Shown: piece after piece, positions 1-43,683 of the stretch
Numbering within the stretch: position 1 is the stretch's first letter
Layout: each line of letters begins with the position of its first letter
Assembly (NCBI GenBank): GCA_039799905.1
Contig: JBDLRP010000031.1
Location: 1-43,683 of the forward strand
DNA length: 43,683 nt
Source: Pseudomonadota bacterium
Lineage (GTDB): Bacteria; Bdellovibrionota_B; Oligoflexia; Silvanigrellales; Silvanigrellaceae
Reading direction: 5' to 3'
Made by a program: the position numbers and the translations under genes
Notes under the pieces: model-generated
Seen by the model: only the letters and a program-made list of their open reading frames with translations
The model's database searches: none
Told to the model about the DNA's origin: nothing

Positions 1-224
1 GCGATCATCACATCACCAGTTCCGCAGGCGACATCAAAAAGCACTCCCTGTCTGTCGGGTAATGTCGGCAACTGGGCGACAAGCGCTTTTCTCCAGCGCA
101 CGTCCTGACGCGCACTGAGCAATCGATTGAGAAGGTCATAACGCGAGGCGATGCGATCGAACATCACCTGCACGCGTTGGGATTTTTCACTGAGTCGCAA
201 AAGATCATTGGGTCTGTAGACCAC
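1..224 (-). CDS. ubiE: UbiE/MenG family quinone C-methyltransferase (5' part; runs off the window edge)
   Basis: Manual translation from GTG at 224 (RBS GAGG) gives ...VQVMFDRIASRYDLLNRLLS..DVRWRK..VLFDVACGTGD, the typical UbiE N-terminus plus SAM-binding motif I. Not in the ORF track because it is truncated. Confidence 0.85.
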   Translation of the reverse strand, partial: MVYRPNDLLRLSEKSQRVQVMFDRIASRYDLLNRLLSARQDVRWRKALVAQLPTLPDRQGVLFDVACGTGDVMI

Positions 225-328
225 GGGTTTCCTCGCAGTATTCACGTTTCGCAAAAGTAGCAAAACTGGCAAGCCGTGTTTACGACTGACAGTGAAAATA
301 GGCAACCAAATGAAGGGCCCGTAAGAGA

Positions 329-964
329 TTAGCCTGCGGAAAGTATCCGGCTGAGATGTCGCTCATCCACACACCTGACCTCGACACCTTCGGACGGCAG
401 CGGAGTCTTGCCCGCAGGCCAGACAAACGCCCGCCCTGCCTGCAGCGTCACACCGTAGTCGGATTGCCCTACAATTTGGCGATTCCAGTCATTGAGCAAG
501 TCGCGAAAGAGTCGTCCCACCTCGCCGGCCGGCACCACTCCCCAGCCGACTTCGGCAGTGACCAGCAAAACCGGACAGGTTTGTGCCAAAAGTGCTTCCA
601 TGAGCTGCGAAAATTCAATTTCAAGATGCACACGCAGCTGGCTCATCGAGTAGCGCGACGTTCCGTTGTGAATGTGCGCGGCCAACCAGAGATTCAAACA
701 ATCCATCACAAACACGTCGCAACCGGCAGTCAGCGGCAGACCGCCGGCGGAATCGGCGGGCCACGACCACGGCCCGTCAAAGGTCGTCCAGTTCGGGTCC
801 CGCGATGATTTGAGCGCCTGGAGTCTTTCCTCCCACAGAGGATCTTGCGACTGCGGCAGGGCCGTGCCCCACCACGCCACCTTACCGAATTGCTTGCAAA
901 CCTGCGCTGCAAGATCGGTCTTGCCCGAACGCGCACCGCCGAGAATAGTCATCCACTTTGCCAT
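329..964 (-). CDS. cobU: CobU/CobP-like adenosylcobinamide kinase/guanylyltransferase
   Basis: P-loop GGARSGKT, DCLNLWL, EVGWGVVP and RLFRDLL..WNR match CobU family motifs. Confidence 0.75.
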   Translation of the reverse strand: MAKWMTILGGARSGKTDLAAQVCKQFGKVAWWGTALPQSQDPLWEERLQALKSSRDPNWTTFDGPWSWPADSAGGLPLTAGCDVFVMDCLNLWLAAHIHNGTSRYSMSQLRVHLEIEFSQLMEALLAQTCPVLLVTAEVGWGVVPAGEVGRLFRDLLNDWNRQIVGQSDYGVTLQAGRAFVWPAGKTPLPSEGVEVRCVDERHLSRILSAG

Positions 965-966
965 AT

Positions 967-1980
967 TCAGGGCCTCTTACGCTCGGTGAATTTCATCACA
1001 ACCTCAATCAGCGCGGCAATCCTTTCGGCGGAAACGATCTCAAGAGTGTCCTGCGGCGTGTGCCATTCCTGCAGGTTGGTCCAATCGATGACGTGAATAA
1101 ACGGAATTCCCAGCCGCATGAACGGAACATGATCATCCTCAACGACAAGAGGAACTCTCTTGACTGGCACGCTTCCGCGCAGGGCGATGAACTGCTCGGA
1201 GAGCAGATTGTCGCTGCCTTCCGTAATAAACAGATTCTGCTTTTTATGACCAATCATATCCAGATTCATAAACAGGCGGACGGGCTTTTTTTTCCAAAGA
1301 AGTGTTTGTCCGCTGCGTGGAAGTCTGTTCACAAATTCTCTTGAACCGTAAAGATTGTCACGCTGCCCGAACAACCGCTCACCATCGGTCCACTCTGGAA
1401 GGAATGCCTCTTCCCCGTCAAAGAAAACCAAAACAATGTCGCAGTCAAACCACGTTCCGCCCGATTTTTGCTTTGGTGAAAGGGCATGCGCCGGATGCAT
1501 CCACAACCTTGCAAGTTCGAGCATAAGTGCCGTCGACGATCCACCGTCATTGGCTCCGACAAACTTCACACCCTCAGGAAAATACTTGCTGTCGTAATGG
1601 CCGCCGATGATGAATGCGCAGTCATCCACTCCTGCGCGTGAGGCCACGACGTTGCGACCAACTCGCGTGACCAAACTCTTGTCCTTGATACTGCCAGTCG
1701 GAGTTTTCACCGAAAATCGCTGCTCTTCGGCTTTCCAGCCGCGCGCACTCAGCAGCTCCGTCATCCAGCGGGCAAGACGCTTTTGCTCAGGACTGCCCAT
1801 CGGATGCGGGGATTGTGTGATGACCCGCAGAGATTTTTCAATGTTCGCCGGATTCGGCGCAGAGGCCTTCATCGCAAACTGCCCCGCCGGCGGATAACCG
1901 ACGGCGTCAATTGCATGTGCTGTATGGGTTGTGAGAGCGGGCCCAAGGTGTTCGAATAGCCAACACGTCAGCCAAAGCAT
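967..1980 (-). CDS. M28 family metallopeptidase / glutaminyl-peptide cyclotransferase-like, probably exported
   Basis: HYDSK, GANDGGSS, FFDGEEAF, LYGSR, LDMIG, EDDHVPF and WHTPQD motifs. Start set at ATG 1980 because the longer ORF overlaps surE; start uncertain. Confidence 0.8.
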   Translation of the reverse strand: MLWLTCWLFEHLGPALTTHTAHAIDAVGYPPAGQFAMKASAPNPANIEKSLRVITQSPHPMGSPEQKRLARWMTELLSARGWKAEEQRFSVKTPTGSIKDKSLVTRVGRNVVASRAGVDDCAFIIGGHYDSKYFPEGVKFVGANDGGSSTALMLELARLWMHPAHALSPKQKSGGTWFDCDIVLVFFDGEEAFLPEWTDGERLFGQRDNLYGSREFVNRLPRSGQTLLWKKKPVRLFMNLDMIGHKKQNLFITEGSDNLLSEQFIALRGSVPVKRVPLVVEDDHVPFMRLGIPFIHVIDWTNLQEWHTPQDTLEIVSAERIAALIEVVMKFTERKRP

Positions 1981-2075
1981 GAACAGCAAGCGCGAAACTT
2001 GCCGGAGCCGCTGCTTGGCAGAGCAAAAAAATGTGGGTATCACACCGCCACCTTCTAAACACGGGGAGCACTCAA

Positions 2076-2861
2076 ATGCGGATCCTATTGTGTAACGATG
2101 ACGGATACCAAGCAATGGGTATCCAAACATTGGCAGCAACTCTCAAAGCAGCTGGACACGACGTTACGATTGTTGCTCCGCATGAAGAACGCAGCGGACA
2201 ATCGCATGCAATGACGTTTTTCCGTCCTGTACTGGTGCGCAAAATCGACGAAAAAACCTACTCCGTTTACGGCACACCCGCTGACTGTGCTTTCTTGGCC
2301 TTGCACGACATCCTCAAGGGCACCACGTTTGATTTGGTGATTTCGGGTATCAACCATGGTCTGAACGTCGGCTGGGATGTCAATTACAGTGGCACAGTCG
2401 GTGCAGCCACTGAGGCCGCATCGTTGGGCTATCGAGCGATTGCTGTCTCTGTTGATCTTGAGGGCTGCACAACTCAGGAACTCATGAAAAAAGCTTTTCA
2501 GAATGCAGCCGAGCTCGCCCTGTGGTTCGCCGAACGCAGCGAATCTATCCGCTGGCCGAAACTCGAAGTGCTTAATCTCAATCACCCCGGACTGCAGATG
2601 AAGGGCCTGCGCACAGCTGCATGCGGCTCTATCAGCGTCTACGTCCCGACTGCACACAAGCTTACAACCCAAGAGCTCAGCCAGCAGGGAACTTCGGTCT
2701 ACCTGATCGGTGGTCAGGCCCGCCGCGGCAGCGAAAAAATCGATGAGGACGTCAATCTCATTCAGGCTGGCTATGCGACGGCAAGTTTTCTGGAAGTCAG
2801 GCAAGCAAGCACAACCAACACCGCGAACCTCACTGAGCTGACAGAGTCGTTCAAATCCTGA
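2076..2861 (+). CDS. surE: 5'/3'-nucleotidase SurE
   Basis: MRILLCNDDG, SGQSHAMT, GTPADC, SGINHGLN and YSGTVGAA motifs; RBS GGGGAG before ATG 2076. Confidence 0.93.
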   Translation: MRILLCNDDGYQAMGIQTLAATLKAAGHDVTIVAPHEERSGQSHAMTFFRPVLVRKIDEKTYSVYGTPADCAFLALHDILKGTTFDLVISGINHGLNVGWDVNYSGTVGAATEAASLGYRAIAVSVDLEGCTTQELMKKAFQNAAELALWFAERSESIRWPKLEVLNLNHPGLQMKGLRTAACGSISVYVPTAHKLTTQELSQQGTSVYLIGGQARRGSEKIDEDVNLIQAGYATASFLEVRQASTTNTANLTELTESFKS

Positions 2862-2866
2862 GTTTT

Positions 2867-3988
2867 ATGACAAGCACATCACGTGAAAAATCTGCGCAAG
2901 ACGCTTCTTGGGCTCGAGAGCTTCGGGCAGGGCTTGTGACGCTCGACCAGCTTGCCGAACGCGGCTGGCTTGACCCAAACACTCCGCGCGATGCTTTGCG
3001 CAGCGCACAATCAGCACTGGACGTACGTGTTCCGCAGGCATTCCACGCAGGCATTGCAGACGGCGACCTTTCACTCGCACGTCAGTTCATTCCGTCGGGC
3101 GAAGAAGTTGAAATCGCAGTTGAAGAATTTTCAGACCCAATCGGCGACGAGGTTTTTTCACCCGTGCAGGGTTTGACTCACCGCTATCCGGATCGGGTGC
3201 TCGTCAAAATTACCTATCAGTGCGCCGTCTACTGTCGATTCTGTTTTCGCAGACACAAGGTTTCCCACAGCGAAGAGAATCTCAGCTACGAAGCTCTGCA
3301 GGCCGCATACGAATATGTTGAACAGCACGAGCAAATCCGCGAAGTGATTTTTACCGGCGGCGATCCGCTTGTACTGACGGACGCCCGTTTGGAGCCGCAC
3401 CTGCGCCGCATCGAACAAATTCCTCACGTTGAATCGATCCGCTTTCACACGCGTGTGCCGGTCGCACTGCCCGAAAGAATAACTCCCGAGTTGTGCACAC
3501 GCCTTGCAAATCTTCAAAAGATGGCTTGGGTAGTCATTCACACCAATTGCGCCAGTGAATTGAACGAGAACGCACTCGCCGCCTTGGCCCGCCTGAGGTC
3601 AGCGGGCATTCCGCTCGCAGCACAGTCGGTGCTGCTCAAGGGCGTCAATGATTCGACTGCAGCTTTGGAACAGCTTTTTCGTGCCCTGTATCGCAACGGA
3701 ATCAAGCCCTACTATTTGCACTATCCTGATTTAGCTAAGGGAACTGGACACTTCCGCATACGCCTGAGCTCCGCAAAAGAAATCTTTGACGCTCTAAAGG
3801 GAAACCTTCCCGGTTTGGCGATTCCCCAATTGACCGTCGATATTCCTCAGGGTCACGGTAAGATAGCCGTCAGTGACGACACTTGCAGAATGCTCGTTCC
3901 GCAACAGAACTCGCACTTGGGCGAGGTGTGGGAAATGCGCAGCCCACTGAACGGAAGCTGGGTTCAAGTCCAATATCCCCACAGCTAA
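2867..3988 (+). CDS. KamA family radical SAM protein (EF-P beta-lysylation EpmB / lysine 2,3-aminomutase)
   Basis: HRYPDRV, CAVYCRFCFR (CxxxCxxC), TGGDPL, QSVLLKGVND and PYYLH..D motifs. Confidence 0.88.
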   Translation: MTSTSREKSAQDASWARELRAGLVTLDQLAERGWLDPNTPRDALRSAQSALDVRVPQAFHAGIADGDLSLARQFIPSGEEVEIAVEEFSDPIGDEVFSPVQGLTHRYPDRVLVKITYQCAVYCRFCFRRHKVSHSEENLSYEALQAAYEYVEQHEQIREVIFTGGDPLVLTDARLEPHLRRIEQIPHVESIRFHTRVPVALPERITPELCTRLANLQKMAWVVIHTNCASELNENALAALARLRSAGIPLAAQSVLLKGVNDSTAALEQLFRALYRNGIKPYYLHYPDLAKGTGHFRIRLSSAKEIFDALKGNLPGLAIPQLTVDIPQGHGKIAVSDDTCRMLVPQQNSHLGEVWEMRSPLNGSWVQVQYPHS

Positions 3989-3999
3989 AATCAAACCCC

Positions 4000-4026
4000 T
4001 AAAGTTCAGAAAGACCCCGCCGAAAA
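4000..4026 (+). promoter_or_regulatory. Sigma28 (FliA/SigD)-type promoter upstream of the pilin gene
   Basis: TAAA(4000-4003)-N15-GCCGAAAA(4019-4026) versus consensus TAAA-N15-GCCGATAA; one mismatch, with the -35 extended as TAAAGTT. Confidence 0.65.
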
Positions 4027-4066
4027 TGCTTTCAGAGGGAAGCGTCAGCTTCCGTAGGAGGCGGAT

Positions 4067-4597
4067 ATGAGAAAATCAATAGCAAAAAATCTACCCTTAA
4101 CCCGTTCTGCGGCCGGCTTTACGCTCGTTGAGCTGATGGTGGTTGTGGCAATTATCGGCATCTTGGCTGCGGTGGCCGGACCACGCGTTCAAGCGTTCCG
4201 TGCGCGCGGCATTCAGTCCGAGGCAAAAGCAAATCTCAACAGCATCTATCTCGCCCAATCGGCATATTTGGATGCGAACGACAAGTTCTTTTCGGGTGAC
4301 GGTAGTGTGGTCGACTGCAGTGCTAAGGTTGGAGCAGACTGCGGCACAGACTTCGCTTTCCGCCAACTTGCGACTTCCAAGTATAATTATTCTATTGCAG
4401 GCAAAGACAACGCATGGGCTGCTCAGGCCGCGAGCAAGGCGAAATTGCTCAACGATAAGACCGACACATGGAGAATCAACGCCAGCAAAGTGCTTTGCGC
4501 CCCTGTGGATGCCGTGACTAAAAAATCAGGTGCGGACAACAACTGCAGCGCCGAGACGACGCTCAAGCTCGATGACGCTGTCGACTCCGCTCAATGA
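4067..4597 (+). CDS. Type IV pilin (PilA-like)
   Basis: Class III signal G/FTLVELMVVVAIIGILAAVA, SEAKANL helix, Cys pairs, strong AGGAGG RBS. Confidence 0.88.
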   Translation: MRKSIAKNLPLTRSAAGFTLVELMVVVAIIGILAAVAGPRVQAFRARGIQSEAKANLNSIYLAQSAYLDANDKFFSGDGSVVDCSAKVGADCGTDFAFRQLATSKYNYSIAGKDNAWAAQAASKAKLLNDKTDTWRINASKVLCAPVDAVTKKSGADNNCSAETTLKLDDAVDSAQ

Positions 4598-4640
4598 CCA
4601 CATCGGCGCACACTTCTTGCGCCACAGAACTTGCGACCCA

Positions 4641-4683
4641 CACCGGAGTGTGCTACGAGGCACAGCTCCGGTGCTGTTGTTTT
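4641..4683 (+). terminator. Probable intrinsic terminator / stem-loop after the pilin gene
   Basis: caccggag-tgtgc pairs with gcaca(g)ctccggtg (4641-4673), followed by a T-rich tract ctgttgtttt. Confidence 0.5.
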
Positions 4684-4766
4684 GGGCTTTTGACGCCTGA
4701 ACTACAGTTGTTTTCCTAGGAATGTTAGTTTTTTAGTCTGCAGAACGAAATTGTCAGGAGGTTCCA

Positions 4767-4877
4767 GTGCACGGTTCACGCCACAGAAGAAAGCATCCCA
4801 AAGGTCGTCGTAAGGTTGGTCGCAAGAAGCGTCGTCTTCTCCGCCGCCGTCGCGCAGCGAGAACCGGTGGCAAGTAA
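4767..4877 (+). CDS. Small (36 aa) highly basic protein, putative ribosome/RNA-binding
   Basis: AGGAGG 5 nt before GTG 4767; translates as MHGSRHRRKHPKGRRKVGRKKRRLLRRRRAARTGGK*; followed by its own terminator. Below the ORF-track size cutoff. Confidence 0.75.
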   Translation: MHGSRHRRKHPKGRRKVGRKKRRLLRRRRAARTGGK

Positions 4878-4928
4878 GCCTTGCTGAAGGGTACCTGCAC
4901 CAGCAGGCCCTTCGGATATCGCCACTAC

Positions 4929-4960
4929 AAAAGACTCGGGAGACGTCCCGGGTCTTTTTT
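4929..4960 (+). terminator. Rho-independent terminator after the small basic ORF
   Basis: aaaagactcggga-gacg-tcccgggtctttttt stem-loop with a U-tract. Confidence 0.85.
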
Positions 4961-5061
4961 CATGCCCAATGAAATTCTTCTCCAGGCAAAAACTTTGCTT
5001 GCAGGCACCTGCCTCAAATCACCTCTCAGGGATTGCCTCACATGCCGGCAGGCGAGCTTAG

Positions 5062-5148
5062 TTATCCACAAGTTATCCACATGGCCAGTTGTCCAAGAAA
5101 CTCTTGTGCGCGTTGCTGCAAAATGACGCCCTCACAGGCTTATGCACA
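5062..5148 (+). promoter_or_regulatory. Cluster of DnaA boxes
   Basis: Perfect TTATCCACA at 5062-5070 and 5073-5081 (tandem 11-bp unit AGTTATCCACA x2) and TTATGCACA at 5140-5148. Confidence 0.65.
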
Positions 5149-5178
5149 AAAAAAAACCGAGGCCGCTCGGGCCTCGGT
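5148..5178 (-). terminator. Rho-independent terminator of rplM-rpsI
   Basis: accgaggcc/ggcctcggt 9-bp stem (5156-5178) followed on the minus strand by a long T run. Confidence 0.85.
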
Positions 5179-5207
5179 CGATCGCCGCTGCGAAGCGGGC
5201 TTTTGAA

Positions 5208-5600
5208 TTAACGCTTCGAGAACTGGAAGCGTGCGCGGGCTGAACGCAAACCATAGAGTTTACGCTCTTTGCTGCGCGGGTCACGCGTAACAAAGCCTGC
5301 AGCCTTGAGCGTCGGGCGAAGTTCTGCGTTGTACGCCATCAGTGCACGGGTGATACCGTGACGGATTGCGCCAGCCTGACCGGAAAGTCCGCCGCCGATG
5401 ACGTTGACGTTGATGTCAACCTTACCGTTGAGGGCAACGAGCTTAAGAGCCTGCTCGACAACCATGCGCGAAGTCGGACGCTTGAAGTAATCTTCAAGAG
5501 TGCGGGAATTGACCGTGATCTTTCCCTTGCCTTCCTTGAGATAAACGCGGGCAATTGCAGTTTTGCGTTTGCCGAGACCGGTGAAATATTTGATGGCCAT
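5208..5600 (-). CDS. rpsI: 30S ribosomal protein S9
   Basis: [29 protein letters not shown] and C-terminal QFSKR. Confidence 0.98.
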
Positions 5601-5642
5601 TTTTGAAGCCTTCCTTAATTAATCCGTTAAAACCAAAGTGAT

Positions 5643-6089
5643 TTAAGCTTTCGTGCGGGCAGGAAGCTGTTCAGGCTTCTGCGCTGCATGAGGATGCTCA
5701 GTTCCCGTGTAAACCTTCAGGTTTCTGAACAACTCACGGCCGAGCACGTTGTGCGGAAGCATGCCCTTGACTGCGAGCTCGATGAGACGCTCTGGGTGCT
5801 TTGCACGGATGTCAGCAGCAGTGAAGGACTTCAAACCACCAAAGTAACCTGTGTGGCGGTAGTACATCTTCGTGTTTTCCTTGGTGCCCGCCAGACGGAT
5901 TTTTTCTGCATTGATGACGATGATGTTGTCACCGGTGTCAATGTGCGGGGTGAAGATGGGCTTGTGTTTGCCGCGCAGAATATAGGCGATTTGCGAAGCA
6001 AGACGGCCGAGGGTTTGTCCTTCGGCGTCGACAATAAACCACTTCTTCTGAACTTCAGATGGCTTGGCGCTGTATGTTTTCATTTCCAA
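5643..6089 (-). CDS. rplM: 50S ribosomal protein L13
   Basis: [38 protein letters not shown] and HPHAAQKP. Confidence 0.98.
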
Positions 6090-6398
6090 AACTCCACGCG
6101 ATTTTCACAACAGAAAACCACATTGTAACTGCTCCGCATTCATTTGTTTTTGACATCTCTGAAACCCAAACCACAGGGCGTTATCACAACGCAAAGTCTG
6201 AACTCCCAAGACGCCGGCCACTTGTGAACCGACGGATGTTGTCTGCAAGCGTGACCAAAACGCATAACGCCGGATGAACACCGTGGAGGGGCTTCTGTCC
6301 GCCGAATCTGCGCGTGCCAGTCATCTGACACACACGCAAAAGACAACCTCTGCGAACCCGGCCTGACCGGGCATAATAGACGCAGGCTGCCCCTTATA

Positions 6399-7622
6399 GT
6401 GAGAGGACACGCTGTGGTCAACCTTGATTTGCTATCCAAAAACGCAGCCACCCTTTTACCTGTTGGAGGGGTGGTCGACACCGTCGTCGTGAGGCTTGGC
6501 CGCCTGTTGGCCAACAAACTCTTGGAGAGTGGCTGCACAACGGCTGCACAGCTTCTAACATATGAGCAAAATGAAGCAGTTGCACATGAAGAATGTGATC
6601 TTTATCTCGTCGAACTCGAATGTGATTTAATTAACAATATCAAGTCAATAACAGCTCTATCGGCCCTTCAGTCGCGGTTGGCTTTGGTCGAGGACAGGCT
6701 GCTGACCCTGCTGGCCCAGCGGGCCCGCAAAGAACTCAACACAATCAATGAAGATCCGCCTCTGGCGACCCGTCTGGCACACGAAATCGAGGCCATTGTT
6801 TCCACCTCACCGCTGCGCGGTGCCCAGGGAAGTGAATTTGAACGATTGCAGGCCACCCTGCTGTCGGCCAGTCATAGCACCTGCCAGACCCTGCTCGGCA
6901 AACCGCACATCAGTTGGACCGATGTGATGAAGGCCGACAAGCCCATCCCCGCGGCTGATTTGCTGCACTGGGGGAGCCGTTTGGCGCAAGGGGTGTCGCT
7001 CCTGAGCAGCGTCATGCAACGCCTCGAGGGCTTCTTTGGCAAAGACCCGACCGAGGAGAGCAACCGTGGTGCACCTGCCACCTACCGACAGCTCTACAAA
7101 TTCAGGCAAAAACCACTGCACAGGGTGGGGCAGGGAAAAGGCCCAACCGGCAAACTCCTGCGACGCCGCTGGGAAGATGAATCCGCCCAGCTCATTGCAG
7201 AGCGAAACTTCCATGCTTTTGCCGTCTGTGTGGATAATGTGTTGACAACCATGTCCGAGCATCTCGACGTCTGGGACAAATACGAAATGCACCGCACGGC
7301 AAAACTGAAGCCGCGCCTCATTGAAGTGGAAAACTTTTTTTACGTCGACGGCATTCGCAGATCACTTCACCAGCTCGGCGAAACTCTCGAAGACGCACTC
7401 ATCTGTGCCGACAAACTGCTCGACTATTGCCAAGAGAATTGTGTTGCCGCCGCCGAACTGATGGACGATGAGATTTGGTCGCTCTACCCAAAGATCAACC
7501 GTGAGAATTTGAAACAGGCAAGACTCAAGGTGCGCCACTCCGACCGCTTCTTTCCGTTGAGTGTCGCGCACAGGGATTGGATCAGTCAGCTGTCTGAACA
7601 AGCTCTGGCGCCGCGGGTTTGA
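6399..7622 (+). CDS. Hypothetical helical protein, possibly a degenerate argininosuccinate lyase-like (fumarase superfamily) protein
   Basis: 407-aa ORF. Its C-terminus (ADKLLDYCQENCVAAAELMDDEIWSLYPKI) resembles the ASL C-terminal domain by eye; no SSxMPxKxN signature. Start uncertain. Confidence 0.4.
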   Translation: MRGHAVVNLDLLSKNAATLLPVGGVVDTVVVRLGRLLANKLLESGCTTAAQLLTYEQNEAVAHEECDLYLVELECDLINNIKSITALSALQSRLALVEDRLLTLLAQRARKELNTINEDPPLATRLAHEIEAIVSTSPLRGAQGSEFERLQATLLSASHSTCQTLLGKPHISWTDVMKADKPIPAADLLHWGSRLAQGVSLLSSVMQRLEGFFGKDPTEESNRGAPATYRQLYKFRQKPLHRVGQGKGPTGKLLRRRWEDESAQLIAERNFHAFAVCVDNVLTTMSEHLDVWDKYEMHRTAKLKPRLIEVENFFYVDGIRRSLHQLGETLEDALICADKLLDYCQENCVAAAELMDDEIWSLYPKINRENLKQARLKVRHSDRFFPLSVAHRDWISQLSEQALAPRV

Positions 7623-8415
7623 CCTGCGGCTGTGCGGGTGAGCCCTCGTCACCAAATTCGGGTGCAGCCTCGTAGAATTTTTCGCCAATCAGAATAACGA
7701 TGGGCGAGAACAACTCATCCTGCTGCAGCAAAACGTGGTGAGCTTTGGCAAGCTCCAAGGTCGCCATGATGGTCACAATCAGATCGTAGCGAGTTTCGCA
7801 GTCCTCGAACAATTCACGCAGGGTCACCTGCTGCGTCAGCTCGAGGCGGCGCTTGATGACCACCATGCGGCTCTGGATTGTTACTTTCTGTGCGCGCACC
7901 TTTACCGTAGGCGCAGTCTGGCTTTGCGCAAATCGCAAAAGCATGCGCTCGAAGGCAATCACCAGCGAAAACGAGTCGCCCTTTATGGGAGCAAGCAACT
8001 TGTCGAATTCGTCTTCGCGCCGGATGCACTCACCGCTTGGAAAGACGTCGCGGCCAAGAATACTCAGTCGGTCGAGCCTCTCGCAGGCTTCGCGGATGGC
8101 CTCGAATTCCAAAAGAGATTCCACCAGCGGACGGCGGGGGTCGTCTGCGGGAATGTCTTCAAGCGATTGCGCATCTACGAGTTTGTTTTGCAACGCAGGG
8201 ACCAGCAGGTTGGCCTTGATCTCCAAAAGCTGCGCGGCCATCGCCAGAAACTCGCCTGCCGAATGAAAATCGAGCATCGGAGCGTTGCGCAAAAAAACCA
8301 GATATTGTTCGGCAACAAGAGAAATAGGAATGTTGAAAATATTGATTTCCTGCTGCTTGATGAGATGCAGCAGGAGGTCGAGCGGACCATCAAAATTTTC
8401 AAGGCGCAGATACAT
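7582..8415 (-). CDS. scpA: Segregation and condensation protein A (kleisin)
   Basis: MYLRLENFDGPLDLLLHLI, EFLAMAAQLLEIKA, DPRRPLV and IVTIMATLELAK..QDELFSPI; start set at ATG 8415. Confidence 0.92.
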   Translation of the reverse strand: MYLRLENFDGPLDLLLHLIKQQEINIFNIPISLVAEQYLVFLRNAPMLDFHSAGEFLAMAAQLLEIKANLLVPALQNKLVDAQSLEDIPADDPRRPLVESLLEFEAIREACERLDRLSILGRDVFPSGECIRREDEFDKLLAPIKGDSFSLVIAFERMLLRFAQSQTAPTVKVRAQKVTIQSRMVVIKRRLELTQQVTLRELFEDCETRYDLIVTIMATLELAKAHHVLLQQDELFSPIVILIGEKFYEAAPEFGDEGSPAQPQVKPAAPELVQTAD

Positions 8416-8504
8416 GCTTTTTTTGCTCAAATGTTCCGTGTGCGGGTAAGATACGCACAGCATCTGTCTCTGGCAAACCCACAGAACCGTGGAGCTACCC
8501 GTAA

Positions 8505-8972
8505 ATGCCTAAAATTGCACGAACTCTAGTTGGTTTTGGCTTTCTTTGGATGTCTCTCTGGGCGACCTTTGGCGCGCTGATGGGAGCCAAACTGAACAAT
8601 GCCCTGCTCACTGAAGACAACGGCTGGCTGGGCGGGCTGCAACGTTCCATCCTGCGCAGCGCACACGCCCACATGAACATCATGTCACTGGTTCTCATTG
8701 CACTTGGTCTGACCTACGTGGCCGCGCGCCGCCGCGCCTCGGAAAAAACACTTGTCGCCTGCGCTATGAGCACCATGGGAGGCACCATCGTCTTTGGCCT
8801 CGGGCTGGTATGTGAGTCTTTCTTTCCGCCGCAGCGCGGAGCGATTCCATGGGCATCTGCCATCACCGCGCTCGGAGGTATTGTCTACATACTTGCAGTT
8901 GGCTTATGGGGTCTTGTTTTTCTCGGACGCAGCCGACACGATCAGCCCGACGAACGGATCACAATGAAATGA
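8505..8972 (+). CDS. Hypothetical 4-TM membrane protein with an HAH motif
   Basis: Four hydrophobic segments and RSAHAHMNIMS; ATGA overlap with the next gene supports it being real. Confidence 0.65.
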   Translation: MPKIARTLVGFGFLWMSLWATFGALMGAKLNNALLTEDNGWLGGLQRSILRSAHAHMNIMSLVLIALGLTYVAARRRASEKTLVACAMSTMGGTIVFGLGLVCESFFPPQRGAIPWASAITALGGIVYILAVGLWGLVFLGRSRHDQPDERITMK

Positions 8973-10207
8973 CGCCCCCGCGCGAGACAGCAGCGACACA
9001 CGCGACGACAGATTCAAAAACCGATCGATTTGCACCATTGTTGATTGTGCGGATGTCGGCCATCGGCGACACCATTCTCGCTGCGCGCACGCATGCGATT
9101 GCGCGCAACAAGGGCTACGCACCGTATTTGCTGACCCACTCCGGCAACGCTTCGCTTTTGAACTGCATGCCGCAGCTGGCCGGTGCCTGCCTGTCATCGG
9201 ACAACGGCTTAAGCTTCATGCTGCGTTCGGCGGAGAGCGGCGAGATGCTGCCGGTTGATGAAAAAACTTTCTCATCTGCTCTTGGAGATGACCTGCTCCG
9301 GCTGAAAAATTCAGCCGAAAAATATCCACGCACAATTCTGAACGTGGTTGATTTGCAGGCCACACGCCGCAGCCGGCGCGCCATTGCAATGCTTGAGCAG
9401 GTGATGTCGGGTCGAGGCATCTCATTGAGGACGCACACAGTGCGCAAACTCACCTTCTGGCGAATTTTACTCGTCGTCTGGAGCTACTGTGCCCGCACGC
9501 AGTTTCACGGCAGAGTGCCGCCGGCATGGCTGCAAAAAAAACTCGAACCTGTTCATGAACTACAGCGCAAAGTGATGATAAAATTACCCGACTTCGGTAG
9601 TCATCGCGGGAGCTCTGCACAGCTGCCTGTGTTGACGTTGCCATCTGCATTCTCCAAAAGAGAAAATGCACAACCCTATGTTGTTTTTTTGCTGGGCTCG
9701 AGCTACCGGCTGAAGAGCTGGCCGCGCGAATATTTTCGAGGACTCATCGGACAAATTCTAAGCAGCACCAATCTTCAGATTGTGCTGTGCGGCGGCAAGG
9801 ATGACCGGCCCGCAGGGGAGTATCTGGAATTCAATCACCGAGAGCGAATTCTCAATCTCACCGGCGCAACGTCGCTCGCGGAAACTCTCGCGTGGATTGC
9901 CGGTGCAAAATATGTTGTCACGGGTGATTCCTTTGCCAGCCATGCCGCTGACCTTTTGGGCACACCTGTAAGTGTTCTGTTCGGCTCGACACACCCGCTG
10001 CTCGGCTTTGCCCCCGAGGGAACCCACACCTATGTTCATCACTCCGGACTCTCCTGCAGCCCTTGCAGCCGGCATGGACAGGGTGAGTGCAGATTCAAGA
10101 ATCTGAGGTGTCTGACCAGCATAAAACCTGAACAAGTGTTCTCTAAAATAGAGCATTCTCTCGACATTTGCCGTCAGAATCCTGACGACCGATCGCCACA
10201 GAGTTGA
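8969..10207 (+). CDS. Glycosyltransferase family 9 (LPS heptosyltransferase-like)
   Basis: RMSAIGDTIL, KSWP..YF, TGDSFASHAA, LFGSTHP and a Cys-rich C-terminus CSPC...C...C; ATG 8969 overlaps the upstream TGA. Confidence 0.85.
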   Translation: MTPPRETAATHATTDSKTDRFAPLLIVRMSAIGDTILAARTHAIARNKGYAPYLLTHSGNASLLNCMPQLAGACLSSDNGLSFMLRSAESGEMLPVDEKTFSSALGDDLLRLKNSAEKYPRTILNVVDLQATRRSRRAIAMLEQVMSGRGISLRTHTVRKLTFWRILLVVWSYCARTQFHGRVPPAWLQKKLEPVHELQRKVMIKLPDFGSHRGSSAQLPVLTLPSAFSKRENAQPYVVFLLGSSYRLKSWPREYFRGLIGQILSSTNLQIVLCGGKDDRPAGEYLEFNHRERILNLTGATSLAETLAWIAGAKYVVTGDSFASHAADLLGTPVSVLFGSTHPLLGFAPEGTHTYVHHSGLSCSPCSRHGQGECRFKNLRCLTSIKPEQVFSKIEHSLDICRQNPDDRSPQS

Positions 10208-10258
10208 CTCTTGACCTTTCAAATCCGCGAAAATCAATGAAAATTGAGTCAAGGGGGT

Positions 10259-11110
10259 ATGTCTGATTTGCTAAACGCACGCACACCGACAAACCGATCT
10301 GGGTGGCTGCCCGCATTTTTATGCGCTGCAGTTCTCACGTTTGTTGCCTGCACGAAAAGCAAAACGACTCCTGCGGTCGAACAGGACACTCTTACAACCG
10401 ACATGACCTCGCACAATTTTGCGACCGGCGGCTATACCATCTTGGATGGCGGCTGGAGCGCGGTTGACTTTAAGGGTCATATTTTACCGGACGACAGATA
10501 CGGTAAAGAAAACTTTCTACAATTCGACGGCGAGCGCAAACAGATACAGTTTTATACACTCGACAGTGAAGCGCGCAGCGGAGTGCTGCCTAATCCGACA
10601 CCCGAGGAACCTGTCAGCGCAGAAACGGCTCTCAGCGAGCTGCTCCGCACCGAACCCAACGTCAACTCGGCCAACGCATTGCTCTCATTCGTCCGGCTCG
10701 GCGCACTCGCCAAAGATTTCAGCATCGGACAACCCAAAGCGGTGACACTGCCGTTTACAATTGTGACCAACCGCGACGAACTTCCCTACTCACCAAAGCC
10801 CGGTGCCGGGCCGGAGTGGAATCAGTTCATCCGCGACTACTGCGGCGGCTTTCAAAATCCGAGTCTTGGCTTCATCTGGCTGGATACGCACCGCAAATAC
10901 TGTCTGAAGGTTTGGAACGGACAAAATAGGCAGCTCATGCGCCTGCGTGCACTTGTCAGCTTGCCGCGCAGCAATACTTCTTCGGTACTCGAAGCGCGCG
11001 TCAGTCCTTGGATCACGCTCACCCGCTCGGTGGCTGCACCAACACCGACAGCAATTCCCGACGCAGAACTTTCGCAACCCGCGGCTCCTGCAGACTCAGC
11101 GAAAAAGTGA
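10259..11110 (+). CDS. Hypothetical lipoprotein
   Basis: Hydrophobic stretch ending in lipobox FVAC; RBS AAGGGGG; Pro/Ala-rich tail. Start may instead be TTG 10244. Confidence 0.6.
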   Translation: MSDLLNARTPTNRSGWLPAFLCAAVLTFVACTKSKTTPAVEQDTLTTDMTSHNFATGGYTILDGGWSAVDFKGHILPDDRYGKENFLQFDGERKQIQFYTLDSEARSGVLPNPTPEEPVSAETALSELLRTEPNVNSANALLSFVRLGALAKDFSIGQPKAVTLPFTIVTNRDELPYSPKPGAGPEWNQFIRDYCGGFQNPSLGFIWLDTHRKYCLKVWNGQNRQLMRLRALVSLPRSNTSSVLEARVSPWITLTRSVAAPTPTAIPDAELSQPAAPADSAKK

Positions 11111-12598
11111 TCAGACGATTGCCCACAGCGCGGGATCTTCACCCAACCAAAAAATAATGTCCGACAACGAGGCGCGTGCGCGAACGAAAGGTGAAAACCT
11201 GATTGCCCAACGATACTCAAGCGCCGAGGTGGGCTGTGAAAGCTGCTCAACAAGAACTGGCAATCCCGACTGCACCAGCAAACTGCGCATTTCATCGGCC
11301 GAAATCACCAACGTCCGGAGGTGCGCGCGTGTGGCAGGCCATTGTTCCTCGATTTCGGCATGCTTTTCTTGCGCCTTAATCCACAGCTCGTTTTTCTTCA
11401 GATAGTCGGCGGTGAAGATCTCGCAGGCACGATCGATGTCCTCCTGCAATGATTCTAATCCTCTCTTGCGTTCCTCTGCTGTGAGTGCAGCTTCCGCGGC
11501 ACCGTAATAAGGTGCTGTGACCAGCAGTTGCCGGATGATTCGTTTTACCTGCTCAGCAGTCGCTGGACGGTGGCTGTGGACGTCTATTTTTTCAAGCGCC
11601 AGAAGCTGATCAAAAGACTCGGCACTCGAGAGGCTTGCAAGTGCCACTTGTTCGCCATGCCAGCAGAGCGGGCGACGGCTCGTCAGTCGCAAATAATCAA
11701 GGGCATGACTGATGGTGTGTTCATAACCGCTCAGCGGAGTTGTTTCGCCGGAAACTGACATAGCGATTCCTGCCATCGCGAGCGTCGCCGACAGCTCCTC
11801 AGCGGCCGCATGACTGACAGGCCACTTGTTCAACTCTGGAGCGGACTTTTTCAATATATTTGAAAACGGTTCCATCAACCGGAACGCCAGTTCATCGTAG
11901 CGCGCTGCAACTCCAAAACGCCACGCCAGATACCAGTCACCATAGGCAACAAAACGCGCAAGCAAATCGCCGTAACCAGCGCGTGTCATAGAAGCAGGTG
12001 CAGCGGCAAGCACTGGTGCGAACCACAGGCAATGATCAACACGCCGCGAAAGTCGCGTGCGCTTAGCACCGGATTCCTCGAGCACGGCAAAGTGCGACGT
12101 GAATGCCGTCACAGTCAGAGCCGTCGGCACAACAATAAACGGAGTTTCATTCCAAGAGAGTTCAAACAGAGCGTGCTTGACGATGTCGGTCACCGAGCCA
12201 CTGCCAAGCACAACAACAGCTGCTGCATGCCGATTGGACAAATGCTTTGCAAGACTTGCAACTGCTGAAACAGAAGCGTGTACTTCAAAGGGCTCAACGC
12301 CCAACAATTCCGCAAGAGATATTTTTTCAACAAGAAGCTTTTCTCCGTCGAGCAGCTGCACAAGGAGATCGTCTGCCGAAAGCTCTCCGCATCCCGAATT
12401 CTTGGAAACTCCGTCTGAAATCAAAAGAACCGGCAACCGCGTGTCGATACCGACTGAAGCAGCGAGCGAGCGCTGTAGCGTGTGTCTGTCGGCAGCAAAA
12501 CTATTCGCTGTAGGCAACTTCACTTGCTCGGCAGACAGCGCTGCGGCGAGTGTCTCCTCAACGAGAGAAAAACTTTTGGATGAATGAATGTTGCTCAT
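11111..12598 (-). CDS. sn-glycerol-1-phosphate dehydrogenase-like (EgsA/AraM family, DHQS/Fe-ADH superfamily)
   Basis: GSGSVTDIVK, VPTA...FTS, AGYGDLLA..DW, SGYEHTISHALD and HGEQV motifs; ATG 12598 with GAGG RBS, 25 bp after the lgt stop. Confidence 0.8.
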   Translation of the reverse strand: MSNIHSSKSFSLVEETLAAALSAEQVKLPTANSFAADRHTLQRSLAASVGIDTRLPVLLISDGVSKNSGCGELSADDLLVQLLDGEKLLVEKISLAELLGVEPFEVHASVSAVASLAKHLSNRHAAAVVVLGSGSVTDIVKHALFELSWNETPFIVVPTALTVTAFTSHFAVLEESGAKRTRLSRRVDHCLWFAPVLAAAPASMTRAGYGDLLARFVAYGDWYLAWRFGVAARYDELAFRLMEPFSNILKKSAPELNKWPVSHAAAEELSATLAMAGIAMSVSGETTPLSGYEHTISHALDYLRLTSRRPLCWHGEQVALASLSSAESFDQLLALEKIDVHSHRPATAEQVKRIIRQLLVTAPYYGAAEAALTAEERKRGLESLQEDIDRACEIFTADYLKKNELWIKAQEKHAEIEEQWPATRAHLRTLVISADEMRSLLVQSGLPVLVEQLSQPTSALEYRWAIRFSPFVRARASLSDIIFWLGEDPALWAIV

Positions 12599-12623
12599 GA
12601 CAATCCTCGCTGCAGCGCGGCGA

Positions 12624-13454
12624 TCAGAGGTCCGGGCGGCTCTCGGAGATGCGCATGCGGACAAGACAGTACGCACAAAACCCAATGATGAGAAGAGAAA
12701 TTCCGCTTGAAGTGGAAATCTGTGTGGCAAAAAAAGTTCCCCGTGGATCACCGCGGAAGCTCTCGTTGAAAATCCGGTGGGCAGCCGAAAGCAGAGCAAC
12801 CCAAGCCGCCGTTCGGCCGCTGCGGCCTGAGTGTCCCTGCGGGTGATAGTGACGAAGAAGAAAAAAACCGATCCCTGCAATCAGCCAAGAGGCGATTGTC
12901 TCCTCGAGCTGCACGGGATACCTGTAGAGACCACCGTCACGCAAAACCTCAAAACGCACTGCCCACCAGGGCGGCTCAGACTGATGAGGGATCGGCATTC
13001 CATAGTCGTCACCGTTGAGAAAACAACCAATCCGGCCTACACCCAAAGCGAAAACTCCGCCCAAAATTCCACAATCGAGGGCCAGCTTGAGGTCGACACC
13101 CCGCCAGCGGATATATGCGCTTCCCAACACCACAGCTGCGCAGGCACCACCGTAAAAAGTCATCGGACCAATGGAAAAAAGCTCGATGACAAACTGTGAA
13201 ATGGTGGTCACTTCAAACTGTTCAACAACAATGCTCAGCGCTCGTGCTCCGAACCAGCCCGCGAGGTAGCAAATCACAAACAGCGTGCTTAAAGACTCAA
13301 GAAAGCGTTCTGCCTGAACGCTCTCTGCGACGCGCTTTTGCACCCAACGGCCGGCAACATGAGCGAGTGCGTACGCCGACAAGGCGGCCAGCACAAAAAA
13401 GAAATGCCAGGAAGGAACTCCCCAGCCAAAAATTTCAAACAGGATTGGACGCAT
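12624..13454 (-). CDS. lgt: Prolipoprotein diacylglyceryl transferase
   Basis: MRPILF, GARAL, MTFYGG, GRIGCFLNGDDYG, YPVQL.E and ESFRGD motifs. Confidence 0.9.
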   Translation of the reverse strand: MRPILFEIFGWGVPSWHFFFVLAALSAYALAHVAGRWVQKRVAESVQAERFLESLSTLFVICYLAGWFGARALSIVVEQFEVTTISQFVIELFSIGPMTFYGGACAAVVLGSAYIRWRGVDLKLALDCGILGGVFALGVGRIGCFLNGDDYGMPIPHQSEPPWWAVRFEVLRDGGLYRYPVQLEETIASWLIAGIGFFLLRHYHPQGHSGRSGRTAAWVALLSAAHRIFNESFRGDPRGTFFATQISTSSGISLLIIGFCAYCLVRMRISESRPDL

Positions 13455-13503
13455 CCGAACTCCCGCCCGCGCCAGTGCGGCGCAGATTCACTCAGAGCAG
13501 GTG

Positions 13504-15111
13504 TTAATGACCCGTATTCATGCCGGTCGTTGGCGGATCCTGCACGGCAGGCGCGGAGCCTGTCTGCGGCTCTTCCATGCGGGCTGGAATTTCGCGCGCA
13601 AAGGTCGGGTTAATGGTGGCAACCCAACGCGGGCCGATAATACCGACGATCAAACTTGCAGCAGCGACGAGTCCGACGAGCACGCGAACGTCGCGCGCAT
13701 CTTCATTATCCTGTGGGTTGACCGAACTGCGGGTGGCTGGTTTGAGCCAGATCTCCACCAAAATAGAAAGATAATAGAACAGTGAGATGCAGCTCAGAAC
13801 CACCATCACGACGGCGAGCCCGAGTAGGCCGACCGAAACAGCCGAGGTGATGAGCATGAACTTTCCAAAGAAGCCGGCCGCAGGCGGGATACCCGCAAGG
13901 CCGAGAATAAAGATGGTCAGGCACACAGCCGCAAACGGCGCACGCTTGCCCAAACCTGCGAGTTCTTCCTTCAGCAGATCTTCGCGGCTGCTGTCTTCAA
14001 GCCACGCAAGAATCGCGAACGCACCGAGGTTGAGGATTGTGTAGATCGCAGTATAGGCGAGCACCGCCTGACGGGCTTCGACACTCTTGGGAGCCAAGGC
14101 GAGCGTCGCAAAAGCAAGACAAAAATATCCCGCATTGGCGATCGACGAATAGGCAAGCATGCGCTTGACGCTGTTGTGCACAAGACCAAACACCGAACCT
14201 ACGAGAATCGACAACGTCGCCAATACCCAGAAAACTTTCGCAATCCACGCAGAGTTGTCCTGTCCGCCAAAGCCGTTGCCTAGAATGCGCAACACAACCA
14301 TCACGATCCCGACTTTAACGAGTGTGGACATGTAACCAGTCAGAGTGGAGTGAGCGCCTTGATAGACATCGGGTCCCCACGAATGAAACGGAGCAATACC
14401 GAGCTTAAATGCCAGACCGCAAATGAAAAGCAGCAGTCCTATGACTGCAAACGGGTTGCTCAATGAGACATTGAGGGTCGCAAAATCAGCCCAGCGCAGA
14501 GACCCGGTATTGAGGTAGATCAGCGCCATTCCCATCAGGATGATGGCCGATGCGGTTGCACCCATCAAAAAATATTTCATCGCAGCTTCCATGCCGCGCA
14601 CATCCGCGCGCTGGTAGCCGACAAGCACGTAGAGCGAAACGCTCATCAGCTCGAGACCTGTGAAGAACGCCATAAACTCGCCTGCGGACGCAAGAATCAT
14701 GATTCCGGCAGAGGCGAACATCAGCAGACACACAAGTTCGGGACGCAACAATTGCCGGCCGGAGTTGGAGATCTCAGCCATGAAAAGCGTGAACATGGTG
14801 CCCAGTCCGACAATCAAAAAACTAAACTGACTGATTTGATCGCCCAAAAATCCGCTTGCCAGCCAAGCCGGCGGCTGTGCAGGGTTGGCACCAAATGAGT
14901 TGGGTGCGGCCAGCAGCAGCAAAGGGACAATGACCGATGGAAAGCAACTGATGAAACCGATTTGATAAGAGAGCATGTTGGGTCGGTCAGGATTGCCGCG
15001 AAACACTCCCACCATCAATGCAACCAACCCGCCGATGAGCATGGCCAAAATTGGAGCGGCGTGCAGATAAAATGCCGCAGAAGGAAAAACCAGATTTAAA
15101 CTCTCACTCAT
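13504..15111 (-). CDS. nuoN: NADH-quinone oxidoreductase subunit N
   Basis: GLELMS, EAAMKYF, FKLGIAPFHSWGPDVYQG, KRMLAYSSI and LAGIPP..GFFGKF. Confidence 0.95.
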   Translation of the reverse strand: MSESLNLVFPSAAFYLHAAPILAMLIGGLVALMVGVFRGNPDRPNMLSYQIGFISCFPSVIVPLLLLAAPNSFGANPAQPPAWLASGFLGDQISQFSFLIVGLGTMFTLFMAEISNSGRQLLRPELVCLLMFASAGIMILASAGEFMAFFTGLELMSVSLYVLVGYQRADVRGMEAAMKYFLMGATASAIILMGMALIYLNTGSLRWADFATLNVSLSNPFAVIGLLLFICGLAFKLGIAPFHSWGPDVYQGAHSTLTGYMSTLVKVGIVMVVLRILGNGFGGQDNSAWIAKVFWVLATLSILVGSVFGLVHNSVKRMLAYSSIANAGYFCLAFATLALAPKSVEARQAVLAYTAIYTILNLGAFAILAWLEDSSREDLLKEELAGLGKRAPFAAVCLTIFILGLAGIPPAAGFFGKFMLITSAVSVGLLGLAVVMVVLSCISLFYYLSILVEIWLKPATRSSVNPQDNEDARDVRVLVGLVAAASLIVGIIGPRWVATINPTFAREIPARMEEPQTGSAPAVQDPPTTGMNTGH

Positions 15112-15170
15112 TTCTCACTCCAGAACTCATGCCGTTCAGTCGGCGGCTCACGGTCGGACTTTCAAACAGG

Positions 15171-16739
15171 TCAGCGCTGCATCATCACCCGCAGCGGCTC
15201 GTCTGAACCTCTGTGGATCACCAGCTCCGTCTTGTAGGCTTCTTTGCTGTTGACGCTCTGTTGCAGTTTCTTCATGGTCGGTTCGGTGTGCGCCAGCAAG
15301 GGAGTCGACAAGAACCCGGTTGCAAAGACGAAAACCGACAGCGTGCCAAGAATGAATGCCTCGCGTGGATTGCAGTCGCTGAGTTTTTTGTTTTCTTCGT
15401 TTTGAAGTGGTCCCCAAACAACCTTCAGCACCAGCCACAACATATAGATTGCACCGAGGATCACGCCCGTCCCGGCGAGTGTCGCCAAGACTGGTGAGGT
15501 TTGGAATACACCATTGAGGATCATCCACTCACCGATGAAGCCACCGGTTCCCGGCAGAGCCACTGAGCCCATAGTCGCCACAACAAAAAAGAATGCGTAC
15601 CACGGCATCTGCTTGGCAAGTCCACCGTACTCACTCATCTCGCGGGTGTGACGGCGTTCATACACAACACCAATGAGAAGGAACAAAGCTCCCGTAGACA
15701 CGCCATGGTTGACCATCTGATAAAGTGCGCCGGTGAAACCCAGCTCGTTGAATGCAAACATTCCCGCAACAACAAAACCCAAGTGGCTCACAGAAGAATA
15801 GGCGACGAGTTTTTTGATGTCAGTCTGTCGCCAAGCGATGAGTGCGCCATAAATAATCCCAATCACACCGAGGGTGATCATTACGGGCGCGGCTGTATGC
15901 GCGGCTTCTGGGAACATCGGAATACTCATGCGCATGAGTCCATAGGTACCCATTTTGAGCAACACACCCGCCAGAATCACCGAACCCGGAGTCGGCGCCT
16001 GAACGTGAGCGTCGGGCAACCAAGTGTGGAACGGAAAGAGCGGAACTTTGATGGCAAAGGCAAGCGCGGTGGCGGCAAAAAGCCACAACTGCGTGTCCGC
16101 CGGCAAAGCGGCGGCCGTCTTGTAGAGCTCAATCAGGCTGGTCGTGAAAATGCGGTTGGTTTCGTAGTGGGCATAATAGAGGTATGCGAACGCAACCAAC
16201 ATCAGCAAGCTTCCAACCACTGTGTAGATAAAAAACTTTGTCGTGGCGTAGATGCGATCTTTGCCGCCCCAGACACCGATAATGAAATACATCGGGATCA
16301 GCATCGCTTCCCAGAAAACATAGAACAGAACCAAATCAAGGCTGACCAGCGCACCGATCATCGCAGACTCGAGCACAAGAAACAGCGCCAGAAAAGACTT
16401 CACGTTATTTTCAATGGATGAGTAACTCGAGAGAAAAACCAGCGGACAAAGCACGGTTGTGAGAATCACGAGCAACAAACTAAGACCATCAACACCGACT
16501 GTGTAGCGGATTCCAGAGCTATGCGGCAGCCACGCCAAATCCTGAGCAAACTGCATTGCAGAGGAGTCTGCATTGAAGTGGGCAATCAAGTGGAAGGACA
16601 ACAACATTTCGATGACCGAGATGGCGACGGCCAGATGACGTGCCTTCTGCACATCCTTTGTCAGTGCCACAAACAACGCACCGAGCAGCGGAAAGAAGAT
16701 GAGCAGGGAAAGAATCCACTGCGAGATCAGCGAGACCAT
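15171..16739 (-). CDS. nuoM: NADH-quinone oxidoreductase subunit M
   Basis: FYVFWEAMLIPMY, KVPLFPFHTWLPDAHVQAPT, LLKMGTYG and KKLVAYSSVSH. Confidence 0.96.
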   Translation of the reverse strand: MVSLISQWILSLLIFFPLLGALFVALTKDVQKARHLAVAISVIEMLLSFHLIAHFNADSSAMQFAQDLAWLPHSSGIRYTVGVDGLSLLLVILTTVLCPLVFLSSYSSIENNVKSFLALFLVLESAMIGALVSLDLVLFYVFWEAMLIPMYFIIGVWGGKDRIYATTKFFIYTVVGSLLMLVAFAYLYYAHYETNRIFTTSLIELYKTAAALPADTQLWLFAATALAFAIKVPLFPFHTWLPDAHVQAPTPGSVILAGVLLKMGTYGLMRMSIPMFPEAAHTAAPVMITLGVIGIIYGALIAWRQTDIKKLVAYSSVSHLGFVVAGMFAFNELGFTGALYQMVNHGVSTGALFLLIGVVYERRHTREMSEYGGLAKQMPWYAFFFVVATMGSVALPGTGGFIGEWMILNGVFQTSPVLATLAGTGVILGAIYMLWLVLKVVWGPLQNEENKKLSDCNPREAFILGTLSVFVFATGFLSTPLLAHTEPTMKKLQQSVNSKEAYKTELVIHRGSDEPLRVMMQR

Positions 16740-16773
16740 AAAATGAAACTCCTCTTTCGAAACTCAGCTGCGC

Positions 16774-18768
16774 TCAGATAAATATCCAGATGCACAGAGC
16801 AACAATCCCGATGAACAACACCTTGAGATAGTTGCGCACCAAACCAGACTGAACATCACTCAGAACTGAAGTCACCAAGTAAATGCCGCGCGGGCCCTCG
16901 TTGATGATGCCTTCAATAATCGCTCGGTCGCCCACCTTGAAAAACACGTCGCCAGCCTTTTTCAACGGTTCGATAATCACAGCCTGGTAAAGTTCGTCGA
17001 TTCTCCACTTATCCAAAATCAGCCGGTACAGGCCACCCACCGCCTGAGCGATGGACTCGCCGCCCTTGGGTCCTGACTTGTAGAGCGAAATGGCAAAGCC
17101 GCTCATGACCAGCATGATGAGTGTCGACGTACCCATCAGACCCCATTCGAGCGCTGCGGAGCCGTGAGCGTCGCCATGTACCGCAGTCATCGTTTGTTTT
17201 GCTGCAGATATCACTGGTGAGAGCCATTGAGTGATCAGATTTTCGCTCGCATGAATGCCAAGCACGTGCATAATCGCGTGCGGCATCGAAACGTAGCCGC
17301 CAATCACCGACAACACTGCGAGGATCATCAGCGGCAGAGTCATAGCCAAAGGATTCTCGTGGATCTCATGATGGTGATGATCGTCGTGTCCGTGTCCGTG
17401 GTGGTGGCCATGCTCGACGCGGCTTTCACCAAAGAACACCAAATAAGTCAGGCGTACCATGTAAAAGCTTGTGCAGGCAGCGGCCAACGCACCGGTCGCC
17501 CACAACAGCGGATGACCAAATGTTCCCGACCATGCGTAATAAAGAATTTCGTCTTTTGAGAAGAATCCGGAAAGCCCCGGAAAACCGATGATGGCCAACG
17601 TGCCGATTACGAAAGTCCAGCCGGTGATTGGCATCTTTTTGATAAGTCCGCCCATCTTACGGATGTCTTGCTCGTGGTGCATCGCGTGAATGACACTGCC
17701 GGCTCCGAGGAACAGCAGGGCCTTAAAGAACGCGTGCGTCATCAGGTGTGCGACGCCAAACTGAAATGCACCCACACCGCAACCGAGCACCATGAATCCA
17801 AGCTGACTGACCGTGGAGTAGGCGAGGACTTTTTTGATGTCGTTTTGCACAAGGCCGATTGTCGCCGCAAACAGCGCCGTTGCAGCACCAATGACAGCAA
17901 TCGTCGTCATGGCTTCGGGGCTGTGTACAAGCAAAAAGCTCATACGGGTCATTAGATAAATGCCCGACGTCACCATTGTTGCTGCATGGATGAGCGCAGA
18001 CACTGGAGTCGGGCCAGCCATCGCGTCAGGCAGCCAGATATAAAGCGGCAGCTGGGCCGATTTACCGGTCACGCCAAGCAGCAGACAAAGACCAATTGCC
18101 GTGAGCATCGGACCGTTGTTCGCGGCAAGCTCGTTTGTCAGTGCCTCGGCGATCTGAGCATAATCGAGAGTTCCGAAAAGCTTGACGGACATAAACATCG
18201 CAAGAAGAAAGCCGAGGTCCCCGACGCGGTTTGCAACAAACGCCTTCATGCCGGCGCGCGCATTGGCCTCGTCCGAATACCAGTAGCCAATGAGAAGATA
18301 AGAGCAAACACCCACGCCTTCCCAGCCAAGAAACGTTACGACCATGTTCGAACCAAGCACGAGCGAGAGCATCGAGAAGACGAACAGATTCAGGTACGCA
18401 AAAAACCGGTACACGCCCTTTTCATGCGACATATATTCACCCGCGTAGAGGTGAATCAAACTGCCGACTCCTGTGATGATGAGCAGAAGAATACCCGACA
18501 GTCGATCGACCGTCAGGCTGAAGGGAACTTCAAGCCGGCCTTCATTGAACGGCACCGAAATCCACGTGAACAAATCCGTGCGGACAACTTCGCCTGCGCT
18601 GACAGGACCAAAGACCAGCAAACATGAGAGCACGAACGGAATGGCAATTGCGAGTGTCGCAACAGTGACCGTTACAAGACGGGGCGCACTGCGCAGAAAA
18701 AACCCGTTCAGCACGGAACCGAGCAACGGTATGAGCAGAACAGCGGCGAGCATCGTCTGATAGTTCAT
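16774..18768 (-). CDS. nuoL: NADH-quinone oxidoreductase subunit L
   Basis: GWEGVGVCSYLLIG, GKSAQLPL..WLPDAMAGPTPVSALIHAATMV and THAFFKALLFL. Confidence 0.97.
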   Translation of the reverse strand: MNYQTMLAAVLLIPLLGSVLNGFFLRSAPRLVTVTVATLAIAIPFVLSCLLVFGPVSAGEVVRTDLFTWISVPFNEGRLEVPFSLTVDRLSGILLLIITGVGSLIHLYAGEYMSHEKGVYRFFAYLNLFVFSMLSLVLGSNMVVTFLGWEGVGVCSYLLIGYWYSDEANARAGMKAFVANRVGDLGFLLAMFMSVKLFGTLDYAQIAEALTNELAANNGPMLTAIGLCLLLGVTGKSAQLPLYIWLPDAMAGPTPVSALIHAATMVTSGIYLMTRMSFLLVHSPEAMTTIAVIGAATALFAATIGLVQNDIKKVLAYSTVSQLGFMVLGCGVGAFQFGVAHLMTHAFFKALLFLGAGSVIHAMHHEQDIRKMGGLIKKMPITGWTFVIGTLAIIGFPGLSGFFSKDEILYYAWSGTFGHPLLWATGALAAACTSFYMVRLTYLVFFGESRVEHGHHHGHGHDDHHHHEIHENPLAMTLPLMILAVLSVIGGYVSMPHAIMHVLGIHASENLITQWLSPVISAAKQTMTAVHGDAHGSAALEWGLMGTSTLIMLVMSGFAISLYKSGPKGGESIAQAVGGLYRLILDKWRIDELYQAVIIEPLKKAGDVFFKVGDRAIIEGIINEGPRGIYLVTSVLSDVQSGLVRNYLKVLFIGIVALCIWIFI

Positions 18769-18770
18769 GA

Positions 18771-19076
18771 TTAACCCCTCAATGCCTTGAGATCGTCCGC
18801 TTCAATCGATGCTTTTGTTCGATACAGCGAAATGATCATGGCCAGACCGACAGCGGCTTCACATGCGGCAACCGCCATCACAAAAAACATCACAACCTGA
18901 CCATCGATGGTGTTCGTCAATCGACTTGCCGAGACAAACGCGAGGTTGGCCGCGTTCAAAAGAATTTCAACGCTGAGCATCATGAAGAGAATGTTCTTGC
19001 GGAACATGACTCCAGCCAGACCCACCAAAAACATGAGGAATGAGAAGTAAAGTCCGAGTTCAGGCAGCATTAGCAT
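18771..19076 (-). CDS. nuoK: NADH-quinone oxidoreductase subunit K
   Basis: LSVEILLNAANL, GQV..FFVMAVAACEAAVGLA and C-terminal LRG; start set at ATG 19076. Confidence 0.95.
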   Translation of the reverse strand: MLMLPELGLYFSFLMFLVGLAGVMFRKNILFMMLSVEILLNAANLAFVSASRLTNTIDGQVVMFFVMAVAACEAAVGLAMIISLYRTKASIEADDLKALRG

Positions 19077-19629
19077 GTTCGGCGCCTTTCTTCTTGGAGA
19101 TAACAACCGCTCCAATGGCGGCAGCCAGGATGAGGAAACTGATCAATTCAAACGCCCAGAGATAGTCGACAAACAGAGATGCTGCCACGTTCTTAACATT
19201 CTCGCTTTCAGCAAACACGGAGCGGTGCAGGTGAGGCGCTGACTCGGGCTTTTGCAAACCCAGCTGTTCGATACCTGTGGTGAGGAATCCGCGTCCGACC
19301 TTTGTTCCAAGCAAGAGAGCGACAACGACACCCAACGCCGAGAGAATCATTTCGCCAACAGTGACACCACCATAGCGCAGCTCTTCGGGCGGAAGATTGA
19401 GAAGCATGATGACGAAAACAAACACCACCATGATTGCGCCGGCGTAAACAATGATCTGCGCAGCGGCGGCAAAGTGCGCATCAAGTAGGCCGAACATTCC
19501 GGCAAGCAGGGTCATGACCCCAATCAGCACCATCGCCGCGCTCACGGGCCAGCGGCGTGTGATCATCACAGCCGACAAGAGGACTGCGGCAACCCCCATG
19601 ACGATGAAAGACAGCAAACTTAAATCCAT
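19060..19629 (-). CDS. nuoJ: NADH-quinone oxidoreductase subunit J
   Basis: QIIVYAGAIMVVFVFVIMLL and LFVDYLWAFELIS..L.A.IGAV; ATG 19629 with GAGG RBS. Confidence 0.95.
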   Translation of the reverse strand: MDLSLLSFIVMGVAAVLLSAVMITRRWPVSAAMVLIGVMTLLAGMFGLLDAHFAAAAQIIVYAGAIMVVFVFVIMLLNLPPEELRYGGVTVGEMILSALGVVVALLLGTKVGRGFLTTGIEQLGLQKPESAPHLHRSVFAESENVKNVAASLFVDYLWAFELISFLILAAAIGAVVISKKKGAEHANAA

Positions 19630-19660
19630 TCCAATCAACCTCGCGAGCGGTGCGGTCGTC

Positions 19661-20800
19661 TTAAGTCAGTCGAAGAATTCCAACAATCAAAGCCAATACA
19701 ACGAGATTCACCAGCGCCACTGGCAACATATACACCCAGCCGACGCGCATCAGCTGGTCGTAGCGGAAGCGTGGCAATGTGAAGCGAACCTGGACAAACA
19801 AAAACATGAAAATCGCAACTTTGGCGATGAGAACACCCAAGCCGATGAGCGCAGTGATCCATGTTGCAGGTTCAGCGGAAACAATCGGAGTCAACATTGC
19901 GATGATTTGTGATTGCGGCAGATAGGGAATCTCGTAGCCACCGAGAAACACGCACGTGGTGAGCGCAGAGAGTGTGAACATCATGGCGTACTCGCCAAGG
20001 AAGAACAGCGACCAGCGCATCGACCCATACTCAACCAAAAAGCCGGCGACGAGCTCTGCTTCACCTTCGGCAAGGTCAAATGGCAAACGGTTGGTTTCGG
20101 CAAACATGGTCACGACAAAAATCACAAAGGAGATGGGCGAAAGAAAAATTCCCCAGTTGGGCAGGAATCCAAACAGCAGCGTGTCTGTTTGCGCTGCGAC
20201 CATACCCTGCAGGTCGAGTGTTCCGTAGAGAAACACCATCGGCAAAAGTGCGAGGCCCATTGCCAGTTCATAGGAGATCATCTGTGCCGACGCGCGCAGG
20301 CCGCCGAGCAGTGCGTATTTGTTGTTGGATGACCAACCGGCAAGTGCAACACCGTAAACACCAAGAGAGGACATTGCGAACAGGTAAAGAAACCCCGCGT
20401 TCACACTGACAGGCTGAAGGTTGATCGTGTGACCTGCAACAACAATTTCCTTGCCGAGAGGAATGCCTTGAATCGCAAGCAAGCCCATGACGGCCGGAAC
20501 AATCGGCGCGAGAATGTAGAAGAAACGGTTGACGTGTTTGGGAACGAAATCTTCTTTGAAGAGCAGCTTGATTGTGTCGGCCAGCGGTTGGCCGAGTCCA
20601 AAAAGCTTGAAGCCAAAGAGGCCGACACGGTTCGGACCGATACGGCGCTGAATGAACGCCGCCTGTCTGCGTTCCACCCACACCATGATGGGTGCGACCT
20701 GCAATGCAATGACAAGTGCTATGGCGATTTTGCCGATTGTGGAAACGAGTCCCACATTACTATCGAGAAACTGAACGAGCGCGCCCGCAGTTGCGTCCAT
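19661..20800 (-). CDS. nuoH: NADH-quinone oxidoreductase subunit H
   Basis: ERR...Q.RIGPNRVG, QPLADTIKL, GGLRASAQMISYE, AETNRLPFDL.E.E.ELV and PRFRYDQLM. Confidence 0.97.
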   Translation of the reverse strand: MDATAGALVQFLDSNVGLVSTIGKIAIALVIALQVAPIMVWVERRQAAFIQRRIGPNRVGLFGFKLFGLGQPLADTIKLLFKEDFVPKHVNRFFYILAPIVPAVMGLLAIQGIPLGKEIVVAGHTINLQPVSVNAGFLYLFAMSSLGVYGVALAGWSSNNKYALLGGLRASAQMISYELAMGLALLPMVFLYGTLDLQGMVAAQTDTLLFGFLPNWGIFLSPISFVIFVVTMFAETNRLPFDLAEGEAELVAGFLVEYGSMRWSLFFLGEYAMMFTLSALTTCVFLGGYEIPYLPQSQIIAMLTPIVSAEPATWITALIGLGVLIAKVAIFMFLFVQVRFTLPRFRYDQLMRVGWVYMLPVALVNLVVLALIVGILRLT

Positions 20801-20810
20801 GAAGTCCCCC

Positions 20811-21176
20811 TCAATCCCAGTTCAGAGCGCCGCGACGCAAAATATAAATGTAGCCGACAATCAACGTGCCGACGAAAAGAGCAACCTCAATGATGCCGAA
20901 CCATTTGAGTTCATCAAACAGAACCGCCCACAGGTAGAGAAAAATCGTTTCAATATCGAAAAGGATAAAGAGGATCGCCGTCAGGTAGAATTTAACCGAC
21001 AATCGCTGCCGTGCCGTTCCAACCGGTGTCACCCCGCATTCATACACATCCAGCTTCGCGGGATTGGGTTTCTTGGGGCCGAGCAAGAAGGAAGCGATAG
21101 TCGCGCCTCCGGCAATCAGCAATCCCAAAGCGAGTGCGATCAATATCGGCAGGTAAGGGTTGATTGACGCTGTCAT
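20811..21176 (-). CDS. nuoA: NADH-quinone oxidoreductase subunit A
   Basis: YECG, FYLTAILFILFDIETIFL and RRGALNWD; ATG 21176 with GGAGG RBS. Confidence 0.96.
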   Translation of the reverse strand: MTASINPYLPILIALALGLLIAGGATIASFLLGPKKPNPAKLDVYECGVTPVGTARQRLSVKFYLTAILFILFDIETIFLYLWAVLFDELKWFGIIEVALFVGTLIVGYIYILRRGALNWD

Positions 21177-21248
21177 CGTCAACGCCTCCAAAAAAGTCAA
21201 AAATCGGGTGCGGCACTGGCCTTAACCCATAAACGGATCTGGAACAAG

Positions 21249-22343
21249 TTAACGCACGGCCATCTCCGAAGAGAGAGCTCCTCGGAGAAGCAGTGCTGCT
21301 GCCAAACGTGCAGTCTGCATTTGCGAGTCGCGCGCCGGACAGAGTTCGGCGACATCGACGACGCGGCACATTTTGCGAGACATCACATCTTCCACGCATG
21401 GCCAGAGAGTTTCAACAGGGACCCCAAAAGAAGTTGAGGCGCTGGTGCCCATTGCTGCAGCAACATGAAAGACATCAAGGTCCAGTGAGAGATGCAGCGA
21501 GCCCGAGAAATCTTTCTGAGAGCTCCAATGATCGAGCCACGCATTCAATTGCTCTTCAACGGAGCGATTCTCGTTGTTCGCGAAATTCCAAAACCGCCAA
21601 GGCCGTCGTCCTGCGCAGTACTCTGCGACTGATACGCCGTGGGCGAGTGCGAAGTCCCACAAGCTCTGCGGATTGCGCTCGCGCTGGATTCCGATTTCAC
21701 ACAAAGCGCGCCCGTCGGCGATACGCTGCGGGTGATTTTCAATCACGCGGCGAAACGGCGTACCGCTATTAATCTCTCCGCCCTGCACAGGACGAAGATC
21801 AAAGTGGCCATCGAAGTTCACAATCGGCAAAACACCCTGACAATTGCGCAAATGACCACTGTAGGAACCAAAACTGAAATCATGCCCGCCGCCCACGACG
21901 TGTACTCTGCGAGCACCGCGCGAAAGCACTGCATGGACAACTTCAGCAAGACGCGCATGCGTTTCAGCGATTTCATCTGCCAAGACGACATCACCGAGAT
22001 CAACCCACTTTGAACCAAACCACTCCACGTCATTCAGCCGGGTGTCGTAGAGTCGGTAAAACGCCTGCCTGAAAGACTCAGGCCCTCCGCTTGCACCGCC
22101 GTGTCCAAAGTTGAGCGCCACGCCGCGATCATCGGGTATACCGACAATCACCAGCTTGTCCTGCAATCCTTCAACTATGTCTGAAAGCTCTTCGGGCTGT
22201 GAAAAAATCGTCATCTGCCGTCCGAGCATTTCCTCGCGCAGGACAGAAACATTGATCCTGACAGGTGACAGAAAATGAGAGGAGAATTTGGATGGCGACA
22301 CGCCGGTGGCTCCCTGCTGATGGACTCGAGGCGCTCGCCCCAA
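21249..22343 (-). CDS. hutG: Formimidoylglutamase (arginase/ureohydrolase family)
   Basis: DRGVALNFG..GA..GP, GGGHD, NFDGHFDLR, NSGTPF, SLDLDVF and ELCP..D motifs; start uncertain. Confidence 0.75.
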   Translation of the reverse strand: MGRAPRVHQQGATGVSPSKFSSHFLSPVRINVSVLREEMLGRQMTIFSQPEELSDIVEGLQDKLVIVGIPDDRGVALNFGHGGASGGPESFRQAFYRLYDTRLNDVEWFGSKWVDLGDVVLADEIAETHARLAEVVHAVLSRGARRVHVVGGGHDFSFGSYSGHLRNCQGVLPIVNFDGHFDLRPVQGGEINSGTPFRRVIENHPQRIADGRALCEIGIQRERNPQSLWDFALAHGVSVAEYCAGRRPWRFWNFANNENRSVEEQLNAWLDHWSSQKDFSGSLHLSLDLDVFHVAAAMGTSASTSFGVPVETLWPCVEDVMSRKMCRVVDVAELCPARDSQMQTARLAAALLLRGALSSEMAVR

Positions 22344-22369
22344 AGTCTCTGCGCGGAGCCCTCAATTGC

Positions 22370-22576
22370 TCAGGCGGGTTTCTTTGCCGGCGGTTTGCTC
22401 GCAGCGAGTCTCTGTTTACCCAGATGTTTTTCGATGGTGCGAAGAATACGCTGCCGCAAAGGTTGGTTTTCATCAAGAATGATCTTGAGTAATTCGAAGT
22501 CGTCGTGTGTGCGGAATGGTCGCTTCTTTTTCGGGTCGTGTTCGAGCTTGCCCTTTGCCTTGTCATTTTCTGCCAT
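22370..22576 (-). CDS. Small basic hypothetical protein (68 aa)
   Basis: RBS GAGGGGG before ATG 22576; MAENDKAKG...KPPAKKPA fills the gap between two co-oriented genes. Confidence 0.6.
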   Translation of the reverse strand: MAENDKAKGKLEHDPKKKRPFRTHDDFELLKIILDENQPLRQRILRTIEKHLGKQRLAASKPPAKKPA

Positions 22577-22654
22577 GCAGCACCCCCTCGGAAGTGGTAT
22601 CGGCATGCACTCCCCAAATATTGGGTGCATGCCTGCAGGGCGGGAAAATTGACG

Positions 22655-23824
22655 TCAGCCCAGCGCCGCTCGGAGGTCGTCGATAAGGTCTTGCGGGGTC
22701 TCGATGCCCACAGAAAACCTCAATAGGTTCGCATCGATACCAATCTTTTTGCGATGCTCCGGCGGCACACTGGCGTGGGTCATCGTTTCCGGATGATTCA
22801 CAAGCGACTCAACACCACCCAAACTTTCCGCCAGACTAAAGACCTGCAGACGACTTAAAAAGCGCTTCACGTCGTCAAACGAACCCTTCAATCGAGCACT
22901 TACCATGCCCGAATATCCAGACATCTGCCGGCGGGCGAGCGCGTGCTGTGGATGGGATTCGAGTCCGGGGAAAATGACCTCTGAGAACTGCGGCATCGCA
23001 GCAAGCGCCTGAGCAACAGTGCAAGCGTTCTCATGGTGCCGCTGCATGCGCAAAGCAAGAGTCTTGATGCTGCGCAGCAGAATAAAACACTCCTGCGGAG
23101 CATTGACCGCACCGCCCGCGAACTGGATGAAGCGCAGCTGCTCAGCCAGATTGTCATCGTTGGTCATCAATGCGCCACCAACGAGATCAGAGTGTCCGCC
23201 GATGTATTTGGTCGTGCTGTGCAACACGATGTCTGCACCCATCTGCAGAGGCTGCTGAAAGATGGGTGAGGCGAAGGTGTTGTCGACCACAGTCATGGCA
23301 CCCTGCGCACGCGCTAGTGCGGCGACCGCTGCAACATCAACGATCCGCAGCAGCGGATTTGTCGGGGTCTCAATCCACACCATGCGCGTCTTTTCGCGCA
23401 TCAACGTTTTGATGTCTGCTGGATTGCGCATGTCGGCAAACTCAAAATCGATGCCGTACTTGGCAAACAGCCTGCGAAACAGTCGGCCTGTTCCGCCGTA
23501 AACGTCATCGCAGACAATCACATGATCGCCTGGATTGAGCAGTTGGGCGATGGCATGCACTGCAGCCAAACCAGAAGCAAAAGAAATTCCGTGGCGTGCG
23601 CGCTCCAATGCCGCGAGAGCCGTTTCCAAAGAGGTACGGGTCGGATTCCCGCCACGCGAGTAGTCGTATCCCTTGTGCTCACCCGGGCCGGATTGAACAT
23701 ACGTCGACGTCTGAAAAATGGGTGTCATGATAGCACCGGTCGTCGGTTCAGGTTCAACACCCGCGTGTACGCAGAGAGTCTCGATTCCGAAGTTTTGAGC
23801 TTTGCCGCTTTTATTGCTCTGCAT
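22655..23824 (-). CDS. Cystathionine gamma-lyase/synthase (Cys/Met metabolism PLP enzyme)
   Basis: YSRGGNPT, FASGLAA, YGGT, ETPTNP, DNTF, PLP lysine motif HSTTKYIGGHSD and AESLGGVESL. Confidence 0.93.
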   Translation of the reverse strand: MQSNKSGKAQNFGIETLCVHAGVEPEPTTGAIMTPIFQTSTYVQSGPGEHKGYDYSRGGNPTRTSLETALAALERARHGISFASGLAAVHAIAQLLNPGDHVIVCDDVYGGTGRLFRRLFAKYGIDFEFADMRNPADIKTLMREKTRMVWIETPTNPLLRIVDVAAVAALARAQGAMTVVDNTFASPIFQQPLQMGADIVLHSTTKYIGGHSDLVGGALMTNDDNLAEQLRFIQFAGGAVNAPQECFILLRSIKTLALRMQRHHENACTVAQALAAMPQFSEVIFPGLESHPQHALARRQMSGYSGMVSARLKGSFDDVKRFLSRLQVFSLAESLGGVESLVNHPETMTHASVPPEHRKKIGIDANLLRFSVGIETPQDLIDDLRAALG

Positions 23825-23853
23825 GTGTTCCGTTCTCCAAGAAAATTCAGAAA

Positions 23854-25164
23854 TCAAAAATAATGTTGCATACCGACAACCCAGCTGCCCGGCCTGCGCA
23901 GTCCGGTCAAGGCGCGCGCATAATCAGCCCTCAGGCGGAGTCTTGCAATAGGGCGAAAGCCCATACGCAAACCGGCACCCGCACTGGCTGCCAAGGGGTA
24001 GGGCCATTCTTTGAGTGATTTGCCAGCATTACCGGCATCCGCAAACAAAACAGTTTGCAGAACGACGTTCTCATTCACCAAGGCCACCCAACGCTCCTCC
24101 ACATTGGCCGCCCATGCCAGCTGGCCCAGACGCTCGCCGTCATCAAGACCCCTCACAGAATCGAGGCTTCCCATGCGAATCAAGGAGAGCAGACTGTCGC
24201 CGTTGGTCCAATGCGCCTGCAGGCGGACACCGAAATTGTTCTTTTCCGACCAGCTCCAAAAATGCGTATCGCTGAGCGAGACTGTCTGAATGTTCTCGTG
24301 TTCGGAGTCGTTGGTCGGAAAAAAATTGGCCGCGCTCAGCTCAATTTTGTGGCCATCCCAAACATAGTCGTTGAGATTCATGGCATTGAGACGGAGTGAC
24401 ATGCGCGTGACAATTCCTATTTCGCGGCGACGTGAAAAATTTTTGTACGAGTTGAGCGGAGCAGAAAGCTCGCCGAGCAGCTCTCTGTCGACAGACTCCA
24501 AAGCGACACCCACATCGACAAGCGAAATGCGCCGCTGCACTCCGACCGTCAGTTTGTCATTGCGCGCCAATGGTGTTGCATAGCTGCGGGTCGCCGGCTC
24601 AAAATAAAAATACGGGCGACGGCCCAATTGAGCATCGGCCATCACCCTCCAGACCGGACGTGCGACGTAAGGCTGCCGCCACCATAGATTGATACCCGGC
24701 GCTCCGGCGAACTGCTCATATTGAAGTCCAGCCTCAATTCCTCTGCCCAACAGGTTGAGGTCATACAATCCGACAACTAGAAAGTTTACGCCGCCGCCGG
24801 TACCGCCGCGCAGCACAGGAGTGAGTGTCCACTTTTCAATAAAATCGAAAGTAAGATTGTATTTGCCGTCAGGAGTCTCTTCAAAATCGACTTCAACAGC
24901 GACAAAAAAATTGGTGTTTCTGAGCCGCTGCGCTGCACGAAGGATGCTTGCCACTCGCACTTTTTGACCGACGGCAAATCCCAGCTCTGCGCGCACGTAT
25001 TCCTGCCGTGTCCTGTGCAACCCGATTAAATCGAGAGATCCGATGACAATTTCGGACTGTGCCGGAAGCTTCTCGGTGCTGTCGTCTGCATCGTCCCCGT
25101 CAGCACGTGCAACATGCGAAGCGAGAGTGATGAGACAAGCGAGAAAAAGAAAAAAACATCTCAC
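23854..25164 (-). CDS. Omp85 (BamA/TamA-like) outer membrane protein with a single POTRA
   Basis: Signal peptide (..VARA), POTRA-like GLHRTRQEYVRAEL..QRLRNTNFF, NLLGRG, VRG motif, FADAG, GAGLR and C-terminal F; GTGA overlap with the upstream gene. Confidence 0.8.
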   Translation of the reverse strand: MRCFFLFLACLITLASHVARADGDDADDSTEKLPAQSEIVIGSLDLIGLHRTRQEYVRAELGFAVGQKVRVASILRAAQRLRNTNFFVAVEVDFEETPDGKYNLTFDFIEKWTLTPVLRGGTGGGVNFLVVGLYDLNLLGRGIEAGLQYEQFAGAPGINLWWRQPYVARPVWRVMADAQLGRRPYFYFEPATRSYATPLARNDKLTVGVQRRISLVDVGVALESVDRELLGELSAPLNSYKNFSRRREIGIVTRMSLRLNAMNLNDYVWDGHKIELSAANFFPTNDSEHENIQTVSLSDTHFWSWSEKNNFGVRLQAHWTNGDSLLSLIRMGSLDSVRGLDDGERLGQLAWAANVEERWVALVNENVVLQTVLFADAGNAGKSLKEWPYPLAASAGAGLRMGFRPIARLRLRADYARALTGLRRPGSWVVGMQHYF

Positions 25165-26123
25165 CAAACCGGACTCACCTCACGCATTCCCGCCTTGCGG
25201 ACAAGGCGGTTGAGCCGTTCAAAAATATTCTGACGACCCAGCTCCAACATCAATGCCGCGGCCGTCTCAGCCGCAGACAGTTCACGCTTTTTCACACTCT
25301 GAAAAAAGGGATAGACGATATCCTGATTGAAAAGACTCTGTCCGGCAATGGCAAAGGAAAAAGGCGCGCATTCGGCCAGCGCACCGGAGTCGACGAAGCG
25401 CCTCAGCAAAGTATCGGAAGAATAGGGAACCCTTCTGTTGATGACGCGCAGCGGCGAGTGTGGCATAAATTCAACCCAAACCCACGTTGCAATGGGAGCG
25501 TCCGGAATTTCTCGGAGCTTTTCGACAAAAGGATAGCCAACGCTCCCGCAATTGAACCAGACAGACCGTCCGGACGGGTCACAATGCCGCCCCAGATAAT
25601 GGCTGTGGCCATTGAAATAAAAACTTCTACCGAGCGGAGTCTGTTCGAGAAATTCCTCTGCGAAAGATCCGGGAACACCAGCCTGTTGTGCAAAGAAATC
25701 AGGGACCCTGTTGTTTCCATGTAATGCACCATGAACGGCATGCAACGGTGCCTCGGCTGCCGACCAGCATGCCACAGATTCCTTCTCGACCGTGTTCAGT
25801 TGGTCGCCCAACTGCCGGACGGTCCACGGAACAAATCGCCACAACGGCCTAAGAAATTTTTCGTGCTCGGGATTATTGCGGCATTCAATCAGATAATCTT
25901 CATGATTTCCGAGCAAATGGGGTACAGAAATACTCTGCAGTGTTTCAAACACGGCGAGTGGATCGGGACCTCCATCGAAACTGTCGCCCAAGCAAACAAT
26001 CTGCGGCTTTCCAAACTCTCGCTGCTGCGAAAATTCGCCAATGTCATTCAACACGGCCTCGAGTGCTGTCTGATTGCCGTGAATGTCCGTCACAAAGGCA
26101 AACGCCTGCTGCGCTGAGTGCAT
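25161..26123 (-). CDS. Calcineurin-like metallophosphoesterase
   Basis: DIHGN, LGD, GNHE, VHG, GHSH and NCGSVG motifs; TGATG overlap with the upstream fusion gene. Confidence 0.88.
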   Translation of the reverse strand: MHSAQQAFAFVTDIHGNQTALEAVLNDIGEFSQQREFGKPQIVCLGDSFDGGPDPLAVFETLQSISVPHLLGNHEDYLIECRNNPEHEKFLRPLWRFVPWTVRQLGDQLNTVEKESVACWSAAEAPLHAVHGALHGNNRVPDFFAQQAGVPGSFAEEFLEQTPLGRSFYFNGHSHYLGRHCDPSGRSVWFNCGSVGYPFVEKLREIPDAPIATWVWVEFMPHSPLRVINRRVPYSSDTLLRRFVDSGALAECAPFSFAIAGQSLFNQDIVYPFFQSVKKRELSAAETAAALMLELGRQNIFERLNRLVRKAGMREVSPVW

Positions 26124-29083
26124 CAGTCACTTCCTGAAGGTGTAATGTGCGGCGCCGCGGAATAATCCATCTGCAGAATTTTTTTGAACAGCTCTGAGAA
26201 TGCAATCTTTTGCTCATCCGCCGTGAGCGGCAGCTGAGCGCGGCGGAGCAGTTCAATTGTCGGACCATGACCCATAAGGTCATCGGTCAGCGGGGCAATG
26301 ACGGGCGCATTGCCCAATCCGCAATCCGGACGCGAGAGGAATTGGATGCCGGTATTGTGCAGCCAGTGGCGTGGCAAGAGAACTTTCTCGGCCACCGTCT
26401 GGATGTAGCCCTCTTCATAAAATTGCAGGAAGGCGTCTTCATCCGGATGGTACATTTTATCGCCGACAATCCAGTGCCCGACAGCAGCAAGGTGAACACG
26501 GATTTGGTTGGTGCGGCCTGTCTGCGGCATGCATGCAAAAAGCGAGTAATCTTCCCACTGCGCAAGACGCAGACAGTGGGTAAGTGCATCGAGACCTTCG
26601 TTCGGGTTGTGCCAAAGCTTAAGACGAATGCGCGAGTTGATGGCCGGACCAATCGGCAGGCTCACGCGAAAAGCATCGGGCAGCGGCCTGTCGCCCTTGG
26701 TGACAGCAAGATACATTTTCTTCACCGATGAATCGCGGAAGCTCAAGGAAAGATCACGGCGTAGCGGAGTGCTGCGCGCACAAACCAAGATTCCCGAGGT
26801 TTCACGATCGATGCGGTGCACCGGCGCCGCATTCGCATAGCCCATCTTTTTTGCAATTTCGATGAAGGTGTTTTTTCCGTAAAGTCCCGCAGCATGAACA
26901 ACCAAATTGCCCGGCTTGCAAAAAACAGCGGCGTCTCCATCGTCATACACTACGGCGATATCGGTCATCATGTCGGGTTCGTATTCAGGCGGATGAAAGA
27001 GCCACAGCTGGTCGCCCTGCTTGAGCACGTAGGTCGGCTTGACGTTCAAAAGGTTCGCAGGTGCGGCATCGCTGGTGTGATTTTTGGGCGAATTCTGCTC
27101 GATGAGAACTTCGCCAATCTCGACACGCTGCTGCCAGATGTCGCGCGTGTGGAATTTAAATTTTTCGCCGAGATGCCGGTCGAGCCGCAGGCCGACTCCG
27201 ACATGTTCGAGCCGTCCGCCCAATCGGCGGAAATGTTTTTTGTCGGGCACAACCCGCTGCTCACGGCGCCGCGAGATACGCGCACGTAACATACTTTGCA
27301 ATACTTTCTCGGGCAGGCCGTCCTCACCCTCTTCATCGCCCGCAGTTGGCGTGTAACGGGCATTTTTCTGTTCGGCGATGAATCGTGACATGGCGGCAAG
27401 AACAAGCTGCGCATCGACGCGGGTGATACGCTGGAGCGGCTCATCCAATACTTCGAAACAGGCCGCAGCTCCGCCGCCGGTGAGCAGCACCTGACCAACC
27501 GAATATCGACGCACGAGCGATTCGACGAGCCCTGCAAGCTGGAGTGATATTCCGCGCAACATCGAAAGTGGCGTCGAAAATGGTCCGTCGCGCTCAGCCT
27601 GAGGTGAAGGCAAAGTCGACGGGAGTGTAACGTTCGGCAGGCGAGCGGTTTTCTCGTGCAGGGCGCGCAGCGACATCGCCGGACCGGCAAGAATAATGCT
27701 GTCGAGGATTTTAAGTTCGGGACTGACGACAACTGCTGTCAATGCCGTGCCCACGGAGAAGACGGCAACGGGCTTTGCAAGTTGCCGAGCGTGTTGTGCA
27801 GCGGCCCATGCCTGCAAAGCGCGATCCACCCCGATATGACCAGCAACATATTCAGCGTCAAGTCCGGCATCGCGCATCACAGCATCGGCATTCACGGGCG
27901 ACAGCGAAACTTCGCGGGCGGCATTTCCATGATGAATGAACAAAGACTCAATGCAGTCGACAACCTTTGCGGAATGACCCGCATTTGCAACTGCCGACCA
28001 CACCAGCTGGACGTGCTGGGCGCCCTCAACGGCAGCAAGAAGACTCTGTGCCAGCTCGGATTTATTGAAAAGATTCTGTTCTGCTACAGTGCGTTTATCC
28101 AACTGAGCCCAGTTAATTTGTCCGGCACGTACTGCTCCGCTGCACTCGCTTCGCCAGTGAATCTGCGTGTTGCCAAAATCAACGCAGACACGCGCCGAAA
28201 TTTGCGGGAACGAAACATCGGCCGAAAGAATGGCATCACGATGCCCTTCAAGCAGAAGACCACCCTCGGCGGAAAGTCCGGCAAACGCGCCGGTTTGCGC
28301 GCCTTTATTGACGGACAACGGAGTTCCGAGTGGCAACGAACGCTCGAGCGTCAAATGCATCAGCTGTTCGGACGAGCGTTCGATCTGCAGATAATCAGCC
28401 AACTCGCGTTCGATTTCCTCGGCAACGACCATACTCATGGTCTTTCGCATTCCCGCGGTTACAGCAGACGGATTCACTCCCCAAAGAGAAAGAACACTGC
28501 TGGCCTGCGCAACTTGCTCTGGAGCGGAAAACAAATTGAGACCAAGGCCGATGCTGACAAACTGCAGACTGTCGGCACGGAAGGATGACTCACAAAGAAT
28601 GCCTGCGACTTTTTTGGGTGCGTGGGAGAGTCTGCCCTGCGGCCACGCCCACACATCGTTGGGCCATTTCAGACGTGCCTCACAGGGCGATTCAGCGGGC
28701 ATACAGCGGCTGAATTCAAGCATGTTTGCCAGACGCGCGCGTGCACGCCACAGTGCATCAACCACCGCACATCCGACGGCAAGGCTCAGCCAGCTGAGTG
28801 GAATTTTGACAAATTGTGCGGGAATCACAAAGGTACAGGGACCAAAATCTCCCAGCTGCTGCACACCGCCGGCCACATCCGCGCGCTCAACCACTTGCGA
28901 ATTTTCTTGCCCAGCGCCTGCTTCGGAAGCACCGGCCTGTGTCCACACACTTCCGCCCCGCCCGCGTCCCGCCGTTTGCACACGGCACATCACTGCAAAG
29001 GGTGTCGCACTGCCGCGCTCAGCAATTAGCGTGCGGGCCAAATCCATTGTCGAGGTCGTTTGCACTACGGTGAACGTTTTCAT
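26123..29083 (-). CDS. Triple fusion: biotin-protein ligase (BirA, no HTH) + type III pantothenate kinase (CoaX) + RluA/RluD-family pseudouridine synthase
   Basis: BirA: QTAGRGR, LKWPND, KVAGILCE. CoaX: DFGNT, GVDR, GTA, TGG. Rlu: RLDRHL (S4-like), KPGNLVVH, HRIDRETSG, TGRTNQIRVH, IVGDKMY. One uninterrupted 986-codon frame. Confidence 0.88.
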   Translation of the reverse strand: MKTFTVVQTTSTMDLARTLIAERGSATPFAVMCRVQTAGRGRGGSVWTQAGASEAGAGQENSQVVERADVAGGVQQLGDFGPCTFVIPAQFVKIPLSWLSLAVGCAVVDALWRARARLANMLEFSRCMPAESPCEARLKWPNDVWAWPQGRLSHAPKKVAGILCESSFRADSLQFVSIGLGLNLFSAPEQVAQASSVLSLWGVNPSAVTAGMRKTMSMVVAEEIERELADYLQIERSSEQLMHLTLERSLPLGTPLSVNKGAQTGAFAGLSAEGGLLLEGHRDAILSADVSFPQISARVCVDFGNTQIHWRSECSGAVRAGQINWAQLDKRTVAEQNLFNKSELAQSLLAAVEGAQHVQLVWSAVANAGHSAKVVDCIESLFIHHGNAAREVSLSPVNADAVMRDAGLDAEYVAGHIGVDRALQAWAAAQHARQLAKPVAVFSVGTALTAVVVSPELKILDSIILAGPAMSLRALHEKTARLPNVTLPSTLPSPQAERDGPFSTPLSMLRGISLQLAGLVESLVRRYSVGQVLLTGGGAAACFEVLDEPLQRITRVDAQLVLAAMSRFIAEQKNARYTPTAGDEEGEDGLPEKVLQSMLRARISRRREQRVVPDKKHFRRLGGRLEHVGVGLRLDRHLGEKFKFHTRDIWQQRVEIGEVLIEQNSPKNHTSDAAPANLLNVKPTYVLKQGDQLWLFHPPEYEPDMMTDIAVVYDDGDAAVFCKPGNLVVHAAGLYGKNTFIEIAKKMGYANAAPVHRIDRETSGILVCARSTPLRRDLSLSFRDSSVKKMYLAVTKGDRPLPDAFRVSLPIGPAINSRIRLKLWHNPNEGLDALTHCLRLAQWEDYSLFACMPQTGRTNQIRVHLAAVGHWIVGDKMYHPDEDAFLQFYEEGYIQTVAEKVLLPRHWLHNTGIQFLSRPDCGLGNAPVIAPLTDDLMGHGPTIELLRRAQLPLTADEQKIAFSELFKKILQMDYSAAPHITPSGSD

Positions 29084-29089
29084 TTTTTT

Positions 29090-30040
29090 TCACACCACCG
29101 GATACAGCTGCAGACTCATGTCGACCCACGTGGCCTGATGAATAAGCGCACCAGAACTCAGATAATCAACTCCAAGCTGTGCGACGGCTGCGATATTTTC
29201 TTCGCTCAAATTGCCACTGACCTCGAGTGCAGCGGCACCGCCCGCAGCATTTCTTTCCTCAACTGCAATCCGGACATCGGACAAAGGAAAATTGTCGAGC
29301 ATGATGACATCCGCTCCGCCTCTGAGCGCCTCGCGGAATTCGCTCAGGTTTGTGACTTCCACTTCGAGCTTAGTCAGGACAGGGGCGTTTTGTGCCGCAT
29401 GCCGCAGTGCCGCGGAGATTCCGCCAAAACTGCGCAAATGATTTTCTTTGAGCATCAGGCCGGTGTCGAGTGCATGCCGATGATTACGCACGCCCGCCAG
29501 ACGCGTCGCATATTTTTCATAAAGACGCAGACCCGGCGTTGTTTTGCGTGTTTCAAGCAACTGCGGTGAGCGGCTTTGCACGGCTGCCGCGGCGCGCTGG
29601 ACAACGTCGAGCATTTTTTTTGATTTTGTCGTGATGCCGCTCAGGTGTGCCGATAAATTCAAAGCCACGCGCTCGCCGAGCAGCAGACACCGTGCATCGC
29701 CCTCACCCTCAAGCACTACATCGCCGGCACGCACCTGCGCACCGTCTTCAAACGACGACTTGAGCGTGAGACCGGCGTGACCGTGCGCACGCTGAAAGAC
29801 AGCCGCCATGAGCGTAAGACCGCACAAAATAAAATCCTGCTTGGCGATAATCTGCATGCGCATCCGTGCGATGTCGGCAGGCTGAGTCCATTGGCTGACA
29901 TCTCCGCCGCCGACATCCTCCGCAAGCCACGCGTCAATGTCGGCATGCACACGGTGGGGCGAAATTCCGAACTGAGAGACGATGCGGCAATCGACCCACT
30001 GCGGATTCAATTCCTTGTTTGACGATTTATCTTGGACCAC
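29090..30040 (-). CDS. nadC: Nicotinate-nucleotide pyrophosphorylase (quinolinate phosphoribosyltransferase)
   Basis: ER.ALN...LSGI.T, TRKTTPGLR..EKYA, HR..L, KENH, EVEV, IMLDNF and GVDYLSSGAL; GTG 30040 with GAGGAG RBS. Confidence 0.95.
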   Translation of the reverse strand: MVQDKSSNKELNPQWVDCRIVSQFGISPHRVHADIDAWLAEDVGGGDVSQWTQPADIARMRMQIIAKQDFILCGLTLMAAVFQRAHGHAGLTLKSSFEDGAQVRAGDVVLEGEGDARCLLLGERVALNLSAHLSGITTKSKKMLDVVQRAAAAVQSRSPQLLETRKTTPGLRLYEKYATRLAGVRNHRHALDTGLMLKENHLRSFGGISAALRHAAQNAPVLTKLEVEVTNLSEFREALRGGADVIMLDNFPLSDVRIAVEERNAAGGAAALEVSGNLSEENIAAVAQLGVDYLSSGALIHQATWVDMSLQLYPVV

Positions 30041-30142
30041 ACAGGACTCCTCAGCTGATGCGTGGACTTTCCCACGGCGACAGCTATTGTGACACAGCCG
30101 CCGGAAAAGCACCGGTCCGGCTCCTTGGGGAGAACTCCGGCC

Positions 30143-31618
30143 ATGGACATCGGTCTACCATACAGCGCGTTGATTGAAAGCCTTGAAAACGAAGTCGGGC
30201 AGGGGACTTTTACCGCGTGGTCGTTCGCTCATCAGGGCGGAGCAATTTCGGCATTTTACGCTGATGAAGCGGCACCCCGCGAATGGCTCGTCGACCAAAA
30301 TGCCGCGCTGCATCCCCACCAGCAGCAGGCGCTTTATTGGATGCCGGCCTTTGACCTTGCCAGCTTGACCAAACCCCTGCTGGCCAACGCTTGGCTGCGC
30401 CACTGCCTCGGTGCCGATGCTGTTTTCTGGCAGCAAAGTCCGCTGTCCAGCCTGATTGAGGCACGCAGCGCCGAAGGAGACTTGCTCAAAAAATGGAGCG
30501 AGAAGCAGCCGCGCCTGACGCTGGCCCATCTGCTCAACCACACGAGCGGATTGCCCGCGTGGCGGTGGTTTGGCAGAGCTTTGTGGAAAATTCCAGAAGG
30601 TTCACGGCGTGCTGCAAGCCGCTTGCCAGAGTTGCAATCGGATTCCTCCGGTGAAGAAGCCAGAGGGGCTCAGTTTGAACTGACATCAGCGATTCTTTCA
30701 CTGCCGCACACACTCCCTGCGGGCGACGCGCAGACGACGTATTCGGATCTGAATTATTACCTGCTCGCGCGAGTGATCGAGAATCTCAGCGTGCAAAGCT
30801 TTCGCGGCTGGGAAAGCGTCATTGCCGACCTAAATGCTCTGTGGGGAACACACTTCTGGCATGCGTCGCTCGATCCCGAACGCAGTCAGCAGGCCATTCC
30901 TTATTTTCCGTATGTAAACTCACAGGTGGTCGCCCACGTCTACGAGAACCGCAAATTAAACAACCACGCTGGTGAATTCGGCAGCGTGCATGACACCAAT
31001 GCAAATATTCTTGCCACAGATTTCCGTGCGTCATGCGCCACTCATCCGCTTGTATCATCGCACGCCGGATTGTTCGGCAGTGTCTTGGACGTTGCAAAAA
31101 CGGTCGGATTTTTTCAATCTACACAAAACGATCTGCAGGCAATAAGTTTGCCCCGCCACTGCCAATCGGAACGCTTCCACTGGGGTCTCGACACTCCATC
31201 GGGTCTGTCATCCACAGCCGGAATCAGCCAGTGGCCACTCAAAGACGGGCGAAGAGTATTTGGACATCTTGGATATGCGGGAACTTCATTTTGGCTCGAA
31301 AATGAAGGTCAATATCACATTCTTCTCACCAACCGGACTGCCCATCGCACAAGCATCGGCAGCGTCGGAGTTCCGAGAGTTCTGATTTTCCAAAAAGACA
31401 ACAGCAGCGAGCCACAGTGCTGGATTCGCCGCCAGCAAAATGCCGGTGAACAGGGCCGTCCAACTGCATGGCAATCGGTTCCTTGGCAGGATGCATACAC
31501 ACTGTGTTTTGAGCACAGCCGGATGATCACCCGCTATTGGAATCGCAACATTCTGCGCCGTCCGCCCGACCTTGCCAACATCCGGCGCACCGCCGGACAA
31601 CTCTTATGGTCCGTGTGA
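30143..31618 (+). CDS. Serine hydrolase, beta-lactamase class C / esterase family
   Basis: FDLASLTK (SxxK), LLNHTSGLP, YSDLNY, VHDTNA, HAGLFG and GHLGYAGTS; start set at ATG 30143. Confidence 0.85.
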   Translation: MDIGLPYSALIESLENEVGQGTFTAWSFAHQGGAISAFYADEAAPREWLVDQNAALHPHQQQALYWMPAFDLASLTKPLLANAWLRHCLGADAVFWQQSPLSSLIEARSAEGDLLKKWSEKQPRLTLAHLLNHTSGLPAWRWFGRALWKIPEGSRRAASRLPELQSDSSGEEARGAQFELTSAILSLPHTLPAGDAQTTYSDLNYYLLARVIENLSVQSFRGWESVIADLNALWGTHFWHASLDPERSQQAIPYFPYVNSQVVAHVYENRKLNNHAGEFGSVHDTNANILATDFRASCATHPLVSSHAGLFGSVLDVAKTVGFFQSTQNDLQAISLPRHCQSERFHWGLDTPSGLSSTAGISQWPLKDGRRVFGHLGYAGTSFWLENEGQYHILLTNRTAHRTSIGSVGVPRVLIFQKDNSSEPQCWIRRQQNAGEQGRPTAWQSVPWQDAYTLCFEHSRMITRYWNRNILRRPPDLANIRRTAGQLLWSV

Positions 31619-31676
31619 AATCATGTTAGGGTCCGCCGTGTTCGGCAGGTTCCTACAATAAGGATAGTGCGCAGCC

Positions 31677-32921
31677 ATGAAAAACCGGAAAAGTTTCTTC
31701 AAACGCCCGCTCGGCCTGTTCATAATGGGCACTTTGATTGTCGCTTCCGCGGCATTCGCATGGAATCGGTACAACCGCTCCGCTCAATTCGCAAAACAGC
31801 AAAACGCGCGCACGGTGAGTGTCGTCAAGCGAGATGTACGGCGTGATTTGCTGCTGACAGGCAAAGTTCTGCCCTCGAGTTCGATTGCGGTTTATTCACC
31901 GGTTTCGGGTCAGCTCAAGCAAATCCACGTGCAAGAGGGAGAACGCGTCAAAGAAGGTCAGCTGCTGTTTGCAGTGCTGCAGGACAGCAGTGGTCAGCGA
32001 GAACTTGAAGCACGTCAAGCTGAAGTTCAGAGAACACGACTCGAATTGCAGGCAGCAGAAGAAAATCTCGACCGCCGCCGCAACGTCAGAGACCTTTTTT
32101 CACAAGCCGAAAATGAAAAAGCTGAAAACGACTACGACCGCGCCCAGCTGGCCCACACTGCGGCCAAGCAGCAACTCAGCCTGCTGGAAAATGCGCTCGG
32201 TCTTTCGAACGACGGAGCATCGAAAAAGAGCAAGCGCAGCGGCGATTCACGGACGTCGGTCATCTTCATCAAGGCTCCCAAGCAGGGAGTGGTGACGTTC
32301 TTGAATAAAGCAGTCGGAGAAAGTGTCATGGCAACTGCAGAAAGTGCGGAAGCCACTGGACGCGAGGTTCTGATTATCTCCGACACAGAAAAAATGATGG
32401 TGCGCTCGCGTATTTTGGAAGCTGATTTGGCGGTAGTGCGCGCAGGACAACCCGTACAAATCAAACTCGATGCATTTCCGCAAAAGCCCTATAGCGGCAC
32501 AGTAAGCCGCATCAGCCAACAGGGCGTTGAGGACAAAACCGGCGGCTACACTTATTTTGTCACCGACATGCTGATTGAAAATCCGGATGCTGACGTGCGG
32601 TCACAGATGAACGCGAGCATTGAACTTGTTGTCGCTGAAAAAAAGGACGTGATGGCGCTGCCCGCAAATGCGGTCGCAACCTTGGGAGGATATTCGGTTG
32701 TCGAATTGCCGCGTGAATCTGCCGGCCTTCCGCCAAAATACAAAGCAGTCAAAACTGGAATTTCGACAGACCTGTGGGTTGAACTGACAGGCAACGAACT
32801 AAGCGCCGGTGACAAAGTGTTGGAGATTGATTTTGCCAAACTCGACCTAAAGAAACTCGGCGAAGGAAAACTCGGTCAGGACTCCGCAGGCACAGGCACT
32901 CCACACACTTCCAGAGAATGA
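31677..32921 (+). CDS. macA: Periplasmic adaptor (membrane fusion protein), MacA-like
   Basis: N-terminal TM, lipoyl half-motifs SPVSGQL..VQEGERV and IKAPKQGVV, coiled-coil hairpin, GQPVQIKLDAFP. Confidence 0.85.
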   Translation: MKNRKSFFKRPLGLFIMGTLIVASAAFAWNRYNRSAQFAKQQNARTVSVVKRDVRRDLLLTGKVLPSSSIAVYSPVSGQLKQIHVQEGERVKEGQLLFAVLQDSSGQRELEARQAEVQRTRLELQAAEENLDRRRNVRDLFSQAENEKAENDYDRAQLAHTAAKQQLSLLENALGLSNDGASKKSKRSGDSRTSVIFIKAPKQGVVTFLNKAVGESVMATAESAEATGREVLIISDTEKMMVRSRILEADLAVVRAGQPVQIKLDAFPQKPYSGTVSRISQQGVEDKTGGYTYFVTDMLIENPDADVRSQMNASIELVVAEKKDVMALPANAVATLGGYSVVELPRESAGLPPKYKAVKTGISTDLWVELTGNELSAGDKVLEIDFAKLDLKKLGEGKLGQDSAGTGTPHTSRE

Positions 32922-32931
32922 GATCACACTC

Positions 32932-34992
32932 ATGACGCGCTCAGGTGAATCACTGTTTCAGCTGGAACAGGTAACCTATACCTATACAGCGCTCAACACG
33001 CCTGCTTATGTCGCTTTGAAAAAGCTGAATCTTGAGATCCGTCGCGGAGAGTTTGTCGCCATTATCGGACCGAGCGGCTCTGGCAAGTCGACACTGATGC
33101 ACCTGCTCGGGCTCATGGCCGAACCCAGCGATGGCGTTCTGAAAATTCATGGCACCGACTTTGCAAAACTCTCAGCCAACGAAAAATCTGCACTCAGAAA
33201 CAAACACATCGGCTTTCTTTTTCAACAGTTCTTTTTGCTGCCGCAGCTGAGCGTCATCGAAAATATCATGCTGCCAGCCGAATACGCGGTAAGCATGCAG
33301 CAGCATGAAAATCTTTACGAAAAAGCAATCAGTCTGGTGAAACGCTATGGCCTGACGGGACAGGAGCACAAAAAACCCACAGGCCTTTCAGGCGGTCAAA
33401 AACAACGTGTGGCGCTGTGCCGTGCGCTGATGATGGAACCCGACGTTCTGCTCTGTGACGAACCCACCGGTGCTCTCGACAGCGCCACCGCGCAGGAGGT
33501 TCTGCAAACCCTTGCTGAACTAAATGCAGCGGGAAGAACGGTGATCGTCATCACTCACGACCCCGAGGTTGCAGAACGTGCAGGGCGCATCATTAAAATT
33601 GTCGACGGCAACATTGTCTCCGACTCGGTCAACAAAAAGACTTCGCTACACCCTGATGAGTTAACTTCTTTCACACCAGAGGACGTGCGCCCTGGCGCTG
33701 CGTTTCTCTCTGAACGGGTGAAGCTCGCAATCAAGCAGATGTTCGTGCCGACCTGGCAATCGCTCAAAACACAAAAATTGCGGACAGCCCTCACCATGAC
33801 CGGACTGCTGCTCGGCGTTGCAAGCGTGTTCATCATGCTGACGCTCACCGGACGTGTCGGTAAAATCTTTGAGGATTTCTTTGCCACACAGGGTTCACGC
33901 GAAGCGTTCGTCAATTTCGATCACCGCCTTGCAGAAAAAACGGGTGCACCGCGCTGGCGTGGACTCAATGCCAAAACAGAGCTGCCCAAACTCAGTCAGC
34001 GCGTTGAACGGTACGGAAGAATCGAGCCCAGTGTCAGCACCGGCAGCTGTGCCATTGTTTCATCCACGGGCAACATTAAAAACAGTCTGGTCGGATTAAA
34101 TTCACTTCAGCAGTTGCGCGCAGGCTCCATGCGCATTGCAAAGGGCCGCATGCCGATGCCGCACGAATTTGACGGCAAACAGCCGGCTCGCGTTGCATTA
34201 CTTGGCAGCGATGCTGCTGTGAAACTCTTTGCACCGCGCGGCAGCGGCAAAAACACCTCTGATTCAGTGATCGGGCAGCACATCGTCGTTCGCGGATGCG
34301 AATTTGAAGGCATCCTGACGGTCATCGGTGTGCTTGAGCCGATAGACACCCTCTTCGACAGAGGGGTCAACAGCTCTGTTTACATACCAACACAAACGCT
34401 CTTCGCGGGTGGTGTATCGCTCTACAAACCTTTTTTTACAGTGGTCCCGAATGAAGGTGTGAGCCCGACGTGGTTTGCAAAACACGTCATAGGCCACCTG
34501 ACGGTGATGACAGGCAATCAGTTTCCGTTCCGGTTTTTTGCTGCCGAACAAGAGCTTGAGAAATTCAACCTGATGATGGGAATCCTGACTGGCCTGACGC
34601 TCGTGATTGGAGCTCTGTGCACACTCATCGGCGGCATCGGGGTCATGAACATCATGCTCGTGAGCGTGCATGAGCGTGTTCAGGAAATCGGCATCCGCAA
34701 GGCTGTCGGTGCACGCGACTCACACATCCGGTCGCAGTTTCTCTTCGAATCCGTCGGGCTCTGCTTGATCAGCGGCGGGCTTGGTCTTTTGCTTGGAATT
34801 GCAGTCAGCTCTCTGGCATTTGCACTGGCCAGACTTTTTTTACCTAAGGTTGAAAACCTCAGTTACCAACTCGATCCTATGGCCCTGCTCATCTCGATTG
34901 CTGTAAGCGTCGGCGCTGGCATCGCTTTCGGCACTTGGCCGGCACGCAGAGCCGCTGCCATGGACGTCGTTGATGCGCTCAAACAGGAGTGA
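32932..34992 (+). CDS. macB: MacB-like ABC ATPase-permease fusion (copy 1)
   Basis: GPSGSGKST, LSGGQKQR, DEPTGALD, ITHD and GGIGVMNIMLVSVHERVQEIGIRKAVGA. Confidence 0.92.
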   Translation: MTRSGESLFQLEQVTYTYTALNTPAYVALKKLNLEIRRGEFVAIIGPSGSGKSTLMHLLGLMAEPSDGVLKIHGTDFAKLSANEKSALRNKHIGFLFQQFFLLPQLSVIENIMLPAEYAVSMQQHENLYEKAISLVKRYGLTGQEHKKPTGLSGGQKQRVALCRALMMEPDVLLCDEPTGALDSATAQEVLQTLAELNAAGRTVIVITHDPEVAERAGRIIKIVDGNIVSDSVNKKTSLHPDELTSFTPEDVRPGAAFLSERVKLAIKQMFVPTWQSLKTQKLRTALTMTGLLLGVASVFIMLTLTGRVGKIFEDFFATQGSREAFVNFDHRLAEKTGAPRWRGLNAKTELPKLSQRVERYGRIEPSVSTGSCAIVSSTGNIKNSLVGLNSLQQLRAGSMRIAKGRMPMPHEFDGKQPARVALLGSDAAVKLFAPRGSGKNTSDSVIGQHIVVRGCEFEGILTVIGVLEPIDTLFDRGVNSSVYIPTQTLFAGGVSLYKPFFTVVPNEGVSPTWFAKHVIGHLTVMTGNQFPFRFFAAEQELEKFNLMMGILTGLTLVIGALCTLIGGIGVMNIMLVSVHERVQEIGIRKAVGARDSHIRSQFLFESVGLCLISGGLGLLLGIAVSSLAFALARLFLPKVENLSYQLDPMALLISIAVSVGAGIAFGTWPARRAAAMDVVDALKQE

Positions 34993-34995
34993 ACA

Positions 34996-36396
34996 ATGAA
35001 AAAAACCATTGCGGCATTTATTTTGTGCATCCTAATCGTCACCGCGCCGAACACTGCGCAATCGGCGGATTTCAATAATCAGCTGCCGCCGGAACTCAGC
35101 GGGTGGCAAAAAGAAATCAAAGAACTGCTCGGCCAATTCAGTACAATCGACAGTGCAGAAGCGGCTGCAAGTGAGGCTTCAGCAGCAGTGGAAACCAGCC
35201 GGCAGAAATTTTATCCGACACTCTCGGCCGGAAGCCAGCTGAGCCGTTCCCAGACGAATGCTGACAGCAACAACGGGCAAAATCTCAAAAGCGGTCCCGA
35301 CAATGATCTCCAGTTAAACCTGACGCTGCGACAGAATGTTTTCAGCGGGGGTGTCGATTGGCAGAAAATGACTCTTGCCCAAAAGCGAGAGAAGCTTGCA
35401 CGTCTGAGAGCGATGCTCGCAAAAAGAAACCATGTGCGGCAGTGGCTTAAGGATGTGGCTTCGATTCTTCACCAACAACAGATCGTCGCCCTGCAGACTG
35501 AGGCAGCGACACAGGCAAAGGCACTCAAGGTTCTTGCCACCAGAAAAGAGGCGAGCGGATTTCTAGGGCGGCGCGATCTGCTCGACTCGGAGCGCGAGTT
35601 ACTGCGAGTCGAACAAGAAACATTGCAGGCAAACAACACTCTACAGGAACTACAAACACGCTATTCGAGTGTCTACCGAATGGCATTATCCAAGGATCAC
35701 AAAACCGACGACTTCAAAGTTTTCCTCAGTGCCGCAGCAGGCATGGACTCAGACAAGGCCAAACATGCGGACGCTGCAGGAAGTCTCATGACTGTCGCGC
35801 TTTCGGAGTTGGAGCTCTCACTTGCCGAAGAAGACGCGACTCTTGCCTCGCGCGGACGATTTTCACCACGTATCGACCTCGCCGCACAGGCGTTGAGTTC
35901 AAGACAATTGAACGACACGCGCACAAATTCTGGCACTTTAAATTCGCGCGGCTCCGCAGCGGGCGATTCAACGCGTTCGTGGAGTTTGTCGCTCAGCGGT
36001 GAACTTGCGTTCAATCCACCGACTGCCTTTGGCGTAATGGAAGAAGCCCGGGCGCGAATATCATCGGCGCGCATCAGCCAACAGTCGACCCGCGAAAGTG
36101 CCATCGCGAGTCTGAACAATACACACACGCGACTGCAGCAAATCCGCGAACAAAAACGCGGCTACGAACGGCTTCTCACACTCACACGACAACTGCATGA
36201 AAAAAATCAGCGCCTTTTTGAAGCGGGAGAACTTTCCATCGACAGGCTGATTGCCTCGCAGCAGACACTCAGCCGCGACACCATCACACTTGCGTCAATA
36301 GGACATGATGAGCTGCGACTGGCCATCGACATCTCGCTGAGCCGCAGCTGGAATCTAGCCCCCGCTGCGGGCAACACTCAGGCAACAACGCCATGA
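34996..36396 (+). CDS. tolC: TolC family outer membrane efflux protein
   Basis: Signal peptide, repeated P.L/I...beta-strand + helix pattern (FYPTLS, FSPRID), RLFEAGELS motif, position within the mac operon. Confidence 0.8.
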   Translation: MKKTIAAFILCILIVTAPNTAQSADFNNQLPPELSGWQKEIKELLGQFSTIDSAEAAASEASAAVETSRQKFYPTLSAGSQLSRSQTNADSNNGQNLKSGPDNDLQLNLTLRQNVFSGGVDWQKMTLAQKREKLARLRAMLAKRNHVRQWLKDVASILHQQQIVALQTEAATQAKALKVLATRKEASGFLGRRDLLDSERELLRVEQETLQANNTLQELQTRYSSVYRMALSKDHKTDDFKVFLSAAAGMDSDKAKHADAAGSLMTVALSELELSLAEEDATLASRGRFSPRIDLAAQALSSRQLNDTRTNSGTLNSRGSAAGDSTRSWSLSLSGELAFNPPTAFGVMEEARARISSARISQQSTRESAIASLNNTHTRLQQIREQKRGYERLLTLTRQLHEKNQRLFEAGELSIDRLIASQQTLSRDTITLASIGHDELRLAIDISLSRSWNLAPAAGNTQATTP

Positions 36397-38453
36397 ACAG
36401 ACCTGTCATTGAACTGCGTGATGTCAACTTCACATACCAAAGCGCGGAGCTCAGTTTTTCAGCGCTAACTTCACTGAACTTGAATATCGCAGAGGGTGAA
36501 TTCACCGCCATCATCGGGCCGTCCGGCTCGGGAAAATCCACTCTTTTGAATATTCTTGGATTGCTTGCAAGACCGACCTCCGGGTCGATGATGCTCTTTG
36601 GAAGTTCGCTTGAACGCCTCGACGATGATCAACTTGCCATCCTGCGCAATCGCGACGTAGGGTTCGTCTTTCAGAATTTTTCACTGGTGGCTCGCCTCAC
36701 TGTTCTCGAAAACATCCTGCTGCCATCGGCCTTCACAGCAGTGCAAGAACATCCGTTGGAATACAGTGAGCAGCTCCACACACGCGCGCTCGGTCTGCTG
36801 GAGCGATTTGGACTCGCAGAGCTCAAAGACAGATTGCCACGCGAACTTTCCGGCGGCCAAAAGCAGCGGGTTGCCATCTGCAGAGCTCTTCTCCTTGGCC
36901 CCAGACTACTGCTTGCCGACGAACCGACGGGTGCGCTTGATTCGGCAAGTTCACGGGAAGTCATGCGCATGCTCTCGGAACTGCACCGCGAGGGTTGCAC
37001 AATCATAGTCATCACCCATGATCCAGATGTGGCCAAACAAGCCGAACGGGTCGTCTCCCTGCACGACGGACGCATTCAATCCGATGTGCGTGCTTCACAA
37101 CCCAAGGTTGAATCGCAAGTGGAGAATTCGGCCGGCAACGCGGGTTTGCCAGCCGCCGATCGTTCCTTCGCAGGTTTACGCTACATGCTTGGCAAGAGCG
37201 TCATCTTGGCAAAGCGCAGTTTAGCCACTCATCGTGCACGCAGCCTGCTGACAGGGTTGGGCTTGTTCATCGGAATCCTCAGCCTCATAGTCATCGACGG
37301 TCTCGGCGAAATCGTCGAAAATTCATTCAACAAACTTTTCTATACGAGTTCAGTTCGAAAAGCTTATGTTTATTATGATGCTGACCGCACCGGTTTTCAT
37401 GGCGCGCGGCGTTCGGCTTGGCGGGGGCTGCACGCCCAAAGTGAATTCCCGCGACTCGCACAGATGTTTTCGGAAAAAGGGATCATCCGTCCGTTTCTGC
37501 GCAGCGACACTTGTCAGGTTAGAAGTGACTCAGGAGTCTTCCGCACACGGCTTGCAGGCATGAGTGACGGCGACGAATTTTTGGAAATGGACACCGATCT
37601 GACGGCAGGGCGATGGCCCAGCGTCGCGGAATTTTCTGCAGGAGCAGCCGTCACGGTGCTGGGCTCCGACACAGTCAACCAACTTTTTAAGATCAACGAC
37701 CCACGCCGCCGCAATCAAAATTTCCCTGTCGGCGAGCGCGTCATCGTCAACAACTGCAACACTCAGGTGACACTGACTGTCATTGGTGTTCTGGGCAAAA
37801 GAGACACCTCTTTTGGCAACCGCGACGCGAACGACAACTTGTATGTACCGATCAACACACTGCTCAGCCGCATGGGGCCGACATTCTTCACATGGTTCAG
37901 TCTGCTCCCGCGCGATGGAGTCGACTCGCGGCAGCTTGCCAATGAGGTCACCACTTTTCTCAGTCTGCAATCCTCCGGCAAGTTGACATTCGGCAGCACA
38001 ATCCCTGCAGATATTCTTGATCGTGTGCGGAGTTTTTTGTGGATCATTCAGGCCATCGTCGGCTTCATCGGTGCGCTCTGCCTGTTCGTCGGCGGCGTGG
38101 GAATCATGAATATGATGCTTGTCACCGTCGCAGAGCGTACACGAGAAATTGGACTCCTGAAGAGTCTGGGTGCACGGCAATTTCATATCCGCTCGTACAT
38201 TCTCACTGAGTCAGTGTTGTTGTGCTTTTGGGCGGGTTGCGCAGCGGTTGTCACAGGTCTTGTCGTAAACAACTTGTTCTCACTCGGGGTGAGCATTTTT
38301 GTACCGATACTCAGAGAATTCCGCTGGGTCACAGCACCGGCCGGACTGACGCTGGGACTCCTCGTGAGCATCGGCTGCGGGCTCGGCTTTGGCGCGATCC
38401 CCGCTGCTAGAGCCGCGGTTCTTGATCCTGCGGAATGTCTGCGCAGCGAGTGA
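36393..38453 (+). CDS. macB: MacB-like ABC ATPase-permease fusion (copy 2)
   Basis: GPSGSGKST, LSGGQKQR, DEPTGALD, ITHD and GGVGIMNMMLVTVAERTREIG; ATGA overlap with tolC. Confidence 0.92.
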   Translation: MNRPVIELRDVNFTYQSAELSFSALTSLNLNIAEGEFTAIIGPSGSGKSTLLNILGLLARPTSGSMMLFGSSLERLDDDQLAILRNRDVGFVFQNFSLVARLTVLENILLPSAFTAVQEHPLEYSEQLHTRALGLLERFGLAELKDRLPRELSGGQKQRVAICRALLLGPRLLLADEPTGALDSASSREVMRMLSELHREGCTIIVITHDPDVAKQAERVVSLHDGRIQSDVRASQPKVESQVENSAGNAGLPAADRSFAGLRYMLGKSVILAKRSLATHRARSLLTGLGLFIGILSLIVIDGLGEIVENSFNKLFYTSSVRKAYVYYDADRTGFHGARRSAWRGLHAQSEFPRLAQMFSEKGIIRPFLRSDTCQVRSDSGVFRTRLAGMSDGDEFLEMDTDLTAGRWPSVAEFSAGAAVTVLGSDTVNQLFKINDPRRRNQNFPVGERVIVNNCNTQVTLTVIGVLGKRDTSFGNRDANDNLYVPINTLLSRMGPTFFTWFSLLPRDGVDSRQLANEVTTFLSLQSSGKLTFGSTIPADILDRVRSFLWIIQAIVGFIGALCLFVGGVGIMNMMLVTVAERTREIGLLKSLGARQFHIRSYILTESVLLCFWAGCAAVVTGLVVNNLFSLGVSIFVPILREFRWVTAPAGLTLGLLVSIGCGLGFGAIPAARAAVLDPAECLRSE

Positions 38454-38812
38454 GTGCGGTCAAGATGGCAGACTGAAAGTCTCTGGTTTTTGAAAAAACT
38501 ATTCTTTTACATGTGAGCATTCAACAAACTAAACTGATTGATAAAATATTCATACCCATCCCCGATCATCGCACACAGCATCTTCTTTTAACCATACAAG
38601 CCAGAGACTTCTTTCTTTTTGGTCGCACAAGCAATTCCAAAACTTCTCAGAACACACAAAATATCCAAATATTATTGGCGGGTTTCTTCGCTGCCCAAAC
38701 CGACCAGGGCAACATGGACAACTCAAGTCAGGCCTTGTTTCTACCGATACTGACTAGGCCGTTTGTTGCGGAAATTGCATTTTGGACTGACGGTCACCGG
38801 TAGGACGGCTTA

Positions 38813-40807
38813 GTGATGAACACAGTTGTTTTCAAGAATTTCATCATTTTTGGAATCTCTGTGCTGACGGGCTGTGGCGGAAGACATTTTTTCAGCTCCA
38901 AAAACACCGCTTCAACCGGTGCTCCCACCGCACAACCGACCGTCTTACCTCCCGTGCCCGTCATCGGATCGTATTTGAATTCAGTACTAGTGGATGAAAA
39001 TTTAAAGCCCATAACTAAAACGGAGATATTGGCCGACTCCGGACTCCTCTCAATCAAGTCCGACGACAAGGGAATTTTTACTTTGCCCTTGAGCTATTTT
39101 AGGAATAACAAGCTCGACCTAGACGTAAAGACGGACGGAAAAATAATTTTCCTGTCGGTAACTCTGCCCTCTGATATCGCCACCGCGATTCAAGGAATTG
39201 ATTCGGGCGCTGGAATCGCTGCACAAAGACTGCTTGGCATTAGTGTAGAACAAATCTTCATACAAGGCACTGGCACTCCGGAAAAACGCATAAACGCGAC
39301 CACGTGGTCAATCCCGGCTGAAAAATTAAAAACACTTCAGCCGTATTCTCCGGTGGCAAATCTCCGCGTCACATCACACAAAGGCGGAGAAATCGTAGGC
39401 CCCATTTTTAACTTAAAAGGCGAATGCGAAGATGGGCACAAGATATCTTTGAGCGGTGACGTCATCGCAAACTACGAAGGCCGATGCAACACACCCCAAA
39501 ACTCTGGGAGTCCATCGTTTGAGTTCTCGCTGAGCCTTAAGGATTCGGAGGGGCCTAAAACGGTGATGGTGACTCAGACCGAGCCAACCAACGGTGAATA
39601 TATTGCGCAACAACTGATTTTTGATTTTAAACTTCCACTTCTAGCCCCCGCGCTCACACCTGCAAGCGTTACTGGTTTAAGAGCCGCGTTGACGGGCACC
39701 TGCGATTCCTCTGCAACTGCGCACTCAGCATCAACAAATCTAGGTTCAATCCGTTCCGTAGATTGCATAAATGGCAAACTAACAGTCATTGCTCATCTTC
39801 CAGCCGGAGTGATTTCGACAGCTCCAAGTGACGGAAAAACCTTCAGCGTAACAGTGAACTCGGTGAAAGACGGCAACAGTAAATCTTCGGATGCAGTTAC
39901 ATACACACGAGTCGGGTTTGACTGCCCCGCTGGCTACATTGGAATTCCAGGAAGCGGCATTGCTGGTCTCGGAAATACAAGCGCAACCGATAGCCATGCA
40001 AATTGGTGGTTGAACACGAGCAAAGATTTTTGTGTGATGAAATACCCTGCAAAAAACAACAACGGCTCAACTTTTGCAACAAGCACAATAGCGGGAACTC
40101 CGTGGGTCAATATTCAGCGCGGAGCCGATGAGTCAACTCCGAACAGTGCATTTACAGCCTGCAAGAGCGCAGGCGCCGAATATCGCCTCATCTCAAACAC
40201 CCAATGGCAGACTGTGGCACGCAATGCTGAAGGCGTCGCTGAAAACTGGAGTGGGAATGTTATTGGCAGCGGTGTCATTGCACGCGGTCACAGCGACGGT
40301 ATCCCCGCAGGAGCGATTGAAAACGCGAATGATGACAACCCATACTTCTTGACTCAGAACACAGGAGGTGAATGGAATACACTTGGCGCCGCGCCGGTAG
40401 ACGGAGCAGAACAGCGGCGCACGCATATTCTCAGCAACGGAGAAATTATCTGGGATTTATCGGGCAATGTTTATCAATGGGTGAGCGACAACAAGGATGA
40501 ATTAGGGATTCCGGAAGTTGATAACATTGGGTTGTCTTTAAAATCTTGGCACACATATCTAAACGGCGTGACCAACAGATACACGCAAACCACTAACCTA
40601 ATTTTCGGCAGCAGTGGTATTTCTAGTCTGCAGCTGTCGGAATCTCAAAATGCAGGTCAGCTCTACGGAGGAACCGAAGGCACGGTGCTTCGGAGTGGCT
40701 TTTGGAACATCGCACGTGCCGGTGGCATTTATTCGGTTGTCTTAAACAATCTCCCGATTGCAAATAACGGTTTAGTCGGATTCCGCTGTGTCTACCTTCC
40801 ACAATGA
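38813..40807 (+). CDS. Surface lipoprotein with beta-rich stalk and C-terminal FGE-sulfatase/CLec-type domain
   Basis: Lipobox VLTGC; CPAGYI, FCVMKY, PWVNI, LISNTQWQT, WDLSGNVYQWV, RSGFW and GFRC at the extreme C-terminus. Confidence 0.8.
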   Translation: MMNTVVFKNFIIFGISVLTGCGGRHFFSSKNTASTGAPTAQPTVLPPVPVIGSYLNSVLVDENLKPITKTEILADSGLLSIKSDDKGIFTLPLSYFRNNKLDLDVKTDGKIIFLSVTLPSDIATAIQGIDSGAGIAAQRLLGISVEQIFIQGTGTPEKRINATTWSIPAEKLKTLQPYSPVANLRVTSHKGGEIVGPIFNLKGECEDGHKISLSGDVIANYEGRCNTPQNSGSPSFEFSLSLKDSEGPKTVMVTQTEPTNGEYIAQQLIFDFKLPLLAPALTPASVTGLRAALTGTCDSSATAHSASTNLGSIRSVDCINGKLTVIAHLPAGVISTAPSDGKTFSVTVNSVKDGNSKSSDAVTYTRVGFDCPAGYIGIPGSGIAGLGNTSATDSHANWWLNTSKDFCVMKYPAKNNNGSTFATSTIAGTPWVNIQRGADESTPNSAFTACKSAGAEYRLISNTQWQTVARNAEGVAENWSGNVIGSGVIARGHSDGIPAGAIENANDDNPYFLTQNTGGEWNTLGAAPVDGAEQRRTHILSNGEIIWDLSGNVYQWVSDNKDELGIPEVDNIGLSLKSWHTYLNGVTNRYTQTTNLIFGSSGISSLQLSESQNAGQLYGGTEGTVLRSGFWNIARAGGIYSVVLNNLPIANNGLVGFRCVYLPQ

Positions 40808-40851
40808 TGACGTATGACAAAACCGGCGGGTGCATTGTCCAATTCTGAACA

Positions 40852-40896
40852 AGTCAGCAGCGGGCTCCGCTATGGCGCCATTCCCGCTGCTGGACT
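40852..40896. terminator. GC-rich stem-loop between convergent genes
   Basis: cagcagcggg (40855-40864) pairs with cccgctgctg (40883-40892); the loop contains the palindrome atggcgccat. Confidence 0.55.
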
Positions 40897-40922
40897 AAAA
40901 ACCGCACTCAAACTCGGTTTTC

Positions 40923-41453
40923 TCAGATTTTCTTAACTACTTTTTTTCCGTCATTGTCAGAAACGATGAGGAATCCGCCCTGTTGACCACACTCCTGCTG
41001 ACTCACTTGAACCCAATTGAGCTGCCCTTGTGCCGCAGCACATTTTCCAAGACCCGCACAAGCGTGAACCTCAGACGCAGCAAATTTGTTTCCGAATACG
41101 CTCTTTGTCGCTTCTACATCGGCTGCAGTGACAGCACACATTGCATACGGAGAACAGCTGTTGATGCCAAAGCATTGCACATCTGCCAATGCATCAGTTT
41201 GGCCACCAACAGGATCGGAAGGCGTTCCTGCACCGGATTGGCCATTGGAAGTTGTGGGTGAGGAGTTTGCTGAGCCGGCTTTGGCCTGTGGCTGGTTACT
41301 GTCAGGATTAGTCTTTGTTTGACCGGCATTTTCCGGAACTGAAGGAGCCAGATCGGACGATCGCTGACCATCCGAATTTTTTGTGGTCTCATTTGATGTT
41401 CCACAGGCTGCCAAAAGCGCGGTTGAGGCAAGAATAAATACTTTGTTATTCAT
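40923..41453 (-). CDS. Lipoprotein with a Cys-rich bufferin (BufA/DUF2282-like) C-terminal domain
   Basis: Lipobox LLAAC, Ser/Pro/Gln linker, then CFGINSC..C..HACAG..C..W....EC...GG (six Cys); GGAGG absent but AGTGAG-like RBS present. Confidence 0.6.
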   Translation of the reverse strand: MNNKVFILASTALLAACGTSNETTKNSDGQRSSDLAPSVPENAGQTKTNPDSNQPQAKAGSANSSPTTSNGQSGAGTPSDPVGGQTDALADVQCFGINSCSPYAMCAVTAADVEATKSVFGNKFAASEVHACAGLGKCAAAQGQLNWVQVSQQECGQQGGFLIVSDNDGKKVVKKI

Positions 41454-41511
41454 ATAGTATATCTCACTTTAATGGAGGTATTATTCAGTAATTGAAGTTA
41501 GTCGGAAGTCT

Positions 41512-42003
41512 TTATTTTCTCGGCTCTTCACCCGAAATTTGCTTCCAGAATCTATCAGCGCGCACTTCAAATCCCTGAACGTCGGCATCAAACAACTGCT
41601 TCGCACGGCGACTCACGAAGAAGTGGATCCTGTTTCCATTGATCGTAAAAATAGATGGATCGATGTCGACCTGACTTCCGGATGCCATCGCAAATGCGCA
41701 CCAGCCGCCATAGGTCGGCTCATACTTTTCGGGATTGGCAAGAAAGGTTTCAACATTCTGTTGGCCTTTAAAATTATAGGTAACCCCTCGGTGTTCAATA
41801 CTCGGCTGAGCGCCGATCGTCTGCCTTTCACCTTCGGGGAAATACGACACCGGATCGTTTCCTTTAAGCCCGACACCTGATGTTATGTTATACTTTGAAA
41901 CGTCTCGTACTTCTTGCGCCTGGGCGAATCCTGCGTGCAAATTCGCAGCGATTACGGCTGCAACGGCGAATAACGACTTCGCAGCTCCTTTGTAGAATTT
42001 CAT
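41512..42003 (-). CDS. Exported YHS-domain protein
   Basis: Signal peptide ending AQA; G.DPVSYF, F.ANPEKYEPTYGGWCAFAM and DP..F.I motifs; RBS GGAGAG. Confidence 0.85.
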   Translation of the reverse strand: MKFYKGAAKSLFAVAAVIAANLHAGFAQAQEVRDVSKYNITSGVGLKGNDPVSYFPEGERQTIGAQPSIEHRGVTYNFKGQQNVETFLANPEKYEPTYGGWCAFAMASGSQVDIDPSIFTINGNRIHFFVSRRAKQLFDADVQGFEVRADRFWKQISGEEPRK

Positions 42004-42162
42004 GCTAATCTCTCCGTATGAAAAGTTTTATTTTTCTTATAATTTTCAGTAATTCGCGTTGTTCCCTGACCGTGATGAACCTCCATAAACAGTTTGAGGA
42101 TATGCCAACTCAAACGTGTTATTCGTTGGAGAATCAAATTGGTTACAGCGGCTGAATTGAAT

Positions 42163-42603
42163 TCACTGTTCTCGAATTTCTTCTCGGTGGGAAGGCCTGA
42201 CAACGTGGTTACAGATTCCATCAGCGACTGTTCGGATTGTCTTGAGCATCTCCAAACGTGCAATTGGCTTAGTCAGGTAGGCATCAAACCCATTGGTCAG
42301 GCATCTGTCTCTTTCAGGACGCATGGCATGCGCGGTCAGCGCAATAATGGGTTTCGCATAATTGTGTGCTCGCAGGCGTCTAACTGCCTCATAACCATCC
42401 ATACCCGGCATCTGGATATCCATGAGAATGACATCAAAATGCCCTGCAAGGGCTAGACCGATGCCATGAGCACCATCACTCGCGGTCTCAGTCTCAGCTC
42501 CGGCAAGCTGCAAAAATCTCGAAACAAGCAGCCGATTATCCGGAGCATCATCAACAATCAAAATCCGCAAGCCATCGAGCCGCACTCCTTGTTCGTTTGA
42601 CAT
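42163..42603 (-). CDS. Single-domain response regulator (receiver only)
   Basis: ILIVDD, VILMDIQMPGMDG, IALTAHA and YLTKP; RBS GAGGAG before ATG 42603. Confidence 0.9.
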   Translation of the reverse strand: MSNEQGVRLDGLRILIVDDAPDNRLLVSRFLQLAGAETETASDGAHGIGLALAGHFDVILMDIQMPGMDGYEAVRRLRAHNYAKPIIALTAHAMRPERDRCLTNGFDAYLTKPIARLEMLKTIRTVADGICNHVVRPSHREEIREQ

Positions 42604-42780
42604 AATCAAAAATCTCCTCAGTCACGTATTACTGCTCACTTGCAGGCCTATGACACGCAACTGTGCTCACTCAAACGGCGCAGGCGATTCTGCCGGTGAG
42701 GCAAGAATTGCCCACACGTCATGGGGCAGATCGACCGATGAACCCAGCGGACTGTAGTCAATGATGTTCGGGAGTTTGCG

Positions 42781-43683
42781 ATGCGTTCAATTGTCCGACA
42801 GACGATGCGTGCGAAACTTTGCATGCTCGGCGGGCTCTGGCTGGGAATAGCTGTCGGCAACCATCATATGGCGGCTGCCGCAAATTCAAATTCACCAAAA
42901 ACTTCGGTCAGTGAGGAAATCTACCACCGCCTATTTAAAAAGAAGCGAACAGACGAGACCGAGCAGAAGCGCAGGCGGACAAGCACTACGGTGATGGGAA
43001 TTCGCGGTCTCGATGATGACACAGATACAGAATTGAAAGCCGGTGCAACTGCAAATATGCGTGCGGTTTATGAAATGGAAGACCGCAGCGCAGACCGGCG
43101 GGTCATCGACAATATAAAATCGCAACTGAAAGCAACGGTAGCAGATGCGGGTGTCCAGCCTTTACAGCAGAAAATCGCCAACCCTCCCGCAACAGAGGAT
43201 GAGCTCGAGGGCGAAATTGAGCTGGGCCGGAAGATGGCCGCACAAATCCTCGGCGCCAATCCTACCTTCAACAATGAAACGGTCATCAACTATCTCAACG
43301 GGCTTGCTCAGGTGATTGCGGAGTCAGGCCTGAGTTCAACTCGTCCGTTTCGCATCGCTGTTCTGAATTCGGAAAAAGTAAACGCATTTGCCTGTCCGGG
43401 TGGATACATCTTTATCACTCGGGGCGCCTTGAGGAGCACTGCCAATGAAGCCCAACTCGCTGCGCTGATAGGACATGAAATTGTTCACATCAGCAAGAGG
43501 CATCTTGTCAGCACCTTGCAAAAAAAAATCACAAAGGGTGGAAACAAAAATTCGCAGCAGGCAACAGATGATGACTATTTGAAAGCAAGGCGGAGAGTCA
43601 GACCAGATGCCAGCGGCGAGACGTCGCCGCTGGCTCAGATTCTTGGACCCAAAGGTGTCGGCCTGACGCTACTTCAAGCATCC
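42781..43683 (+). CDS. M48 family zinc metalloprotease (5' part; runs off the window edge)
   Basis: Manual translation from ATG 42781 (RBS GGGAG) is open to the window end: signal-like N-terminus, EIELGR, VNAFACPGGYIFITRGAL, NEAQLAALIGHEIVH (HExxH). Confidence 0.85.
   Translation, partial: MRSIVRQTMRAKLCMLGGLWLGIAVGNHHMAAAANSNSPKTSVSEEIYHRLFKKKRTDETEQKRRRTSTTVMGIRGLDDDTDTELKAGATANMRAVYEMEDRSADRRVIDNIKSQLKATVADAGVQPLQQKIANPPATEDELEGEIELGRKMAAQILGANPTFNNETVINYLNGLAQVIAESGLSSTRPFRIAVLNSEKVNAFACPGGYIFITRGALRSTANEAQLAALIGHEIVHISKRHLVSTLQKKITKGGNKNSQQATDDDYLKARRRVRPDASGETSPLAQILGPKGVGLTLLQAS

Follow-up and report, generated by a model that had tools for sequence, protein, structure and literature searches.

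A conserved single-frame fusion of biotin ligase, type III pantothenate kinase, and pseudouridine synthase in the order Silvanigrellales

The window, a 43,683-nucleotide stretch from a bacterium of the family Silvanigrellaceae, carries on its reverse strand a gene (26123–29083) whose 986-aa product, P0001, had been read in the initial annotation as a biotin ligase, a CoaX-type kinase, and a pseudouridine synthase in one frame. This reading was confirmed: the frame contains no internal stops, all three parts have Pfam matches, and the AlphaFold model (mean pLDDT 89.6, pTM 0.62) retrieved RluD/RluC/RluA, biotin ligases, and type III pantothenate kinases (PanKs) in Foldseek. The linker GDEEGEDG..RARISRRREQR, the HRID motif (D759), and the FSVGTA motif (S443) were found as described. 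On the same strand, the upstream operon partner nadC (29090–30112; quinolinate phosphoribosyltransferase, 266 bits against TIGR00078, over the cut-off) ends 6 bp before the fusion, exactly the spacing given earlier, and a downstream gene for a calcineurin-like phosphoesterase (PF00149; 25161–26123) overlaps the fusion stop by 1 nt. The link to the phosphoesterase is not a conserved partnership: the gene follows the fusion in G001, G015, and G018, while a Cys/Met PLP enzyme takes its place in G016, G022, G023, and G024, and other genes elsewhere. A promoter scan remained at chance level (7 sites vs. 4.4 ± 2.0), and the 22 terminator-like sites (13.9 ± 3.7 expected) included none that could be interpreted.

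The N-terminal part (aa 1–292; 28208–29083, reverse strand) is a biotin protein ligase (BirA) without an N-terminal DNA-binding domain, matching PF03099 (BPL_LplA_LipB; best stretch 107–183, E 2.6e-10, cut-off reached) and, in Foldseek, the M. tuberculosis BPL. It displays the features of a class I (non-repressor) ligase, namely the GRGRxG/W biotin loop (GRGR 39–42, W47), KWPND (139–143), the catalytic Lys (K158), and a C-terminal SH3-like domain, and R40, R42, W47, K139, D143, and K158 are invariant in all 69 fused homologues. The domain has long insertions and scores 45.8 bits against TIGR00121, below the cut-off of 83.1, which none of 25 family genomes passes; in each of these genomes this BirA is the sole TIGR00121 locus. 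Its dN/dS is 0.06–0.18 (for this and the other domains, in unsaturated-dS pairs among eight genome pairs), and a substrate gene, encoding a BCCP with AMKLM, is present in genome G000.

The central part (aa 297–575; 27359–28195, reverse strand) is a type III PanK (CoaX), supported by PF03309 (Pan_kinase, 300–526, E 2.1e-20) and PDB profile matches. Its motifs are DFGNT (D302), GVDR (D420), SVGTA, in which S443 replaces an Asp, and TGG; the DxGNT and GxDR aspartates and the ASKHA fold identify it as type III. A search for additional birA and coaX copies showed a single BirA and a single CoaX in 25/25 family genomes. No type I PanK exceeded the cut-off in 41/41 genomes, and the type II search gave 0/41 matches, with its control sequences likewise silent. 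In G000, which carries panC and coaBC and a coaD just under the cut-off, CoaX is the only PanK found.

The C-terminal part combines an RNA-binding domain of S4-like type that carries an insertion (aa 614–700; 26984–27244) and an RluA-family catalytic domain (aa 701–950; 26234–26983), both on the reverse strand. The latter matches PF00849 (PseudoU_synth_2, 719–867, E 8.4e-23, over the cut-off) and contains the COG0564 features, a KP motif, HRxD with the catalytic Asp, and TGRxxQIRxH; H756, R757, D759, Y791, R862, and H864 are invariant in 69/69 fused homologues, and dN/dS is 0.02–0.12 (0.01–0.14 for the S4-like domain). Pfam S4 does not match P0001 itself; the earlier S4-like designation stands because the region aligns by profile with the RluD N-terminus of E. 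coli and stand-alone orthologues match PF01479. The identity "RluA/RluD", in contrast, had to be abandoned. P0001 shares the fold and HRxD motif of E. coli RluD, RluA, RluC, and TruC but scores 53–68 bits against their equivalogs (cut-offs 286–378), with 68 against 351 for RluD (NF008385) and 140.6 against 192.7 for TIGR00005, while G000 has a separate gene, L052, that reaches 209 and is placed with RluD in the tree. In the tree, the fused synthase belongs to a clade (support 0.99) apart from the E. coli enzymes that includes P0204, P0076, and a fungal S4+RluA protein, P0322, which we take to be Pus8/9-like. The same synthase subfamily stands behind QueG in P0204 and behind a UPF0176/rhodanese protein, presumably TrhO, in P0076. 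QueG and TrhO modify the tRNA anticodon, and the partners in P0001 are instead cofactor enzymes. These fusions hint at the tRNA anticodon loop, which is the most likely predicted target of the P0001 synthase; toward the tRNA Psi31/32 synthases (Pus8/Pus9, YjbO), which modify U31/U32 of tRNA, the hints are those of context and clade. A counterpoint to this prediction comes from B. subtilis, where RluA-family targets could not be read from similarity (PMC7408541).

CoaX and synthase are joined by an acidic linker (aa 576–586; 27326–27358), variable, of widely differing length between genera, and predicted to be disordered (pLDDT < 50 at aa 577–589), and by a conserved basic helix (aa 587–602, KVLQSMLRAR; 27278–27325), both on the reverse strand. 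R602 and S/T597 are each kept in 66/69 fused homologues and M598 in 54/69, and dN of the helix is near 0 within genus g1. The helix occurs only in fused forms, being absent from the stand-alone orthologues.

The same three-domain frame is retained in 28/33 Silvanigrellaceae genomes. It occurs in assemblies of one to three contigs (G016, G123, G125, G127) and in proteins of the named isolates Silvanigrella aquatica, Fluviispira, and Pigmentibacter; G017, G019, and G128 look split owing to contig ends and were rejected as true splits. The region 27200–27400, for which read support had been advised, is crossed by contigs, not raw reads: those of run X4, from another study, bridge both domain junctions without indels (27136–27508 and 27500–29042), and an X9 contig bridges 27193–27609. 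One X4 contig skips 325 bases, with one side of the skip only 22 letters long, a pattern flagged by the tool as often foreign. Among 40 listed contig substitutions (47 more lie beyond these), 34 fall within the gene; 26 of them leave the protein unchanged, 8 replace an amino acid, and no stop codon arises. The fusion is genuine, old, and conserved across Silvanigrellales, a small order of freshwater bacteria. Database names do not reflect this: RefSeq labels these ~1040-aa proteins only as "type III pantothenate kinase", and JGI often labels them RluD ("23S rRNA pseudouridine1911/1915/1917 synthase"), which is likely a mis-transfer.

Natural splits demonstrate that the join can be lost, and they are confined to small-genome lineages. 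In G021, CoaX and synthase are on separate ORFs, and the linker is gone; the break within its BirA coincides with an N gap and was rejected as a real split. G025 has BirA on a separate ORF, and G126 encodes BirA-synthase without CoaX, having coaBC yet no CoaX match in a genome that is 72% complete. For G021 (GTDB genus g5), a secondary split is the favoured reading, but monophyly of the fused forms without G021 was not rejected by the AU test (2000 replicates, p = 0.20).

Outside the order, the components occur as two units. Of 85 genomes from other orders that have a CoaX match, 72 (counted by hand) carry frames of BirA-CoaX length (467–794 aa), and both domains were actually read in 11; in G061, the 794 aa result from a shadow extension of the frame across nadC, and a NadC fusion was rejected. 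The gene nadC lies upstream of the fusion in 10/15 order loci mapped (window included) and upstream of stand-alone birA-coaX in 5/8 outgroup loci, an adjacency that appears to predate the joining of the synthase. In G035 and G039, thiI lies directly 3′ of birA-coaX. A synthase orthologue was found in 125/131 Oligoflexia genomes, standing alone in about 90 sister genomes; outside Silvanigrellales, all listed synthase frames are shorter than 410 aa, except one QueG fusion. The synthase gene and smpB stand head-to-head, no more than 400 bp apart in 50/90 genomes and no more than 6 kb apart in 59/90. The fusion likely arose in two steps. BirA and CoaX would already have been fused behind nadC across Oligoflexia, and in the Silvanigrellales ancestor, the synthase gene would have left its site beside smpB and joined the birA-coaX reading frame at its 3′ end, so that it is now presumably made from the nadC operon without a start of its own. 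The join may persist because every part is needed and a split must create a new start.

Among known systems, the bifunctional BirA/type III PanK (NF009862/PRK13325), known from Neisseria, shares the order BirA then CoaX with P0001. Oligoflexia two-domain proteins match it weakly over both parts (66–70 bits), far below the PRK13325 cut-off of 761, and it is not among the top 25 matches of P0001; the model spans 592 positions without a synthase, and P0001 lacks the N-terminal HTH. The closest precedent is yeast Pus8/Rib2, a tRNA U32 synthase with a DRAP deaminase, in which an S4-like plus RluA-family synthase is joined to a vitamin-cofactor biosynthesis enzyme (PMC5699540). It differs in being eukaryotic, in serving riboflavin rather than biotin/CoA, in its N-terminal synthase and single partner, and in being an independent fusion. 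No description of the triple fusion was found in the titles and listings of the literature searched, a word search of PMC12321486 and PMC11656739 gave no mention of these birA, coaX, or synthase enzymes, PMC12570885 and PMC6412123 contributed nothing further, and an ESM Atlas search returned generic RluA clusters only. The protein searches scored the best ~8000 candidates, so rare independent fusions may exist elsewhere.

Fused throughout the order, the three housekeeping enzymes probably each perform their usual reaction independently within the same chain. BirA would biotinylate carboxylases, CoaX would take pantothenate through the first step toward CoA, and the synthase is predicted to form pseudouridine in RNA. 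Since PanK-III enzymes form dimers, every domain would be present twice in the product. This housekeeping role is supported by the one shared frame with its three folds, by the conservation of the catalytic motifs, by the presence of sole copies, by purifying selection, and by the distribution. The order-wide persistence of the fusion counts against it, as does the helix, whose conservation exceeds the needs of a passive tether.

Both observations could instead reflect regulatory coupling, in which a ligand or RNA bound by one domain adjusts the activity of another through the helix, though we regard this as unlikely. Under such a scheme, tRNA pseudouridylation might be controlled by cofactor status, for example, or CoA synthesis or biotinylation by tRNA, and it is likewise doubtful that the sole biotin ligase and sole PanK are tethered to a tRNA anticodon-loop synthase by a helix evolved with the fusion to transmit cofactor or RNA binding. 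Convergence with Pus8/Rib2, whose own cross-talk is a stated open question (PMC5699540), and the position of thiI in G035 and G039 speak for coupling. Against it, the helix is kept in G126 after the CoaX deletion and absent in G021 and G025, the linker is variable and predicted to be disordered with domain positions not fixed by the model (pTM 0.62), the synthase subfamily fuses with unrelated upstream neighbours, and its orthologues stand alone in the sister genomes. The splits in G021, G025, and G126 weigh against coupling being required.

It is quite improbable that one gene gives two products, the synthase being freed by an internal start near M598 or by cleavage of the acidic linker, predicted to be disordered. 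A Met at 598 is frequent, and the short database entries P0078 and P0079 begin there; these entries, however, cluster with full-length 1109- and 1090-aa members and are thus likely broken calls. No conserved Shine-Dalgarno-like motif precedes M598 in 22 genomes, the codon is CTC in G018, and the internal start was rejected as a likely reading.

The initial annotation had also proposed that Ser at the Asp site makes CoaX weak or a ligand sensor. The third Asp of DxGTA is a conserved site with a role in type III PanK, and its loss reportedly lowers the activity of the T. maritima enzyme. Among the 69 fused homologues, residue 443 is Ser in 62, Gly in 5, Ala in 1, Thr in 1, and Asp in none. CoaX is, moreover, the fastest-diverging enzyme domain across the family (22–34% identity), scores 56.4 against TIGR00671, just below the cut-off of 58.2, is dispensable in G126, and in the Silvanigrella group appears to lack the Thr of "xT", the motif for pantothenate binding. 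Yet D302 and D420 are retained (68/69 and 69/69), and the Asp is equally absent in 11/11 outgroup BirA-CoaX proteins inspected, none with a synthase, and replaced by Thr in solved Burkholderia PanK-III, one entry of which has pantothenate bound; it is missing from the PDB members 4o5f and 5b8h, so it is not universal in the family. As CoaX is the only kinase found alongside panC and coaBC and its dN/dS (0.06–0.20) resembles that of BirA, the proposal was not upheld, and a weak or non-catalytic CoaX with CoA begun by another route has very little probability. That an assembly or frameshift artefact produced the fusion is already refuted by the 28/33 genomes, near-complete assemblies included, and by independent contigs over both junctions, with nothing in its favour beyond the lack of a single public contig spanning the whole gene.

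The triple fusion cleanly marks Silvanigrellales at the molecular level, its likely origin in two steps can be traced, and split and deletion forms found in nature are available as controls. The RefSeq name hides both the sole birA and a conserved synthase. It also brings out an uncharacterised RluA subfamily, spread across Oligoflexia and linked to smpB, QueG, and TrhO. If the unlikely coupling were true, fatty-acid cofactor supply would be linked to translation in an independently evolved bacterial counterpart of yeast Pus8/Rib2. These bacteria offer a culturable case for the question left open in that system, whether a fused vitamin enzyme and synthase influence each other.

The window carries on its reverse strand (26123–29083) a stop-free frame of 986 aa, P0001, in which biotin ligase (BirA), type III pantothenate kinase (CoaX) and pseudouridine synthase domains follow one another, each above the Pfam cut-off. 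AlphaFold modelling with an alignment of 69 sequences was confident within domains (mean pLDDT 89.6) and not in their relative placement (pTM 0.62; pLDDT < 50 at 577–589), and Foldseek matched the model to biotin ligase, PanK-III and RluD/RluC/RluA structures, bearing out the single three-enzyme frame of the initial annotation. Contigs from two other public runs, X4 and X9, bridge both domain junctions without indels, which supports the joins; the 34 in-gene differences listed include 26 silent changes and no stop. As annotated, the end of nadC lies 6 bp before the frame, and the stop codon is overlapped by a phosphoesterase gene. Elsewhere in the window, translations read by eye show NADH dehydrogenase (nuo) subunit genes (16774–21200, reverse strand), with further ORFs on that strand to about 7.5 kb, and an efflux-type cluster (31677–38453, forward strand) of a membrane-fusion protein, two ABC-permease fusions and a TolC-like protein. 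A lower-GC block (38000–43000; 0.48–0.50 versus 0.54) contains a 664-aa ORF with no Pfam match.

The triple fusion is real and order-wide. The complete frame occurs in 28 of 33 Silvanigrellaceae genomes, in place of the separate genes that the initial annotation had named as counter-evidence. Contig ends interrupt it in G017, G019 and G128, where the visible joins are intact. In G021 (1.8 Mb) the linker is missing, and CoaX and the synthase each have their own ORF, the two overlapping; in G126 (1.5 Mb, 72% complete) BirA is joined to the synthase and the whole CoaX domain is lost in frame (L097:501–2795), with no CoaX match elsewhere in that 72% complete assembly. G126 keeps coaBC and coaD, its panC is only partial, and it is possibly host-dependent. 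The single genome of the order's other family (G025) has a CoaX-synthase fusion, with BirA encoded as a short frame on the other strand. In a full-protein search, 75 of 77 matches were forms or fragments of the triple fusion, and the other two share one domain. "Type III pantothenate kinase" is the sole name on the proteins of S. aquatica, F. sanaruensis, F. vulneris, F. multicolorata and Pigmentibacter sp.; a JGI entry (P0048) bears all three enzyme names, assigned automatically. The fusion is apparently undescribed so far: literature searches, which covered listings and openly accessible papers, turned up no account of it.

Residues R40, R42, W47, K139, D143 and K158 of BirA are invariant (69/69), and the search for further birA copies found none: the fusion is the only TIGR00121 locus in 25/25 family genomes, at scores all below cut-off. 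The window's genome (G000) has a BCCP gene and, in profile searches, no bioB above cut-off. CoaX proved single-copy in the same number of family genomes (25/25), and no type I PanK exceeded the cut-off in 41 genomes. G000 contains panC, coaBC and a near-cut-off coaD. The coaD matches (G000:C32:58090–58530 and relatives) lie in 316–368 aa frames, about twice the usual length, which suggests another fusion. Where dS was estimable, being near saturation in most pairs, dN/dS was 0.06–0.18 for BirA, 0.06–0.20 for CoaX and 0.02–0.12 for the synthase.

The Ser in the xDxGTA motif of CoaX had been read as marking a weak or sensor domain. D302 and D420 are kept in 68/69 and 69/69 fused homologues, and none has Asp at position 443. 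Outgroup BirA-CoaX proteins of 11 genomes already carry Ser, Thr, Asn or Ala there, so the loss predates the joining of the synthase; Burkholderia PanK-III structures, one solved with pantothenate, have Thr. Together with the single CoaX copy, these points argue against that reading. The Asp is present in G028, whose CoaX is encoded on its own next to coaBC. Since the third Asp matters for PanK-III activity in T. maritima, and the pantothenate-binding Thr appears from sequence to be lost in the Silvanigrella group, lower activity is possible.

CoaX was matched in 85 of 97 class genomes outside the order, 72 of them in frames of BirA-CoaX length (467–794 aa; a hand count by frame size, with both domains read in 11 genomes). 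For BirA-CoaX fusions there is a curated family, NF009862. nadC lies upstream of birA-coaX in 5 of 8 loci scanned outside the order; in G035 and G039 thiI, a tRNA-modifying neighbour, comes directly after birA-coaX in the same orientation (L082:7461–8915; L085:6153–7613). A match to the synthase orthologue was present in 125 of the 131 genomes of the class; beyond the order, the frames listed, which leave aside 8 weaker matches, are all < 410 aa except a QueG fusion in G044. Among 90 other-order Oligoflexia genomes having both genes, smpB and the stand-alone synthase gene stand head-to-head at ≤400 bp in 50 (L048, L049, L087, L088, L090, L091 and others) and lie no more than 6 kb apart in 59; in 31 they are unlinked or on different contigs. 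smpB of G000 is on a different contig from the triple fusion. On the simplest reading, the BirA-CoaX fusion would have existed first, the synthase gene would then have moved behind it in the Silvanigrellales ancestor, and would finally have been captured in frame. G021, which shares genus g5 with fused forms, is nested among them in the CoaX tree (0.93–0.98) and the joined tree (SH-aLRT 98.6); the synthase-only tree places it closer to the base, and the AU test did not reject the alternative (p 0.20).

The RluA/RluD identity proposed for the synthase is not supported. G000 has five PF00849 genes, including an RluB-like one (L055) and a separate RluD orthologue (L052; 209 bits to NF008385, grouping with E. 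coli RluD), and the fused domain reaches only 53–68 bits to E. coli equivalogs. Its place is in a clade apart (0.99), together with a QueG (epoxyqueuosine reductase) fusion (L100:2805–4727 in G044; P0204), a UPF0176/rhodanese fusion and an S4+RluA protein from a fungus; these sequences were picked for resembling the query, and that favours such a grouping. The UPF0176/rhodanese part of the second (P0076), joined to a synthase of this clade, is presumably TrhO. In G028 (L092), queG abuts the stand-alone synthase gene, and mnmG lies near it in G031. QueG, TrhO and MnmG act on the tRNA anticodon, and tRNA U31/U32 is therefore our best guess for the target, held by a narrow balance. The head-to-head arrangement with smpB means that the substrate could be tmRNA; rRNA is a further alternative. 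A B. subtilis study describes targets of RluA paralogues as unpredictable from similarity and identifies YjbO as the enzyme for Psi31/32 (PMC7408541). A second long synthase frame in G000 (L054; G000:C32:9035–9439 and beyond; 538 aa) has a synthase domain that lacks S4 and carries SRLD, followed by a C-terminal part of ~330 aa that looks methyltransferase-like.

The linker comprises a variable acidic stretch and a basic helix (587–602), present only in fused forms, nearly invariant within genus g1 and retained where CoaX is lost. An internal start at M598 is unlikely: no conserved ribosome-binding site precedes it, and both short database entries starting there fall in clusters containing full-length members. 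The helix may have been added for RNA binding or docking. Regulatory coupling between the fused domains, which we consider improbable, finds its best foothold here. A comparable joining is yeast Pus8/Rib2, an S4-like RluA-family tRNA U32 synthase attached to a riboflavin enzyme, for which a review calls cross-talk between the parts untested (PMC5699540). On the best reading, the three enzymes of the fusion probably carry out their housekeeping functions independently of one another, on a single co-expressed chain.
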